Shown: positions 1 through 64,000, counted from the stretch's first letter. The stretch is 64,000 nucleotides of DNA from an uncultured Candidatus Saccharibacteria bacterium (GCA_964617815.1 CAZTXY010000003.1:473-64472), one strand, 5' to 3'. The notes: generated by a model from the sequence alone, not told the origin. Translations and numbers: made by a program.

Positions 1-227
1 GAGAATGGTTGTCGGGTATTTATACTCCCAGCCCCGAAGATCTGGGTGGAAAGCTCAAGGAGGTAAGTGGTAGTCGGGGACCAGTCATATGGATTTCGCA
101 GGCGCGATTGGTTATGGGGGTACAGTCCCTCGTGTTCGCGTACATCTTCCATTACGAGGATTCGCAGACAGTGGTACATACGCACTTCTGCTATATCCCA
201 GTTCATCTCATCCGCCGGCTTCATCAT
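1..227 (-). CDS. Hypothetical protein, truncated at the window edge (start near 225-227, runs off the left edge)
   Basis: By-hand minus-strand translation gives MMKPADEMNWDIAEVRMYHCLRILVMEDVREHEGLYPHNQ... with no stop before coordinate 1. The segment is GC-rich. The three overlapping plus-strand ORFs in the track (9..266, 67..321, 89..376) look like antisense noise. Confidence 0.3.
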   Translation of the reverse strand, partial: MMKPADEMNWDIAEVRMYHCLRILVMEDVREHEGLYPHNQSRLRNPYDWSPTTTYLLELSTQIFGAGSINTRQPF

Positions 228-362
228 CAGTCGCTTCAGCAGTCTTCTGCAGGGGTGGCATCATGAACATTTTTTTCCGCGCGCGCTTTGGAACTCCAAA
301 GCGCGCTTTGCTATTATATAGAGTTTCGGCTATGTTATATATAGAGAGGACGATTTACTATC

Positions 363-1739
363 ATGAATATAGATAAAAGTATTTTTAAAGCATATGACAT
401 TCGGGGAGTTTATCCTGAGCAATTAGACGAAGTCGCCGCTTTTAATGTTGGCAGGGCTTTGGCCTCTTTGCTTCGCCGTGAAATGCCGGATCAGTTAATT
501 AAAATTGCTGTTGGCGGTGATATGCGCACCTCAACCCCTGCATTAAAAAAACAGTTGCTTGCAGGGTTGTCGGAAAGTGGAATTAACGTTGATGACGTTG
601 GTTTAGTATCCACACCAACTTTTTATTATGCTGTGGCAAAATATAATTACGACGGTGGGGTGCAAGTTTCAGCTTCCCATAACCCGGCCGAGTATAATGG
701 TTTTAAAATTGTGCGTCGTGGCGGGGTGGCTATGGGCGGGGAGACAGGAATAAAAGAATTGGCTCGTATTATTCTTGAGGAAGACTATGTGCCAAGAGCG
801 GGGAAAAAAGGTTTGATTAGCACTACAGTTAACATGACCGATGGCGCTAGCCAGGAATATTTGCAGGTTGCGGGGAATCCAAAAATTAAAAAATTTAAGA
901 TTGTAATTGACACTGCCAACGCGATGGGCGGGCTTGACTATGAAGCATTGTTCGCAAAACTGCCATGCGAAATTGTTAAAATGAATTTTGAACTTGACGG
1001 CACTTTTCCAAGCCATGAAGCAGACCCGTTGAAGCCTGAAAATACAGCTGATTTACAAGCAAAAGTCTTAGCCGAAAAGGCGGACCTTGGAATTGCTGCA
1101 GACGGCGACAATGACCGCGTCTTTATTATAGATGAAAAAGGCCAGCGCGTAGCTTCGCCAATTTTGTATACGTTGTTGGCAAAAACAGAATTGGAACAAC
1201 ATCCTGGTGGCACGTTGGCTTATGAAATTCGTTTAGGGATGATTGTTAAAGATGAATTTGAAAGTAAAAGGGTAAAGCTAATACCAACACCAGTGGGACA
1301 TTCGTTAGAAAAACAAATTATGCTTGACCATGATGCTATTTTTGGCGGTGAAATTAGTGGACATTATTTTTTTAAGTTTCCCTTTGGGACTTTTGAAGCG
1401 CCATCATTGCTCACAATTAAATTACTAGAATACTTAACTAAAAAGAAAAAGCCGCTTTCAGAAATTACTAAGCCGTATGAGCGTTATTTTTCTTCTGGGG
1501 AAATTAATACTAAGGTAGAGAGCCGAGAAGTTATCGAACAAAAAATTTCAGAGATAAAAAATAAATATAGCGATGGCAATCAAATCTTGCTAGACGGGGT
1601 TAAAGTTGAGTACCCAGATTATTGGTTTAGCCTGCGGGCTTCGAATACCGAGCCAGTAATGCGATTGATTGTGGAAGCGCGAAACCAAAAGTTGATGGAA
1701 CAAAAACGTGACGAGTTGATGACACTTTTGCAGTCTTAA
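363..1739 (+). CDS. Alpha-D-phosphohexomutase (phosphoglucomutase/phosphomannomutase family)
   Basis: Active-site phosphoserine loop GGVQVSASHNPAEYNGFKIV, the Mg-binding DGDNDR motif and a length of 458 aa fit the PGM/PMM/GlmM superfamily. Confidence 0.88.
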   Translation: MNIDKSIFKAYDIRGVYPEQLDEVAAFNVGRALASLLRREMPDQLIKIAVGGDMRTSTPALKKQLLAGLSESGINVDDVGLVSTPTFYYAVAKYNYDGGVQVSASHNPAEYNGFKIVRRGGVAMGGETGIKELARIILEEDYVPRAGKKGLISTTVNMTDGASQEYLQVAGNPKIKKFKIVIDTANAMGGLDYEALFAKLPCEIVKMNFELDGTFPSHEADPLKPENTADLQAKVLAEKADLGIAADGDNDRVFIIDEKGQRVASPILYTLLAKTELEQHPGGTLAYEIRLGMIVKDEFESKRVKLIPTPVGHSLEKQIMLDHDAIFGGEISGHYFFKFPFGTFEAPSLLTIKLLEYLTKKKKPLSEITKPYERYFSSGEINTKVESREVIEQKISEIKNKYSDGNQILLDGVKVEYPDYWFSLRASNTEPVMRLIVEARNQKLMEQKRDELMTLLQS

Positions 1740-1811
1740 AAAATATTTCCATAAAATGGAAAACCGCTGACACCGCCGAGAAATTGAAAGAGTAGTAAGT
1801 AAAAATCAAAC

Positions 1812-1850
1812 ACCCTGCACTTTCGAAAGAAAATGTAGGGTGTTTTGGTT
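1812..1850 (+). terminator. Candidate intrinsic terminator after the phosphohexomutase gene
   Basis: Imperfect hairpin acaccctgca...tgtagggtgt followed by tttt. Confidence 0.35.
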
Positions 1851-1865
1851 CTTGGGCGTCTCGAC

Positions 1866-2330
1866 TTACGCTGTGACGTTCTTGTTGTCCTCCTTGGTCC
1901 TGCAGGTTGTGCACTCGACGACGAGTTCTCGTGAGTTTTGTTTCATGCCTTGATGGTGGAACTGAATCCCACACTTATGGCAGAATCGGGAGTCTAGCCG
2001 AGGCATGTTTCCTTTGTCGCTGCAGTCATCGCAGCGTGTTCGCGCGCACACCATTTTGGTGTTGCAGACATTGTGGGTCGAGAGGTGGTCGTAGTTGTAA
2101 GACTTTCCGCACTGAGTGCAGAAGCGGTTCCGCGCGAATAATTCGCGCAGTTTTTGCTGGTGCTCTCTGCGTCTATTCGCCTTGTTTTCTGCCACCTTGA
2201 TCTTGTAGGGGGTGTCCAAGAGATCTCCGCGATCTGTGGTGCTCTCTGCTTTGCGGATCGGTTTAAGAGTTGCTGTTTCCCTGTCAGTGTCAGGATGAAA
2301 GCGTCCCCACGTTGGGTTGTTTTTGCTCAT
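1866..2330 (-). CDS. Cys/His-rich zinc-finger protein, possibly an HNH-like nuclease domain
   Basis: A strong SD (aaggagg, 5 nt, ATG) precedes MSKNNPTWG, so the start is placed at 2330 rather than at the ORF-track start. The protein has CxxC...DH...H...N...CxxC...CxxC...HH spacing. The segment is GC-rich, unlike its neighbours. Confidence 0.4.
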   Translation of the reverse strand: MSKNNPTWGRFHPDTDRETATLKPIRKAESTTDRGDLLDTPYKIKVAENKANRRREHQQKLRELFARNRFCTQCGKSYNYDHLSTHNVCNTKMVCARTRCDDCSDKGNMPRLDSRFCHKCGIQFHHQGMKQNSRELVVECTTCRTKEDNKNVTA

Positions 2331-2407
2331 CTCGTCCTCCTTATGTGAAACTATCACACAAATTATATAAAATGTCAATATCCGCTACGTTGTAATAGTA
2401 AATTAAT

Positions 2408-2436
2408 AATCGACCTAAATAGGTCGATTTTTTTTC
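2408..2436. terminator. Hairpin followed by a T-run (aatcgacctaaataggtcgatt ttttttt), possibly bidirectional
   Basis: Perfect 8-bp stem with a 7-T tract. It lies between two minus-strand genes. Confidence 0.45.
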
Positions 2437-2497
2437 GGATAGTATGCAATAAATTGAATATAAAAAAAGTGAAAAAGGGGAGCCGGATGGCGCCCCT

Positions 2498-2797
2498 TTA
2501 TTCTCTTCGTCTGAAAAAGATGCGGACAACCCAGCCGAACTTGTGGCTAGTTGCTAGTCCACCCAACTCCACGGGCTGGTACTTCCGGTATTCATATGAA
2601 GACCCAGCCTCAATTTGAATTGACCGACTGAGTGGAATTTGGACAGTGCTCTGTGCCCGAAAAATGTTGGGGCGCTCGATGGTGACGGCGTTGCTAAAAG
2701 TTGACTGCGTTTGCAGTCGCACTTTTTGTGGGGTTGGTTGTTGGGCTAGAGTGGCTGTTGGCCAGAGTATCAGGAGCATTAGCCCGATCTTTTTCAC
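2498..2797 (-). CDS. Small secreted protein (signal peptide), hypothetical
   Basis: N-terminus MKKIGLMLLILWPTATLAQQ looks like a Sec signal peptide. Confidence 0.4.
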   Translation of the reverse strand: MKKIGLMLLILWPTATLAQQPTPQKVRLQTQSTFSNAVTIERPNIFRAQSTVQIPLSRSIQIEAGSSYEYRKYQPVELGGLATSHKFGWVVRIFFRRRE

Positions 2798-2878
2798 AGT
2801 GTTCCTCCTGTTCTGAGTTTGAGACGTAGAGACAGTTTACGCTTTGTATCGGATTTGGTCAATGTCCATCAATCAGGG

Positions 2879-2971
2879 CACTGTCATTCTGAGCCCTTCG
2901 ATGCCCACAGGGTAAACTCCGCGAAGGCTGCCTACCTGAAGAGATTCCTCGACAGGCTCGGAATGACAGTG
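2879..2971. repeat. MITE/REP-like palindromic element, copy R1 (TIRs cactgtcattctgagc / gctcggaatgacagtg)
   Basis: 16-bp terminal inverted repeats are read directly from the sequence. Copies of the same family are at 7076, 14046, 37812, 48957, 55497 and 63055. Confidence 0.75.
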
Positions 2972-3023
2972 GGTAAAATATTGCAGAACGATAGTCACAA
3001 AAACAGTCAAACAAAAAATCGGT

Positions 3024-4004
3024 CTAAAGCAGACCGATTTTTTGTTTGACTTCGAGAAGAGTTTGGCTGGCAATGGCTTTGGCTTTTTTGGCTCCATCTG
3101 CCAGAATTTGGGCCAAGGCATCTTTGTCTTTGAGAAGCGCTTTTTTCTTTTCTCGGAATTCTGCGAAGTGTTCTGATATGTCAGTAGCTAGAGTTTCTTT
3201 GAGTTCGCTATATTTTATAGAATTGTCAGCAATTGCATCTTCAAAGTAATTGATCTGTTCCTTAGTTCCAAAATGTCTGAGCAAAAATAACAAATTTTCA
3301 ACTCCAGGTGACTTGGCCCCTTCTGTGGCGGTCACAGCTTTTTTTAGTTTGCGGGAAATTTCCTCAGGACTGTCATCTAACCAGATGGCGTTGTCTATAT
3401 CACCAGTTTTGCTCATTTTCTTTTCTGGATTTTTTAAGCTTTTAATTCGCAAAGGTTTTTGCACAAAAGTTTGTGGTTCAGAAAAAGTTTTGCCAAAGCG
3501 ATTATTAAATTTGCGCGCTACAATTCGGGCGAGTTCGACATGCTGAGCTTGGTCTTCTCCTACTGGAACCCCGTCTGGTTTATAAAGTAAGATATCTGCA
3601 GCCATGAGCGTAGGGTAGGTTAACAGACCAGCGTTTATATTTTCTTTGTGCTGTTTTGCTTTGTCTTTAAACTGCGTCATGCGTTCTAATTCACCAAGAG
3701 GGGTTATGCAGTTAAATATCCAAGCGAGTTCGCTATGTTCAGATAGATGATTTTGCAAAAAAATACTAGAATTTTTTAAATTTAGTCCTGCAGCTAAATA
3801 TTCAGCAACTACTTCTAAAGTGTCTTGTTTTAGTTGTTTTGGTTCGAATGGCGTGGTGATAGCATGAAGGTCCGCCACAAAAAAGAATCCTCGGTAGTCA
3901 GGATTATTGCTTAACTCGATGAATTGTTGTAACGCACCAAGATAATTACCAATATGTAATTTGCCGGTGGCTCGTATACCGGCTAAAAATGTTTTTTGCT
4001 TCAT
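3024..4004 (-). CDS. trpS: Tryptophanyl-tRNA synthetase
   Basis: HIGH motif (GKLHIGNYLGAL) and KMSKS motif (KMSKT) at class-I TrpRS spacing, 326 aa. Confidence 0.9.
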   Translation of the reverse strand: MKQKTFLAGIRATGKLHIGNYLGALQQFIELSNNPDYRGFFFVADLHAITTPFEPKQLKQDTLEVVAEYLAAGLNLKNSSIFLQNHLSEHSELAWIFNCITPLGELERMTQFKDKAKQHKENINAGLLTYPTLMAADILLYKPDGVPVGEDQAQHVELARIVARKFNNRFGKTFSEPQTFVQKPLRIKSLKNPEKKMSKTGDIDNAIWLDDSPEEISRKLKKAVTATEGAKSPGVENLLFLLRHFGTKEQINYFEDAIADNSIKYSELKETLATDISEHFAEFREKKKALLKDKDALAQILADGAKKAKAIASQTLLEVKQKIGLL

Positions 4005-4040
4005 AGTGTGTATAGTATAGCAAATTTTATCTGAATGAGT

Positions 4041-4074
4041 CTAAAAAAGAAGGAGGGCGGCCTTGGGGCCGCCC
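4041..4074 (-). terminator. Intrinsic terminator for the minus-strand GC-rich cassette
   Basis: Stem gggcggcc ttgg ggccgccc, followed on the minus strand by tccttctttttt. Confidence 0.6.
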
Positions 4075-4119
4075 TTGAGGTGGGGATTGCCGTAGCCTTT
4101 TGAGCTAGGGGCTGACGGG

Positions 4120-4425
4120 TTATGAGCTTGCCGTCGGGTTCATCCCACGGTTGTCTACTACTCTGAAAGCCGGACACTCTTGGGCGGTGATCTCCAGACG
4201 GAAACGTCCTTGAGGTGCCCAGATGCTATCTCCAGCTTGGCTGGCGATGTCCATGCGTTCCTGATAGAACTCCTTTTGGGCGGCTTCGATCATGCGGAGT
4301 AAGTCTTGTTCGGAGTTGGCCTTGATGAGTCTGTGGATCAAGATCTGATCATGAGACTCTTCGGTGTCACTCTTTCCGAAAAGGTGAACTGTGATATGCA
4401 GTTCATGTGTGAACAGTTCGGTCAT
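4120..4425 (-). CDS. Hypothetical protein (GC-rich cassette, gene 3 of 3)
   Basis: SD ggagg plus ATG at 4425 (MTELFTHELH...). The composition is higher in GC than the backbone. Confidence 0.45.
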   Translation of the reverse strand: MTELFTHELHITVHLFGKSDTEESHDQILIHRLIKANSEQDLLRMIEAAQKEFYQERMDIASQAGDSIWAPQGRFRLEITAQECPAFRVVDNRGMNPTASS

Positions 4426-4444
4426 CTGTGTCCTCCGTTGGTTG

Positions 4445-4633
4445 TTAGTCGAGAATCCAGACTTCAGCAACGAGCAAGCCGCCACTGATCATCAGTGTCC
4501 ACCACAGCGTATCTTTGTCGACATGGGTGAGCAGTTCGACAATGACAACTGCGGTAGCACAGACTACTGTGATTGCGATCACAGCATTTTTCCCGAACGA
4601 CTGTGGCTCTTGGCCGGTTACCTTATTTGCCAT
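4445..4633 (-). CDS. Small membrane protein, 62 aa (GC-rich cassette, gene 2)
   Basis: SD aggagg, 6 nt, then ATG (MANKVTGQEP...). One or two hydrophobic helices. Confidence 0.4.
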   Translation of the reverse strand: MANKVTGQEPQSFGKNAVIAITVVCATAVVIVELLTHVDKDTLWWTLMISGGLLVAEVWILD

Positions 4634-4655
4634 CACTGGCCTCCTTGCTATTGAA

Positions 4656-4892
4656 CTACTCGGATGGAAGGTGTTTGATAGTGCATTCGAACACAACACC
4701 AAATCCTTCAAATTCCTCTGGGTAGAGGAGTCGCGGGTTAATGCTATCTACCATAGCGTAAATTCTTTGGCTGCGAAGCGAAACTCTCGCTTGAGTGATG
4801 CCAAAGACTTTCTCGTACTGTTCCAGGAACCGAAGTTTCAGTGCCTCGCAAGTTTTGCAAAAGGCTTCTTCGTTCACGGTGGTGTCCTCCAT
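4656..4892 (-). CDS. Hypothetical protein (GC-rich cassette, gene 1)
   Basis: ORF MEDTTVNEEAFCKTCEALK..., co-oriented with and tightly spaced to the next two genes. Confidence 0.4.
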   Translation of the reverse strand: MEDTTVNEEAFCKTCEALKLRFLEQYEKVFGITQARVSLRSQRIYAMVDSINPRLLYPEEFEGFGVVFECTIKHLPSE

Positions 4893-4919
4893 TTGGACCA
4901 GACTAGTTAATTAGTATAA

Positions 4920-4952
4920 CAAAAACCCTCCCTAATACAAGGGAGGGTTTTG
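4920..4952. terminator. Bidirectional intrinsic terminator (aaaaa ccctccc taatacaa gggaggg ttttg)
   Basis: 7-bp GC stem with an A-run on one side and a T-run on the other. It lies downstream of rnj (minus) and of the GC cassette. Confidence 0.6.
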
Positions 4953-5031
4953 AAGTTTCAATAATTGTTTCTGAGAATTTCTTGAGACCAAATGTTTATG
5001 TGAGGATCTAGATTTCTGAAGACAATTATTT

Positions 5032-5053
5032 TCTAGTCACTAGTGGCTAGTTG
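5032..5053. repeat. TAGT-heptad array (tctagtcac tagtggc tagttg)
   Basis: 7-bp periodic TAGTNNC units immediately 3' of the rnj stop codon. Same family as the arrays at 13253, 49231, 50325 and 51098. Confidence 0.5.
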
Positions 5054-6859
5054 TTATATTTCAATTATAACTGGCAAGATCATTGGGCGTCGTTCGGTTT
5101 TTTTGAAGAGGTATTCACCAACTTCGTCGCGTACGACTTCACGGAGGTAAGCCCAGTTTGGTTCTTGGTTTTTCTTGTCGCCATTTTCAACAAGCTTGCG
5201 TACTTCGTGTTTAACTTCGCGCACAAGGTCGTCGTTATTTTTCATATAGATGAATCCGCGAGAAATAATGTCCGGTTGGTTTATAAGTTTACCAGTTTTA
5301 CGGTCGAGTGTGACAATAATCACAAACATTCCGTCTTCGGCCATGACTTTACGGTCACGAACAACAACTTCACCAACGTCTCCAACGCCAAGACCGTCGA
5401 CAAAGACTTGGCCGCCTGGAATTTTACTTTCAAGGCGCTTAGCTTGGCCATTGTTGTCAATTTCCAAGACGTCGTAGTTGTTCAAAACATGAATGCGCTC
5501 TTCAGGAATACCCATCAATTGACCAAGTTTACTGTGGGCGACAAGCATGTGATGTTCGCCGTGAATTGGAATAAAATATTTTGGTTTAGTCATGTTCAGC
5601 ATGAGCTTAAGCTCTTCTTGCTTGGCGTGACCAGAAGTGTGAATGTCCAAAATTTTGTTGTAGATAACGTCAGCACCAGCGCGGGTTAAGTTGTCTAAAA
5701 CCGCGACAATGGAATTTTCGTTACCGGGAATTTGAGAAGCAGACACAATGACAGTATCTCCTTTTTTAATGGAAACAGTTTTGTGTTCGCCACGGCTCAT
5801 GCGAGCAAGAGCAGAAAATTCTTCACCTTGAGCACCAGTTGTGAGAATCACAATTTGATTGTCTGGATATTTTTTGGCTTGTTCAGACTTTACGATTAAT
5901 TTTGGCTCGATTTTGAGGTACCCAAGTGACAAACCAATTTCAACTGTGGCCACCATTGAGCGTCCTGTGACAATAACTTTTCTGTTATATTTGGTTGCAA
6001 TGTCAAAGACTTGTTGCATACGGCCAATAAGGCTTGAGAAACTCGAAAAGATAATGCGGCCTTTGCTGTCTTGAAAAATGCGGTCAATGGACGATCCAAT
6101 TTCGCGTTCACTGGGACAGTAACCGCCAAACAGCGCGTTGGTAGAGTCGCTCATTAAAACTGTTACACCTTCTTCACCAAACTTGGCTAGCTTATTAAAT
6201 TCCATCAGTCGTTCGTTGACTGGAGTGTGGTCTATTTTCCAGTCACCAGTATGGATAACTTGACCAACTGGGGTGACAATAGACATTCCGACAGCGTCGG
6301 GGATGTTGTGGTTTACACCAAAGAATCGAATTTGAAAATTACCCAAGCGAATAACGTCGTCGATATTAACAACATTGAGTTGAACTCGGCTAACGAGATT
6401 AAACTCTTCAAGACGTTTTTTTATCATAGCCGCAGTTAGCGTTAAAGTGTAGATTGGTGGGTCACCAATGCGGGGAATGATGTAGGGGATAGCGCCAGTG
6501 TGGTCTAAGTGGCCATGGGTAATAAAGACTCCACGAATTCTACGCTTGTTGTCTTCGAGCCATTTTGTGTCTGGAATAATGTAGTCGATGCCGGGGGTAG
6601 TTTCATTTGGAAAAGCAAAGCCCATGTCGACAATAATAATATCGTCGCCATACTCAAACACTGTCATGTTCGAGCCAACTTCTTCAAGGCCACCAAACGG
6701 AATAATTCGAAGTGTGGTGCGTGAGACGGTATGACTTGAAGTTGAAACTGGTGTTGCTGTTTGTGGCAGATTATCGCCGGGTCTGGCAATCGGTCGTGGT
6801 CCTGTATTTCTTGGAGGACGACTGGAGCGAGAACTACTGGCATTAGGTTTTCTTATCAT
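5054..6859 (-). CDS. rnj: Ribonuclease J (metallo-beta-lactamase/beta-CASP RNase)
   Basis: Metal-binding motif FITHGHLDHTGAIPY and beta-CASP organisation in about 550 aa. An unusual N-terminal extension of about 50 aa rich in Ser, Arg and Pro precedes the catalytic domain. Confidence 0.88.
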   Translation of the reverse strand: MIRKPNASSSRSSRPPRNTGPRPIARPGDNLPQTATPVSTSSHTVSRTTLRIIPFGGLEEVGSNMTVFEYGDDIIIVDMGFAFPNETTPGIDYIIPDTKWLEDNKRRIRGVFITHGHLDHTGAIPYIIPRIGDPPIYTLTLTAAMIKKRLEEFNLVSRVQLNVVNIDDVIRLGNFQIRFFGVNHNIPDAVGMSIVTPVGQVIHTGDWKIDHTPVNERLMEFNKLAKFGEEGVTVLMSDSTNALFGGYCPSEREIGSSIDRIFQDSKGRIIFSSFSSLIGRMQQVFDIATKYNRKVIVTGRSMVATVEIGLSLGYLKIEPKLIVKSEQAKKYPDNQIVILTTGAQGEEFSALARMSRGEHKTVSIKKGDTVIVSASQIPGNENSIVAVLDNLTRAGADVIYNKILDIHTSGHAKQEELKLMLNMTKPKYFIPIHGEHHMLVAHSKLGQLMGIPEERIHVLNNYDVLEIDNNGQAKRLESKIPGGQVFVDGLGVGDVGEVVVRDRKVMAEDGMFVIIVTLDRKTGKLINQPDIISRGFIYMKNNDDLVREVKHEVRKLVENGDKKNQEPNWAYLREVVRDEVGEYLFKKTERRPMILPVIIEI

Positions 6860-7075
6860 AAAAATAACATCCTATCTGGAATGCGGTTTAGATTTTTGTT
6901 ATGCGCGCATAACAAAATAAATATCGAAGACCGAATTCTTAAATTTATCTATAGCTTATACTTTGTTAGTCGTAAGGAAGTGGCTTCCGCAGCCGCCTTA
7001 CTTAGACAATTAACAAATGAAAACTAACTGTGATTAACTTTCATCTGGTAATTGTGTAGTGCTATCCTTCGTTGT

Positions 7076-7118
7076 CACTGTCATCCTTCTCCGCCGGAGG
7101 CGGATCAGGATGACAGTG
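7076..7118. repeat. MITE/REP-like palindromic element, copy R2 (cactgtcatcct...aggatgacagtg)
   Basis: 12-bp TIRs around a ccgccggaggcgg core. It sits at the AT-rich to GC-rich transition. Confidence 0.7.
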
Positions 7119-7475
7119 TAGCGGGTTTAGTTTATTTGAGAATTTTAGATAAGAAGTAAAAAGTACGAAAGGAAAAAATGAAACAACAACAATGTAAACC
7201 TAAATATTATGATCGTTTTTTATTGCTTTAACCTTTTTTCGCTTTGCACTTTCTGCTTTTTGCTATCTTTTTATTTCGAGGCAAAATTTAAAGATAATCG
7301 TATTATACAAGAACAGTGGGATTATGTCAAACCCTTTTAGCTATATTTGGCTTATTTAAGGTACTAAATCCTAAGATTCCCTTAGGAAGGGAGTCTTTAA
7401 AGGGGAGTCTTGAGGTAAGATTAGGGCCCGATTCGCATTGTAGCGAACCGGGCCCTGAGTTGTGGCCATCAGGCT

Positions 7476-8117
7476 TTAGGCCTGATGAGCCATTCGGTCC
7501 AAGAACTCGCGACCCTTGCCGACGTCGATGTTGATAGGCACGCCACTTGCGCAGAGCGGGCAGTCCGCCTCATCCCAAGCTTCGAGGATGACGTCGAGCA
7601 GTGACGAAAGCCTGGGCACGTCTCCTAACTGCTCTGCAGTCACACCACCTCGGTTGCAGATAGCTCCGAGCCCGATGACCTTGCCACCAATTGCCCTTGT
7701 GGCTTTCACAACCTTGTGTGCCGTTCCGCCGGTGGTCAGAACGTCTTCGACCACGAGGACGTTCTTGTCGGCGACGAGCTTGTCGTAGCCACGCTTGATC
7801 ACGAAGTTGCCTTCGTAATTTTCGGCGTAGACCGCCAGCACTTCTTTCCCTGTGATCTCGCTGAGATGCATGGCCGTCCATTGCGACAGAATGACTCCGC
7901 CGATAGCTGGCCCGATGACCACCTCGACGTGATTGTAGAGGAACTCAGTTGCGATCTTCCGGCAGATCTTCGAAACTTCAAAGATGTGCGGATACACGGC
8001 GTCCTTGTTGACATAGGCATTGCCGTGCTTTCCGCTGGTGTAGACGACGTGGGTGTTTGTGATGACAGCCGAAACCTTTCCGAGGATTTCCAACACGAAC
8101 TCTTCGTTGCTTTTCAT
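7476..8117 (-). CDS. pyrE: Orotate phosphoribosyltransferase-like type I PRTase
   Basis: PRPP-binding motif VLVVEDVLTTGGT. Length 213 aa equals OPRTase. Adjacent to pyrF. GC-rich. Confidence 0.6.
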   Translation of the reverse strand: MKSNEEFVLEILGKVSAVITNTHVVYTSGKHGNAYVNKDAVYPHIFEVSKICRKIATEFLYNHVEVVIGPAIGGVILSQWTAMHLSEITGKEVLAVYAENYEGNFVIKRGYDKLVADKNVLVVEDVLTTGGTAHKVVKATRAIGGKVIGLGAICNRGGVTAEQLGDVPRLSSLLDVILEAWDEADCPLCASGVPINIDVGKGREFLDRMAHQA

Positions 8118-8129
8118 CCGATGATCTCC

Positions 8130-9044
8130 TTATCTGCAGAGGTTGATCTGGTCGCGAAGCTTCATGGTTTCGCGACGTGCCGCTCTAGCGTAGTCATCTT
8201 CCTTGGAAGCGAAGATGATCTTACTGGAGCTGTTGATAATCATGCCGTAGCCGTGGCTGTCAGCTGTGGCCATAACCGTTGCTTCAACATCTCCGCCTTG
8301 GGTACCAATACCCGGCAAGAGAAAGGCCATGTCGCCGACGATCTCACGAACTTCCTTGGCTTGGAGCGGGTAGGTCGCACCAACGACGAGAAGGCAGTTG
8401 CCGTTGGTGTTCCAGTCCCGAGCGACGTTGAACGCGACCCGCTGGTAGAGAGGCATCGAATCCTCACAAAGAAGATTCAGCCAGGTTTTGGCTTTCATGC
8501 CTTTGGGCTTTTCTCGCGGATCGAGCGTCAGCGTGTGCAGATCCTGAAATTCACCTGCGCCTTTGTTGGTTGTCCGGCAAAGCACGATGATGCCCTTGTC
8601 CTTTTGGTCCAAGAACGGTTGCATCGCCTCTTTGCCGAGGTAGGGGTGAACGGTGATGGCGTCAGCTCGGAGCCAGCCAAAACTGGCAGTGACGTAGCAG
8701 TTATTGGTATTGCCGATGTCGGCGCGCTTGGCGTCGAGGATCACCGGCACATGCGGTGCGAAGCGGTTAATGTCGGCAATGGTTCGCCATAGTGCGCTCA
8801 TGCCTTCGTTGCCACTCTCTTCGTAAAACGCCGAATTGAGCTTGTAGGCACAGACGATGTCCTGCGTCGCTTCCACGATTTCGCGGTTGAACGCGACCAT
8901 CGTGTTGGCGATGCCGACTGTACATTCGTGTCCCGGCCTGTAGGCAGACTCCGGAATCTTTCCGAATTCGCTGTCCAGACCCACGCAGACGAAGTTACCA
9001 ACGCTCCACCGCTCTTCGAGCAGTCGCTGGAAATTTCTTCTCAT
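8130..9044 (-). CDS. pyrF: Orotidine-5'-phosphate decarboxylase, type 2
   Basis: Motifs VCVGLD and ILDAKRADIGNT (type-2 ODCase DxKRGDIxxT). The start is moved to MRRNFQ, which has SD aaggagg 7 nt upstream. Confidence 0.7.
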   Translation of the reverse strand: MRRNFQRLLEERWSVGNFVCVGLDSEFGKIPESAYRPGHECTVGIANTMVAFNREIVEATQDIVCAYKLNSAFYEESGNEGMSALWRTIADINRFAPHVPVILDAKRADIGNTNNCYVTASFGWLRADAITVHPYLGKEAMQPFLDQKDKGIIVLCRTTNKGAGEFQDLHTLTLDPREKPKGMKAKTWLNLLCEDSMPLYQRVAFNVARDWNTNGNCLLVVGATYPLQAKEVREIVGDMAFLLPGIGTQGGDVEATVMATADSHGYGMIINSSSKIIFASKEDDYARAARRETMKLRDQINLCR

Positions 9045-9083
9045 GGTTTTGCCTCCTTCTAGGCTGTCAAACAACTTTAAAAC

Positions 9084-9106
9084 CCGCTACTTAGCGGGAT
9101 TGAGTC
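9084..9106 (-). terminator. Intrinsic terminator (cccgcta agta gcggg then ttttaaagtt on the minus strand)
   Basis: It lies downstream of the minus-strand purM-like gene. Confidence 0.5.
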
Positions 9107-9216
9107 TGGTCGTAGTTTAGTAGAAATATAGAAAAAATGCAATAGTAAAATATTTGTAAAAAAAATTGGTGGGCCTGCTGTCTTGCGACAGCAGGCCCAA
9201 GCCTAGTGACACTTGG

Positions 9217-10386
9217 TCACCGGATGTTAAGTGACTCTCCCTTAAACTCGAGATACTTCGGGAGGATGACCACTCTCTTGTCAACGCTCCTTTTGATGTA
9301 TCCAGCCTTGATTGCATCAAAGTTGTAGTCCTGGGCGATCATCATGGCCTTGCTTACATCTGCCTTCGATATGTAGATAGCAAAGCCTGCGCCCATGTTC
9401 AGATTGCCGAAGGCTTCCTCATCGCTGATTGGGCCATGCTTTTGAAGGAACGCGAAGATTGGTTGTTCTTTCGGAAGCTCCTCGATGATGTACCGAAAGT
9501 TACGGTTCGCGCGCATCAGCTTGCGCCACCCGTGGCCGGTGATGTTCACTGCGTAGTGAATATCAACGCCCCACTTCTGGCATTCCTCCATGAACTTCTG
9601 GTAGATGCAGGTTGGAGTCAGAAGCGTTTCGCCGTAGGTACGACCGTCTGAAAGTTCGGTGAGGTAGCCCTTGGGCAAAGCATGCAGGGGGAAGGACTGC
9701 GGCAGGATGAGGTTACTGAATTTACGCCAAAAGCCATCCTTTCTGTCGCCGATTGATCTTGCCAAGGTCAGGCCGTTGGCGTGAATGCCAGAACTCCCTA
9801 GGAGAATTATGACATCACCATGCTGGATTTTATTTTCCGTGATCAGCCGACTCTTTGGTTCAATGATCCCGGTAGCTGAGCCAGAGATGACTGATTTTCC
9901 GGGGATGATAATGTCTTTGAGAGTCGGCGTTTCGCCGCCACCCCAGACACACCCACTGAGCATGCAGGCTTTTTTCCATCCATTGATGAGATCTATACTT
10001 CGCTGTTGGTTGCCGAACCAGCTTGATTCGCCGACGGCCAAGTGCATCATTACAGACACTGGCATTGCACCGAGCGTGATGATGTCGTTGATGATCATCG
10101 CCATAGTGCATTGCGCGACTTGGTCGTAGTACGACTTGCCGGTCAAAGCGCTCATCTGGTCTGCGACGATGTTCTTGGTACCGAGGCCCTCTTCGACGTG
10201 AGCTAGGATTACCTGCGGCATTTCGACGAGATAGGCGCTTTCGCCACGGCTCATCGAGATTTCATAAAAGCCGAAGCGCTCGATGTTCGGAGCTGTTTCC
10301 AAGCCAGCGGCCAATGCTTGCCGTTTGAACGGATCCATGGCGCCGTAGTCAACGCCCGTGCTAGCGTATGTCATGTTCTCTGTCAT
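9217..10386 (-). CDS. AIR synthase-related protein (PurM-like; probably phosphoribosylformylglycinamidine cyclo-ligase)
   Basis: The N-terminal GVDY...VILAHVEEGLGTK resembles the PurM VLxSGTDGVGTK ATP-binding loop. 389 aa. GC-rich. Confidence 0.55.
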   Translation of the reverse strand: MTENMTYASTGVDYGAMDPFKRQALAAGLETAPNIERFGFYEISMSRGESAYLVEMPQVILAHVEEGLGTKNIVADQMSALTGKSYYDQVAQCTMAMIINDIITLGAMPVSVMMHLAVGESSWFGNQQRSIDLINGWKKACMLSGCVWGGGETPTLKDIIIPGKSVISGSATGIIEPKSRLITENKIQHGDVIILLGSSGIHANGLTLARSIGDRKDGFWRKFSNLILPQSFPLHALPKGYLTELSDGRTYGETLLTPTCIYQKFMEECQKWGVDIHYAVNITGHGWRKLMRANRNFRYIIEELPKEQPIFAFLQKHGPISDEEAFGNLNMGAGFAIYISKADVSKAMMIAQDYNFDAIKAGYIKRSVDKRVVILPKYLEFKGESLNIR

Positions 10387-10423
10387 TGTCTTTCCTCCTG
10401 CGGACAGATGGGTCAGTATCCAA

Positions 10424-10447
10424 TTTTAAATCCCACTACAATTAGTG
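10424..10447 (-). terminator. Intrinsic terminator after the NUDIX gene (tcccactaattgtagtggga then tttaaaatt on the minus strand)
   Basis: 8-bp stem followed by a U-rich tail. It shares the gggattRagWctgg tail motif with the hairpin at 9084. Confidence 0.5.
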
Positions 10448-10509
10448 GGATTAAGACTGGTTTTACTTTAGCTTAAACGTTTACAAAAATCAAGCAAAAT
10501 ATAAAAAAG

Positions 10510-10965
10510 TTAAATATATCCAAGTCGTGTAAAGAGTTCTTTCGATGGCGGCGTAATTTTAACGTCTTTTAGTTCTGATATGTTTATCCATTGATAGCTA
10601 GCTAGGTCATCATTTAACGACACTATAATCTCATCAGCATTTTTATCTGTAATATTGATTTTATAGACACTAAATGTCATCTCGCACAGCACTTTTTCAC
10701 CAGTGTCTAATGTTTTTTCAGATTGACCTGTACCTTTGTCGTCAACTAGTTCGATTGGGTAAATTGAAATGTCTATGCCTGTTTCTTCTTGGATTTCTCT
10801 GATCAGTGCTTGTTGCTCAGTTTCATTTTCTTCTACGCCTCCACCAGGAATATGCCAGCAGTCGATATATACGCCGCCGGACTTTGGATCACGCATGCCT
10901 TGAAATATCTTCTTATCTTTGGAAAATATTAACGCTGCAACAATTTTTCTTTGTATAGTTCGCAT
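10510..10965 (-). CDS. NUDIX hydrolase
   Basis: Nudix box GGGVEENETEQQALIREIQEETGI (Gx5Ex7REUxEExGU). Confidence 0.8.
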   Translation of the reverse strand: MRTIQRKIVAALIFSKDKKIFQGMRDPKSGGVYIDCWHIPGGGVEENETEQQALIREIQEETGIDISIYPIELVDDKGTGQSEKTLDTGEKVLCEMTFSVYKINITDKNADEIIVSLNDDLASYQWINISELKDVKITPPSKELFTRLGYI

Positions 10966-10977
10966 TTAAAAATTTAT

Positions 10978-11020
10978 TGGTGGCCGAGGAGGGAGTCGAA
11001 CCCTCACACCTTGCGGCGTC
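10978..11020 (-). pseudogene. tRNA 3'-half fragment: diverged copy of the tRNA-Leu variable arm, T-arm, acceptor 3' strand and CCA
   Basis: Its reverse complement reads ...gccgcaaggtgtgagggttcgactccctcctcggccacca. No complementary 5' acceptor strand is present, so it cannot fold as a tRNA. It is about 80% identical to the 3' end of the adjacent tRNA-Leu. Confidence 0.6.
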
Positions 11021-11050
11021 CCGCCATAGGCGGGATGTGTCTTGTGCAAA

Positions 11051-11137
11051 TGGTGGCCGGAGAGGGAGTTGAACCCTCATGACCTTGCGATCGCTGGCAC
11101 CTGAAGCCAGTGCGTCTGCCAGTTCCGCCATCCGGCC
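11051..11137 (-). tRNA. tRNA-Leu (anticodon CAG), type II with long variable arm, CCA encoded
   Basis: Hand-folded. Acceptor ggccgga/tccggcc; anticodon stem ctggc/gccag with loop ttCAGgt; variable arm gatcgcaaggtcat; T-arm gaggg ttcaact ccctc; 3' end cca. Confidence 0.8.
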
Positions 11138-11183
11138 ATCATTTATATAAGACTTCAGCCATTAGTATAGTGCACTCAGCAAG

Positions 11184-12827
11184 CTATTTCCAAGAGCGGG
11201 ATGTGGAGATGTACCAGTTGGGGATGTCGTAGACTCGGTAAGACGAGTCTAATAATGTTGTTAAGTTTATGCCTTGAATTTTTTTATCTAACGCGTAAAT
11301 ATAAATACTTTGGTTTAAGAAAACTGCCGGGACGTTTTCGCTAATTAGTTGGCTAATGCGTTGATATTTTTGAGCTCTTAATGTGGTGTCAGTTGTGGCC
11401 CGGGCCTCACTCATTAACTTGTCTGCTTCGGCGTTACTAAATCCTGTAACGTTTACCCCAGGATTTTTGCTTTGGCTTGAATGCCAAAAAACAAAAGGGT
11501 CAGGGTCAGCGTCAAGTTTTTGTGGAAGGACAAGGGCGTCGAACAAGCGAGGGCGAATGATATTGTCGGTTAACTCTTTATTAGAAAAAACGTTGACTTT
11601 TATATTAATTTGCAAAGCTTGCCATTGCTTGGCCAGATTTTCTGCTGTATTAGCATTGAGGGCAAAATCGCTAGTAGCTAAAGTTATTTCAAAGTTAGTA
11701 TTGTTTTTAGAACGAACTGTAGCACCACTGGCAACCTTCCAGCCTGCTTGGTCAAGCAGGGCTTTAGCTTGCTCTATATTAGTAGGTTGTTTTGGATTTT
11801 CCAAAAAACCAATTTGCTCTGGCAAGAACGGTTCGTTGAGAGCACGAGCGTTACCACCAAAAACTTCTTGGACAATAGCGTCTTTGTTTGTGGCAAGGAG
11901 TAGAGCTTGGCGCACATTTTTATCGCTTAAAATTTTATTGTTCAGATTAAAGAACACAGCTTGGTACTGGGGGATAGGGAGGCGCAAGACAGTTAAATTC
12001 TCTCTGTCTTGGTCAATGTATAAATTGCGGTCAAGTGGCAGGTAACCCAAACCTTCAATTTCCTTGCCTTGAAAAGCATTGATAAGGTCTTCATTGGTTT
12101 CGTAAAAATTAAAACGAAGGGTGTCGATATTCGGAACTTGCGCGTAATATTTTTTATAGGAGTCAAGGGAGATGGACGTTACTTGGCCGGATGGTAGTTT
12201 TTTTATTTCGCGAACCATATATGGTCCACTACCAATAGCTTCAAGGTTGGCGCTAGAGAGGGCAGCAGAGTCAGAGTTTATTTTCGACCAGATGTGTTCT
12301 GGGGCAATGGGTAGGGTTAGATTATTTACAAACGGCGCGTATACATCTTTGTTAATAAAAACAACGGTGCGATTATCTCTTTTTTCAACAGTTGTATTTA
12401 GCCATTTATTGCGAAGGGGGCTTTTGTAAGCAGGGTCTTGAATAGTCTTTACTGTAAAAACAACGTCGTCTGCAGTTACTGGGCGGCTGTCATGCCACTG
12501 GGCATTTTGTCGTAGCGTTACTGTGTATTCGTTTTGATCACCACTAATAACTGGCATGCTTTCGGCTAAGTCCGGAACAAGTTCTGCTTGGCTATTGTAT
12601 TTATAGAGTCCAGAAAAAATTAAACGGCTGAGGGTGAGGTCCGTTCCTGAAGAGGCGAACAGAGGATTAATTAGTCTTGGTTGGCCAATTAAGCCTTCGA
12701 TGTATTGGCCACCTTGTCCTGGTCCTATACTTGTATTGTTAACATAAAATATCCAAACATTGCTTATGGAGCTTACAGCTACAAGACCAAGGAGGCTCCA
12801 GGCAATGATTTTTTCGGTTTTGCCCAT
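11184..12827 (-). CDS. ABC transporter substrate-binding protein, family 5 (OppA/DppA-like), N-terminally membrane-anchored
   Basis: Length and family-5 SBP features. The start is placed at MGKTEKIIAWSLLGLVAVSS (TM anchor) because the longer ORF would overlap secG. Confidence 0.7.
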   Translation of the reverse strand: MGKTEKIIAWSLLGLVAVSSISNVWIFYVNNTSIGPGQGGQYIEGLIGQPRLINPLFASSGTDLTLSRLIFSGLYKYNSQAELVPDLAESMPVISGDQNEYTVTLRQNAQWHDSRPVTADDVVFTVKTIQDPAYKSPLRNKWLNTTVEKRDNRTVVFINKDVYAPFVNNLTLPIAPEHIWSKINSDSAALSSANLEAIGSGPYMVREIKKLPSGQVTSISLDSYKKYYAQVPNIDTLRFNFYETNEDLINAFQGKEIEGLGYLPLDRNLYIDQDRENLTVLRLPIPQYQAVFFNLNNKILSDKNVRQALLLATNKDAIVQEVFGGNARALNEPFLPEQIGFLENPKQPTNIEQAKALLDQAGWKVASGATVRSKNNTNFEITLATSDFALNANTAENLAKQWQALQINIKVNVFSNKELTDNIIRPRLFDALVLPQKLDADPDPFVFWHSSQSKNPGVNVTGFSNAEADKLMSEARATTDTTLRAQKYQRISQLISENVPAVFLNQSIYIYALDKKIQGINLTTLLDSSYRVYDIPNWYISTSRSWK

Positions 12828-12943
12828 TAAAGAAAAAACTTTCCGTAAGGAGGAAAGGTTGAGCTTGCGAATCTGTTTGAAACCGGTTAAGGTTTGTCTA
12901 CAGAACGATATGAAACTTTGATATTGAATATTCACAAAAATGT

Positions 12944-13213
12944 TTAATTGCGCAAGATAAGGTTGGTGATGCTTAGACCAACAAACAAAAGTGCTAAAAC
13001 AATGGTTGCATAAAAAAGCCATTTGTCAAAACCGCGACGTGTTTGGACGACACCGCCCCCGCCGCCAAAAATGTTGGACAAACCTGCAGATTTATTTTGC
13101 AAAGACACAACCATAATTAACAGTACCATAACGGCCATGTTTATAATTGTGAGGATTTGATCGAGATTTATATTCTTAAATGACATTTGGGTAGGGATTA
13201 AAGACTGCATCAT
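12944..13213 (-). CDS. secG: Preprotein translocase subunit SecG
   Basis: Two TM helices flank a Gly-rich loop (SAGLSNIFGGGGGVVQTRRGFDKW), the SecG signature. About 80-89 aa. Confidence 0.65.
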   Translation of the reverse strand: MMQSLIPTQMSFKNINLDQILTIINMAVMVLLIMVVSLQNKSAGLSNIFGGGGGVVQTRRGFDKWLFYATIVLALLFVGLSITNLILRN

Positions 13214-13252
13214 TATACTAATTTTATAGTGGTCGTGTCAATAACGACTAGA

Positions 13253-13290
13253 AACTAGTTACTAGTATCTAGTCACTAGTAGAGGCAAGG
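13253..13290. repeat. TAGT-heptad array (aaC TAGTTAC TAGTATC TAGTCAC TAGTAGA) in the divergent secG / RNHCP intergenic region
   Basis: Four or five 7-bp units built on the ACTAGT palindrome. Confidence 0.55.
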
Positions 13291-13304
13291 GATATACTAC
13301 AGAT

Positions 13305-13613
13305 ATGATTCAATCCAAAAAGTTTCAGAGAACTAAAGAAGATTTTAGCTGCACTCATTGTGGACAGGTTGTTTTTGGTACAGGGTACACAAACCATTGT
13401 CCAAAGTGTTTGTGGAGTAAGCATGTAGACATTAACCCAGGTGATAGAGCTAGCGAATGTAGTGGAATGATGACACCAGTTCAAGCTGAGTTTAAAGCCG
13501 GGGAGTGGGCACTGCTTCATCGCTGTGAGGTTTGCGGGTTTGAGAAAAAAAATAAAACAGTGCCTGATGATGATTTAAATGCAATTTTAAAATTAGCAAC
13601 TAAGTTGCTATAG
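13305..13613 (+). CDS. RNHCP-domain zinc-ribbon protein
   Basis: CxxC...YTNHCPKC...CxxC arrangement, 102 aa. Confidence 0.5.
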   Translation: MIQSKKFQRTKEDFSCTHCGQVVFGTGYTNHCPKCLWSKHVDINPGDRASECSGMMTPVQAEFKAGEWALLHRCEVCGFEKKNKTVPDDDLNAILKLATKLL

Positions 13614-15485
13614 ATATTTTTTTATAATTTCAGCTTTGGATTTGCCGACGAGGTCGGTTAGGATTTGAAGTGAGGCTGTGCGAATGTTTGCGACACTGCC
13701 AAGTTTATTTTTGAGCAGTTTTTTTGTTTTGGGGCCAATACCTGCTACTTCATCGAGTGCGGATTTGACTGCTTGCTTACTGCGCAGTGCGCGATGAAAA
13801 GTAATGCCAAAACGGTGAGCTTCGTCGCGCAGGCGTTGGAGAAGTTGAAGCGCCGGTTGGTCGTGGTCAAGGATAATTGGTTGTTTTTTTCCGGGGACAA
13901 AAATTTCTTCAATGCGTTTAGCCAAGCCAATGACCGGAATTTTTAAACCTTTTTCTTTTAAGACTTTGACTGCTACAGAAAGTTGCCCTTTGCCGCCGTC
14001 TATAACTAGAAGATCCGGCGTTGGCCAGGTATCTTTGTTATTAGCACTGTCATTCTGAGGTGCATCCGAAGAATCTCTGTTTTTGTCATTGAGATCCTTC
14101 ACTCCGTTCAGGATGACAGTAGGTAGGGGGGTACTTCTCGCCAATCGGCGAGTCAGCATCTCTTCCATCATGGCAAAGTCGTCTGGCGTGGACTTACCGG
14201 TAATTTTGAATTTGCGGTATTCGGACTTTGCCGGCAGGCCATCAATACAAACGACCATACTCCCGACAGGGTTAGTGCCTTGGATGTTGCTTATGTCGTA
14301 GCCTTCTATTCTTTTGGGAATTTTTGTTAAGCCAAGCACAGTTTGCAGTTGCTTTAGGGCAGAGTTTATGACATCGCGATTGTCTGCTTGGCTCCGTTGC
14401 CATTTTTGTAAATATTCTTGCGCATTGGTTTGGCCAAGTTTAACTAGGTCGCGCTTTTTCCCCCGCGTAGCTATCTCTATAGAGATTTTTGTTTTGCTTC
14501 TGGTTCGTAGCAGGAGGGCTATTAGAGCTTCGTTGGTCGTGCCACTTTGCAAAATAATGAGTTTGGGCAAATTGGAAGTGTCGGCGTAATAATTTTCTGC
14601 AAATTTTTGCAAGACGTCGCTATCTTGCGTATTTGATTTTATATTATAGATAAAACTTTCTTTGTCGATAAGTTTGCCCGCGCGAATTTTAAATAAATTT
14701 ACGCTACCATTAATGCCTTCTCGGAAAACTGAGATAATATCCCAAGAAACTTTTTTTGGCATAATGGCGATTTGGCGTTCTTGCAAAATATCTAAGCTGC
14801 TGACTTGGTCACGCAGGCGGGCTGCGCGCTCAAACTGTTTGCGACGACTCGCGCTTTGCATTTGGGTTTTAAGTTGGCTTGTAATTTTAGCAGTTTGCCC
14901 GGAAAGAAACAGAACAATGTTGTTAATTTGTTCTGCGTATTCAGTAAAAGTTATGTTTCCTACGCACACACCGGGACAGCGGTGAAGGTGATAGTAAAAG
15001 CAAGGGCGCTTGCCGACTTGGTTATTGCTACAAAATGGAAAAATTTTTCGAACTAGATCGAGCGTAGTTTTTATTTTTTTAGTCGAGGAGTATGGTCCGA
15101 AATATTTTATGCTCCCGCTATTGTTTTCAACTTTGCGTGCATAGCTAATTTGCGGAATTTGCGTGGAGTAGTCAATGGTAATAAAAGCATAATTTTTATC
15201 ATCTCGTAGTTTAATGTTGTATGGGGGAGTGTATTGTTTAATTAACGTGTTTTCTAAAAATAAACTTTCCAGTTCCGTCTGGACTACAACATAGTCAAGA
15301 TCTTGGGCTTCGCTAATCAAAAAGGGCAGTTGAACGCGCGTGTCCTGACCGCTAAAATATTGAGCTACTCGCGATTTTAAGTTTTTAGCTTTGCCCACGT
15401 ATAAAACATCACCGCTAGCACCTTTGAATAAGTACACTCCTGGCTTGGCAGGCAAGTCTTTAATTTTTTCTTTAAGAGAGTTCAT
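13608..15485 (-). CDS. uvrC: Excinuclease ABC subunit C
   Basis: N-terminal GIY-YIG domain (KPGVYLFKGASGDVLYVGKAKNLKSRV), UvrBC-interaction region, C-terminal RNase-H-like and HhH domains. It contains an in-frame 25-codon insertion encoded by a palindromic repeat element. Confidence 0.9.
   Translation of the reverse strand: MNSLKEKIKDLPAKPGVYLFKGASGDVLYVGKAKNLKSRVAQYFSGQDTRVQLPFLISEAQDLDYVVVQTELESLFLENTLIKQYTPPYNIKLRDDKNYAFITIDYSTQIPQISYARKVENNSGSIKYFGPYSSTKKIKTTLDLVRKIFPFCSNNQVGKRPCFYYHLHRCPGVCVGNITFTEYAEQINNIVLFLSGQTAKITSQLKTQMQSASRRKQFERAARLRDQVSSLDILQERQIAIMPKKVSWDIISVFREGINGSVNLFKIRAGKLIDKESFIYNIKSNTQDSDVLQKFAENYYADTSNLPKLIILQSGTTNEALIALLLRTRSKTKISIEIATRGKKRDLVKLGQTNAQEYLQKWQRSQADNRDVINSALKQLQTVLGLTKIPKRIEGYDISNIQGTNPVGSMVVCIDGLPAKSEYRKFKITGKSTPDDFAMMEEMLTRRLARSTPLPTVILNGVKDLNDKNRDSSDAPQNDSANNKDTWPTPDLLVIDGGKGQLSVAVKVLKEKGLKIPVIGLAKRIEEIFVPGKKQPIILDHDQPALQLLQRLRDEAHRFGITFHRALRSKQAVKSALDEVAGIGPKTKKLLKNKLGSVANIRTASLQILTDLVGKSKAEIIKKYL
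14046..14120. repeat. MITE/REP-like palindromic element, copy R3, inserted in frame inside uvrC (encodes ...NGVKDLNDKNRDSSDAPQNDSANNKD...)
   Basis: TIRs cactgtcattctgagg / ttcaggatgacagt. 75 bp = 25 codons with no stop. The coordinates map to UvrC residues about 456-481, just before the conserved LLVIDGGKGQ block. Confidence 0.7.
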
Positions 15486-15581
15486 ATATAGTAGTATAGC
15501 CTACAGAAGTTTTTGGCTAAAGGCTGGACAAGGTAGTATACTTGTGTTAGATTGTTTGATCGCCTAAGGAGGGGCGCTTCA

Positions 15582-15821
15582 ATGATTTCTCTGGTCCTGC
15601 TGTCAGGTCTCGACGATGAGATCTTCGCAATTCTGTGGTCGTTGGCCGTGTGGGTCTGCGACTACGTTCTGCCAGCCCTGGCGTTGGTCTACATTTTGTA
15701 CTGTGGGTATCTCGTGGAGCTACCTCAGTACATCTGGGCAAAGATCCGACGAGTCCTCGAGATTGGCTTAAGCCTGTTGGTCGGTCTCGTGGGCTTCGTT
15801 CGAAACATGCCGCATGGGTAA
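15582..15821 (+). CDS. Small membrane protein, 79 aa (GC-rich cassette)
   Basis: SD aaggagg, 9 nt, then ATG. Two hydrophobic helices. A possible 31-aa hydrophobic micro-ORF follows at 15827..15922. Confidence 0.4.
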   Translation: MISLVLLSGLDDEIFAILWSLAVWVCDYVLPALALVYILYCGYLVELPQYIWAKIRRVLEIGLSLLVGLVGFVRNMPHG

Positions 15822-16078
15822 CGACGATGTTTCGACGACTTGTCATAATCTGGATTACCTACGCCCTCGTCATGCTGGTCATTTTCCTGCCCTTGTGGTG
15901 GGAGAGCCGGCGTCACCGCTAGAAGAAGTCATTTTCCGGAAGGTCTTGGTTGTAGCCCTCTGCTACATCCAAGACCTTTTCGCTTTATTGACTTGCGATG
16001 AAAACTTGGAGCATAATAGGGTACCTTCAGGCTGAGGCTTTGAAGAAGTCACAAAAAAAGTTAAAGGAGGCGCTGGCT

Positions 16079-16846
16079 ATGACAAACCAGTGGGATGGAA
16101 AATCGGAAGTCTTTGGCAATTCTAAGCTGGCGTCATTTGATGATCGCCTCGCAAAGAATATTGCTGAATTATGGGAGAGTCTGCGTGGTCCTCTGGCAGA
16201 TCCGGAGAACAGGCGTTCGTTTAACGAGTTGGTTTCAGACTTTGCCCGTGCAAGACATCTTGGCGGGACGACTCTGCTCGTAGAGTTTTTTCAGTTTTTG
16301 CAGGGTTTGGAAGCAGAGATGGAAAGAGTCATTGTTAGGCAAGCTCGATTTTTGGAGGAGAATCAAATTTGGTTGGATTTAGTCTTGGCCGACTATATTC
16401 AAGCTTTGTTTACAGGAAATGAGGACGAAGGCGTCAAGCAACTTGAGGTGCAAGAGGGTTGCTTGGTTCGTTTGGTTGCTAGTTTCATTGAGATTCAAGT
16501 GGCCGACCATTTTGATCCTGTGTTTACTCAGCAGCTGGATGAAACTTTTGTCTTAAAGCTTTCAGTCTTGCTAGACCAAGTTATTGGCCAGGCTTTTGTC
16601 GAGGAAAGAGACAGGCCAGTAAATGTAGTAAAGCTAAGATCTCTAGGACAAGGCGGAATTACAGAGCCAATCGAGTCGTTGTTGTTTGACTACTTGCGAT
16701 CTGTTTGGACGCTGTATCAGCTCACAGACAATGTTCAGGGTTCCCCTGGAATGCGCTACTATAGACAGACCAAGATGGTTGAAGAAGCGCTGGATCGAGT
16801 GGTTTGTCGTTGCAGGTTTCTTGTGAGTCAATCAGAGTTTTCTTAG
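16079..16846 (+). CDS. Hypothetical protein, 255 aa (GC-rich cassette)
   Basis: SD aaaggagg, 8 nt, then ATG (MTNQWDGKSE...). Followed by a terminator hairpin at 16876. Confidence 0.45.
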   Translation: MTNQWDGKSEVFGNSKLASFDDRLAKNIAELWESLRGPLADPENRRSFNELVSDFARARHLGGTTLLVEFFQFLQGLEAEMERVIVRQARFLEENQIWLDLVLADYIQALFTGNEDEGVKQLEVQEGCLVRLVASFIEIQVADHFDPVFTQQLDETFVLKLSVLLDQVIGQAFVEERDRPVNVVKLRSLGQGGITEPIESLLFDYLRSVWTLYQLTDNVQGSPGMRYYRQTKMVEEALDRVVCRCRFLVSQSEFS

Positions 16847-16875
16847 GATTGCTCTGGTTTCCACAGATCGAATTG

Positions 16876-16913
16876 TGTCGCGCCCCATTTATGGAGCGCG
16901 ACATTTCTTTTCT
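16876..16913 (+). terminator. Intrinsic terminator (tgtcgcgc...gcgcgaca then tttcttttct)
   Basis: 8-bp GC stem followed by a T-rich tract. Confidence 0.6.
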
Positions 16914-17124
16914 AGTTCTAAAAGGCTAAGAGTTGGTTCATAGATATTGATTTCTCTTGACCCATCCTTCGTCCCGCTTTGCGGGACAACGGAGGGCGGG
17001 ATTCCTGAATGCTCGAGGTCGGCATTGCTATAAAGCCTATATATTTACTTAGCGCCTTGAAAAGTCTTGACATATGTGCTAGACTTGTTTCTAGTTTTTC
17101 ATTCATGTAACAGGAGTCTTTTTT

Positions 17125-20001
17125 ATGCCTACAAAGAAGATAAAAACTACTGACAATGTTAGTAACGCGATTATTATTCGCGGGGCGCGCCAACACAATT
17201 TAAAAAATATTGACGTTGACTTACCACGTAACAAATTGATTGTTATGACCGGTCTTTCCGGTAGTGGTAAGTCTTCTTTAGCTTTTGATACGATTTATGC
17301 AGAGGGTCAGCGTCGTTACGTGGAGTCGCTTTCAGCTTACGCGCGCCAGTTTATTGGTTTGATGGACAAACCAGATGTCGACAAAATTGAAGGACTTAGC
17401 CCTGCCATTTCTATCGATCAAAAATCAGCGAGTCACAACCCGCGTTCAACAGTTGGAACTGTTACTGAAATTTATGACTACTTGCGTTTACTATACGCTC
17501 GTGTCGGTGTGCCCCATTGTCCAGTTTGTGGAAAGAAAATTTCTGGCCAAACCTTGCAAGCCATGACAGACCAGTTGATGAAGCTTCCAGCAGGAACTAA
17601 GCTGGTTTTGCTCGCACCGTTTATACGAGACCAAAAAGGTGAACATAAAGCAGTGTTTGAACAGATTAAGCGTGCTGGTTTTGCGCGTGTGCGAACTGAT
17701 GGCATGCTCATGGACTTGAATGAAGCTCAGGGCTTGAATTTAGATAAGCAAAAAAAACATAGCATAGACGTTGTTATTGACCGCATTACAGTTAGCCCAG
17801 ATGACCGTGGGAGAATTTCTGAAAGTTTAGAAAAAGCTCTTGACCTTGGTGACCAAATTGCAATTGCACTTGTTGGCGAAGAAGGAAAAGCCAAAGAACA
17901 ATTATTATCTCAAAAATTTGCTTGTCCCGACGGGCACATGTCACTTTCTCAGCTGGATCCCCGTGATTTTAGTTTTAACAGTCCGCATGGGGCTTGTCCG
18001 GAATGTAAAGGTTTGGGAACTAAGCTTAATATTGAACCAGAATTAGTAATTCCTAATCAGCGTTTGACACTCGCTGAAGGGGCAGTGCGCCCTTGGAGCA
18101 AAACTACATCAAGACTGACTTGGTATAGCCGAATTATGCAAGCTGTGGCAGAAGAGTACGGCTTCTCTATTAATACTCCGATTAAAGATTTACCAAAAAA
18201 ATATTTGGACGTTATTTTATATGGGACGGGCGACAAAAAAATTCATGTGAAAGGGGAGTCTTCTACGCGCGAGGCGACTTATGAATTTAACACAGCTTTT
18301 GAAGGAGTTATCCCAAATTTAGAACGTCGCTATGGCGAAACAGACTCAGAATACATGCGCGGCGAGATTGAAAATTATATGCGCATTCGAGTTTGCCCAA
18401 CTTGCAACGGCAAGCGTCTTAAGCCTGAAGTCTTGGCAGTTACAGTTGGCGACCGGGGAATTGTCGATGTGTCACAAATGAGCATTGAAGATGCTGATAA
18501 GTTTTTTACAGATCTACCAAAAAAATTGTCGAGCAAGGATATGCAAATTGCCAAATTAATTTTTAAAGAAATTAGCGCAAGGTTAAACTTTTTGCTAAAT
18601 GTTGGTTTGTCGTACTTGTCGCTTGACCGCAGTGCGGACACTCTCTCAGGCGGTGAGGCTCAGCGTATTCGTTTAGCCACTCAAATTGGCTCTGGCCTAA
18701 CTGGTGTGCTCTATATTTTAGACGAGCCTTCAATCGGATTACACCAACGAGACAATGGCAGGCTCTTGCGTACTCTTAAAGAACTACGAGATTTAGGGAA
18801 TACAGTTATTGTTGTTGAACACGACGAAGAAACTATCCGCGAAGCTGACTGGGTTGTTGACATTGGCCCAGGAGCGGGTAAGCATGGCGGGGAGTTAGTT
18901 GCTTTTGGCACGCCTGAGGACGTGGCAAAGAATAAAAATTCATTAACTGGACAGTACTTGTCTGGCACAGAGAGCATAGAAGTACCAAAACGCAGACGTA
19001 GTGGTAATGGCAAAAAAATCTCTGTCATTGGTGCTAGCGAGTTTAATCTTAAAGATGTTAATGTCGACATTCCTCTTGGAAAGTTTGTATGTTTGACCGG
19101 CGTGTCCGGTAGTGGCAAATCCACTTTGCTCAACGACATTGTGGCCAAGGCCTTATCAAAATATTTTTACAACAGCAAAGATGAACCTGGTAAGCACAAG
19201 AAACTTTTAGGAATTGATTCAGTTGATAAAATTATCAACATTGATCAGTCGCCAATTGGTAGAACGCCACGCTCTAACCCAGCGACGTACACGGGCGTGT
19301 TTACATTTATTCGCGATTTATTTGCCGACACTAAAGAAGCTAAAATGAAAGGTTACAAGAGTGGCCGATTTAGTTTTAACGTTCAGGGTGGACGTTGTGA
19401 GCGCTGTAGTGGTGATGGTGTGATTAAAGTTGAGATGAATTTTTTGCCGGATGTTTACATTACTTGTGAGGAATGTAACGGGAAGCGTTACAACCGTGAA
19501 GCTTTGGAAATTCACTACAATGGAAAAACTATTGCAGATGTTTTAGAAATGACTGTCGATGAATCGAAAATGTTTTTTGCTAATCTGCCACCAATTAAGC
19601 GAAAGCTGGATACACTTTCAGAAGTTGGTTTGGGTTATATGCACCTTGGCCAAAATGCCACCACACTTTCGGGTGGTGAAGCACAACGTATTAAGTTGGC
19701 AACCGAGTTGTCACGCGCTTCCACAGGGCGTACTCTCTATATTTTAGATGAGCCAACTACGGGACTTCATTTTGCTGACACTAAGCGTTTGATAATTGTG
19801 CTAAACAAGTTGGTAGAAAAAGGTAATACGGTTGTGGTGATTGAGCATAACTTAGATATGATTAAAACCGCAGACTGGATTATTGACCTTGGGCCGGAAG
19901 GCGGCAATAAAGGCGGCGAAATTGTGGCTGTAGGAACACCTGAAGAAGTGGCGAAAGTCAAAGGCAGTTATACGGGTCAGTATTTGAAAAAGATTTTGTA
20001 G
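17125..20001 (+). CDS. uvrA: Excinuclease ABC subunit A
   Basis: Two ABC ATPase modules ([14 protein letters not shown]... and [14 protein letters not shown]...) with zinc-finger insertions. 958 aa. SD aggag. Confidence 0.95.
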
Positions 20002-20013
20002 TTCTAATAATAA

Positions 20014-20078
20014 AAGCCCCGAAATTTCGGGGCTTTAAAAAAAAGGGGCACCCTTTTGCAAAAGGGTGTCCCTTTTAG
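20014..20078 (+). terminator. Tandem intrinsic terminators after uvrA
   Basis: Hairpins gccccgaaatttcggggc and ggggcaccc ttttgcaaaa gggtgtccc, the second followed by tttt. Confidence 0.65.
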
Positions 20079-20080
20079 TA

Positions 20081-20109
20081 TTGACAAAACAGCTAAATTG
20101 TTGTATTAT
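20081..20109 (+). promoter_or_regulatory. Sigma-70-like promoter (TTGACA, 17 nt, TATTAT) for the GC-rich island gene at 20180
   Basis: Consensus -35 and near-consensus -10 with 17-nt spacing. Confidence 0.5.
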
Positions 20110-20179
20110 TTTAAGTTGCATTGACCGGCCAAGTTTTTTAAACTTGGTATTCTGATGTTTCGAATTTGGAGGATTACAC

Positions 20180-20533
20180 ATGTCGAGCGATGACAAAGGC
20201 AAAACGCTTTGGGCCGACTGCGAAAAGAAGGGTCAAGACCTCACTCCGTGCTTCGAGAAGAACAAGGATCTGATCGAGGGGCTTGGTAGCAAGCAGGAAG
20301 TGCCTGCTGGCAAGCCCACTCAGCCACTGGTCCCCACCATCGAGCAGGCCGAACTCGAAAGCACAGAGAAGCCCGATTTCGGTCTGGTGATTATCCAGGG
20401 TTCTTACGGAACCGCTGGGGAGGGAATGGACTCTTTCTTCGAAGAACTGACGACGCCGTGGGTCAATGAGACTCAGCCGCTCAGGCCCATCATCGAGGGG
20501 GCTCTGGCGGCCGACGCAGACGACGACGAATAG
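20180..20533 (+). CDS. Acidic hypothetical protein, 117 aa
   Basis: SD ggagg, 7 nt, then ATG. High-GC codon usage. Terminator hairpin at 20542-20590. Confidence 0.5.
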   Translation: MSSDDKGKTLWADCEKKGQDLTPCFEKNKDLIEGLGSKQEVPAGKPTQPLVPTIEQAELESTEKPDFGLVIIQGSYGTAGEGMDSFFEELTTPWVNETQPLRPIIEGALAADADDDE

Positions 20534-20541
20534 AGATGTGA

Positions 20542-20590
20542 AGCGCGAGTGGAGAGCTGCAGAAATGCAGTCTCTCCACTCGCGCTCTTT
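20542..20590 (+). terminator. Intrinsic terminator (agcgcgagtggagag...ctctccactcgcgct then cttt)
   Basis: 15-bp inverted repeat. Confidence 0.55.
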
Positions 20591-20673
20591 AATTAGTTTA
20601 AAATTGACTTATCGGTCTTAGAAGATTATGGTTGAGTTGAGGGGTTGAATTTTTTGATGAAGGGGGAAGGACA

Positions 20674-21039
20674 ATGAGCACAATATTGCTTGTTGACGGT
20701 GACTACATTCAGCGGCCAGTTTTGGCACGCATGCTCAGTGATGAAGGACGCCAAGTCATCGAGGTGAAAAATGCCGAGGAGGCATTGCAGACACTCCAAG
20801 AGGTTTCTGTGGACTTGGTGATCACAGCCATCAGCCTGTCTCCTCGCATGAACGGCGATCCGTTTTCGGCCGAGCTTCGTGCGGCGGGGCACAAGATGCC
20901 TGTGATCTTGATGAAGAACTACCCCGGCGACGTTGTGGATGAGTCCGCCTATTCTGCGGTACTTCTCAAGCCGCTAGTCTTCGTTCGCATTCACATGGCC
21001 GTCGAGCGGGTGCTGTCTCAGTTCGCAGAAGCGGGCTGA
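20674..21039 (+). CDS. Degenerate stand-alone receiver (REC) domain protein (pseudo-receiver)
   Basis: A clear paralog of the canonical REC protein at 24624. It reads LLVDGD instead of DDD and DLVITA instead of DLVLSD, so the phospho-acceptor Asp is Ala. The conserved Lys (LLKP) is retained. Confidence 0.6.
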   Translation: MSTILLVDGDYIQRPVLARMLSDEGRQVIEVKNAEEALQTLQEVSVDLVITAISLSPRMNGDPFSAELRAAGHKMPVILMKNYPGDVVDESAYSAVLLKPLVFVRIHMAVERVLSQFAEAG

Positions 21040-21198
21040 TTCCTCGCCGCACTCATTCTTCTTGAGCCGTTCTTGTTTCACCTTCGGGTGGGATGAGGGC
21101 GGCTTCTTTGTTTACAAAAAAACAGCGCCGTGTCCCACCGGTGAAGGCGGGGCGTGCGCTGTGTTGCGAAGTGTCATGAAAGCTCAAGTCAGGGAAGC

Positions 21199-22347
21199 TT
21201 AGTCTTGGGCAGTACTCTCTGCCAGCTGTCCCTTGGGAATCTTACTCGCTGGAAGCTGGTAGGCATCGGGTGCGGGAATCAAGGTCGTGACTTCATTGAG
21301 CGCGCCTTGCGTCCAAGTGATTTCATCATCAAGTGCACTGAGAGCCGTCTCAATTTCACTTAACTCCCTGTCCCTTTTTCCGGCCAAGATAGTGAGCCAT
21401 CGTTCATCTCCAAACGTGGCGTAGCCCTGCACTCGCATGAGAAGTGTTTCTTTGCTTTCGCACTTGGCCTTCAGTGTGACCAAGTTGTTCACTCCTCCTT
21501 GCAGTGCTTCCAAGTGCCGGTTGAGGAGTCCGAGCTTTTCGCTCAGGTCTTGTTCCTGAGGGCTGAGGTGTCCTCTGAGTTCCTCACACTCAGAGATTTG
21601 AGCCTCTACACAGTTCAGTAGCGTCTCTCGCTCTGGTAGATCATCATCGTTGAGTTCTTCGATGGCTTGCCGGTCTGCGCGCAATTCGAGAAGATATTCA
21701 TCTAACTCGACGCGCGGTTCGACGACCGCAATCTTGAAGCGTCCTTCCAGATCCACCAGTCTTTTCAAGTAGTCCTTCATGGATTCTTCAAGGTGAAGTT
21801 GAACTTCGCTCAGAAGATAAAGCGGTTCGTTCCAGAAGCGAGAAATTCGTTGGTTGAGCATCTCATCTGCAACCTTGCGGTATCTTTCTACATCATCTTT
21901 CAAGCGCGACAACTCAAGAAGTGGAAAAATTGTGACAATGCTGAGCCAAGAGATGCTGGCAAGGCACGTCCATACCAGGCGAATGGAAAGTGGGTCTGGC
22001 TCAGTTCCGAGGAGAATAAAACTCAGAATTCCTCCAATTATGAAAGCGGGGATAAACATGGCAAAAGCTGGTAAATAGCCAAAGCTGTTTTCTTCCCACC
22101 AGCATTCTCGGAAACAGAATTGGAATCTTTTCCAGAGAGATTGGTTTTGCAGGTCAATCTTCTTTTGGAGAGAGTCCTGTTCTTTGGCGTTCCACTTGCC
22201 AAAGATTTGCGCAGGGATAACTCCCAGCGTTTGTGGGGTAGGTGACCGATCCTCTTTGCTTACGCAAGTGAGGTCGCGGTGAGAGGTGGCAACTTCTTGT
22301 GCCAAATCTCTGAGCTCATCATGCAACACTTCGCTTTCGCTGTTCAT
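21199..22347 (-). CDS. Membrane protein with two TM helices and a long C-terminal coiled-coil region, hypothetical
   Basis: The start is placed at MNSESE, which has SD ggagg 5 nt upstream. Hydrophobic segments LPAFAMFIPAFIIGGILSFILL and SISWLSIVTIFPLL. The C-terminus is heptad-rich. Confidence 0.5.
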   Translation of the reverse strand: MNSESEVLHDELRDLAQEVATSHRDLTCVSKEDRSPTPQTLGVIPAQIFGKWNAKEQDSLQKKIDLQNQSLWKRFQFCFRECWWEENSFGYLPAFAMFIPAFIIGGILSFILLGTEPDPLSIRLVWTCLASISWLSIVTIFPLLELSRLKDDVERYRKVADEMLNQRISRFWNEPLYLLSEVQLHLEESMKDYLKRLVDLEGRFKIAVVEPRVELDEYLLELRADRQAIEELNDDDLPERETLLNCVEAQISECEELRGHLSPQEQDLSEKLGLLNRHLEALQGGVNNLVTLKAKCESKETLLMRVQGYATFGDERWLTILAGKRDRELSEIETALSALDDEITWTQGALNEVTTLIPAPDAYQLPASKIPKGQLAESTAQD

Positions 22348-22517
22348 GTCTGCCTCCAGTTTTTGCCATTTCTGGCTGTGTCTTCCGACCACATAGTATC
22401 TTTTATTTATTGAGTTTTGTCAATACTTTTTGTGAAGAGCGAGGCTTTTCTTTTGTGCTCTTGCAATATATAATAGGTTCCTAGTTAAACTAGAAAAAAA
22501 TCCGCAGGAGGACACAC

Positions 22518-23414
22518 ATGGACACTAGTTGTACGATCGGATCGATTGAGTTTGAGCACCCCATCATGAACGCTGCGGGCTGGTGCAAGAATGCACAGCA
22601 CGCAGAAGAGCTCACGCTCTCAAACAGCTCAGCTGTAGTTTTCGGGTCTATCACCGTTTTGGAGCGCGGAGGGAACGAGGGGAACGTTTTTGTTCCGCCA
22701 CTCAATTCTCTCGGCCTACCAAATCACGGGATGGTTCGTTACCAGCAAGAGCTACCGGCAATCGTGGACAGAGTTCACGAAGCTGGTAAACCTTTCATTC
22801 TCAGCGTGGCTGGCTTTAATCTGTCTGACTTTCGCAAGCTCACTGATCTCGCATGGAGTGTTGGTGCCGATGGTGTTGAGTTGAATTTCGGTTGCCCAAA
22901 TGTTTGGGAAGATGGGAGCCAAAAAAGCCCTGCGTCTTTCCAGCCTGACTTTATCTACCAAACTTTGATGGTAGTGTTGGAGCCGAACTGCGGAGATATC
23001 TTTGTGAAGCTGTCTCCTTATTCGGATCCGTACCAACTCAAGGAGGTTGGGCAGGTCATCAACGAGATTGGTGGTGTGACAGCAGTCGTGACCAGCAACA
23101 CCTTTCCGAATGCTTTGGTTTTTGATGAGGATGGTCGGCCAACGATCTCTGAGGGCAAAGGCTTGGCTGGTTTCAGCGGTCCTGGGTTTATGCCCATTGC
23201 TTTGGGGCAGGTTTTCCAGTTCCGCGCCGCGCTCAACAGTGAGATTGCAGTGATTGGCGTTGGTGGCATCCGAAACGGCCGGGATGTTGCAGACTACATG
23301 AGAGCCGGCGCGTCTGCGGTTCAAGTTGGTACTCATCTCATGTGGCCTGATTCACCAGCTTGTCTTACCTCAATTCTTATCGAGTACACCGATTTCTTGC
23401 AGGGGAAGAAATGA
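22518..23414 (+). CDS. pyrD: Dihydroorotate dehydrogenase, class 1
   Basis: Motifs NAAG, GLPNHG, ELNFGCPN and GVGGIRNGRD. SD aggagg. Confidence 0.8.
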   Translation: MDTSCTIGSIEFEHPIMNAAGWCKNAQHAEELTLSNSSAVVFGSITVLERGGNEGNVFVPPLNSLGLPNHGMVRYQQELPAIVDRVHEAGKPFILSVAGFNLSDFRKLTDLAWSVGADGVELNFGCPNVWEDGSQKSPASFQPDFIYQTLMVVLEPNCGDIFVKLSPYSDPYQLKEVGQVINEIGGVTAVVTSNTFPNALVFDEDGRPTISEGKGLAGFSGPGFMPIALGQVFQFRAALNSEIAVIGVGGIRNGRDVADYMRAGASAVQVGTHLMWPDSPACLTSILIEYTDFLQGKK

Positions 23415-24448
23415 TCCAAGAAAACGTTCTTCAGATGACACTTCGGCGGCCTGATGATTTCCATCATCATTTCCGCGAGGGGGCTATGCTCAATTCTGTC
23501 ATTGAGCATGCGGGGTTGTTTGGTCGAGTTCTGGCGATGCCCAATTTGGCCAAGCCCGTTCTGACAGCTCATGATGCTTTCCGCTATCGCTACGAAATTC
23601 AGTTTGCGATTAGTCAGAAAGCTCGGAGACCGTTTAGGGTTTTGATGACGATTCAGATCACTGAGGCCACAACGCCGGAGATGATCTACGAAGCGCATCG
23701 TGCGGGTGTAGTTGCAGGCAAGGTTTACCCGCTTGGACAGACCACAAACTCTGATGCAGGAGTGACTTCTTACAACAAGCTTTACCTTGTTTTCTGGGCG
23801 ATGCAGGACTGTGGCATGCTACTGCTTCTCCACGGCGAGTTGCCGGATGCTGACATGTATTGCATGAAGCGGGAACGAAAGTTCTTGCCCGTGCTCCGCG
23901 ACATCGCACTTACATTTCCGCGACTTCGTATTGTCATGGAGCATCTTTCCACCCGAGCGGCGGTTCGTGCAGTGCTGAGTCTTCCGGCCAATGTGGCCGG
24001 CACGATTACAGTTCATCACTTACTGTATACGCTCAACGACGTGATGGGTGACAAGTTTCATCCTCATGCCTTCTGCAAGCCAGTGGCCAAGAAACCACGT
24101 GATCTCAAGGCCCTGCTCAAAGCGGCCACCAGTGGCAACCCGAAGTTTTTCTTTGGCTCAGATAGCGCACCACATCTTCGTGGCGCCAAAGAGACTGCGG
24201 ATTGTTGCGCGGGGATTTACTGTCCACCTGACGTTGCGCTTTCACTGCTCGCTGAGATTTTCGAGAGGCGAGGAGCTTCCGACAAACTCGAAGGTTTTAC
24301 TTCCGAGTATGGCGCGAACTACTACGGTCTTGAACCAAACGAGGGCACTATGACTCTCGTCAAGAAGTCGTGGAAGGTTCCAGAAGAGTACAATGGTGTT
24401 GTCCCGCTTTATGCGGGGAGAGAAATCTCATGGCAAGTTCAGTCGTAG
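23411..24448 (+). CDS. pyrC: Dihydroorotase, type II
   Basis: RRPDDFHHHFREG matches E. coli PyrC RRPDDWHLHLRDG. Also KVYPLGQTTNSDAGVTS, LLLHGE and FGSDSAPHLRGAKETADCCAGIY. The start ATG overlaps the pyrD stop (ATGA). Confidence 0.85.
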   Translation: MIQENVLQMTLRRPDDFHHHFREGAMLNSVIEHAGLFGRVLAMPNLAKPVLTAHDAFRYRYEIQFAISQKARRPFRVLMTIQITEATTPEMIYEAHRAGVVAGKVYPLGQTTNSDAGVTSYNKLYLVFWAMQDCGMLLLLHGELPDADMYCMKRERKFLPVLRDIALTFPRLRIVMEHLSTRAAVRAVLSLPANVAGTITVHHLLYTLNDVMGDKFHPHAFCKPVAKKPRDLKALLKAATSGNPKFFFGSDSAPHLRGAKETADCCAGIYCPPDVALSLLAEIFERRGASDKLEGFTSEYGANYYGLEPNEGTMTLVKKSWKVPEEYNGVVPLYAGREISWQVQS

Positions 24449-24452
24449 TCTA

Positions 24453-24491
24453 GGTCGGCCTCTCGAGAAGAGGCCGACCACAATTTTTATT
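24453..24491 (+). terminator. Intrinsic terminator after pyrC (ggtcggcctctcgagaagaggccgacc then acaatttttatt)
   Basis: 10-bp GC stem followed by a T-tract. Confidence 0.65.
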
Positions 24492-24537
24492 AAAGGTGTT
24501 ATTGCTCGTTTATGTAAAAGATGAGATGCCTCGTTCA

Positions 24538-24566
24538 TTGACTTTTGGTTGGATTAGGCATATGAT
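24538..24566 (+). promoter_or_regulatory. Sigma-70-like promoter (TTGACT, 17 nt, TATGAT) upstream of the REC gene
   Basis: Read directly from the sequence. An AT-rich patch inside the GC-rich island. Confidence 0.45.
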
Positions 24567-24623
24567 TGTATGTTAGTTCAGGTTTCATTTCGGAAATTTT
24601 CGGACAAGACGGAGGATGCCATC

Positions 24624-24974
24624 ATGGCAAAGAGAATCTTGATCGTTGACGATGATGCTTCGGTGCGACGGGCATTGGCTCGAATGTTGAGCGTGTTGGG
24701 TTACGAAACCCTACAAGCCGACGGAGGGGCAACGGCTCTGCGAATTCTTTCTGAAGCATCAGTTGATTTGGTGCTTTCGGATTACGTCATGCCGAAGATG
24801 AACGGCGTGGAGCTTGTCTGCGAGCTCCGTCTCGCAGGTCACAGAATGCCTATCGTTATGATCTCTGGGACCCCCGGAGACGTCAGTGACACAACTGATA
24901 TTGTTGCTCTTCTCGGTAAGCCTACCGAGATGGCCCAGCTTCAGGCAACGCTTGAAGCCGCACTTGGGTCGTAG
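24624..24974 (+). CDS. Stand-alone response-regulator receiver domain protein (CheY-like)
   Basis: Canonical ILIVDDD, DLVLSDYVMPKMNG, MISG and LLGKP. SD ggagg 8 nt before the ATG. Confidence 0.7.
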   Translation: MAKRILIVDDDASVRRALARMLSVLGYETLQADGGATALRILSEASVDLVLSDYVMPKMNGVELVCELRLAGHRMPIVMISGTPGDVSDTTDIVALLGKPTEMAQLQATLEAALGS

Positions 24975-25079
24975 AGTGAGTCAGCGCATTTTTCTTTTCT
25001 GAGCCGTTCCATATTTCGCTATCTAGCGGAATTGGGACGGCTCTTCATTTTGTATAAAACAAACAGCGGTCGCTTTGAT

Positions 25080-25496
25080 TTACATCGAGACGACCGCTTG
25101 CTTTTTTAGGTATGCTTGCCGAAAGTGCTCCAAGCCTTCGGGAAACTCACAGTGCTGTAGATACGCCAGAATGTAGTCGGGCGTAAAATCTTTTTTGCCA
25201 AAAAGTTTATGCGACCAGTAACGCGACACGACAATGACTGGTTCGCGTTTTTCTGTGGCCATCACAGCTTCGATGAAAGTTACAGACTGGATGATTTGGC
25301 CACACTCGTCTCGCAGTTCGACTCGAACTGCAGAAATGTCCTTTTGGACAAAGAGGACACAGACCTGAGTGGGACACTCTGGAAGACTCAGTTCGTAGAC
25401 AGCGCGAAAGCGAGTGTCATCGAAGACTGAGACATTCTTCCAAAGGCTAGGAGTGACTCCAGTAGTCAGAAGAAGCACGAGCAAAAAACTGGGCAT
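25080..25496 (-). CDS. Secreted hypothetical protein, 139 aa
   Basis: SD aaggagg, 5 nt, then ATG. N-terminus MPSFLLVLLLTTGVTPSLW is a signal peptide. Confidence 0.45.
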   Translation of the reverse strand: MPSFLLVLLLTTGVTPSLWKNVSVFDDTRFRAVYELSLPECPTQVCVLFVQKDISAVRVELRDECGQIIQSVTFIEAVMATEKREPVIVVSRYWSHKLFGKKDFTPDYILAYLQHCEFPEGLEHFRQAYLKKQAVVSM

Positions 25497-25681
25497 ACAG
25501 ACCTCCTTGGGCAGTAGCACGCTTTTATCATACAAGGTTTCGCTTAGTTTAACTAACTCTTGACATTGGCATGTAAAGTGCTCCAACTCGCATGCTATAA
25601 TAAAAGACTTTGGCAAAGGTCGTGCCAAATAAACTTATTTTTTTGAGATTAAATTTGAAAAAACTAATAAAAAGGACATAT

Positions 25682-27268
25682 ATGAAAACAACAAGCAAAC
25701 TTTTAGTGTCTGGTGGAGCGGCGCTAATTATGGTTTTAGGACTGTTTGGTTCACAAACAGCTCTTGCGGTAGCTCCTCTCCCTGCTCAGTGCCCGGGCAG
25801 TTTGGGCGACTATAATATTATTGAGGGAACATCTGCTAGCCAAACTTTGAATGGTACAGCTGGCAATGACTACATTGTTGGGAATGGTGGCGCTGATACT
25901 GTAAAAGGAAATGGTGGGAACGACTGTGTGGTAACTTTAGGCGGCGCCGATAAAATTACTACAGGCAGTGGTGACGATGTTATTTTAGCCGGTGGAGGTA
26001 CCAACACCATAAATGCAGGTAACGGAAATAACAAAGTTTACACTGGTGATGGCGCCGACACTATTACCACTGGTAGTGGTGACGATGTTGTTGAGGCCGG
26101 TGGTGGAGCTAATAAAGTTACCACTGGTGCTGGAGAAGACACTGTTACTACAGGAGATGGTGCAGACAACATTAAAACGCAGGGCGGTAACGACGTAATT
26201 ACCTCTGGAGCCGGTGGTGATATTATCGACGGTGGGACAGAATGTGATATTATCGACGGTGTTACTGATGACTTTGCATGTGATAACACAGTTCCAGAAG
26301 CGACAATTACTTTAGGTAGCCCAATGTATATTAGTGGCCCAAACATGTACATCACAAGTGCAACTCCTGTAACTGTAGACGTTGTTGATGACTTTGGTCT
26401 ATGGTTTTGTGAAATTTCCTATACCGGTCCAGGTGGGACAACCTTTGTGAAGGGGAGTGTTCCATGTCCTGATGATCAGTATGTATTTATGTTAGTTGGT
26501 CCTGACGGAACTTACACTATTGATGTTAACATTGCCGACTATGGCGACAATACAGACAATGCAACTAAAACAGTAATTCTAGACAACACTGCTCCTGTTA
26601 TTAGTATTGCAACACCTGCTGATGAATCTGCTCATGCACAAGGTGCTGTGGTAAATTCAGATTTTTCTTGCAGTGATGCCGCTAGTGGTGTGGCAACTTG
26701 TGTTGGTACTACCCCAGATGGTAGCCCAATTGACACAGCAACTCTTGGTGCAAAATTATTTACTGTGAATGCCTCAGATAACTTAGGTAACTCTTCTAGT
26801 TTAACCAACGACTACAGCGTGGCTTACGGCTGTAACGGGTTAGTGGCGACAATTCTTGGTGACGGTGGTATCAACTTTTTAGTGGGAACTTCCGGTGACG
26901 ATGTCATTGTCAGCCTCGGTGGTTTTGATACTATTATCGGTAATGGCGGGAATGACACCATTTGTAGTGGCGATGGACCTGACTTAGTTTTTGGCAGTAA
27001 TGGTAATGACTGGGTAGATGGTGGCGAGGGTGATGATACCATTTCAGGTGGTAACGACAATGACACTATTTATGGTGGAGGTGGAAACGATATTATTGGT
27101 GGGAACGATGGAACAGACAGTTTGTTTGGTGGTCCAAGCGGAGATGTTATTAGTGGTGGTAGTGGCAATGACACTATCGACGGTGGTGATGGCTTTGACT
27201 TCATTAACGGAAATAGTGGCACTGACACTTGCACAACTGGTGAGAATTTGACCAGTTGTGAGATTTAA
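25682..27268 (+). CDS. Secreted RTX-type beta-roll (hemolysin-type calcium-binding repeat) protein
   Basis: Sec signal peptide (MKTTSKLLVSGGAALIMVLGLFGSQTALA). Two blocks of 9-residue xGxGxDxUx repeats, for example TGSGDDVIL AGGGTNTIN AGNGNNKVY TGDGADTIT, about 20 units in total. Confidence 0.7.
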   Translation: MKTTSKLLVSGGAALIMVLGLFGSQTALAVAPLPAQCPGSLGDYNIIEGTSASQTLNGTAGNDYIVGNGGADTVKGNGGNDCVVTLGGADKITTGSGDDVILAGGGTNTINAGNGNNKVYTGDGADTITTGSGDDVVEAGGGANKVTTGAGEDTVTTGDGADNIKTQGGNDVITSGAGGDIIDGGTECDIIDGVTDDFACDNTVPEATITLGSPMYISGPNMYITSATPVTVDVVDDFGLWFCEISYTGPGGTTFVKGSVPCPDDQYVFMLVGPDGTYTIDVNIADYGDNTDNATKTVILDNTAPVISIATPADESAHAQGAVVNSDFSCSDAASGVATCVGTTPDGSPIDTATLGAKLFTVNASDNLGNSSSLTNDYSVAYGCNGLVATILGDGGINFLVGTSGDDVIVSLGGFDTIIGNGGNDTICSGDGPDLVFGSNGNDWVDGGEGDDTISGGNDNDTIYGGGGNDIIGGNDGTDSLFGGPSGDVISGGSGNDTIDGGDGFDFINGNSGTDTCTTGENLTSCEI

Positions 27269-27275
27269 GAAAATT

Positions 27276-27315
27276 TAAAAAAACATCCCGATTTAATCGG
27301 GATGTTTTTTTATTT
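27276..27315 (+). terminator. Intrinsic terminator (aaaaaaacatcccgatttaatcgggatgttttttt)
   Basis: Perfect 9-bp stem flanked by A and T runs. Bidirectional. Confidence 0.7.
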
Positions 27316-27325
27316 TAAACTATAT

Positions 27326-27790
27326 TTAGCGAATGCCAGTATCTACATTAACGTCGAATCTGGTAATCTGTCCGCCAGTAATGGAAATGTTAGCAGGAAC
27401 ATTACTACTTCCAACGCGATCACAGCGAATTTCTGGGTCACAGTCTGCTACAGCCCAAGGGTTTGGCCATAGGTCCAGCTTATAATTACCTGCTGGCAAA
27501 ATGGCAAAGTAGTTTCCAAAATAATTAAATCTTGCTGTGCGAACTAACTTTGGTTCTTGCGCCGGAACTAAACGCCAAATTTTCAATTCATGGCTACGGT
27601 AGATTGCTCTGAGAGCTGGTCCATCATCACAGCTTGGGGGAATGGTGATAACAGGACAGATGGGTCCGTAGTTGAAGTGCCCAGAAAGTATCCCGATTTG
27701 AGGGATTCTAGAAGCGGCACTGGCAGTGCTGGTAACTAAAAAGCTGGCTACCAAAGCGCCTGTTAAGATCATTGCAAATAATTTACGCAT
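27326..27790 (-). CDS. Secreted hypothetical protein, 154 aa
   Basis: Signal peptide MRKLFAMILTGALVASFLVTSTASAAS. Confidence 0.5.
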   Translation of the reverse strand: MRKLFAMILTGALVASFLVTSTASAASRIPQIGILSGHFNYGPICPVITIPPSCDDGPALRAIYRSHELKIWRLVPAQEPKLVRTARFNYFGNYFAILPAGNYKLDLWPNPWAVADCDPEIRCDRVGSSNVPANISITGGQITRFDVNVDTGIR

Positions 27791-28059
27791 AACTTAACCT
27801 TTCATTAGTACTAAGAATTATCAATTAGTATAATCTTATTGCTAAAAATTAGCAAGAGCAGTTTTTCAGTTAAATCGGTAGGGCTTTTCATAGGGTTTTC
27901 AAAGTGCTAGAATGTAAAGTCATTGCTTTGTGAAGCAATGATTATTGAGACAAGAGCCTTGTATATAAACTTCTTTTTGTATTTAGGACTCTTCGCTTCA
28001 ATAGAGCAAAGTTTTCGCCGAATAAAGTAGGTGATGTAAAATATTTTGATTGCAGGAGG

Positions 28060-28692
28060 ATGACGCCGATGACCAAGAAGTCATTGACCCCGTCTCAAGC
28101 AAGGCCAGCAGAGGCCAAGATCGATAAACTTTGCGACCGTGTTCGCGCGGCTGCACGGAAGTCGGGAATACCCGATGACCGTTTCCAGTTGGGACTGGAG
28201 GTGCCTGGTACTGGACTTGAGGATGACATCCTTAAAGTGCTTACCAGCTATATCAGGAAGGCCTCTAGTCTTGTTGTTCCGTCTCGGGCTCAGGACACAG
28301 GGCTTGTTCCGGAAGGATGGGCAGTCTGGTCGGATGAAGTTGAGAATGACGTCTGTTTAGCTCAGCTCGACTTTTGCTACTCACCTTGCGCTTGGAATGA
28401 AGAATACATCTACCATGATGCGATGCTTGAGCGCGTCAAAGCCGCAAAGACTTTGGGAAGCCTGGGGTTGGCCAAGATCATCCTTGATGAGCAGAAAGCC
28501 GGTAGACAGATAATACCGGTGAAGCTACAAGGAAAGAAGACCATTCTCTTTCCCAAAACCATTATTGTCCACGCTGGTGGCGACCATTGTTTGGCCTCTA
28601 TGCCATGGTACGAGGGGAAGTGGTATTTGGAGTTCATTTGGCTCGATAACTCTTTCAATTCCTCCATGGTGGTTCCTCGCGAGCACCAGTAG
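28060..28692 (+). CDS. Hypothetical protein, 210 aa (GC-rich island)
   Basis: SD aggagg. GC-rich. Its own terminator at 28714-28755. Confidence 0.5.
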   Translation: MTPMTKKSLTPSQARPAEAKIDKLCDRVRAAARKSGIPDDRFQLGLEVPGTGLEDDILKVLTSYIRKASSLVVPSRAQDTGLVPEGWAVWSDEVENDVCLAQLDFCYSPCAWNEEYIYHDAMLERVKAAKTLGSLGLAKIILDEQKAGRQIIPVKLQGKKTILFPKTIIVHAGGDHCLASMPWYEGKWYLEFIWLDNSFNSSMVVPREHQ

Positions 28693-28713
28693 ACCTTGGT
28701 AATTTGGTCTTTT

Positions 28714-28755
28714 GCCCGACAGAAATGCTTGCATTTCTGTCGGGTGTTCTGTTTT
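28714..28755 (+). terminator. Intrinsic terminator (cccgacagaaatgc ttgc atttctgtcggg then tgttctgttttt)
   Basis: 13-bp stem followed by a T-tract. Confidence 0.65.
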
Positions 28756-28894
28756 TAAAAAAGATATTAGCAGGCTTGACTTTTTTGAGTTCTTGGCGAT
28801 AACATCTTAAAGTAGTGCTATAATAAAAAACTTTCCGGAAAGTCTGGAGAAATTTGCAGTACACAGAAAAAGTTTAAAAAAGTCAAAATTTATT

Positions 28895-30349
28895 ATGAAG
28901 CTAAAAGTCCTATTATTATGCACCGTGCTAATTCTGATTGCCTATGTGGTCTGGTTATTTTTCCACGTCACAGGCCCATTGGGTTGGCTTTTTTTTGTGG
29001 TGGAAGGGTCCATCTCTCTTTTGCCACTATTATTTTTAATTAATCACTGGACTCAGCGTCACGTTCATAAGTCGAGTTATCCACCAGTTGGTAGCGTGGA
29101 TGTGTTTATCACGGTGGTCAATGAACCGTTAGAACTTTTTGAACCAGTCTTACGTTCTTTGTCACGAATTACGTATGAAAATAAAAAAATATATGTGCTA
29201 GATGACGGTGGGCGAAGTGCAGTAGAAAGTTTAGCTACCCAGTATGGCGCGACATATATTTCGAGAGCCGACAGACCTGCTTTCTACAAAGCGGGAAATT
29301 TAAATAATGGCTTGTTGGTATCTAGTGGCGATTTTATTTTAGTTATAGACGCTGATCAAGAAGTTACTAACCCATACATTTTAGACGAGCTCTTGGGCCA
29401 TTTTATAGAAGACTCAAAACTGTCCTTGGTCGCCACTCGCCAGTCCTTTGTAACTCCACCCGAGGACTTTAACCACGACATTTTATTTTACGAGCATATC
29501 CAAACCGGAAAAAACGCTAATAACGCTGCCATTTCCTGCGGATCAGGTGTTATCTATCGCCGTAGTAGTTTAGATGTGATTGGCGGGTTTCCAACCTGGA
29601 ATATGGTAGAAGACTTATACACGTCTTACAAACTTCACTGTGCCGGTTTTAAAAGTTTGTATGTAAATAAAATTTATACAAAAGGCACTGCGCCTTTGGA
29701 CTTAGCTGATATTTATAAACAACGTGGCACCTGGGGGCTAGACACAATGCGTTTGTTTGTAAAAGACAACCCATTGTTTAAGCGGTCACTCTCTTGGCGC
29801 CAGAAACTTCATTATTCTGAGTTGGCTGTGACTTACGCAATTTCGGCAGTCTGTATTCCGCTGTTATTTCTCATGCCTGCAATCTCGTTGTTGTTTGGCC
29901 TGCAAGCAGTGACGGATATTTATGGTTATTCTGCTTTTCGTGTGCCGTCTTTAATCATGCTGTTAATTTTTTATTACTATGTGTGTGGCAAAACTTTTGT
30001 AGCTGGACAATTTTGGGCTGGCTTATTTCCAGCTTATTTTAAGGGCTTAGTCTTTGCAATTATGCCGGGCAAGCCTAGTTATAAAGTAACGTCTAAAGTT
30101 TCAAGTGGTGGCCGTCATCTCCGCCAGATAATTCCGCATTTAGTTTTGGTTTTCTTTTCTTTTGGTTCAGTGTTGTGGTACGTAGCGAGTAATGGCTGGG
30201 ACAGCATTGTTTTGTTTACTTTTGTTATTCAATTTTTGATGGTCTTTTGGCTCTACCCGATTATTATACGTGGGCTATTTGGGGTTCCTAAACTTCGAGT
30301 TGAAATCGAGCCAGAAAAACTTGGCGCTGTCGCAACCCAGCGCAATTAA
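28895..30349 (+). CDS. Membrane-embedded processive family-2 glycosyltransferase (cellulose/chitin/PNAG synthase-like)
   Basis: Two N-terminal TM helices, a GT-A catalytic core (DDGG, DAD, a QRGTW variant of Q(Q/R)xRW) and four or five C-terminal TM helices. Confidence 0.7.
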   Translation: MKLKVLLLCTVLILIAYVVWLFFHVTGPLGWLFFVVEGSISLLPLLFLINHWTQRHVHKSSYPPVGSVDVFITVVNEPLELFEPVLRSLSRITYENKKIYVLDDGGRSAVESLATQYGATYISRADRPAFYKAGNLNNGLLVSSGDFILVIDADQEVTNPYILDELLGHFIEDSKLSLVATRQSFVTPPEDFNHDILFYEHIQTGKNANNAAISCGSGVIYRRSSLDVIGGFPTWNMVEDLYTSYKLHCAGFKSLYVNKIYTKGTAPLDLADIYKQRGTWGLDTMRLFVKDNPLFKRSLSWRQKLHYSELAVTYAISAVCIPLLFLMPAISLLFGLQAVTDIYGYSAFRVPSLIMLLIFYYYVCGKTFVAGQFWAGLFPAYFKGLVFAIMPGKPSYKVTSKVSSGGRHLRQIIPHLVLVFFSFGSVLWYVASNGWDSIVLFTFVIQFLMVFWLYPIIIRGLFGVPKLRVEIEPEKLGAVATQRN

Positions 30350-30524
30350 ATTAAAAAGTCTAGTAAGTGATGACACCTGTGCTATAAATAGAGCACCTCT
30401 TTTAAGCTTGCACTAGACAAAAAAGAGCAAAAGGAGTAAGTTATTAAGTTATGGTTTGTGGCTTGGGTGGAAGGGGGCCGAGGCCAAAAGCCTTTTGGAG
30501 ATGGAATTTTTCGGAGGAGTCGTC

Positions 30525-31181
30525 ATGGCAAACATTGTCACAGGCGAACAGTACTACGAGCTGGATGGTCAGCTGGGCGAGATCAAACGTCAGTTGCGTC
30601 AATTGAGTGGCTATCCTTTCAGTGTGGACGGTCTTCGGGTGGCTCTTCAAGACGTGATTGAGGGTCATTTCGTCAGTAAATTGTGGCGCGAGGAAGATGG
30701 CGTCATCTACTTTTCTGTTACTTCCGACGGAACAACCGGCGAGGGCTGGATCAGGCGTCTAGAAAACAATGGTTTTCTTGTTGGAGGGCATGCCAAGCAG
30801 TCGCTTTGTTCGCCTAAATTCAAGCCGACCAACGGGGTAACGACTGAAGTTGGGGTTATCTGTGGCTCGATCTTCGAGGACGACGACCGCATCGCGAGAA
30901 CGATCCGTGGAGAGGCAGCCAATCGCAAGTTCAGAAGGCCCAAGGCCGAACTGTCCTGCCTTATCCGTGAAAAGTTTACGGATGAGGAGATTGAAGCAAT
31001 GGGTTTGTCGTACATCAATGTTATGCACGAACCTATCAAAAACTTGGAGGGTATTCTGACCTTGCTTCAAGTGAGCTGCCAGGGTAATGGCGAGCTCATG
31101 GCGGGTAGTGGTAGTCCTGACTTTAAGTGGATTCGTGGCGGCGGGTTCGCATTCGCCGTGTCGGAAGCAGTCACTTTCTGA
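30525..31181 (+). CDS. Hypothetical protein, 218 aa (GC-rich island within the glycosylation cluster)
   Basis: SD ggagg, 7 nt, then ATG (MANIVTGEQY...). The composition is strongly GC-rich compared with both flanking genes. Confidence 0.5.
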   Translation: MANIVTGEQYYELDGQLGEIKRQLRQLSGYPFSVDGLRVALQDVIEGHFVSKLWREEDGVIYFSVTSDGTTGEGWIRRLENNGFLVGGHAKQSLCSPKFKPTNGVTTEVGVICGSIFEDDDRIARTIRGEAANRKFRRPKAELSCLIREKFTDEEIEAMGLSYINVMHEPIKNLEGILTLLQVSCQGNGELMAGSGSPDFKWIRGGGFAFAVSEAVTF

Positions 31182-31203
31182 TAGGAGAACATAGGACTTT
31201 TTG

Positions 31204-31266
31204 ACCCTCTGAAACTTTGCTTTGCCTCTAGGCAGATGCAAAGTTTCAGAGGGTCTGCATTTTTAT
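31204..31266 (+). terminator. Strong intrinsic terminator with 18-bp perfect arms (gaccctctgaaactttgc...gcaaagtttcagagggtc then tgcattttt)
   Basis: Read directly from the sequence. Confidence 0.7.
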
Positions 31267-31294
31267 TAGCGACATTTTCAATCACTTTTTCTTT

Positions 31295-32563
31295 TTGTTG
31301 GCGCGGGGTACAATAACTCTATATATGCTTAATAATATCAAAACATTTTTACAGCCGAATCGGAAATTTATTGGCAATAGTTTTATTGCGCTTATTGGTA
31401 CAGGACTAATAGGTTTCTTTAATTTTGCTTTTCATTTTTACACTGCGCGGCAATTTTCTTTGTCAGAATATGGCGAGTTGCAATCACTCCTTGCTTTGCT
31501 AACAATTTTTTTAGTTTTCGCCACGACAATTAATTATGTCGTGATTAAAGAGTCCTCCAGCAAGACTTTTGCTGCTCAACTACTTCGTAAAAAAACTTAC
31601 CTCTGGTCATTTGGATTAGCGTTTGCCTTAGCAATTAGTTCACCATTGATTGCAACATATTTGCAGCTTCAAAGCCCAGTTGGTGTGCTGTGGGTGGCCG
31701 TGGCAGTTTTGTTTTCCACAGTCACAGGTTTTTACAGTGGCCTTTTGCAATCCGCGCGACGTTTCAGTTCTTTTTATGGAGTACAAATTGTCTCAGTTGT
31801 TTTAAAGTTGGTCGGTGCAGCGCTTGTAGTCTGGCTGGCCTTAGATAAATCTTGGACTTTGGCCGGGGTTGCTGTTGCCGGCGGTGCTGGATATTTATTT
31901 GCTGTAATATTTTCGAGGCTTAGTCGGCGCGATGAATCACAAGTAATTTCAAGTTTAGAATTACCAAATACACAACAAGTCATCCTACCAATTTTTTTAT
32001 TTGCTGCGCTTTTGGCGTTACTTTCTAATATAGACGTTGTGATGTTCAAGCATATCGCGACCAGTGAACTAGCTGGCGCTTACAGCGCCTTAAAAGTTAT
32101 TGCTTCAACTGTTTTGGTAATTAATACAGCCATCATCTCTGTGGTTATTCCGTATGCAGTTAGCTCCAGCCAAGAGCAGGGAAGAGTCCATTATTCCCTA
32201 GTTACTATGGCTTATGGCTTAATTGGTTTAATTTCGCTTTTGTTTGTTGCTGGTTTTGCAGTTTTTGCTGAGCCAATTATAGCCTTGCTTTTAGGTGAAA
32301 AATATGTTTTAATTAGCGGCTGGCTATGGTTGTTTGGTTTGATGTCAGCTGCTCTGTCGCTTCTGATGCTGGAAGCTAATTTGGCCTACGCGCGCCACCG
32401 TTTTGTGGTCAATTATATATTGGCAGGTGTGGCAATTACAGTGTTAGTTGGGGCCTACTTTATAGAGACAACTATCCCGGCTTTTGCTTCGCTTGTCTTA
32501 CTGGCAAGTTTTACTGGGTTTGTGTGCTTATGTTTTGACTCTTATGTTATAAGTAAAAAATAA
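31295..32563 (+). CDS. Polytopic membrane protein, MOP-superfamily flippase-like (Wzx / polysaccharide biosynthesis protein family)
   Basis: About 12-14 predicted TM helices in 422 aa. Sits in the glycosyltransferase cluster. Confidence 0.6.
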   Translation: MLARGTITLYMLNNIKTFLQPNRKFIGNSFIALIGTGLIGFFNFAFHFYTARQFSLSEYGELQSLLALLTIFLVFATTINYVVIKESSSKTFAAQLLRKKTYLWSFGLAFALAISSPLIATYLQLQSPVGVLWVAVAVLFSTVTGFYSGLLQSARRFSSFYGVQIVSVVLKLVGAALVVWLALDKSWTLAGVAVAGGAGYLFAVIFSRLSRRDESQVISSLELPNTQQVILPIFLFAALLALLSNIDVVMFKHIATSELAGAYSALKVIASTVLVINTAIISVVIPYAVSSSQEQGRVHYSLVTMAYGLIGLISLLFVAGFAVFAEPIIALLLGEKYVLISGWLWLFGLMSAALSLLMLEANLAYARHRFVVNYILAGVAITVLVGAYFIETTIPAFASLVLLASFTGFVCLCFDSYVISKK

Positions 32564-32569
32564 ATTTCA

Positions 32570-33508
32570 ATGGCGCGACTGGTTACTATTGTTATTCCAT
32601 TTTACAACGAGCAGGATAATTTGCCTGTATTGTTAACCGAGGTCTCAAAAACCATGAATACGCTTGCAGAAATTGACTGGCAAGTCTTGTTAGTAAATGA
32701 CGGTAGCACTGACAATAGCAGTAACGTCATCGTAGAGTTACAAAACCAGTATTCAAATTTGCAGTACTTGGAATTTTCACGGAATTTTGGCAAAGAAGCT
32801 GCGCTGTCTGCTGGCCTTCACGGGGCTTCTGGAGATGCAGTAATTATGATGGATGCGGACATGCAACACCCTCCAAGCTTTTTGCCAGAATTAATTAAGG
32901 CTTGGCAAGCTGGTAGTGAAGTGGTTGTGGGAGTGCGAAAGCAAAGCTCAAGTAATAATCTTTTTAAAAAAACTGGTGCGAAATTCTTTTATTGGTTGAT
33001 GAATCAGATAAGCAGTGTAGCCATGGTCCCACACGCTACAGACTTTCGCTTGTTAACTAGAGAAGTTGTTGAGGCTTTTTCTCAACTTTCAGAAAAACAG
33101 CGCTTGACTCGTGGATTGATTGATTGGCTTGGTTATAAAACTTTATACGTGACATTCGATGCACCAGCTCGAAACTACGGGCAGTCACATTATGGTTTTT
33201 TTAGTCTTGTGGGATTAGCATTGCGCGCAATTGTTAGTCAAAGCTTATTTCCACTTCGGATAGCTGGTTATTTAGGAGCAAGCATTACAATTTTATCTGG
33301 AGTTTTTGGTATTTTTATATTTGTTGAAAAATATATTTTGCATGATCCATGGAATTTAAATTTTTCTGGGCCGGCAATTTTAGCTGTTATAAATCTATTT
33401 TTGATTGGGATTGTTTTGTCTGCTTTAGGCTTAATTGCGTTGTACATTGCTTCAATTCATGGCGAGGTAATTGGCCGCCCACTGTATGTGATTCGTAAGC
33501 AGAAGTGA
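32570..33508 (+). CDS. Polyprenyl-phosphate glycosyltransferase (GtrB/ArnC/DPM1-like GT2)
   Basis: Motifs IVIPFYNEQDNL, VNDGSTDNS, FSRNFGKEAA and DAD, plus two C-terminal TM helices typical of GtrB. Confidence 0.75.
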   Translation: MARLVTIVIPFYNEQDNLPVLLTEVSKTMNTLAEIDWQVLLVNDGSTDNSSNVIVELQNQYSNLQYLEFSRNFGKEAALSAGLHGASGDAVIMMDADMQHPPSFLPELIKAWQAGSEVVVGVRKQSSSNNLFKKTGAKFFYWLMNQISSVAMVPHATDFRLLTREVVEAFSQLSEKQRLTRGLIDWLGYKTLYVTFDAPARNYGQSHYGFFSLVGLALRAIVSQSLFPLRIAGYLGASITILSGVFGIFIFVEKYILHDPWNLNFSGPAILAVINLFLIGIVLSALGLIALYIASIHGEVIGRPLYVIRKQK

Positions 33509-33532
33509 CGCCGAGTATTAAAATAGACTCTA

Positions 33533-36500
33533 ATGTCCGAAAAACCTTTAATTTCAGTGATAATGCCAGCACACAATGCTGGCTCATACATTGCAAGCGC
33601 CATCGACAGCATTTTAGCGCAGTCGTTGGCTGATTTTGAATTAATAATCATTGACGATGGTAGTTCGGATACTACTGGCCGAATAGCGGTGGATTACGCG
33701 AGTCGTGATTCGCGCATAAAAATTATTGTAAATCAAAATAATCGTGGTGTTGCAAATAGTCGTAACAGGGGGATACAGCAAGCATTAGGGCAGTATATTG
33801 CTTGGCAAGATGCAGATGACATTGCTATGCCAAATCGACTTAAACTACAGTTTGACTTTTTAGAGACGCATCCAGAAGTGGGAATGGTGGGCGGGAGTTT
33901 GGAATTTTTTGATCAAAATGGAACTAAAAGTCTCCGAGAATATGAGACAGAGGATGCTAAACTTCGGGCTAAACTTTTTCGTTATCAAGCAGTTAGCCAG
34001 CCCGCGGGCATGGTGCGCAAAGTTTGTTTTGCCACAGCTGGGTTATTTGATGAAAGTTTAGAAACAGCTGAAGATTTAGATATGACTTTTCGCATTGCCA
34101 GAACATGGAAGCTGGCAAATATTCCTGAGGTGGTGATTAAATATCGGATGAACACGGATTCCCTGACTTATAAACGATTAAAAAATTTAGAGCAGAACAC
34201 TTTTCGTATTCGAGCAAAATATAAGGGTGAAAGCGCTTTTAATTATAGTGTCGGCGATCTCTTTTATAATATTTTGCAAAAACTGTCGTTGCATTTAATG
34301 CCACCTGCATTTCGCATTTGGTTATTTAGTAAGCTGCGCAACAAAAAAGCTCAGTCTCAAAAAATAATTTTTGCATGTCATAGTTATTACCTAGACAGTG
34401 GAGCAATTATTGATTCGCATCGAAACTTAACTTTTACTTTTTTGGACCGCTACTATCCGAATGGCTATGCGGTCTTGCGGCATAGTCTATACACGGGCGG
34501 AGAATCACGCATTTATAAGCAGGGGATTGACGGGCCATTTTGGAAAATTCCAGTGATTGGTAAGCTTCCAAGCTTTTTGCGTTACTTTGCTGAAATAAAA
34601 ATTAATTTGTTGTATTTGTTAGTTCAGTTAGTGCGTCACAACATTACTTTTATTGCCATAGATCCTCTGTCTGCTTGTGGGGGAGTGATTTTAAAACGCC
34701 TTGGTTTTTCGGTAAATGTTATTTTTATTACTCCAGATTTTGCGCGGAAGCGTTTTGAAAATAAAATCTTGAATCAACTTTATTTTAAGCTTGATAAATT
34801 TGCCACGGTTTACTCAGATATAAATTATTGCTCTGCGCAGACTGTAATTGATTATAAAAAAGAGTTGTATGGAGAAGTTTTGTCAGACAAACTAGTCCAC
34901 ATGCCAAACAGTCCTGCACCGTGGTTAGTTGAACCGTTGCGCGGAAGTGCAAAAACGCCATATCGCTGTGTCTATGTTGGCGATATTGGTCAACAGCTAG
35001 ATTTTAAAATGATTTTTTCTACTTTGGAAAAACTCAAAGCAGAATTCCCAGAGATCCATTTGCAAGTGATTGGAGATGGCGAGAAAAGGGAGGAGCTTGA
35101 GGCATGGGTCAAAGAGCAAGGCTACACTACCATCAAATTTCTTGGCCATGTGACATATGAAAAGGCGCTCTATCAAATTGCTACAGCAGAGGTTGGACTA
35201 GCGCTTTATAATGGGCAGCTTAATTTTGATGAGTTCCGAGACTCAATTAAAGTTCGCGAGTATCAATCTCTCGGAACAATTCCAATTGCTTCGAGTAGCG
35301 CAGTAGCCAGTGCAAATGAAATCGTTTCGTATGGCAGTGGCGTGGTTATTAAAAATACAGCAGAAGATTTATTTTTGAGTTTGCAAAATATTTTTTGTGA
35401 CCGACAAAAATCTGCAGAAATGATGCGTGCCTGTTTGAGAAATTATAGTGTTTACCGAAATATTTTTGATCAGTTATACCAGAGAACTCAAGTTTTGCAA
35501 AAAACTTCAGTATCTCAAACTGCAAAACCGGCCCGAGGGCTGTGGATTTGGGCGGTGGTGGGTTTAAATTTGCTGGCGGTTGGCTTTTTATTCATAACTC
35601 AACTGCAAGTTATGCGAGGCCATAATTTAATTGGCTTAATAGACCAAGGTTTTATGGAACTTAATCCGACTTTTCAGTTAGCTCGTAATTTATTTGTTTG
35701 GGATTCGACACGTGGGCTTGGTGAGTCACAATTTTTGTTTGTGCCTTCTGGTTTAGCGGAAGCTTTTTATGTTTATTTACTGTCTTGGGTGTCACCGAGC
35801 TTTTCGGTTTTAAGTTTTTTAAAGATATTTCTGCTCCAGTTGGCTTATTATGCGGGTGGCTTCATCACACTCGCTACATTTGTAAAATATGTGCTTAAAA
35901 AGTCGCTTACGGCTCAGATGCTCTCTGTCGTGTCCTTATTTAGCTTGCTTGGTATTTTAAATTTGCATTTTTTCCAAAGCTCAAGCGCTTTTTTGTTTAA
36001 TCAGCGTTACGATTTGTTCATTTTTAGTTTACTATTTTATAGTGTTAACAAAATTGGTTATGAGAAAAAAGGCTATGGGTTGTTTGTTTTGTCCTCACTG
36101 CTCTCGATTGGTTGCTGGACTTACATTGGTTTTTGGTTACCGTTTGTGTTGTTTTTGATTGCTTATGCTTTTTTAGTGCTTCGAAAATATAAAACATTGA
36201 TAGCTCTAGCTGTGCTTCATTTTTTACTGATTTTACCCGCAATAGTTTCCTTAGCTTTATTTTATAGTCAGGTTAATCCTGTGGCTAATACAGCCATTAG
36301 CTATAAGGACGTGATTTTTGACTATGCCAATCGAAATTCGACACTTAACCATATTACTGCCTTAATTGGCGGGGTAAATTGGGATTTGGCTTGGGGTTGG
36401 TTGCCAGGTGCTTTGGCTTATCCCTATGTTGCGCTGTTTGGACAGTGGCACGCGGGGCTGTTAGCTATGGGAATTTTTGCTGTATTTTTAATCGGGCAGA

Positions 36501-37810
36501 TGTTTGTAAAGAATGTTCCAAAGTCTGTTGTGTTGTGGTTAAATGGGACAGTTATTGTTTCTATATTTTTAATTGCCAGTTACAATAAACCTTTTGGCAA
36601 ACTTTTTGTGTGGTTGCTGAATAACTTTCCATTATTCATAGTTTTTCGTGAGTCACATAATAAAGTTTACCCAGTATTAATTTTAGCTTTGTTATTGGCT
36701 GGGCTGGCTGGGTTTATTGCGTCATCAGGGAAAGTTAAAAAAGCCCTAGCTGGTTTTTTAATAGTCTACTGCGGTGTCTTTTTATATGCAGGACTGCACT
36801 ACGGAATTTTGAGTCAACAAGGCGCATTTACTTTTCCAAACCAAACTTATCAAGCCCTCACTTCAACTATTCCGGAAGGCTCTCGTGTGCTTTGGCTTCC
36901 AGAATATTCATATGCCAAACGCTATAGTTATGGTTATGCTGGAAATACTATTACAAGATATGCTTTGCCATTTCGGCAGTTTGATATTTCCTATTTATTG
37001 GAGCGCGGGTTTCATAATCCGCTGACTCGCTCTATTCTCGACAACTTCAATTATGAGATTTATCCAAAAGGTCTGTATAATTTTGGCCTGCAACAGCCAT
37101 CTTTTGATGGTAATTTACTGAACCAAGGCAATATTCAGTACGTCATTTTTGATAAACAACTTATTGGGGACACTACCATTGTGCCTTTTGTGCAAAGTTC
37201 TTTATATCTTGGAAGCCTGAGAGCTGTAGAAAATTTAGAGGTAGTGTTAGAGGATGAGAATTTTGTGGTTTTTAAAAATAAAATTTCACAACCAGTTTTG
37301 CTCGCAAAAAATAGTCAGGTCAAGCAAAAGAGTCCGGTAGAATATCAAGTTTTAATTAAAGGACTAAAGGAGCCTACTGACCTAAGCTTACTTCAGGGTT
37401 ATGATGCTGGCTGGGCAACTGCATTTATGCCAGTAAATGCGGATTTTGATTGTCCGATTTTTGAAGAGCTTACTGCTTTACAGACAAAAGTTTGTGAAAA
37501 TAAAGATTTTTCTACATCTTTGTTTTCTACGATACGCTATAATTTTAGCGATGATTTGTTAATCAGTAGTCACAGCACATTTGAGGGATATGCGAACCGT
37601 TGGCGTCTTGACCCTGAAGTTTTAAAAACGCAGCTGCCAGAAAGTTCGTGGCAAGCCAATCCAGATGGAGGAATAGACGTTCTGTTGGTTGTTTACTATA
37701 AACCCCAAGCGCACTATTATGCCAGCTGGTTAGTCGCAATTTTAACGGCTTTAGGAATTTTTAGCTGGCTAGTTTATAGAAAATTTAGGCATAGAATTAA
37801 TAATTTATAA
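33533..37810 (+). CDS. Giant multidomain glycosyltransferase: N-terminal GT2 (GT-A), a central GT-B-like region, and a C-terminal polytopic membrane domain of about 650 aa
   Basis: ISVIMPAHNAGSYIASAIDSILAQS...IIIDDGSSDTT...QDADD marks the GT2 domain. The C-terminal half is almost entirely hydrophobic helices. Confidence 0.7.
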   Translation: MSEKPLISVIMPAHNAGSYIASAIDSILAQSLADFELIIIDDGSSDTTGRIAVDYASRDSRIKIIVNQNNRGVANSRNRGIQQALGQYIAWQDADDIAMPNRLKLQFDFLETHPEVGMVGGSLEFFDQNGTKSLREYETEDAKLRAKLFRYQAVSQPAGMVRKVCFATAGLFDESLETAEDLDMTFRIARTWKLANIPEVVIKYRMNTDSLTYKRLKNLEQNTFRIRAKYKGESAFNYSVGDLFYNILQKLSLHLMPPAFRIWLFSKLRNKKAQSQKIIFACHSYYLDSGAIIDSHRNLTFTFLDRYYPNGYAVLRHSLYTGGESRIYKQGIDGPFWKIPVIGKLPSFLRYFAEIKINLLYLLVQLVRHNITFIAIDPLSACGGVILKRLGFSVNVIFITPDFARKRFENKILNQLYFKLDKFATVYSDINYCSAQTVIDYKKELYGEVLSDKLVHMPNSPAPWLVEPLRGSAKTPYRCVYVGDIGQQLDFKMIFSTLEKLKAEFPEIHLQVIGDGEKREELEAWVKEQGYTTIKFLGHVTYEKALYQIATAEVGLALYNGQLNFDEFRDSIKVREYQSLGTIPIASSSAVASANEIVSYGSGVVIKNTAEDLFLSLQNIFCDRQKSAEMMRACLRNYSVYRNIFDQLYQRTQVLQKTSVSQTAKPARGLWIWAVVGLNLLAVGFLFITQLQVMRGHNLIGLIDQGFMELNPTFQLARNLFVWDSTRGLGESQFLFVPSGLAEAFYVYLLSWVSPSFSVLSFLKIFLLQLAYYAGGFITLATFVKYVLKKSLTAQMLSVVSLFSLLGILNLHFFQSSSAFLFNQRYDLFIFSLLFYSVNKIGYEKKGYGLFVLSSLLSIGCWTYIGFWLPFVLFLIAYAFLVLRKYKTLIALAVLHFLLILPAIVSLALFYSQVNPVANTAISYKDVIFDYANRNSTLNHITALIGGVNWDLAWGWLPGALAYPYVALFGQWHAGLLAMGIFAVFLIGQMFVKNVPKSVVLWLNGTVIVSIFLIASYNKPFGKLFVWLLNNFPLFIVFRESHNKVYPVLILALLLAGLAGFIASSGKVKKALAGFLIVYCGVFLYAGLHYGILSQQGAFTFPNQTYQALTSTIPEGSRVLWLPEYSYAKRYSYGYAGNTITRYALPFRQFDISYLLERGFHNPLTRSILDNFNYEIYPKGLYNFGLQQPSFDGNLLNQGNIQYVIFDKQLIGDTTIVPFVQSSLYLGSLRAVENLEVVLEDENFVVFKNKISQPVLLAKNSQVKQKSPVEYQVLIKGLKEPTDLSLLQGYDAGWATAFMPVNADFDCPIFEELTALQTKVCENKDFSTSLFSTIRYNFSDDLLISSHSTFEGYANRWRLDPEVLKTQLPESSWQANPDGGIDVLLVVYYKPQAHYYASWLVAILTALGIFSWLVYRKFRHRINNL

Positions 37811-37811
37811 C

Positions 37812-37879
37812 CGTCATCCTGATCCGCCTCCGGCGGAGAAGGATCTCTGAGATGCTTCATTTCACTCAGCATGACAGTG
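37812..37879. repeat. MITE/REP-like palindromic element, copy R4 (an R2-like core in inverse orientation with an internal 26-bp hairpin insertion)
   Basis: gtcatcctgatccgcctccggcggagaaggat is the reverse complement of the R2 core, followed by ctctgagatgcttcatttcactcagcatgacagtg. It begins right after the stop codon of the giant GT. Confidence 0.65.
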
Positions 37880-37892
37880 CTCGATAGATAAT

Positions 37893-39515
37893 ATGTTTAA
37901 GAGCTTATTCCAAAAATATAAATCAACAATACCTTATTGGGCAGTGGTTTTGGCCATTGTTTTGCCATGGTTTTTAGGGTCTGGGTATCTCTTTTTGACT
38001 GATTATGTCTGGGGTCCAGTGTTTCCGCTTCATTGGGGAGAGCCTGATTTTTTGTTTAATTTTACTTTCTCAATGTTTGGCTGGGTGATATCTTCGGCTT
38101 TTTTACAAAAATTGTGGCTGACAGCAGTTATCGCCTTATTACTTTTTGGCGGACGGTTTTTAGCCAAACAATTTTTAGACAAACCCCTCGTCATTTTTGG
38201 TGCTAGTTTGATATTTTTGTTTAACCCCTTTGTTTACGACAGGCTTCTTTATGGGCAAGTTTTTGTTGTGGCCAGCTTAGCCAGTTTGGTTTGGCTTACG
38301 GGTTACTCTGTGACTTGGTTAAAAACTTTATCGTATAAGTCTGCTAGTCAGATGGGTGTGTGGATTGCGCTTTGTGTTTTGTGGTCGCCACATTTTGTGT
38401 TTATAGTAGGATTATTTCTAGTAGCTTTATTTAGTGCGGTCATAGTAAGTCGTGGAGTTAGTAAAAAACTTTTCTACCAGATAGGTCTAATTATTTTTAT
38501 GACGTTGCTGTTAAACGCAAATTGGTTAGTAGCTACAACCCTTGGCCAGTCACGCGCCACTGAGTTTGCTCAAACTCAGATTGGCCGCCAAGATTTTGAA
38601 GCGTTCCGAACAGCTGGTAATAGCACAGGTCAGGTTATTAGAAATGTGCTCCAATTATCTGGATTTTGGGGGAAGGATCAGTACCGCTACGCTGATTTAG
38701 CTCAAAACAAGACCAATTGGGGAAGAAGCTTTATTTTATTAGCACCTTTGATCATTTTTGGTTTCCTTGGTTTGATTCGAACTAAGGAGACTCGAGTATT
38801 GGGATTGTTGTCTATGGTGGTAGTAGTTGTTGCGACGTTGTTGTCACTTGGGCTTGGTACGCCATTTTCAACTAAACTAACTTATTGGCTGTTTGAACAT
38901 ATTCCGTTTTATGGCGGTTTGCGTGATACTCAAAAATGGAGCGCGCTTCTCGTGGTTGTCTATGGACTATGGTTTGCCTTTGGACTGAAAGCTTGGCAAA
39001 AGCTTTCTGTGGTTAAGAATCAGTTTGTCGCTTTGCATATTATTCTGGCCATTTCAATTGTGCTTTGGGCTCCACTATTATTATGGGGTTTTTGGACGCA
39101 AGCAAAGCCTCACTCATACCCAGAGAGCTGGTACCAGGCAGATCGTCTTTTAGTGAGCAATGGCTGTAGCGGTCAGACTCTGTTTTTGCCTTGGCATTTG
39201 TACATGAGATTCTCGTTTACCGATAGTGTGGTGGCAAACCCAGCAAAGCGTTTTTTTAGATGTCCCACCCTTTGGGGCACCAATCAGGAATTTGGGGGGA
39301 TAGATGACAATAGTGGTGACCAAAAAAGCCAAGCAATTCGTGCTTGGTTGGCAGATCTTGGCCAAAAACCGCATATTTTAAAGGAATTAGACATTCAGAC
39401 TGTGGTTGTCGCCAAAGCCGGTGATTGGCCAAATTATTCCTGGGTCTCAAAGTTGCCGTATTTGATTAAGATGGAAGACAGCACTGAGCTGACTGTTTAT
39501 CAGGTTAAGCCATAA
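37893..39515 (+). CDS. Polytopic membrane protein, candidate GT-C-type glycosyltransferase
   Basis: About 14 TM helices and a soluble C-terminal domain. Cluster context. Confidence 0.5.
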   Translation: MFKSLFQKYKSTIPYWAVVLAIVLPWFLGSGYLFLTDYVWGPVFPLHWGEPDFLFNFTFSMFGWVISSAFLQKLWLTAVIALLLFGGRFLAKQFLDKPLVIFGASLIFLFNPFVYDRLLYGQVFVVASLASLVWLTGYSVTWLKTLSYKSASQMGVWIALCVLWSPHFVFIVGLFLVALFSAVIVSRGVSKKLFYQIGLIIFMTLLLNANWLVATTLGQSRATEFAQTQIGRQDFEAFRTAGNSTGQVIRNVLQLSGFWGKDQYRYADLAQNKTNWGRSFILLAPLIIFGFLGLIRTKETRVLGLLSMVVVVVATLLSLGLGTPFSTKLTYWLFEHIPFYGGLRDTQKWSALLVVVYGLWFAFGLKAWQKLSVVKNQFVALHIILAISIVLWAPLLLWGFWTQAKPHSYPESWYQADRLLVSNGCSGQTLFLPWHLYMRFSFTDSVVANPAKRFFRCPTLWGTNQEFGGIDDNSGDQKSQAIRAWLADLGQKPHILKELDIQTVVVAKAGDWPNYSWVSKLPYLIKMEDSTELTVYQVKP

Positions 39516-39520
39516 GTTTT

Positions 39521-40159
39521 ATGAATAAGACAAAACTAAAAATTATAGCTAGATTGACCGCAGACTACATAGCCTCTTACTTCGGTTATATTTTTGTGGT
39601 CTATATTGTTTGTATTTTTTTAGCAACTACAGTTCCATCGACCCGCGCATTTTTTTACTGGCCAGCATTTCATGTAACAGTTTTTATTTTTGGAATCATT
39701 ACAATTACCAGTCCGCGTTTTATCGCTCTACTTGGTCGCCCGCAGTTTATATTAGAGTCGCTTCGCAACTGGTATTTTGGGTTCGGATCTCAGCCTAAAT
39801 TAAAATTATTTTTGTTAGTGCTAACTCCAGTGCTATTAATGATTTTTCAAGTTTCTATTTCAATGTTGTTGTTTGGTTTTGCCAGCGCATTTATTTTACT
39901 GCGAACTTCCAAAGTGGTTTATCCACTCGCGCTGTCGCTGGCATGTTTTCTAGTTGGGCGCTTGCTTAGCATCTCAGGGCAGGCTCGAGCAGGGAGTTGG
40001 TCTGAGTTTGGGTATTACTTTTTGATTCTTTCTGCGCTTGTTAACTTACGACCTTTTCAGTCTAATATGACCTTTTTTCAGGGGTTATTTAAACGTCTTG
40101 GCAAAGGGGAAAACGTGGGGAAAAAAACATTTGACAAAGTTCAAAGTCCTGAGATATAG
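39521..40159 (+). CDS. Membrane protein, hypothetical
   Basis: Five or six TM helices. Directly downstream and co-oriented. Confidence 0.45.
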   Translation: MNKTKLKIIARLTADYIASYFGYIFVVYIVCIFLATTVPSTRAFFYWPAFHVTVFIFGIITITSPRFIALLGRPQFILESLRNWYFGFGSQPKLKLFLLVLTPVLLMIFQVSISMLLFGFASAFILLRTSKVVYPLALSLACFLVGRLLSISGQARAGSWSEFGYYFLILSALVNLRPFQSNMTFFQGLFKRLGKGENVGKKTFDKVQSPEI

Positions 40160-40310
40160 TTAAGTACTCAGCAGACGCAGGGACGAAGAAAAAGTTTGAG
40201 GAAAAAATTAGGATCAAATAAATAAACAACACACAGCTCGCTTAGAAAATAGCGAGCGTCGTCGTAACCTCAGCGTCAAATTTAAGAAGTAAGAATGAAA
40301 TCAAATAATT

Positions 40311-41177
40311 ATGAATAGCAGAATTCAGAAACTCAAAAATTATTTTAATCAGGAACAGAAAGTTGCAAAGACACTGTCTTCAGTAGTTTTAGTTTTTGCG
40401 TTTATGGCAGTTGTCATGCCAGCGCTTGCTGACTTTGTGTTGCAAGATGATAACTCATCCTGTGGTTATGGCTACGGCTACGGCTATGGCTATGGTTATG
40501 GGTATGGCTACGGTTACGGTTACGGCTGTGACGGTGGCGGTGGATCTTTGATTGTAGATCCTGGTGTAACTAAGACCGTTGACAACGGTACTCCTGCTCC
40601 AGGCGCAACAATTGTCTACACTATCACTGCACATAACTTTGGTAGCACAACAGTTAACGACGTGACTGCCACAGACAGTATCCCAGCTGGGATTACCTAC
40701 GTCAGTCATACACTCACTCAAGGTGTCTATAGTAATGTCACTAGCATCTGGAATGTGGGCACCCTTACCTCTGGTGGGGACGCGACTTTGACCATTACGG
40801 CTACCGTGGATGGTTCCACTGTTGGAACTGTAATAAACACAGTTACAATTACCGGTTCTATCCCAGTTGACCCAAATAGTGCCAATAATACAGCATCTGC
40901 CAATATTGTAGTGACTACATCTGGCGGCGGTGGTGGCGGAAATACAGGCGGCGGCGGTGGTAGTACTGGTGGTGGCGGTGGTAGTACTGGTGGAGGTAGC
41001 AATGACGGAAGTGTTTTGGGAGATAGTACAGGGCCAACTGTAACCCCTCCAACTGGCCGAGTCCTCGGAGACAGCACTTTACCACGAACAGGCTTAGCAG
41101 TAACTTTAGTTCTTACCCTAGTTGCAGTTTCATCTTTAGCCTTTGTTTCTAGAGGTAAAGCAGTTAAAGCAGAGTAG
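40311..41177 (+). CDS. LPXTG-anchored surface protein with a (GY)10 repeat, a DUF11-like repeat domain and a poly-Gly linker
   Basis: Signal/TM N-terminus, YGYGYGYGYGYGYGYGYGYG, the DUF11-like block TVDNGTPAPGATIVYTITAHNFG...VTATDSIPAGITYVSHT, then LPRTG followed by a hydrophobic stretch and an RGK tail. Confidence 0.7.
   Translation: MNSRIQKLKNYFNQEQKVAKTLSSVVLVFAFMAVVMPALADFVLQDDNSSCGYGYGYGYGYGYGYGYGYGYGCDGGGGSLIVDPGVTKTVDNGTPAPGATIVYTITAHNFGSTTVNDVTATDSIPAGITYVSHTLTQGVYSNVTSIWNVGTLTSGGDATLTITATVDGSTVGTVINTVTITGSIPVDPNSANNTASANIVVTTSGGGGGGNTGGGGGSTGGGGGSTGGGSNDGSVLGDSTGPTVTPPTGRVLGDSTLPRTGLAVTLVLTLVAVSSLAFVSRGKAVKAE
40464..40526 (+). repeat. Hexanucleotide microsatellite (GGYTAY) repeated about 10 times, encoding the GY repeat
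   Basis: ggttatggctacggctacggctatggctatggttatgggtatggctacggttacggttacggc. Confidence 0.7.
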
Positions 41178-41239
41178 TTAAAAGTTTTTCGTTCAGACAC
41201 CAACATTCAATTTATCAATCTAGGCAAATTCACAAACAT

Positions 41240-41560
41240 ATGACTGGTCCATCTCTGGCAGAAAAAATGGCCCATTGCCCTGGCTGTCAAAAGCCAGTCC
41301 TCAATGCAGGACAATTCTGGTCCCATGCAGAATTCTCGATACGATGTCCATGGTGTCAGTCTAATATCCAAATTACTATAGAGCCTAAAATTACCGTAAA
41401 GTCCTTAAAACCTGAAGAGAAGACGGATGATGGAAATACTCAGAATATCCAAAGTATGCAAGTCCCACCTGAAGGGGGCCTAAAAATAATCGGTTACATT
41501 TATCCAGAAAGTCAAAAGACAAAAGACGGCCAAGCTGGCCAGAATAATCAGCAGTCCTAA
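41240..41560 (+). CDS. Small zinc-ribbon protein, hypothetical
   Basis: CPGC...CPWC pair. 106 aa. Confidence 0.35.
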   Translation: MTGPSLAEKMAHCPGCQKPVLNAGQFWSHAEFSIRCPWCQSNIQITIEPKITVKSLKPEEKTDDGNTQNIQSMQVPPEGGLKIIGYIYPESQKTKDGQAGQNNQQS

Positions 41561-41797
41561 CAGAGTTTAACAATTTATTGAGCGGACTACGTGCGCCGCG
41601 GGACTACGAGAGCCCATCTAAGAACCTCACTACTCAAGTGTGTATTTTACACATTTGTAAGTGGGAAGCTTGGATGGGCTCTTTATTTACTCCTTCACCA
41701 CAGCGATATGTATAGCGCTCTGGTGTGAGGGTGGAAGAGCACCGTAAAGGTCGATATAGTGTGTAATTAGTGGTCTGAAAATTATTTCAGCCACTGC

Positions 41798-42400
41798 TTG
41801 AGGAGTGACATGAAAAGATTATTTGCAGGATTAGCCATGCTGACGCTGGCCGCAGCTGCCTTACCGGCTTCTGCAGACCTGTCCGCGAGCGATAATTCTA
41901 TGGTTAACTACACAACTAACTTTCTTGTTGGTTTGTATCTAAATCATAGCAATAACGCAAATATCCGCAATACTATCAATACTCGCAGTCGTACTGGCGG
42001 CAATGCTATTATTGCCGATGATACAATTGAACGTTCTGGAATTGTAACAGGGGATGCTGACGCTTTAACTGACGTTGGTAACCGTGCTAATTCTACGGAT
42101 GTGACAGCTGGTATTGACGTTACATTGCCAGCTACGCCTGACGCTTCCGCCACGGATTCTTCTGACTTAACGTTAGAACAAGACGAGACGCTTGAAGTCG
42201 TTAGTAACACAACTGACAATGCTGACGTTGAAAACTTGCTCGATACATCTGCTGACAGTGGCAATAATATGCTTTCTGCAGGAGACGAAGTAGCTGATAG
42301 TTGGATTTTCAGTGGCTCCGGGCGTGCATACAGTGTGGTCAATAATGTTCTCAATTCGGTGCGCGAGAATATTTCAATCACACGCAGGCTAGCCCCATAA
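41798..42400 (+). CDS. Secreted Thr/Ser/Asn/Asp-rich protein, paralog A (shares a module with the 1272-aa surface protein)
   Basis: Signal peptide MKRLFAGLAMLTLAAAALPASA. Motifs NADVENLLDTSADSGNNMLSAGDEVADS. Confidence 0.6.
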   Translation: MRSDMKRLFAGLAMLTLAAAALPASADLSASDNSMVNYTTNFLVGLYLNHSNNANIRNTINTRSRTGGNAIIADDTIERSGIVTGDADALTDVGNRANSTDVTAGIDVTLPATPDASATDSSDLTLEQDETLEVVSNTTDNADVENLLDTSADSGNNMLSAGDEVADSWIFSGSGRAYSVVNNVLNSVRENISITRRLAP

Positions 42401-42475
42401 ATATCAACTACATTTGTAGTAAAAATTAATATGTTGTGTCCGCAATAAAAGCGGGCACACACAAGGACTTATTGT

Positions 42476-43075
42476 ATGAAAAAAATTATTGCAGGCGCAG
42501 GTTTGGTTGCTATGTTGGCAGTCACCGGTGGCGTAGCTTCTGCTTCCACCTTTACTGCAGACGACAGTTCTAACTTGTCTTTGACAAACAGCATGAAGAG
42601 CATTCGCGCTATCTTAAACCACACTCAAGTTTTGACTGTTGGTGGTGCAAACATTGCTACTTCTAACACTGGTAACTTTGCTATTTCTGCTGGCGATGAA
42701 GTCAATGGTTCTACCGTTGGTACTGGCCAAGCTGAAGCTGTTACTGGAAGCGACACTCTAGGTAACGACTCCGATACTGGCGTCAACATTGATGCTACTA
42801 TGGACGACAACCACGCTTTCTACGTCAACGATAGCTCTACTTTGACAGAAAACAACAACGATGAAGAAATCGAAGCTGTTGATAACAACACTCAAGTAAG
42901 CACTTTGCTTGATAGCTCTGCTTCCACTGCTAACAGCGGTAACGTTGCAGTAGCTGCTGGCGACGAAGTCAATGACTTCACTGGTACATCTGCTGGCTCC
43001 ATTGCTGGTAGCGTAACCACTCGCACAGTTGACATGGTTATGTCTCGTTTGAACATGATCCGCCGCTCTAACTAG
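42476..43075 (+). CDS. Secreted Thr/Ser/Asn/Asp-rich protein, paralog B
   Basis: Signal peptide MKKIIAGAGLVAMLAVTGGVASA. LLDSSASTANSGNVAVAAGDEVND is homologous to the paralog A motif. Confidence 0.6.
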   Translation: MKKIIAGAGLVAMLAVTGGVASASTFTADDSSNLSLTNSMKSIRAILNHTQVLTVGGANIATSNTGNFAISAGDEVNGSTVGTGQAEAVTGSDTLGNDSDTGVNIDATMDDNHAFYVNDSSTLTENNNDEEIEAVDNNTQVSTLLDSSASTANSGNVAVAAGDEVNDFTGTSAGSIAGSVTTRTVDMVMSRLNMIRRSN

Positions 43076-43223
43076 TTTTAGGGTTCGGATTATTTTTTTG
43101 GGAGGGCCCCAAAAGGGTCCTCCCAAAATAAGCTTTAATCATTATGGTAGACAGGGGCTTGGCGTGCTTCTGGAGAGACTATGGCACAAAGCCTTTGCCT
43201 ATCAATCAATTAGATAAACAATT

Positions 43224-46200
43224 ATGAAATTTTTAAATATTACAGTAATTAGAAAATATAGTGATAAGTTTTCCGGCAACCGCTTCGGGCATGCTTGGAG
43301 TTTATTGTTATTTGTCGGCTGGCTAGCAATGAAGGAAATCCGTAGTTTTTATGGGAAAGTAATTTTAAGCCAACGGGCAGTTAAGCCACTTGCTTTTAAT
43401 CAGTCTTGGCACCAAAAACTTTCTCAGACTGCTCTTTCAGTAGTTCTAGAACGACACCAAGGTTTCAATAATTCTAAAATAGAAACAGTCAAACATGCCA
43501 CTAAAACCGTTAGCCTTGATGGGCTGTTTCAGACATGGTCCTCTGCTAGATTGTCTGTTCCTCTATTTTTTCAAAAATCTTTTGCAATTTTAGCAATTGC
43601 CTTTTTAGTCTTGCCTTTGGCACGTCCTGCCTTGGCTGATGAAGTAACTCCGCCACCGATTGAGACACCCTCTAATGTAGAAACAGAGCCAATTTTAAAC
43701 CAAGGTACAGTACTTGATGTTCAAGAGGGTGTAACCGTATCATCTGACTCATTACCTGAAAGCGAAGATGGCGCTGGCACGGCTCTTATTGACGGTGAGC
43801 TGCCAGAAAACTTACAGGAACATTTAAATCCTGATCAGAATACCGAAGAAGGAACTACAGATCCAGAAGTGGCTGACCCAGCTCCAGCGATAATTTTTGA
43901 AGATACAACAACAGGAAATAATGCTTTGTGTGAGTCTAATTTAGACTCTCCAATTGTTCAAACTGAGCCAGCAACTCCAGAAGGTGACCCGAATGTTGCT
44001 TTGGAAAATTCTGACCCTCAGCTTACCGACTTAGAAGTGGTAGCAGAAGATCCAGATGAAGTAACTGCTGTTCCCGCAGAGGCGGCTGGATGTAACGGGC
44101 AGGGTGGTCGGGCTGTAGTGGTTGCAGACGACGATTCAGAAGTAAATGTAGACCAAACAGTAACTCAAGAAGTCTCTATTATAAATACAAATGATGTCGA
44201 GCTTGTTAACGACCTTGACTCAGAAGCAGTTAGTGGACAGAACTTAGTTTTAACAGAAGCCGACGGTCAAGATGTCACAGTTTCTACCGGTGATGTTAAT
44301 GTCGTTGCTAATGTTTTTAATGTAGAGAATAATAACCTGACAAATTCGGAAATCGTTGAATTAACTGAGACCTTTAATAATCTTAGTAACGACGTAATTA
44401 TGAATCAACCAGAAAAGTCTCAAGCGCAAAAGGCGCAAGACTTAGTCTCTGGAATTTGTAGTGAGTCAGCACAGGTTAGTGATAGTTCAGAAGCCAATAT
44501 CGACTGTAAAAGTTTTTCTACTTTTAGTCTGACAAATAAAAATACTGCAGACATTGAAAACAATGTTGATGCTACGGGTGTTTCGGGGCAGAATATTATT
44601 GAAGGAGTTGAAGAAAATGCCAATATTATTACTGGCGACGTTAATGTTATTGTAAACATTCTTAACATTGTTAACATTAACCTTTATAACTCCACCTTAA
44701 CTATTGCTAATACAAATATTTTTGGTAATTTTACAGGTGACGTAGTTTTGCCGTCCGAGTTATACTTTACTAATTTCATGTCGGTGGGAGCAGCGGATAA
44801 TTCTAACGCCTCTCTGGACAGCGTTAAAAAAGTAGTTATCGATATTAGTAACGACAACGAAGCTGATATTGAAAACAACGTCACAATTAATGGAGTTACT
44901 GGTGACAACGCGCTTATCGGTACTGGAACCCCGGCTGGCACAGAAGGTGACGTAGACGACAGCGAAATTTCCAGTGGCGACGCACAAAGTGGTGCTAGCG
45001 TTCAAACTTTAGCCAACACCAACATTATCAACGGAAAATGGTACATTGGTATGGTTAATGCGCTTGGTTCTTGGAGTGGAGATGTCTACTCTTTGCCAAA
45101 CGAAGTCGCCATGATTCCTACAACCACAGGATATTCCTTCTTTGCCTCAACTGCCGAGAATGCTGACGGAACTTATGAATTATTAGATGACGCTATTTTA
45201 AACGCTTCCAGCACAGAAGAAACAGAAGTTACTATTAGCAATGAAAATGACGCTAAGATTGTTAACAACGTTAACATTGACGCTATTAGTGGTGAAAATG
45301 GAATTATCAACGAAGAAGTTGAAGACTCTAGCGTGCGAACCGGAAATACTTTAACTTTGGCTAGTATTTTAAACATTGTAAACTTAAACTTAATTAATGC
45401 AGATGTCTTTATTGGAGTAGTAAATGTTCTTGGAACTTGGGATGGAAATGTCGTCTTTGGTTACCCAGACTTAGCAGTTTCGCAGAGCATGTCAGGAAAC
45501 GTTCCTCAAAAAGCTCAAGACTCTGCTCGTTACACGGTAGATTATGCCAACACCGGAGACGGTTCTATGGCCGATACTTGGGTTGAATGGCACTTTGCTC
45601 CAAATGTATTTGATTTTGATGCTGTGTTTGGGCCAAATAATACAAACCCACAGTATTTGTTGGCTCGCCCAGGAATTTTGAAAGTTAATCTTGGTCGTTT
45701 ACTTCCAGGGGCTGTTGGTAGCTTCGATATTGGTCTTCGCGCTAATCAAAACTTGCAAGGTGGAGCTACTATTGGTAACTACGCTCGCATTTATGGTGAT
45801 GGCCCAGAAAAGAACAAGACTAATAATGAGTTTCTTTTACAAACTGTAGTTCCAACCTCCCAAGTAAACTCTGGGACTGGCGCTGGAAACCAAAACAACA
45901 CAGGAACAGACAATAACACTGGAAATTCAGGTAATCAGAATAATCAGGACAATAACTCAGGCCAAAATAATACTGGTAATCAAAACAATACTGGTACAGA
46001 TAACAATTCTGGCGATCAAAATAATAACAATCAGAATAATCAGGACTCAGACAACACTCAGAACGATCAAAATGACGAGAATGCTGATACTGAAAACCAG
46101 AACGAACAAAATCAAAACACTGAAAATGATGAAAATGGTCCGCTACCACCAGGAGCAGAAATCTTTGACGCCGGATCACTTCAGATTTCGAAGAGCAATA

Positions 46201-47042
46201 ACTCTAGTGGAAGAACTCTTGCTCGAGGCGAGTCAGTAACCTTTACTATCATTGTAAAAAATACTACTAGCCAGCCAATTTTTAACACAGTTATTTTTGA
46301 CACCTTATATTCACCAAGTACTTCAGAAACAGATACTGTACCAATCCCACTAGATACAGTTAAAGCCGGTGAAGAAGTCGAACTATCTTATGACCTCACA
46401 ATCGGAGCGCAGAGCGCCTTTGGAGTCTATACCAACTCAGCTTATGTTGAAGGTATGGATTGGGGTCTCCGTCCAGTTCGTTCTTTAAGTGCCACTAGCA
46501 GCTTTACAGTTGGGACTGCAGTACTTCCCCAAAATGACAATGTAAAGCCAGACCAGATTGAGGAAGAACCTGTTACAGAAGAAGAAGTTGTTGTAGTTAA
46601 AGAAGAAACTCTCAGAGAAAAAGTTGCTCGCCGAGCGCAAGAATTGAGAGACACTCAATCTCAATTATTGGGAGCTATACTTGGGCAAACAGATAGTAAT
46701 GAGCAGCCACCAATTGGTCGTGGTCCAGTATCTTTTGCAAAAAGCTCTAGTACAGGCTCAGCTTTAAACCAGACTCCTGAATTATTGGCACAGACTGGTA
46801 AAATTGGGTCCGCGGCTTTCACAGATCTTTATTCGGAATATTTAGCCAAGTCAGCAGCATTAGACAAGCCTGTTGTTAGAGCTGCAAGTGGCTGGAAGAG
46901 CTTCTTTAACCTAGACATGCTTCTAATTGCATTCTTATTCTCAATTGGTTATGCTGTATCTTCTTTCCGCGAAAAACGAAAAAAGCAGTTGGGTAAAGCA
47001 CCAAGCTTAAAACCCGCTCATCGTTTTACAAGCTTCCTGTAA
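43224..47042 (+). CDS. Giant surface protein (1272 aa ORF) with four copies of an Asn-rich module, an N/Q/T/D low-complexity linker, a DUF11-like domain and a C-terminal TM anchor
   Basis: An internal signal-peptide-like segment (SFAILAIAFLVLPLARPALA-DEV) suggests the true start is downstream of 43224, possibly TTG near 43550. The module ADIENNV..TGVSGQNII...TGDVNV..NILNIVNINL occurs four times. The C-terminus has LAQTG, a hydrophobic helix and REKRKK. Confidence 0.65.
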   Translation: MKFLNITVIRKYSDKFSGNRFGHAWSLLLFVGWLAMKEIRSFYGKVILSQRAVKPLAFNQSWHQKLSQTALSVVLERHQGFNNSKIETVKHATKTVSLDGLFQTWSSARLSVPLFFQKSFAILAIAFLVLPLARPALADEVTPPPIETPSNVETEPILNQGTVLDVQEGVTVSSDSLPESEDGAGTALIDGELPENLQEHLNPDQNTEEGTTDPEVADPAPAIIFEDTTTGNNALCESNLDSPIVQTEPATPEGDPNVALENSDPQLTDLEVVAEDPDEVTAVPAEAAGCNGQGGRAVVVADDDSEVNVDQTVTQEVSIINTNDVELVNDLDSEAVSGQNLVLTEADGQDVTVSTGDVNVVANVFNVENNNLTNSEIVELTETFNNLSNDVIMNQPEKSQAQKAQDLVSGICSESAQVSDSSEANIDCKSFSTFSLTNKNTADIENNVDATGVSGQNIIEGVEENANIITGDVNVIVNILNIVNINLYNSTLTIANTNIFGNFTGDVVLPSELYFTNFMSVGAADNSNASLDSVKKVVIDISNDNEADIENNVTINGVTGDNALIGTGTPAGTEGDVDDSEISSGDAQSGASVQTLANTNIINGKWYIGMVNALGSWSGDVYSLPNEVAMIPTTTGYSFFASTAENADGTYELLDDAILNASSTEETEVTISNENDAKIVNNVNIDAISGENGIINEEVEDSSVRTGNTLTLASILNIVNLNLINADVFIGVVNVLGTWDGNVVFGYPDLAVSQSMSGNVPQKAQDSARYTVDYANTGDGSMADTWVEWHFAPNVFDFDAVFGPNNTNPQYLLARPGILKVNLGRLLPGAVGSFDIGLRANQNLQGGATIGNYARIYGDGPEKNKTNNEFLLQTVVPTSQVNSGTGAGNQNNTGTDNNTGNSGNQNNQDNNSGQNNTGNQNNTGTDNNSGDQNNNNQNNQDSDNTQNDQNDENADTENQNEQNQNTENDENGPLPPGAEIFDAGSLQISKSNNSSGRTLARGESVTFTIIVKNTTSQPIFNTVIFDTLYSPSTSETDTVPIPLDTVKAGEEVELSYDLTIGAQSAFGVYTNSAYVEGMDWGLRPVRSLSATSSFTVGTAVLPQNDNVKPDQIEEEPVTEEEVVVVKEETLREKVARRAQELRDTQSQLLGAILGQTDSNEQPPIGRGPVSFAKSSSTGSALNQTPELLAQTGKIGSAAFTDLYSEYLAKSAALDKPVVRAASGWKSFFNLDMLLIAFLFSIGYAVSSFREKRKKQLGKAPSLKPAHRFTSFL

Positions 47043-47055
47043 ATAAAATTTAAAA

Positions 47056-47088
47056 ATCTCCCCAGTGTATTCTGGGGAGATTTTTGTT
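47056..47088 (+). terminator. Intrinsic terminator (atctcccca gtgtattc tggggagat then ttttgtt)
   Basis: 9-bp stem followed by a T-tract. Confidence 0.6.
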
Positions 47089-47099
47089 ATACTAGCGCT

Positions 47100-47696
47100 A
47101 TGCATTGGTTATTTAAGAGGTTTATTCTCGCTATTATTATCCTTGTTCTTGGTGCGGCCATCTTAAATGGTCAATATTTTTTGCGTAATTTAAAACAATG
47201 GTTTTGGCCCCCACAACCTAAAGTGGTCACAACAACACAAGTTAACTTATCGCCAGACACCTTAATTATTGAAAGTTTAGGCATTAGCGCGCCAGTTGTA
47301 TACATAGAGGAGAAAACAGAAACCGCTTATCAAGAAGCTTTGGAACGGGGAGTGGTTCATTTTCCTGATACTGCTAAAGTCGGAGAGGCTGGAACTGTTT
47401 ATATTTTTGGACACTCTTCTGATTATCCTTGGGGTAAGGGGAAATTTAAAACAGTTTTTGCAACACTCCCACAAATTAAAATTGGCAGTAGCATTTTTAT
47501 TACCAATCAAAATTCGCAACCGTTTATTTATAAAGTTATCTCAACAAAAATTATTTCCCCAAATGACACTTCGGTTTTGGAACAGGACCTAAGTAAGCAT
47601 TTGTTAATACTGCAAACTTCTTATCCAGTGGGCACTGCGCTTAAACGTTACATAGTAATAGCAGAACTTGTCCTCTCGGAGGGGAGTCTTCCATAA
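47100..47696 (+). CDS. Sortase-family transpeptidase homolog (catalytic Cys position reads Ser)
   Basis: N-terminal TM anchor, sortase beta-barrel motifs (IESLGISAPV, active-site His in TVYIFGHSS, Arg in KRYIVIA). The TLxTC box reads LILQTSYP: codon tct where tgt is expected. Confidence 0.6.
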   Translation: MHWLFKRFILAIIILVLGAAILNGQYFLRNLKQWFWPPQPKVVTTTQVNLSPDTLIIESLGISAPVVYIEEKTETAYQEALERGVVHFPDTAKVGEAGTVYIFGHSSDYPWGKGKFKTVFATLPQIKIGSSIFITNQNSQPFIYKVISTKIISPNDTSVLEQDLSKHLLILQTSYPVGTALKRYIVIAELVLSEGSLP

Positions 47697-47737
47697 AATG
47701 TTATACTATAAGAGCGATAGATTTGTAAACAAACAAT

Positions 47738-48568
47738 ATGTTAAATAAAAAACTAATTACGCGTAAATACAAAAAACACCCAAGCATAATTTTGCCTTCA
47801 AAACAGCTGGACCAGTATGTGGCAGTGAATCAGGAGGGGATGTCGCCATGGCGGATTTTTAAAATTATGGCTGAATTTGTGACTGGCTATGAATTTATTC
47901 GTCACTATCATCGCGCTGTTACATTTTTTGGTTCAGCACGAGCTGGTTTTAAAGACGAGGTTTATAGAGACGCAACTAAACTTGCATATAATTTGTCCAA
48001 AGAAGGGTTTGCTATTATTACTGGCGGCGGTCCTGGAATTATGGAAGCGGCTAACAAAGGCGCTCTTCAGGCTGGTGGAGAGTCTGTTGGTTTAAACATT
48101 CAGTTGCCAAGAGAGCAAAGGAGCAATCGTTATGTAAATGAGTCAACTTCATTCCATTATTTTTTTACTCGCAAAGTGATGCTTGCAACTGCTTCCCAAG
48201 TCTATGTTTTTTTTCCAGGTGGTTTTGGTACTCTTGATGAGTTATTTGAAATGTTAACTCTAGTGCAGACTAAAAAAATCTCACCCATTAGCGTAGTTCT
48301 TGTAAATAAAGAATTCTGGTCACCACTTTTGAGTTGGATAGAGGAAACTATTTATAAAAAAGACTCTGCAATTAATAAGGCAGATACTCAGCTGTATTCT
48401 TTAGTTGATCATGCTGATGAAGCTTTGGATTTAATTAATAAACTTGCGAAACAGCGGTACTTTAAACCGAAGGCTCGTGCCCTAGAAACACTGGAGAATA
48501 ATCCAAATGGTGTGATAATGTCGAAAACTCGTATTAAGAGCAAACCAAGAAAAAAAGCCTCAAAATGA
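47738..48568 (+). CDS. LOG-family protein (cytokinin riboside 5'-monophosphate phosphoribohydrolase / TIGR00730 family)
   Basis: [10 protein letters not shown]...[17 protein letters not shown]...[12 protein letters not shown]. The true start is probably internal (MAEFVTG... near 47867). Confidence 0.7.
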
Positions 48569-48575
48569 GGCTTTT

Positions 48576-48944
48576 TTAGCGTTTAAAATGGAGGTAAATG
48601 AGACTGAGTACCTTTACTAGGTTTATGGCTATAAGCCCTGCCAGAAGCCAATAATCAGGCTGATGTGTCACAAAGAGTTGGTATAGTAGACCACAGGAAA
48701 GCACTGCCGTTCCTACAAGCAAGCTTATACGGTTAGCAGAATAACGATGGCTAATTTCTCGCTCGTCTGTAGTTTTACCTTCTCCTGCTACTGACATGCC
48801 TACAACATAGACCCCAAGAAGGACACAAACAGTTGCAAGTTTTGTCATGCTCATAGCTGACGCATTGTCTTGTCCAGATATAAGGAAGGCTGTAGTTAAA
48901 ATTATTAGCCCAAGCAATGAAATGTAGTAGTAAATTATTTTCAT
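48576..48944 (-). CDS. Small 4-TM membrane protein, partner of the upstream XRE regulator (DUF2178-like arrangement)
   Basis: Four hydrophobic helices in 122 aa. Immediately downstream of a 65-aa HTH gene. Confidence 0.5.
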   Translation of the reverse strand: MKIIYYYISLLGLIILTTAFLISGQDNASAMSMTKLATVCVLLGVYVVGMSVAGEGKTTDEREISHRYSANRISLLVGTAVLSCGLLYQLFVTHQPDYWLLAGLIAINLVKVLSLIYLHFKR

Positions 48945-48956
48945 AGGTTTTATACT

Positions 48957-49016
48957 GTGTCATTCCAGCGAAGGCTGGAATCCAGTCTGGATCCCAAATC
49001 AAGTTTGGGATGACAA
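48957..49016. repeat. MITE/REP-like palindromic element, copy R5 (gtgtcattccagcgaaggctggaatccagtctggatcccaaatcaagtttgggatgacaa)
   Basis: Two internal hairpins (ttccagc/gctggaa and tcccaaa/tttggga). It is the near-exact reverse complement of copy R6 at 55497. The ORF-track entry 48775..49002 simply translates this element. Confidence 0.75.
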
Positions 49017-49029
49017 AATTGGTTAGTCT

Positions 49030-49227
49030 CTATTCTGTTTGAAACAATTCTTCCACGCTAATTTTAAAAAACTTAGCTAATTGCATAGCTAGCATAAGTG
49101 AAGGAGTGTAGTTTCCTTTTTCAATAGCAATAACCGTCTGTCGTGAGACGCCAATAGTAGATGCTAAATCGTCTTGAGTTATATTACGCTGAAGGCGTAA
49201 TTTTTTTATATTATTTTGTATGGTCAT
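49030..49227 (-). CDS. XRE-family helix-turn-helix transcriptional regulator
   Basis: LRLQRNITQDDLASTIGVSRQTVIAIEKG is a classic HTH_3 motif. 65 aa. Confidence 0.8.
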   Translation of the reverse strand: MTIQNNIKKLRLQRNITQDDLASTIGVSRQTVIAIEKGNYTPSLMLAMQLAKFFKISVEELFQTE

Positions 49228-49230
49228 AAA

Positions 49231-49268
49231 GCTAGTTCCTAGTAACTAGTATCTAGTGACTAGTCTTA
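49231..49268. repeat. TAGT-heptad array filling the whole spacer between the TlpA-like stop and the XRE start (gcTAGTTCC TAGTAAC TAGTATC TAGTGAC TAGTCTT)
   Basis: Five 7-bp units. Confidence 0.6.
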
Positions 49269-50321
49269 TCCAAAAGTAAAGGTAAAGGCTTCAAATCCCG
49301 CACCGGAAATTTCAATAATTAGAGTGTATTCATTATTCTCATCAGCGCTGTATAAAGTGTAGAGTTGTGAGTCACCAACAGTGACAGGGGCAACCTCTTC
49401 GTTATTGATAAATATTTTTAGTTTTGAGCCAAGTTTACTGGCTGCTACCATGTGCACTTCTTTGCCTTGATAGCGTAGTCGTATCTTTCCTTTTCCAGAA
49501 GCGAGGACTGCTTTTTCAGGCTCTATAATCCAGTCACCTTCAAGCTGAAATTCATTTAGATTTTGAACGCTTGTAAAAGAAAAAGTTTGCGATGCTTGGG
49601 TGTTGGTAAATTTTTGGGCCAAGTGCTCGAGACGATTTGAACCAAAATACATTTCTGGACTACCTATACTTTTTGAGTTTTGATCTGAATCTAAAACAGT
49701 TTTTTTATCAAGCCCTAAAAGTTGTCTGATTAACGATTCAGTTTCTTCATACTTACCTTCACCAAAATGGGTATAGACAATATTACCCTCTTGATCAATT
49801 AAGTATTTAGCAGGCCAGTATTGGTTCTTGTAAGCGTTCCAAGTCGCAAAATTATTGTCCTGGGCAACCGGGTAAGTAATTTTGTAGCGTTTTAAGGCAG
49901 TCTCTACATTTTTTGTAACTTTTTCAAACTCAAATTCCGGAGTGTGTACGCCGATGATTACAAGACCTTGGTCTTTATAAGTCTCATGCCACTTTGTTAT
50001 ATAGGGGAGTGTGCGAATACAATTAATGCAAGAGTATGTCCAAAAATCAATTAAAACAACTTTGCCACGATATTCTGCCAGGGTTGCTGCTTGCTTGCCA
50101 GAAGGTAAGTTGAGCCATTTGTTAATACCCACAAATTCTGCTGCTGGTCCTTGGCTTTTTAACTCCGCTGGTTTTTCATCTTTTGCATTATCAATTCCAA
50201 GCAGAGAAGACACGGAGTTTGTTTTTGTGCCATCTGTATTAGTTTTAGACGTCTTGTCTATATATATACCACCAGCAATAAGTAGAACAACAACTATGAT
50301 TATGTATGGAAGTGCTTTCAT
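49266..50321 (-). CDS. Membrane-anchored thioredoxin-fold thiol:disulfide oxidoreductase (TlpA/ResA/DsbE-like) with an extra C-terminal domain
   Basis: Redox motif WTYSCINC (CxxC) in a TlpA-like fold. N-terminal TM. 351 aa. Confidence 0.7.
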   Translation of the reverse strand: MKALPYIIIVVVLLIAGGIYIDKTSKTNTDGTKTNSVSSLLGIDNAKDEKPAELKSQGPAAEFVGINKWLNLPSGKQAATLAEYRGKVVLIDFWTYSCINCIRTLPYITKWHETYKDQGLVIIGVHTPEFEFEKVTKNVETALKRYKITYPVAQDNNFATWNAYKNQYWPAKYLIDQEGNIVYTHFGEGKYEETESLIRQLLGLDKKTVLDSDQNSKSIGSPEMYFGSNRLEHLAQKFTNTQASQTFSFTSVQNLNEFQLEGDWIIEPEKAVLASGKGKIRLRYQGKEVHMVAASKLGSKLKIFINNEEVAPVTVGDSQLYTLYSADENNEYTLIIEISGAGFEAFTFTFG

Positions 50322-50324
50322 ATT

Positions 50325-50367
50325 TTTAGTGACTAGCCACTAGTAACTAGCTTCTAGTGTTACTGCA
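50325..50367. repeat. TAGT-heptad array (TAGTGAC TAGCCAC TAGTAAC TAGCTTC TAGTGTT)
   Basis: Five units between the ccdA stop and the TlpA-like start. Confidence 0.6.
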
Positions 50368-50376
50368 GCTTCTTAA

Positions 50377-51090
50377 TTATTTTAATAACTTTTGTTCTAG
50401 TGTGCCAAAGTTATAGTACTCCAAGATTTTAGCTTGAAGGACTAAGTCATACTGGAAATACATAGCGACGGCAAGTCCAATAATCAACACTCCGAAAACT
50501 TGTTGCATTCTTGTTGCGTATTGGGCAAAGCTGCGAACCTTTGTTGTTACTAACTGTCCGCCGTAGGCAATAATTAACATGGGAATTCCAGCACCAACCG
50601 CGTAGGCGACAAGCAAAATAGAAGCGCGACCTACTTCAGTGGAAGTGGCAATTAGAGTCAGAATAGAGCCAAGAACTGGGCCAGCGCATGGTGTCCAGAT
50701 TACACCGAGCATTACACCAAGGACAAAGCCGCCAAAATTGCCCGTGCCAGCTGCAGTAGCTGTTTGGTTAGCTTTGTTGATAAAACCACTTAAGTAAACG
50801 GTCAGTTTTTCAAACGGCGTTGGCCAAATCATAAATAGTCCAAAAATTCCGAGAGCGACAATCGCAATATTGCGCAGAACATCTGGAGCGATGTTTAGGT
50901 TTGTAACTAAATAAGAGAGGAGTAGTCCGGTTAAGGCAAAGGTTAAAACGAACCCTAGGGCAATAAACAAGGGCCTTGTTTTGCTTTGTTGTCCTACTGA
51001 GGCGCCAAGCAAAATAGGGAGTAGGGGTAGAATGCATGGGGCACCAATGGTTAGGATGCCTGCTATAATCGCAAAAAGAATTTGTAGCAT
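50377..51090 (-). CDS. ccdA: Cytochrome c-type biogenesis / thiol-disulfide electron transporter CcdA (DsbD beta-domain family)
   Basis: Six TM helices with the two conserved Cys (GAPCILPLLP and WTPCAGPVLG). Confidence 0.8.
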   Translation of the reverse strand: MLQILFAIIAGILTIGAPCILPLLPILLGASVGQQSKTRPLFIALGFVLTFALTGLLLSYLVTNLNIAPDVLRNIAIVALGIFGLFMIWPTPFEKLTVYLSGFINKANQTATAAGTGNFGGFVLGVMLGVIWTPCAGPVLGSILTLIATSTEVGRASILLVAYAVGAGIPMLIIAYGGQLVTTKVRSFAQYATRMQQVFGVLIIGLAVAMYFQYDLVLQAKILEYYNFGTLEQKLLK

Positions 51091-51097
51091 AATTTAG

Positions 51098-51135
51098 TTT
51101 GCTAGTAACTAGTCACTAGTGGCTGGTCACTAATT
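51098..51135. repeat. TAGT-heptad array (gcTAGTAAC TAGTCAC TAGTGGC TGGTCAC TAATT)
   Basis: Between the thioredoxin stop and the ccdA start. Confidence 0.55.
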
Positions 51136-51136
51136 A

Positions 51137-51673
51137 TTACTTGATATTTGTTTTTAATGAATCTATATCCCCACCATTCCATTTAGTAACCATGTTTCCT
51201 TGTTGATCGATTTGGACAAATGTATGCTGGTAGGTAACGCCGTATTTCTTTTTTAGATCGGTGTTGCTGTCGTAGTCAGTTTTAAGCACAGTCACCCCGC
51301 TAGGGATTTCGCCAAGCTTAGATTTAAAAGCACTGTCGGCGGCTTTACAAAAAGGACACCAAGGGGCATGAAAGAAGAGAACAACTTTTTGACCTTGTGC
51401 TTGTTCGTCTTTAACTGTGCTTTCAGAATAATCTTTATAGGCTCCAGCCTTTTTGACCATAGATTCTTGGCTGGTGCTTCCTGCGTCGCTGTTTGGCTTG
51501 TCTTTTTCCATCATAGCGTTTTCATTTGTGGCTGGTGTTTGTGTTTCTTCCATCTTTTTATCATCTACTACCACGTCGCTGGCTATATCTTGCTTATTAT
51601 CCTGGCTTAAGACAACTCCAATAACAATAATTGCGATTAACACTAATATCCCCGCGAGCATTTTTTTATTCAT
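51137..51673 (-). CDS. Membrane-anchored thioredoxin-like protein
   Basis: WCPFC active site. N-terminal TM anchor. 178 aa. Confidence 0.7.
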   Translation of the reverse strand: MNKKMLAGILVLIAIIVIGVVLSQDNKQDIASDVVVDDKKMEETQTPATNENAMMEKDKPNSDAGSTSQESMVKKAGAYKDYSESTVKDEQAQGQKVVLFFHAPWCPFCKAADSAFKSKLGEIPSGVTVLKTDYDSNTDLKKKYGVTYQHTFVQIDQQGNMVTKWNGGDIDSLKTNIK

Positions 51674-51813
51674 TTGAAATAGTTTAATTTTAATATATTT
51701 CTAGTTTAACATGCTGGGATTATATGTCAAGTGTACTTTACATTGAGATATTAGTAGTACTACTATATACTGATAAACCGGCTTTCAGCCGAGATTTTTC
51801 GAAGGAGTGAACC

Positions 51814-53397
51814 ATGAAAGTCAAACGAGCGCTGATCAGCGTTTCGGACAAGAGGTACATCGACAAACTCGGCTGGGCTCTTACCAAGCTCGGCGTGGAG
51901 ATTATTTCTACGGGTGGAACCGCCAAGGCGCTTTTGCAAGCGGGAGTGCCCATCATTGACGCCAGTGAGTTCACTGGCTGGCCCGAGATGTTCGAAGGTC
52001 GCCTCAAGACCTTGCACCCTCTCATCCACGGGGGAATTCTGTTCCGCCGGGGCAACGAAGAAGACCAGCGCCAGGCCGCCGAACATGGCGTCGTGGGGAT
52101 CGACCTCGTCGTGGTCAATCTTTATCCTTTTGCCGCGACCGTGGCAAAGGAGGGCGTGACCTTCGAAGACGCGGTCGAGAATATCGACATCGGCGGGCCG
52201 ACCATGGTGCGGGCGGCTGGCAAGAACTACGAGGATGTTGCTGTGGTCGTCGATTCCGGCGACTACGAAGCACTCATCGAGGAACTGGAGTTCAGTGGTG
52301 GCAACCTTTCGCTTATGACTCGCTTCAGTCTGATGAGCAAGGCCTTCGCCCATACGGCGGCCTACGACAGCGCGATCGCTGACTTCATTGCCAACCGGGC
52401 GACGTTTAACCCCGGAACCGAGAAGGTCGAGGTGCTTGATGCTGAAGCGATGCCGGCGCGGGTAACGCTGCAGTTGAGGCGCAAGGACACTCTTCGCTAC
52501 GGTGAGAACCCGCATCAGAAGTCTGCGCTGTACACTACGGCGCAGTCTGACGGTGGCGTTGCAGCGGCTGTTCAGATCCAGGGCAAGGGTCTTTCTATGA
52601 CCAACTATCTGGACATGGACGCGGCCTGGAAGATCGTAGGGGAGCTCGCAGGGGAGCTCGTCTCCTTTCAAGTCCCTTGTGCAATCGTCAAGCACGCAAC
52701 CCCGTGCGGCGTTGCCATCGGAGCAACCCAAGTTGATGCCTACATTCGGGCTTTTGCCTGCGATCCAAAGTCGGCTTTCGGCGGCGTCATCGCGTTCGAT
52801 GATGTGGTTGACGGTGATGCGGCCAGAGCAGTTCTGAGCCATTTCGTTGAGGTCGTGATCGCAACTGATTACACCGACGAGGCTCTGGAGGAGTTTCAGC
52901 GAAAGCCCAACGTTCGTGTGATGCGGGCGCCAAACGCGGTAGCTGAACCTTTCGAGCTTCGTAGTATCAGTGGCGGCCTGCTGTTTCAGCAGCCTGACAC
53001 TGACGCCATTCACGCTCTCTCTGTCGTCACGGAGCGTCAACCCACGGAATTCGAGGAGAACGATCTGTGGCTCGCCAACATGTTGGTCAAGTACGTCAAG
53101 AGCAACGGCATTGTCTACGTTCGCGACCAGCAGATGGTGGCGGTGTGTGGTGGACAGACGAGTCGAGTGGATGCGGTGCGCATGGCTGGCGAGAAGGCTG
53201 TGCTTCCGCTTGCTGGTTCTGTGTTGGCCTCAGACGCCTTTTTCCCGTTTCGCGACAATGTCGATGAGGCGGCAAAGGCAGGCGTTACGGCCATCATTCA
53301 GCCGGGAGGATCGAATCGCGATCAGGAGGTCATCGATACAGCCAACGAGAATGACATGGCCATGATCTTCACTGGCACACGCCACTTTCGGCACTGA
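51814..53397 (+). CDS. purH: Bifunctional AICAR transformylase / IMP cyclohydrolase
   Basis: N-terminal MGS-like IMPCH domain (KRALISVSDK...GVEIISTGGTAKAL...LKTLHP) plus the AICARFT domain. 527 aa. SD aaggag. Strongly GC-rich. Confidence 0.88.
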   Translation: MKVKRALISVSDKRYIDKLGWALTKLGVEIISTGGTAKALLQAGVPIIDASEFTGWPEMFEGRLKTLHPLIHGGILFRRGNEEDQRQAAEHGVVGIDLVVVNLYPFAATVAKEGVTFEDAVENIDIGGPTMVRAAGKNYEDVAVVVDSGDYEALIEELEFSGGNLSLMTRFSLMSKAFAHTAAYDSAIADFIANRATFNPGTEKVEVLDAEAMPARVTLQLRRKDTLRYGENPHQKSALYTTAQSDGGVAAAVQIQGKGLSMTNYLDMDAAWKIVGELAGELVSFQVPCAIVKHATPCGVAIGATQVDAYIRAFACDPKSAFGGVIAFDDVVDGDAARAVLSHFVEVVIATDYTDEALEEFQRKPNVRVMRAPNAVAEPFELRSISGGLLFQQPDTDAIHALSVVTERQPTEFEENDLWLANMLVKYVKSNGIVYVRDQQMVAVCGGQTSRVDAVRMAGEKAVLPLAGSVLASDAFFPFRDNVDEAAKAGVTAIIQPGGSNRDQEVIDTANENDMAMIFTGTRHFRH

Positions 53398-53423
53398 GCA
53401 GTTACAAACGGGGGAGAGTTTTT

Positions 53424-53486
53424 GCAGAGCATCTGGCTCTGCGTTTGGGCGGGTCGCTACACCAGCGACCCGCCCTCATCTTTTTT
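53424..53486 (+). terminator. Tandem terminator hairpins after purH (gcagagc atctg gctctgc; gggcgggtcgc tacaccag cgacccgccc then tcatctttttt)
   Basis: Read directly from the sequence. Confidence 0.7.
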
Positions 53487-53522
53487 ATGTTATAATTTAC
53501 TTAATAAAACTAATCTAAAAAA

Positions 53523-54086
53523 ATGAAACAAAAAGAAATTTTACTTTGGACGCTAGCGGTTTCTGCTTTGATCTTATCAGTCATCGCCACTTTTGGATCT
53601 CGTTTGCAAGGACTTTCTTCAGAAGCTGCTTCTAGACCACAAAATATGACCATGTCACAAAATCAGGGGACATTAAGAGTGACCACTGGTGGAATAGTCA
53701 CAAATGGTGATGAAAATTCACCTACAGCTCCAGGATGCGATTATAGTGAGGTATCGATATCTATGACTTATAGTGAGGATACTCAAACAAGAAATGATAA
53801 TATTGAAAGAGCATTTTTTGAACTTCAAGCACGCTGTGGGCAGACTAGTAGTTGTTCTGGTTTGGCCAATACTATTGATGAATTAAATGAGCAAATGTCA
53901 GGTCAGAATACTATATCCGAAGAGAGCCGTCAGGCGGGGCAAACATGGTTGAATGATATGACAGCAGCTTTTAGACAATGGTGCGGTGGTCATAATAGTG
54001 GCGCAAATAGTGATGGAGGTGATCCCGAAGCTTGTAACCGTGGAGGTGGTACAACATGTTTAGAACCCGGAGCGGTATTGAATTAA
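53523..54086 (+). CDS. Secreted Cys-containing hypothetical protein
   Basis: Signal peptide MKQKEILLWTLAVSALILSVIATFGS. Eight Cys. Confidence 0.45.
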   Translation: MKQKEILLWTLAVSALILSVIATFGSRLQGLSSEAASRPQNMTMSQNQGTLRVTTGGIVTNGDENSPTAPGCDYSEVSISMTYSEDTQTRNDNIERAFFELQARCGQTSSCSGLANTIDELNEQMSGQNTISEESRQAGQTWLNDMTAAFRQWCGGHNSGANSDGGDPEACNRGGGTTCLEPGAVLN

Positions 54087-54105
54087 AATTCAGGTAGAAT
54101 ATAAA

Positions 54106-54132
54106 TTAGCACTCTACTTGACAGAGTGCTAA
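54106..54132 (+). promoter_or_regulatory. CIRCE operator (TTAGCACTC-N9-GAGTGCTAA), the HrcA binding site
   Basis: Perfect match to the consensus inverted repeat, 54 nt upstream of the hrcA start. Confidence 0.85.
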
Positions 54133-54185
54133 TTTTTTATTATCATATTAACAGTAGATTATAATCATCAATAAACCGCACAAAT

Positions 54186-54941
54186 ATGGCGGAAAAAGAC
54201 ATTCAAATCAGTCCTCGGCAAGCTAAAATCCTTGCCGCTATTGTCAAAGAAAACTGCGAATCTGGCCAGCCTGTGGCCAGCCGTGACTTGGAAGAGAAGT
54301 ATAACTTCGACGTCAGTGGAGCCACTATTCGAAATGAAATGCAGGCTTTGGAAAAGTTAGGCTTTGTCACGCATACGCATACTTCTAGTGGGCGTGTGCC
54401 TACAGACAAAGGCTTCCGCTATTTTGTTAACCAGCTCATGGACCACGTAAAGCTTACTGCAAAAGAGCAGGAACGACTTAGAGTGGAAGTCATGAAGTTG
54501 TCCTTGGTTAATGCTGAAGTGGGAAGACGCTTGGCAAAACTAATTACTCAACAAACTGCCCAAGCTTCATTTACAATTTTCCCTCAAGAGGTGTCATCAA
54601 CTGGTTTATCGAATATTTTGGATAATCCAAATCTTTCAGGGGACGACGCTAAAGAGATAGCTCAATTTTTTGACTCGCTAGATGAATATGCTGATCAGTT
54701 TATTGCCGACTACGCCGACGGTGAACCAAAAGCATATATCGGAAAAGAGCTTACTCTTTCTAAGCACTCAGACTATTCTATGATAGTTTCTGGACTTAAA
54801 TTACCATCAGGGAAAAAAGGGGTAATTGGACTGATTGGTCCTAAAAGTATGCAGTATCAGAAAAATATGTCATTGATGGAGTATTTAACAAAACTTCTTG
54901 GTGGTGGTGCTGCAGTAACTTTACTTTTTTTAATTAAATAA
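54186..54941 (+). CDS. hrcA: Heat-inducible transcription repressor HrcA (short form)
   Basis: N-terminal winged helix: LSPRQAKILAAIVKENCESGQPVASRDL...SGATIRNEMQALEKLGFVTHTHTSSGRVPTDKGFRYFV. Confidence 0.8.
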   Translation: MAEKDIQISPRQAKILAAIVKENCESGQPVASRDLEEKYNFDVSGATIRNEMQALEKLGFVTHTHTSSGRVPTDKGFRYFVNQLMDHVKLTAKEQERLRVEVMKLSLVNAEVGRRLAKLITQQTAQASFTIFPQEVSSTGLSNILDNPNLSGDDAKEIAQFFDSLDEYADQFIADYADGEPKAYIGKELTLSKHSDYSMIVSGLKLPSGKKGVIGLIGPKSMQYQKNMSLMEYLTKLLGGGAAVTLLFLIK

Positions 54942-54947
54942 GAAGTT

Positions 54948-55493
54948 ATGAACGACAAACAACATGCTCAAATTCCTATTGAAGATGAAGACCAAAGCGA
55001 TTCTGTGGCTAACAGCAGCGCAGGTGGTCTGGCGGATTGGGAAGTGGATTTACAAAAAGCTCAAGACGAGGCGGCCAAAAATTTAGATGGATGGAAGCGG
55101 ACGTTGGCTGACTTTGAAAATTATCAGAAACGAAAAGAGAACGAGAATAAGGACTTGATAGAGTTTGCCCGTGAGGTGGTGGTGGCTAAACTGCTTCCGA
55201 CGCTCGACACTATTAAACAAGGACTTCTTCACATCCCAGAGGACATGGCCAAAATGGAAGAATGGAAAAATGGTATTGATGGGACACTAAAACAAGTTGA
55301 TACTACTTTAGCTGAACTGGGAGTTAAAAAAATTGAAAGCGTCGGAAAAAAATTTGATCCCCATTTTCACGAAGCAGTCCGGGAAATTTCAGGACAAGAA
55401 GACGGTATTGTCATGGAAGAGTATCAAACAGGCTATGAATTAAACGGTAAAGTAATTCGGCCCTCACAAGTAGTAATAAGTAAAAAACAGTAA
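54948..55493 (+). CDS. grpE: Nucleotide exchange factor GrpE
   Basis: Coiled-coil region followed by the C-terminal beta domain (ADFENYQKR...DPHFHEAV...GYELNGKVIRPSQVVI). Confidence 0.85.
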   Translation: MNDKQHAQIPIEDEDQSDSVANSSAGGLADWEVDLQKAQDEAAKNLDGWKRTLADFENYQKRKENENKDLIEFAREVVVAKLLPTLDTIKQGLLHIPEDMAKMEEWKNGIDGTLKQVDTTLAELGVKKIESVGKKFDPHFHEAVREISGQEDGIVMEEYQTGYELNGKVIRPSQVVISKKQ

Positions 55494-55496
55494 AGT

Positions 55497-55557
55497 TGTC
55501 ATCCCAAACTTGATTTGGGATCCAGTCTGGATTCCAGCTTTCGCTGGAATGACACAT
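55497..55557. repeat. MITE/REP-like palindromic element, copy R6, between grpE and dnaK
   Basis: ttgtcatcccaaacttgatttgggatccagtctggattccagctttcgctggaatgacaca is the reverse complement of R5 with two substitutions. Confidence 0.75.
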
Positions 55558-55574
55558 ATTTGAAAGGAACTATT

Positions 55575-57476
55575 ATGTCTAAAATTATAGGAATTGACTT
55601 AGGAACAAGTAATAGCGCAGCAAGTGTGATGGAAGCTGGTAAGCCAGTCATTATCCCTGCTGCTGAAGGTGCAAGTTTAGGTGGCAAGGCTTTTCCATCT
55701 TACGTGGCTTTTACCAAAGAAGGTGAGCTTCTTGTTGGCGAGCCTGCGCGCAGACAGACAGTCACTAACCCAGAAGGCACAATTTTTGAAGCGAAGCGCA
55801 AGATGGGTACAAAATTTAAGTATACTGTTAATGGTAAAGACTATGCTCCAGAACAAATCAGTGCTTTTATTTTGCAAAAAATTAAGAAAGACGCGGAAAG
55901 CTATCTTGGCGATAAAGTTGAGAAAGCCGTAATTACTGTACCGGCTTACTTCGATGATGCTCAGCGCCAAGCCACAAAACATGCTGGAGAGATTGCGGGC
56001 TTGGAAGTTGTGCGTGTGATTAACGAGCCAACTGCGGCCGCTTTCGCTTATGGTATCGACAAAACTGGTGCTAAGGATCAGAAAATTTTAGTGTTCGATC
56101 TTGGTGGCGGTACGCTTGACGTGACTATCATGGATTTTGGTGAAGTCGACGGCCAAGCTACTTTTGAGGTGCTCTCTACTAGTGGAGATACCGCACTTGG
56201 TGGTAAAGATATGGACGCTAGCTTAATTGATCATATTGTAAAAACTTTCAAAGATGAAAGTGGTGTTGATTTAAGTAGTGATAAAATGGCAATGAATCGT
56301 GTTCGCGAAACAGCGGAAAAAGCTAAAATTGAGTTGTCTACAACTTTAGAAACTGAATTGAACTTACCTTTCATTACGGCAGATAGCTCCGGTCCAAAAC
56401 ATTTGCAAATGAAGTTGACTCGCGCAAAATTGGAAGACTTGGTCAAACCAATTGTCGAGCGTATGCGTACGCCAGTACAGCAAGCTTTATCTGATGCAAA
56501 ACTAACACCGCAACAAATTGAAAAAATTATTATGGTTGGTGGTCCAACTCGCATGCCTATAGTCACTAAGTTTGTTGAAGACTACGTTGGTAAGCAAATT
56601 GAGCGCGGTGTGGATCCAATGGAGGCTGTGGCTAAAGGTGCTGCTATTCAAGCTGGAGTTCTTTCTGGTGACGTTGCTGGTAAAGAAATTTTATTGCTCG
56701 ACGTGACGCCTTTGACCTTAGGCTTAGAGACTTTAGGTGGCGTGCGCACTCCAATTATTGACCGTAATACTACAGTGCCAACTTCAAAGAGCCAAGTTTT
56801 TTCTACAGCCGCTGACAATCAAACTTCAGTAGAGATTCATGTCCTCCAAGGGGAGCGCGAATTTGCTAACGACAACAAAGACTTGGGACGTTTTATTCTC
56901 GATGGTCTTCCTCCAGCGCCTCGCGGGATTCCCCAAGTTGAAGTCACGTTTGATATAGACGCCAGTGGGATTTTAACAGTTAAAGCAAAAGATAAAGCTA
57001 GCGGTAAAGAACAGCATATTACTATTCAAGGTTCAGCTAGTTTGAATAAAGAGGAAGTTGAGAGAATGAAAAAAGAAGCTGAAAGCCATGCTGAAGAAGA
57101 CAGAAAGCGTCGCGAAACCGTGGATATGAGAAACCAAGCCGACACACTTTTGGCTGTCTCAGAAAAGACCCTAAAAGATGCTGGTGACAAAGCTAAGGCA
57201 GAAGACAAAGCCGAAGTGGAAAGCAAAGTAGCAAGTTTAAAAGAAGTGAAAGATAAAGACGATGTAGACGCTATTCGTAAAGCTGTGGACGAATTATCCG
57301 CTGCTATTCAAAAAGTTGGCGCGGCTATGTACGAATCTTCTGCTGAAGCGACAGCGAACAAGGCAACAGAAACAACTGGAGATGCAGCTGGTGCAGACAA
57401 AGGACCTGTGGACGCAGAATTTAAAGAAGTTAAAGAAGAAAGTTCAGAACAAACACCTAAGGATGAAGTTAAATAA
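55575..57476 (+). CDS. dnaK: Molecular chaperone DnaK (Hsp70)
   Basis: [33 protein letters not shown] and others. The start is moved to MSKIIG, which has SD aaagga upstream. The longer ORF-track start merely translates the repeat element. Confidence 0.95.
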
Positions 57477-57482
57477 ATGAAA

Positions 57483-57512
57483 GGGCGACCACGTTGCTGT
57501 ACGTGGCCGCCC
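57483..57512 (+). terminator. GC-rich hairpin immediately after the dnaK stop (gggcgaccacgt tgctgt acgtggccgccc)
   Basis: 12-bp stem with one mismatch. The U-tract is weak. Confidence 0.4.
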
Positions 57513-57858
57513 AGTTAGCTCTTTGAGACCTTGCTTTGAGATCTCATATAGATAAGGATCGCCTCCTTTAGACCGCGTTCGGAGAGATGGTTCGAACGTG
57601 CGCGATACCGACCGTGGTCGCAATCATAAGGTGTCCTCCTGTTTGGAGCCGGCGCAAGGCTCGGCTGAGTGTGGTGGTTGATGCAACGGGGCAATCTTCT
57701 CCCGTGGTCGCATCTGTGGGTCGAGACCGAAGAATCTTCGGCTCAACCGCTTGAATTGCTTCGCAACCGAGGCGTACATAATGGCTTTCACCTCGACTCG
57801 GATTTACTAATTAAAGTATATCATAGTAGTTATTAATTAATAAAAAATCTAAAAATAT

Positions 57859-58176
57859 ATGGAAAACAATCAACCTTCCTCAAATGGCGGGCAACAACAG
57901 GGACAACAAATCCAAGTTAAAGCAACAGATGCAGTTTTGGCAGGACTTTACGCCAACATGCTTCAAGTTTCTCATACTAAGGAAGAATTTGTGTTAGACT
58001 TTATGAACTTGTTTCCTCCAACTGGCATCCTTGGAAGCCGTGTTATTGTTAGTCCTGCGCACATGAAGCGCATCATGTTAGCTTTGGAAGATAACTTGAA
58101 AAAATACGAAGAACAGTTTGGAAAAATTGAAGCCGGGCAAAATCCGCAACAAAGTTACGGTTTCAGAACAGAGTAA
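57859..58176 (+). CDS. Conserved hypothetical protein (DUF-type) between dnaK and dnaJ
   Basis: 105 aa with a Q-rich N-terminus. It sits inside the chaperone operon. Confidence 0.45.
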   Translation: MENNQPSSNGGQQQGQQIQVKATDAVLAGLYANMLQVSHTKEEFVLDFMNLFPPTGILGSRVIVSPAHMKRIMLALEDNLKKYEEQFGKIEAGQNPQQSYGFRTE

Positions 58177-58179
58177 TTT

Positions 58180-58220
58180 TCAGTAGTCCTAAGTACTAAG
58201 TACTTAGTACTCAGTACTAC
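58180..58220. repeat. AGTACT-heptad array (cctAAGTACT AAGTACT TAGTACT CAGTACT ac) upstream of dnaJ
   Basis: Four 7-bp units built on the AGTACT palindrome. Confidence 0.6.
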
Positions 58221-58225
58221 AAAAT

Positions 58226-59383
58226 ATGGCAAAAGATTTTTATGAAATACTTGGAGTAAACAAGTCTGCTAACGCAGATGAGATTAAACGCGCCTACAGA
58301 AAAAAGGCTCATGAGTATCATCCAGACAAAGGCGTGGGCAATGAAGAAAAGTTTAAAGAAGTTAATGAAGCGTATCAAGTTTTATCGAGCAGTGACAAGC
58401 GCTCACAGTACGATCAGTTTGGCCAGACCTATGAGCAGGCACAGCGAAACGGGGGAGCTGGTCCCGGTGGTTTTGGTGGTAATCCTTTCGGTGAAGGTTA
58501 TGATTTTTCAGGTTTTGGCCAAGGTGGTAATGTAAAATTCGACTTAGGAGATATTTTTGGTGATATTTTTGGGGGTCGGCAAGAACGTCAGAGCCGTCGC
58601 ACTCGTGGTGTAGATTTAGAAATGCCTGTAACAATTAGTTTTCAAGAGGCTGTATTTGGCATAGAAAAAGAATTGCAGTTAGAGAAAAAAGACACTTGTC
58701 CGACTTGCAAAGGAAATGGGGCAGAAGTTGGCACTAAAATAGTGACGTGTTCAAAGTGTCATGGTCAAGGTCAAATTATTACAATGCGCCGCACTATTTT
58801 TGGGCAAATGCAATCTGCAACTACTTGTGATAAGTGTGATGGTGACGGAAAGATTCCAGAAGTCCCCTGTAAGCAATGTAGTGGCGCTGGGATTTTGCGT
58901 CAAAGTAAAACTTTGCAAGTTAAAATTCCCGCGGGGATAGATAATGGCCAACGCATTCGAATTTCCAAAGAAGGGGAGATTGGTTATAAAGGTAGTAACC
59001 CTGGAGATTTGTATTTAAATATAAAAGTAAAACCACATGCCGAATTTAAGCGCTCAGGACAAGACTTACTTAAAGATTTGCCAGTGAGTTTTACCCAAGC
59101 CGCTTTAGGTGCAAAAATTAATTTTTCAACACTTGATGGAGATATTGAGTTAAAAGTTCCCACTGGAACTCAGTCCGGAACTGTTTTAAAAGTTTCTGGA
59201 AAAGGTGCACCTTTTATTAACAGTGGTAAGCGAGGCGATTTGCTAATTACAATTCGGGTTGTAGTCCCTGGAAAGCTGTCGAAAAAAGAAACAGATCTTC
59301 TAAAAGAGCTGGCAAAAGCCAGAGGGGAAACAGTGGAAGTTGATAAAGGATTTTGGGATAGCATTAAAGGAAGTTTTAATTAA
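58226..59383 (+). CDS. dnaJ: Molecular chaperone DnaJ
   Basis: J-domain with HPD (YHPDKG), a G/F-rich region, four CxxCxGxG zinc-finger repeats and the C-terminal domains. Confidence 0.9.
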
Positions 59384-59388
59384 ATCTG

Positions 59389-59423
59389 AAACTGTCCCGA
59401 TGTACATCGGGGCAGTTTTTTTG
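59389..59423 (+). terminator. Intrinsic terminator after dnaJ (ctgtcccgatg tac atcggggcag then ttttttt)
   Basis: 11-bp stem with one mismatch, followed by a 7-T tract. Confidence 0.65.
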
Positions 59424-59509
59424 ACCCAGAAACTGTGGCGTGGTAGAGTAATAAGCTTGAGTCCAACTTTGTTTGGACCTGGCTACCACTAAAAGGAGGC
59501 GTTTACGCC

Positions 59510-61003
59510 ATGAAAAAGTCCTGGGCCATTAGGTTCTGGTTGATTCTTCGCTCGATATGCAATATCTGGCGGGGTCAGGTGATGGTGGTCGTTGGCGCCT
59601 ACTGGGGCGACGAAGGTAAAGGAAAAGTGGTTGATGGAATCGGCCGCTTGTACGATATCATTGTCCGTTTCGGTGGTGGAGCCAATGCAGGCCACACGGT
59701 GTTTACTCCAGACGGGCGCAAGGTTGTGTGCCATCTGATTCCTTGCGGTGTTGCTTGGGGCAAGACCTGTGTGATTGGCCGAGGTGTGCTCTTCTCGTTG
59801 AGTTCATTTCTGAAAGAGTACCTTGAGATCGCAATGGTTCTTGGCGGTGTCATGCCTGTGATTTACATTGACACGGGCTGCACGTTGTTCACTCCGTATC
59901 ATCGGTTGTTCGAATTTTGGGGAGAGACTCTCCGGAATGGCAAAATTGGAACAACTGGTCGCGCGATCGGAGCATTGGCAGCTTTTGACAAACTTCGGTA
60001 TGGGCCAAAGGTTGGAGATCTGTTTTCTCCAGCTAGGCTTGAAGAGAGGGTTACAGAACTCTACTCCTTGCTTTTACCGATTTTTGAAGAAATGTTGGAC
60101 AGAAAGGAGAAGGGCGACGCAGACTTCAAGGATGTAGTCATCCCAACTCCACAGGAGGTGGTCGCACAACTTCTTTTGGAGGCGCAAAATCTTCCGAAGG
60201 ACTGCGTCATCGACACGCGAAGTTTTTTGCTCAAGCAGATTGCTTTGGGCAAAAAGATTCTTCTCGAAGGCGCACAGGCTGCAGGGCTCGACAGCAAGTG
60301 GGGAACTTGGCCTTTTGTTTCAGCTGGCGACTCTGTCGCCGCGGGAGCTTCTTTGGGTACTGGCCTGCCAATGTACTTGATCACTAGGATTATGATGGTT
60401 GGCAAGGCTTTGCCTTCGCGCGTTGGTCGTGGTCCCTTTCCTTCAGAGATGTGGGATAGAGACCTCATTGCTGATTTTGGTGAAGAACACATGTACCTGT
60501 TTTCGCCAGGGAAACGAAGAGACGGTTTCCTCGCTGATCTGCGAGAACAGATAAACATGGGCGGCAACAATGAGGTGCATGCCAAGTATTTTGGAGTGCT
60601 GGGCCTTGAGCTTGGCGCCAGTACCAGTCGTGTTCGGAGCCTTGGCTTCAGCGATTTGCCTTGGTTGCGTTACTCGGCTGAGGTAAATGGCGCCACCGAG
60701 ATGGCTCTGACCCGTCTGGACATGCTGTCTGGAATTGACTCAATTCAGGTCGCGGTCGCTTACAAATACGAGGGGGAGATTTTTCCTCCGGGGCAAATGC
60801 CAGTCTCGGCTTTCGACTTGGATCAGGTCGAGCCGGTTTACGAAGATTGGCCGTGCTGGAAGGAGGATATTTCTGGAGTGAGCAAGTGGCGTGACTTGCC
60901 GCGCGAAGCTAGGGTCTTCATCAAGCGGATGGAAGCTGCGGTCGGCGTGCCCATTACCGTGATTGGGACGGGGCGTGGTCGCGAAGCTCTCATTCGAAGG
61001 TAG
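59510..61003 (+). CDS. purA: Adenylosuccinate synthetase
   Basis: GAYWGDEGKGKVVD (P-loop), GGANAGHTV, GTTGRA, GAQAAGLD and PSRVGRGPFP. Strong SD aaaggagg before the ATG at 59510. An alternative start at MVVVGAYWGDE (59582) would remove an atypical 24-aa N-terminal extension. GC-rich. Confidence 0.8.
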   Translation: MKKSWAIRFWLILRSICNIWRGQVMVVVGAYWGDEGKGKVVDGIGRLYDIIVRFGGGANAGHTVFTPDGRKVVCHLIPCGVAWGKTCVIGRGVLFSLSSFLKEYLEIAMVLGGVMPVIYIDTGCTLFTPYHRLFEFWGETLRNGKIGTTGRAIGALAAFDKLRYGPKVGDLFSPARLEERVTELYSLLLPIFEEMLDRKEKGDADFKDVVIPTPQEVVAQLLLEAQNLPKDCVIDTRSFLLKQIALGKKILLEGAQAAGLDSKWGTWPFVSAGDSVAAGASLGTGLPMYLITRIMMVGKALPSRVGRGPFPSEMWDRDLIADFGEEHMYLFSPGKRRDGFLADLREQINMGGNNEVHAKYFGVLGLELGASTSRVRSLGFSDLPWLRYSAEVNGATEMALTRLDMLSGIDSIQVAVAYKYEGEIFPPGQMPVSAFDLDQVEPVYEDWPCWKEDISGVSKWRDLPREARVFIKRMEAAVGVPITVIGTGRGREALIRR

Positions 61004-61015
61004 GTTGGTTTTCTT

Positions 61016-61068
61016 GGGGTTTCCTGCGTGCAGTCGTGCCCGCAGGAAACCCCTTCTTTCTTTTTAAG
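61016..61068 (+). terminator. Intrinsic terminator after purA (ggggtttcctgcg...cgcaggaaacccc then ttctttcttttt)
   Basis: 13-bp GC stem followed by a T-tract. Confidence 0.7.
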
Positions 61069-61126
61069 TCATAGAATTAAAGTTTTATGGTATAATAGAA
61101 AAAAGAGATAATCTATAGAAACAAAA

Positions 61127-61675
61127 ATGGATCAGATAGAAATTGTTAGAAAGTTAATCAATCAATTCAACTGGCATACGCCAAGTTGGGATTTGTTCAT
61201 TGTTTTAGCGTGGCTTGTGGTTAGCGTTATTTATGCTTTTGCTTCTGGACGCGGCAGAATTTTGACAGTGCTAATGAGTCTTTGTATGGCTAAACTTGTC
61301 GTTATTGAGGCACCATTTTTAAGCACTGAAGTTGCTCAACGTTTTAATATTGGTGTGGCATCTCTTCAACAGTTGGTGACTTTTTCTGGACTATTTTTAT
61401 TATTTTTTGTTTTCTTGGGACGATATGTGTTTAAAACCGCAGCAGATGGTAAACAAATTTCTGGAATGGTCTTTAGTTTAGTTTTTTCTTTCTTACAAGT
61501 TGGACTTTTGATAAATACAATTTTAACTTTACTTCCAAAAAATATCCAGGCTAATTTTACGCAGTTAATTCAGTTTGCCTTTATCAAGGATCCGGCAAGC
61601 TTTGTTTGGTTAGTCTTACCCATAGGGTTTTTAATAGTTTTGGGTCGTCTTGTGTCCGACAGAGCAGAGGTATAA
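61127..61675 (+). CDS. CvpA-like 4-TM membrane protein, hypothetical
   Basis: Four hydrophobic helices in about 180 aa. Confidence 0.4.
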   Translation: MDQIEIVRKLINQFNWHTPSWDLFIVLAWLVVSVIYAFASGRGRILTVLMSLCMAKLVVIEAPFLSTEVAQRFNIGVASLQQLVTFSGLFLLFFVFLGRYVFKTAADGKQISGMVFSLVFSFLQVGLLINTILTLLPKNIQANFTQLIQFAFIKDPASFVWLVLPIGFLIVLGRLVSDRAEV

Positions 61676-61678
61676 AAA

Positions 61679-61710
61679 TAGTACTTGGTACTGAGTACTT
61701 AGTACTTAGG
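61679..61710. repeat. AGTACT-heptad array (tAGTACTT GGTACTG AGTACTT AGTACTT agg), left flank of the four-helix-bundle gene
   Basis: Four units. Confidence 0.6.
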
Positions 61711-62061
61711 AACTGCATTCTTGTTAGCAAGGCTCCATAGCATTTTTTGAATAGAATTTAATCGTAAGAGTATCTGATTGATTGAAATATTTGGATACTC
61801 TTTTTGTATAATTAGTAGTTGAGTTTCAAGCTCATATGCTGACCCTAAGGAAATATTTAAAAATCTAATTAATTCAGGCTTGGTGTGTCTTCCAAATCCT
61901 TCTGATATATTCGAAGGTATGGATATTGCGGCTCTTAGTATCTGGGAAATTAAAATAAACTGCTCAGAGCTAGGTAATTGCTTAGCTATTTTATACATGT
62001 CAGAGGTTAATTGCATCGATTGTTGCCAAACAATCAAATCCTTGTGGTTGCTAATTGCCAT
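61699..62061 (-). CDS. Four-helix-bundle protein (TIGR02436 family, the type found in 23S rRNA intervening sequences)
   Basis: Signature blocks DLIVWQQSMQL, ISIPSNISEGFGR and GSAYELETQL. 120 aa. Confidence 0.75.
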   Translation of the reverse strand: MAISNHKDLIVWQQSMQLTSDMYKIAKQLPSSEQFILISQILRAAISIPSNISEGFGRHTKPELIRFLNISLGSAYELETQLLIIQKEYPNISINQILLRLNSIQKMLWSLANKNAVPKY

Positions 62062-62069
62062 ATGCGTTT

Positions 62070-62103
62070 TTCTCAGTACCCAGTACTAAGTACTAAGTAC
62101 TCC
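62070..62103. repeat. AGTACT-heptad array (tCAGTACC CAGTACT AAGTACT AAGTACT cc), right flank of the four-helix-bundle gene
   Basis: Four units. Confidence 0.6.
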
Positions 62104-62145
62104 TTTTTTATTATGGCAAAGTGCACTTTGCCATAATAAAAAAGG
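62104..62145. terminator. Perfect 40-bp palindrome (ttttttattatggcaaagtgcactttgccataataaaaaa), a bidirectional terminator-like element
   Basis: Reverse-complement symmetry was checked base by base. A/T runs lie on both sides. Confidence 0.65.
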
Positions 62146-62148
62146 TCA

Positions 62149-62847
62149 TTAAACCTTTTGGGTGATGCCATCACTATCTTGTGATTGAAATTTATAGCCT
62201 CTGGCAGGTATGGTGTGAATGAGTTTTTGTTTTGGACGTTTGCCTAGCTTGCGTCTTAAATTTAAAATGTGTGTTTCGATGGTGTTAGAAAACATATCAG
62301 CGTGAATGTCCCAAACGTGCTCCATTATCATTCCGCGGCTTAGTACCATGCCTTGATTTTTCATGAGGTACTCAAGAAGCTCAAACTCTTTACGTGTGAG
62401 ATAGATTTCCTTGTCGCCTCGCTTGACTATATGTTTATGAATGTCTAAGTAGAGGTCTCCGGCATTTAGTACTGAACTTTCAATTTCTCTGGGGCGCCGA
62501 AGGATGGCCCGAAGTCTCGCTAGGAGCTCTTCAAACAAAATTGGCTTATGCATGTAGTCATCTGCCCCACTATTTAAGTGCTCGACTTTATTCTGAATAT
62601 CTGGATGGTGGGACAGAATTAGTATTGGTGCATGCCTTTTTCTTTGCCTGAGCTCTAGGCATATCTCTCGACCTGATTTTTGCGGTAAATCGCTGGCAAT
62701 AATGAGTGCATCGTAGTCATTGGTGCGGGCTAAGAAAGACCCACGTTCCCCGTCCGGGCTCGTGTCAACAGTAAAGCACTCTTTAGTAAAACTATTTTTT
62801 AAAAACTCTCGTAGCTCGTGCTCACTCTCAATAATGAGGATTCGCAT
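62149..62847 (-). CDS. OmpR-family response regulator (REC + winged-helix DNA-binding domain), atypical receiver
   Basis: C-terminal trans_reg_C (LTRKEFELLEYLMKNQGMVLSRGMIMEHVWD...GYKF). The N-terminal receiver reads IIESEHE in place of the DD pair. Confidence 0.7.
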   Translation of the reverse strand: MRILIIESEHELREFLKNSFTKECFTVDTSPDGERGSFLARTNDYDALIIASDLPQKSGREICLELRQRKRHAPILILSHHPDIQNKVEHLNSGADDYMHKPILFEELLARLRAILRRPREIESSVLNAGDLYLDIHKHIVKRGDKEIYLTRKEFELLEYLMKNQGMVLSRGMIMEHVWDIHADMFSNTIETHILNLRRKLGKRPKQKLIHTIPARGYKFQSQDSDGITQKV

Positions 62848-63054
62848 ATAGCTGGATTAATAATAAAAAATAAAAAATCAAGGTAGATAAGCCTGATTTT
62901 TAAGATTTTTGTATTTATTTTTCCCCTAGCGCCTCCAATATAGCACACCCTGAAAACTTTGCAAGTGGCACTAAATTTTTTTAAAAAAGTCTTTATCTTT
63001 TCTTTATCTACTTTGTGCTAAACTTACTTCCCCCCTAATTTTAAAAGGCTTTTT

Positions 63055-63131
63055 GTGTCATTCCAGAAGCCACGAGTCATCGAGGGCTATGTGGAATCCA
63101 TGGTTCTGGATCCCGGATCAAGTCCGGGATG
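63055..63131. repeat. MITE/REP-like palindromic element, copy R7 (gtgtcattccagaagc...ggatcccggatcaagtccgggatgacaag)
   Basis: It shares the gtgtcattccag 5' end and the gggatgacaa 3' end with R5 and R6. It contains the hairpin cccggatcaagtccggg. Confidence 0.7.
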
Positions 63132-63162
63132 ACAAGAAAATAAAGTTTTGGCCAAAGGTTCG

Positions 63163-64000
63163 TTAGCTACTCCAGCGGGCAAAGATTCCTGTGGAAATAA
63201 GCCGTTTGTCTTGTTGGGTTAGGCAGAGTTCGCCACATTCAATTTGGCCGTGGCGATTTTGGAAGATGTCTTCTGTTAAATTATTTAGGGCTATAGCAGA
63301 GGAGTTTGTGGCGTAGCCGTTAACTAGTACAAACTTTGCTGTAGGGGAGAGAATTTTGTTACAAAGTTCAAGAAGGTATGGAAGGTCTTGATTAAATTTC
63401 CATGTTTTTCCTGTTGGGGAGTGACCAAAAGCAGGAGGGTCCATAATAATTCCGTCGTATTGTGCTCCACGCTTTATTTCACGTGTGACAAATTTTATTG
63501 CATCATCAAGAATCCAGCGAATAGAATCAGCAGGAATTTTATTTAACACTTGATTTTCTTTTGCCCAACCAATACTTGGTTTGCTTGCATCAACATGGGT
63601 AACAAAGCAACCCATTTTTGCTAAGGCAATGGATGCTCCACCGGTGTAAGCAAACAGGTTTAAAATTTTTGGTTTGCCACCATCACTTGGCGTAAAATTT
63701 TTAACTTGATCCGTCAGCCATTTCCAGTTGGCAGCTTGTTCTGCAAAAATTCCAGTATGTTTAAAAGGGGTGAGCCGAGCAAGGAGTGTAATGTCTCCAA
63801 AGTTGACTTCCCACGGTTCATTGATGGGATTATTTTTTATCCAGGTTCCTGCTTCTCCTTTGCCTTCAAAAATTGCATCTGCTTTATCCCAGACCTCATC
63901 ACTCAGGTGACGTTGCCAGATTATTTGGGGGTCAGGACGTTGCAGGACATACTCGCCCCATTTTTCAAGGCGAAAACCATCTCCGGTGTCGAGAAGTTCA
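63163..64000 (-). CDS. Class I SAM-dependent rRNA methyltransferase, RlmI-like (23S m5C), 5'-truncated at the window edge
   Basis: SAM motif I KILNLFAYTGGASIALAKMG (extended by hand beyond the ORF-track start) and motif IV IIMDPPAFG. The reading frame is open to coordinate 64000. Confidence 0.6.
   Translation of the reverse strand, partial: ELLDTGDGFRLEKWGEYVLQRPDPQIIWQRHLSDEVWDKADAIFEGKGEAGTWIKNNPINEPWEVNFGDITLLARLTPFKHTGIFAEQAANWKWLTDQVKNFTPSDGGKPKILNLFAYTGGASIALAKMGCFVTHVDASKPSIGWAKENQVLNKIPADSIRWILDDAIKFVTREIKRGAQYDGIIMDPPAFGHSPTGKTWKFNQDLPYLLELCNKILSPTAKFVLVNGYATNSSAIALNNLTEDIFQNRHGQIECGELCLTQQDKRLISTGIFARWSS

Follow-up and report, generated by a model that had tools for sequence, protein, structure and literature searches.

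The DNA analysed here, referred to below as the window, is a 64,000-nt stretch from an uncultured Candidatus Saccharibacteria bacterium (GCA_964617815.1 CAZTXY010000003.1:473-64472), in which positions 40311-47042 hold a cluster of surface-protein genes followed by a sortase homolog. Every ORF of the cluster was confirmed, all on the + strand. The genes and the element preceding the sortase gene are as follows:

40311..41177, + strand: LPRTG surface protein, 288 aa (ORF; DUF11, PF01345, E 1.9e-29; TIGR01451, E 3e-13)
41240..41560, + strand: Zn-ribbon-like protein, 106 aa, two CxxC pairs, no signal peptide (weak sub-threshold Zn-ribbon Pfam matches)
41810..42400, + strand: secreted 196-aa protein, signal peptide and two short modules at ~41885-42136 and ~42149-42385 (ORF, profile, AF2)
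42476..43075, + strand: secreted 199-aa paralog, signal peptide and two short modules at ~42557-42811 and ~42824-43063 (paralogy, window-derived profile)
43224..47042, + strand: anchored protein, 1272 aa (ORF, profiles, Pfam, sequence)
47052..47085, no strand assigned: terminator-like hairpin, perfect 14-bp stem with A and T runs on its flanks (consensus match only)
47100..47696, + strand: sortase homolog, 198 aa (PF04203, E 5.7e-21, 75 bits vs a cut-off of 26.6)

Judged from these sequences, the locus is a cell-surface/envelope gene cluster of an ultra-small Patescibacteria/CPR bacterium. The surface character assigned by the original prediction is borne out by signal peptides, a C-terminal membrane anchor, the LPRTG sorting signal and the adjoining sortase homolog. 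The flanking genes are also envelope-related and encode glycosyltransferases, a flippase-like protein, an MmpA-like protein and thiol-disulfide proteins of the thioredoxin/DsbD type. The Zn-ribbon-like protein is 99% identical to its copy in L003, a locus of the same lineage, and had no homolog among 79 distant loci. The hairpin sits between the gene of the 1272-aa protein and the sortase gene.

The LPRTG protein is composed of a signal peptide (cleavage predicted after ALA, ~aa 40), a Cys-bracketed GY loop, a DUF11 Ig-like domain, a Gly-rich linker, two copies of VLGDST, the LPRTG motif, a hydrophobic stretch and a basic tail, with the following features:

40461..40529, + strand: C-(GY)10-G-C, aa 51-73, encoded by an imperfect GGYTAY hexamer array (codon string; TRF)
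40566..40907, + strand: DUF11 domain, aa 86-199 (Pfam PF01345, 102.7 bits vs a cut-off of 24.6)
41079..41093, + strand: LPRTG sorting motif, aa 257-261, ahead of a hydrophobic segment and the tail RGKAVKAE (sequence)

Its C-terminus, LPRTG-LAVTLVLTLVAVSSLAFVS-RGKAVKAE, together with the N-terminal signal peptide, makes it a predicted sortase substrate, and this is the sole LPxTG-type sorting signal in the window. The protein passed the cut-offs of both PF01345 and the B_ant_repeat model (TIGR01451, 49.5 bits vs 24). The earlier statement that the family is not recognisable as a named domain held for the Asn-rich module described below; the LPRTG protein does have a named domain and is a clear DUF11 member. 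Its dN/dS was 0.08. Exact-sequence cluster look-ups with its alleles gave no match, and a metagenome scan with the protein returned two ENA contigs and generic DUF11 proteins, with no further (GY)n-bearing relative. Among all loci fetched, the Cys-bracketed (GY)n N-terminal loop occurred in this lineage only.

The (GY)10 run spans 40464-40523; a final Gly codon extends it to 40526, and Cys codons lie on both flanks. The run is located at the mature N-terminus, between two cysteines that would form a disulfide. TRF described the array with a period of 6, 9.7 copies and 86% matches, and at most two identical hexamers follow one another, so that the predicted GGYTAY microsatellite of about ten units is present as a (GY)10 run but is imperfect as a repeat. 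Three related lineages (DNA identity 100, 93 and 87%) carry 10, 9 and 8 GY units, respectively, with both Cys conserved, and these length differences come with synonymous substitutions. Within a lineage the alleles were codon-identical, with 8 units in four assemblies and 9 units in two. Length changes by a 6-bp unit that leave the frame intact, as originally proposed, were thus found between lineages and not within them, the comparison being made at the assembly level, where low-frequency variants are possible. Indels were also present in the Gly-rich linker.

The most probable start codon of the first small gene is ATG 41810, which has GAGGAG upstream and gives 196 aa, rather than TTG 41798. 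Its product ends with a hydrophobic strand followed by RR (ISITRRLAP) and the 199-aa paralog ends with LNMIRRSN; neither protein has a sorting motif, a TM segment or any other anchor. They are mutually 33% identical (BLASTP E 3e-15), in agreement with the claim of two secreted paralogs, and each contains two modules instead of the one originally assigned. Across lineages the small paralogs were 98-100% identical in protein sequence with a dN/dS of 0.04-0.21 (99% and 0.04-0.08 for the 196-aa protein), and in the AF2 model of the 196-aa protein the module cores reached a pLDDT of 83-87. Word-indexed homolog searches with this protein and with an alignment of the small proteins retrieved only near-identical sequences and two further small homologs.

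The module itself is an Asn-rich, all-beta unit of ~85-100 aa, present twice in each small paralog and four times in the 1272-aa protein, with an Asn content of 12-14% as compared with 4.6% in the other proteins of the window. Its consensus is roughly N-x-N-x-A-x-I-x-N-x-V-x(3)-A-x-[ST]-G-x-N ... [ST]-G-D-A ... V-N-x-x-N-x-N ... V-N-[IV]-F-G-x-W-x-G-D-I. A profile built independently from 57 modules, taken from 19 distant proteins of the family with the window lineage excluded, detected four modules in the 1272-aa protein (i-E 3e-11 to 3e-20) and two in the 196-aa protein (~1e-6 each, 1.7e-11 for the whole protein). The 199-aa paralog, too diverged, went undetected by this profile and is tied to the family by its paralogy and by the window-derived profile; the modules of the small proteins also align with those of the large one. 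This confirmed that the small paralogs and the giant protein share a module repeated four times in the latter. The relationship holds at the profile level, whereas the literal regular expression first given for it matches only twice. A similarity due to mere Asn-rich composition was rejected on the basis of the invariant Gly/Asn columns and the E-values of the independent profile.

Searches of Pfam-A and NCBIfam with the locus proteins, single modules, the family consensus and typical members gave no match to the module, as expected from the claim that it corresponds to no named domain. Three alignments, used for sequence and profile searches of the PDB, returned chance matches only, and Foldseek found nothing at E<=0.001 (TM ~0.1) with both AF2 models against the PDB and with the large model against BFVD. 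AF2 modelled the four-module region as all-beta, with cores at pLDDT 85-95; the pTM of 0.66 suggests a defined arrangement between the modules, the mean model confidence being moderate (pLDDT 65-67).

The 1272-aa protein begins with an N-terminal extension, a signal-peptide-like or signal-anchor segment (aa 117-139) and an acidic Pro-rich region, and continues with the four modules, a DUF11-like domain, an N/Q-rich spacer, a DUF11/DUF7507 domain, a stalk, a C-terminal TM segment and a basic tail. The coordinates of its main parts are given below:

44133..44417, + strand: module 1, aa 304-398 (independent profile i-E 3.4e-11; dN/dS 0.01)
44484..44759, + strand: module 2, aa 421-512 (i-E 4.6e-19; dN/dS 0.01)
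44799..45089, + strand: module 3, aa 526-622 (i-E 1.3e-14; dN/dS 0.03)
45201..45470, + strand: module 4, aa 660-749 (i-E 2.9e-20; dN/dS 0.02)
45456..45866, + strand: first DUF11-like Ig domain, sub-threshold (PF01345 E 0.0077, 17 bits vs 24.6, scanned alone)
45867..46139, + strand: N/Q-rich low-complexity spacer, 38% N and 14% Q (composition; TRF 18-bp array at 45963-46026)
46176..46478, + strand: second Ig-like domain (DUF7507/DUF11), at threshold (PF24346 27.2 bits vs 27; PF01345 24.8 vs 24.6, scanned alone)
46902..47042, + strand: C-terminal TM segment and basic tail, REKRKKQLGK... (sequence; 100% conserved vs L003)

No other part of the locus is as constrained as the modules (dN/dS 0.01-0.03). 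The comparison of module copy number called for by the original prediction showed no variation, with four modules throughout the related lineages; the N/Q-rich spacer differs in length between lineages through indels (72% identity). In P0009 the position homologous to the first Ig domain is occupied by a clear DUF11 domain (E 5.9e-12). BLASTP found no direct similarity between the DUF11 domain of the LPRTG protein and the C-terminal half of the 1272-aa protein, their relation being seen through Pfam only. The locus is thus like known DUF11 proteins (PF01345, TIGR01451) in its LPRTG protein and, less clearly, in the 1272-aa protein; it differs from them in its Asn-rich module, which is unrelated to DUF11, and in the Cys-bracketed loop.

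A full HMMER scan retrieved 1536 clusters (50% identity) containing the module at E<=1e-3, 741 of them at E<=1e-10, and it was only through this exhaustive scan that the family surfaced. Most members have four to five modules, and homologs of the 1272-aa protein in Patescibacteria range from 600 to 1800 aa; small two-module proteins are rare, being confined to a few clusters. A C-terminal TM segment ends 106 of 172 family proteins, while just 5 of the 172 have L[PA]xTG near the C-terminus. Records that name a taxon all belong to CPR, including 79/79 genome loci retrieved with an alignment of the last module and bearing a readable title, which come from Levy-, Woese-, Gottesman-, Roizman-, Davies-, Amesbacteria, Saccharibacteria, Kaiser-, Taylor-, Lloyd- and Nealsonbacteria. 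A record titled "Gammaproteobacteria" is a mislabel, since its protein is 89% identical to a Levyibacteriota protein. Literature searches found no described sortase-linked repeat family in CPR.

The family is usually encoded as two or three adjacent module paralogs (secreted, membrane-anchored and LPxTG-anchored) followed by a sortase gene, and this order is kept across distant CPR classes. In at least 60 of the 79 loci a secreted protein of ~420 aa is followed by a TM-anchored one of ~700-800 aa, and 13 loci have a third paralog with LP[AVT]TG and a TM segment; at most one paralog per operon carries LPxTG. A sortase homolog was encoded within 2.5 kb downstream in 34 loci, and anywhere in the locus in 40. 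The window follows this layout, with a sortase homolog after two secreted module proteins and a TM-anchored one; its LPxTG member is the DUF11 protein instead of a module protein. The arrangement of two small proteins and one large protein is repeated in L007, the nearest genome relative.

The sortase homolog has Ser (TCT, 47619-47621) at the position of the catalytic Cys and is cysteine-free throughout. When aligned with 43 homologs, this position was Cys in 40 and Ser in 3, with Ser confined to the lineage of the window, L003 and L004; the window protein reads LQTSYP, as compared with LQTCxP in the 40 operon-linked homologs, and thus departs from the TLxTC catalytic signature. The catalytic His and Arg are kept (FGHSS and LKRYIV align with conserved columns), and a dN/dS of 0.12 indicates purifying selection. 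None of the NCBIfam sortase classes A-F scored above its cut-off (class D 58 bits vs 165, class C 40 vs 160, class E 35 vs 160). The idea that an adjacent sortase services the locus agrees with the position of this gene and with the recurrent linkage of modules and sortase, but not with the loss of the catalytic Cys. Because of this Ser, canonical sortase chemistry is not to be assumed, and the enzyme that processes LPRTG here, if any, is a matter of inference. Sortases are well studied, and a natural variant with Ser for Cys that stays under purifying selection beside an intact LPRTG substrate is unusual; it would either extend sortase chemistry or exemplify a sortase pseudo-enzyme. Sortase/LPXTG loci of monoderms (Firmicutes, Actinobacteria) resemble the locus in the LPRTG motif with its hydrophobic segment and basic tail, the adjoining PF04203 gene and the Ig-like stalks, as well as in the recurrence of a sortase gene after the module family in CPR genomes. 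They differ from it in that most module proteins have a plain C-terminal TM anchor or none, and in that the sortase fits no curated class and has lost its Cys.

Taking these data together, we propose with moderate confidence that the products of this locus form a conserved structural assembly of the cell envelope, with the anchor-less module proteins docked onto a paralog that has an anchor. The C-terminal helix of the 1272-aa protein would fix it in the membrane, and a stalk of two DUF11-type Ig domains plus the N/Q-rich spacer would carry its four modules outward. The small proteins, each little more than two short modules, would be exported without an anchor and retained on the cell through module-to-module association with the anchored paralog, by beta-sheet packing, small and large proteins together building a structural surface layer or fibril. 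The separate DUF11 protein would be presented alongside, bearing the Gly-Tyr loop, bracketed by a disulfide, at the distal tip and LPRTG at the base. The physical association of the paralogs is purely inferred, from the shared modules and the gene order, and their role would be structural rather than adhesive. Two features of this lineage, an LPxTG partner from outside the module family and a sortase without its nucleophile, alter the canonical operon logic here and count against this assembly. The lack of a fold relative that could anchor the mechanism and the failure of the independent profile to detect the 199-aa paralog count against it as well. In a bolder form, which we regard as doubtful, the module would be a new self-associating block of CPR surfaces, with anchor-less proteins templated onto an anchored paralog to give the surface layer or fibrils of ultra-small bacteria. 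Such a system would combine the nucleator-subunit logic of curli with a monoderm envelope and a dedicated sortase, acting here as a serine-nucleophile enzyme or as a non-catalytic, LPXTG-binding pseudo-enzyme.

Somewhat unlikely, in our view, is that the module proteins are independent surface proteins, receptors or adhesins directed to the host of an episymbiont, which carry a duplicated module without assembling with each other and whose clustering reflects co-regulation or duplication history. CPR bacteria are indeed episymbionts with enriched families linked to cell-cell interaction (PMC6744442), duplication commonly yields tandem paralogs, and DUF11/Ig-like stalks are typical of adhesins. 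However, even distant CPR classes keep the division into secreted, TM-anchored and LPxTG-anchored proteins in one constant order, which speaks for complementary roles. A two-module protein with no anchor would not stay on the cell without something to bind, and adhesin tips that determine host range are not conserved to the extreme degree seen in the modules. The original prediction had regarded the locus as a variable surface coat or adhesin locus, where slipped-strand mispairing in the GY tract and changes in module copy number would diversify the surface within populations. We consider this quite unlikely, as the in-frame GY differences among relatives and the indels in the Gly-rich linker and N/Q spacer that speak for it are outweighed by several observations. 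Independent assemblies of a lineage share one fixed GY allele, with differences confined to comparisons between lineages (87-93% DNA identity), and the array has at most two identical hexamers side by side; module number is invariant, and the sequence of the modules is strongly conserved, as are the small paralogs. The phase-variable simple-sequence loci of Neisseria and Haemophilus likewise have a short tandem repeat in a surface-protein gene whose unit number differs between relatives; here, in contrast, the 6-bp unit never switches the gene off, the tract is broken by synonymous differences, and variation within a lineage was not seen.

The shared Asn-rich strand-turn-strand repeats of secreted subunits and a cell-bound paralog could also be read as a functional amyloid or beta-solenoid fibre resembling curli or Fap, with the large protein nucleating polymerisation of the small ones as CsgB does for CsgA. 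The side-by-side arrangement of the genes recalls CsgA/CsgB and FapC/FapB, and the top non-significant Foldseek matches of both models were FapC, CsgA, HET-s-type amyloids and beta-helices. Nevertheless, E-values of 0.03-2.5 at TM ~0.1 amount to no real structural match, no Curlin_rpt or Fap Pfam match was obtained, and the module (85-100 aa vs 19-23 aa) is about four times longer than those repeats. Furthermore, two-module small proteins are rare in the family, the secreted paralog being ~420 aa in most loci, and the locus has no secretion genes of the CsgG/E/F or FapF type and a monoderm-type envelope, which renders a fibre of this kind unlikely. In its gene order, with a sortase gene after several secreted paralogs, the locus resembles the operons of sortase-polymerised Gram-positive-type pili. 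Yet it is highly improbable that the module proteins are pilins covalently joined by an adjacent pilus-type sortase, given the restriction of LPxTG to one paralog per operon and its scarcity in the family, the small proteins of the window with neither sorting motif nor TM segment, the low class C score and the absence of the Cys.

CPR bacteria, which live attached to other cells, account for much of bacterial diversity. To our knowledge, almost nothing has been described about the proteins that build their surfaces, type IV pili and the recent Pam pili excepted. The module family is widespread in CPR, strongly conserved, absent from the domain databases searched and found in a recurrent operon with a sortase gene. 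It can thus be regarded as a concrete candidate for a structural component of the envelope, open to testing in cultivated Saccharibacteria.

Pam pili, which are most prevalent in Saccharimonadia and Microgenomatia, were considered as the identity of this system and judged to be a different one, set apart by their described architecture (bioRxiv 10.64898/2026.03.03.709456). Their pilins are two-domain Ig-like proteins that are linked by donor-strand exchange, with a nine-strand beta-sandwich N-terminal domain, a linker donor strand and a truncated Ig C-terminal domain, and chaperone-like partners (PamC/D) are encoded in the operon; the description includes neither a sortase nor an Asn-rich module repeated four to six times (bioRxiv 10.64898/2026.03.03.709456). 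Like the system proposed here, Pam pili are nonetheless a CPR-restricted, Sec-exported, multi-paralog surface assembly with some components on C-terminal TM helices (bioRxiv 10.64898/2026.03.03.709456).

Six co-oriented genes make up the cluster, and the following features were recognized within and around it in the window (G+C content of 43.6%):

28895-39515, upstream of the cluster: envelope polysaccharide cluster encoding family-2 glycosyltransferases, a flippase-like protein (Polysacc_synt), a 1425-aa protein in which glycosyltransferase domains are fused to a large multi-span membrane domain, and a 540-aa protein that matches MmpA, involved in trehalose lipid delivery, below threshold (E 1.7e-35, 122.6 bits vs 210)
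40311-47696, co-oriented: genes for the LPRTG protein (288 aa), a Zn-ribbon-like protein (106 aa), two proteins of ~200 aa, the large protein (1272 aa) and a sortase homolog (198 aa)
43224-43553 (aa 1-110): N-terminal extension of the large protein, about 110 aa, coding, dN/dS 0.23
Large protein, aa 117-139: signal-peptide-like segment
Large protein, after the modules: two DUF11-type Ig domains (one sub-threshold, one at threshold) with an N/Q-rich spacer between them
Large protein, C-terminal end: stalk with an ILGQ motif, TM segment and basic tail
47052-47085: hairpin with a perfect 14-bp stem and flanking A and T runs, separating the stop of the large gene from the sortase start
49266-51673, minus strand, just downstream: three extracytoplasmic thiol-disulfide genes (Redoxin/Thioredoxin_10 protein, DsbD/CcdA-type membrane protein, thioredoxin)

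Database matches of the window proteins were entries from Patescibacteria (CPR) MAGs, and six contigs (L001-L006) from related populations keep the gene order of the cluster. The most likely start of the first small gene is ATG 41810 (196 aa), which is preceded by GAGGAG and is also the start given in the database entries. The hairpin looks like a bidirectional terminator or an attenuator, so the sortase gene may have separate or lower-level transcription.

The small secreted proteins of 196 and 199 aa are paralogs (33% identity, E 3e-15), and the repeats delimited by hand in these and in the large protein could be aligned across about 85-100 residues. Because circularity had to be avoided, we have built a second module profile on 57 modules taken from 19 distant family proteins, all of them outside the window lineage. 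This independent profile detected four modules in the large protein (aa 304-398, 421-512, 526-622 and 660-749; independent E 3e-11 to 3e-20) and two in the 196-aa protein (~1e-6 each). It did not detect the 199-aa paralog, which is too diverged and is tied to the module by its paralogy with the 196-aa protein and by the window-derived profile. Hence, the common module of the original prediction is real, with four copies in the large protein and two in each small one, the latter in a shorter form that lacks the terminal VNxFGxWxGD strands. The Asn content is 12-14% in the modules vs 4.6% elsewhere in the window. Neither Pfam-A nor NCBIfam gave a match for the module, whether the query was a window protein, a single module, the family consensus or a typical family member. 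In AF2 models, the modules are all-beta and consist of long hairpins. The model of aa 291-759 of the large protein has a mean pLDDT of 66.8 and a pTM of 0.66, with module cores at 85-95; that of the 196-aa protein has a mean pLDDT of 64.5, with cores at 83-87.

Homologs of the large protein begin straight at the signal peptide, without the 110-aa extension. The extension stays open in L003 and, with its dN/dS, is probably translated; it is probably a cytoplasmic N-terminal domain followed by a signal anchor. An internal TTG at 43551 is an alternative start that would give a classical signal peptide. The region that follows the signal segment is strongly acidic and Pro-rich (36 acidic vs 1 basic residues).

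We have performed an exhaustive HMMER scan with the module profile over 1.84 billion representative proteins, which returned 1536 clusters at E<=1e-3; of these, 741 reach E<=1e-10 and 52 reach E<=1e-30. Among 172 family proteins, 85 carry four modules and 55 carry five, and proteins with only two are rare. A scan of one genome per species gave 79 family loci, and all readable titles among them are CPR lineages of the Microgenomates, Parcubacteria or Saccharibacteria groups. Most of these loci hold adjacent module paralogs with differing anchoring fates: a secreted protein of ~420 aa without anchor, whose hydrophobic tail often reads ...LLALLGL; a ~700-800-aa protein carrying a C-terminal TM plus basic tail; and, often, a protein of ~370-400 aa ending in (VLG...)LP[AVT]TG, TM and basic tail, a true sortase substrate. 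A homolog of the window sortase lies directly downstream in 34 of the 79 loci and anywhere in the locus in 40. The module thus marks a large unnamed family that is restricted to CPR and has a conserved operon context, and the feature is more general than the original prediction could see. We have found no published description of the module or of the operon. Judged by their published description, the recently described Pam pili of CPR, which are Ig-like donor-strand-exchange filaments with no sortase, are a different system.

The window lineage is a variant of this recurrent plan, in which two small secreted two-module proteins replace the 420-aa one, the anchored protein is enlarged and the LPxTG partner is a DUF11 protein. 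In L007, the nearest genome relative, two small proteins and a large one are likewise laid out in this way. A [VI]LG[ADTES] motif is concentrated 40-130 residues before the C-terminus in ~75 of the 172 family proteins, and in sortase-substrate paralogs it lies a few residues before LPxTG. The window sites are 41007-41024 (SVLGDS) and 41058-41075 (RVLGDS) in the LPRTG protein and aa 1149-1152 (ILGQ) in the large protein; the motif may serve CPR surface proteins as an extended signal for sorting or processing.

The original prediction had the locus serviced by the adjacent sortase. A sortase homolog does adjoin it (47100-47696; PF04203, E 5.7e-21, no class cut-off reached), and it is the only one in the window, where the LPRTG protein is the sole LPxTG substrate. 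In an alignment with 43 homologs of the fetched loci, its His (FGHSS) and Arg (LKRYIV) are retained, whereas the catalytic Cys is replaced by Ser: the site reads LQTSYP (TCT, 47619-47621) vs LQTCxP in 40 other operon-linked CPR homologs, and no cysteine occurs anywhere in the protein. L003 (9723-10301) and L004 (9301-9879) share this Ser, and the dN/dS of 0.12 indicates purifying selection and hence not a decaying pseudogene. In SrtA the thiolate is the nucleophile, and replacing it abolishes activity. Thus, either the Ser is used, or the sorting signal is bound uncleaved, or the LPRTG protein is processed by a sortase elsewhere in the genome; the window protein may be a sortase with a serine nucleophile, or a pseudo-enzyme. 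Overall, the cluster is a surface-protein locus associated with a sortase, in which the repeat module is undescribed and the sortase atypical.

The LPRTG protein consists of a signal peptide, DFVLQDDNSS, C-(GY)10-G-C, a DUF11 domain (E 1.9e-29), a Gly-rich linker, two VLGDST motifs and LPRTG with TM and basic tail. The GY run is encoded by GGT TAT GGC TAC GGC TAC GGC TAT GGC TAT GGT TAT GGG TAT GGC TAC GGT TAC GGT TAC, an imperfect hexamer array (TRF, 86% matches) with at most two identical units adjacent. The run is (GY)9 in L005 and L006 (93% DNA identity to the window) and (GY)8 in L001-L004 (87%), and both Cys of the loop are kept. Differences between lineages are all synonymous or whole-unit, so length changes occur in frame, as had been anticipated. 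Length differs between diverged lineages; within lineages none was detected, and the codon strings are identical. The metagenome scan with the LPRTG protein and the fetched loci gave no further (GY)n relative. The downstream thiol-disulfide genes may be relevant to this Cys-bracketed loop as well as to the large protein, with its four Cys.

Comparison of the window with L003 (87% DNA identity) revealed purifying selection on every cluster gene. Within the large protein, constraint is strongest on the four modules (dN/dS 0.01-0.03, 97-98% protein identity, dS 0.4-1.2); its variable parts are the N-terminal extension, the acidic region, the stalk and the N/Q spacer, the last with indels. The small paralogs show 98-100% protein identity across lineages. 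A 2-kb block at ~41200-43200, containing the Zn-ribbon gene, both genes for the small module proteins and 250 bp of intergenic DNA, has 96-100% DNA identity to L003 vs 74-90% in the flanks (dS 0.05-0.2 vs 0.5-1.2), which suggests recent exchange or recombination, a sweep, or nucleotide-level constraint. Its intergenic stretch 41561-41809 is 100% identical and may hold a regulatory element. This pattern is the opposite of a diversifying coat. With the GY run codon-fixed per lineage and modules and small paralogs so conserved, the predicted variability of the locus was largely wrong.

The best-supported reading is that of a conserved structural envelope assembly. The anchored paralog would display four modules on an Ig/spacer stalk, the anchor-less paralogs, built of the same module, would be kept by module-module association, and the wall- or membrane-tethered DUF11 protein would stand beside them with a Tyr-rich, probably disulfide-closed tip. 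We infer both the association of the paralogs and the structural role. As a contingency locus, which would exploit the GY repeat, the cluster fails the defining tests, and so it does as a sortase pilus. A curli-like amyloid formed by the module proteins and a set of independent adhesins are less likely alternatives to the structural assembly.

At their C-termini, small or secreted module proteins have a conserved hydrophobic strand with Arg-Arg after it (ISITRRLAP, LNMIRRSN, IRFRRLTH, ITVRRNR, FFTLRRAR). The C-termini compared are those of anchor-less paralogs in the window (42371-42400 and 43049-43075), in L007:5044-5640, L007:5761-6363 and L008:4789-6066, and in the family proteins P0145 and P0152; in Microgenomates operons the ~420-aa secreted paralog terminates in ...DLLALLGL instead. 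These ends may be docking or donor strands.

Many family loci come from MAG records titled "uncultured Gammaproteobacteria bacterium" (L009, L014, L016, L017, L019, L021, L024, L027 and many others), whose contigs of 0.1-0.8 Mb carry the CPR operon. The protein of L014, the one such record checked, has 89% identity to one from Levyibacteriota, so at least that record bears a wrong organism name.
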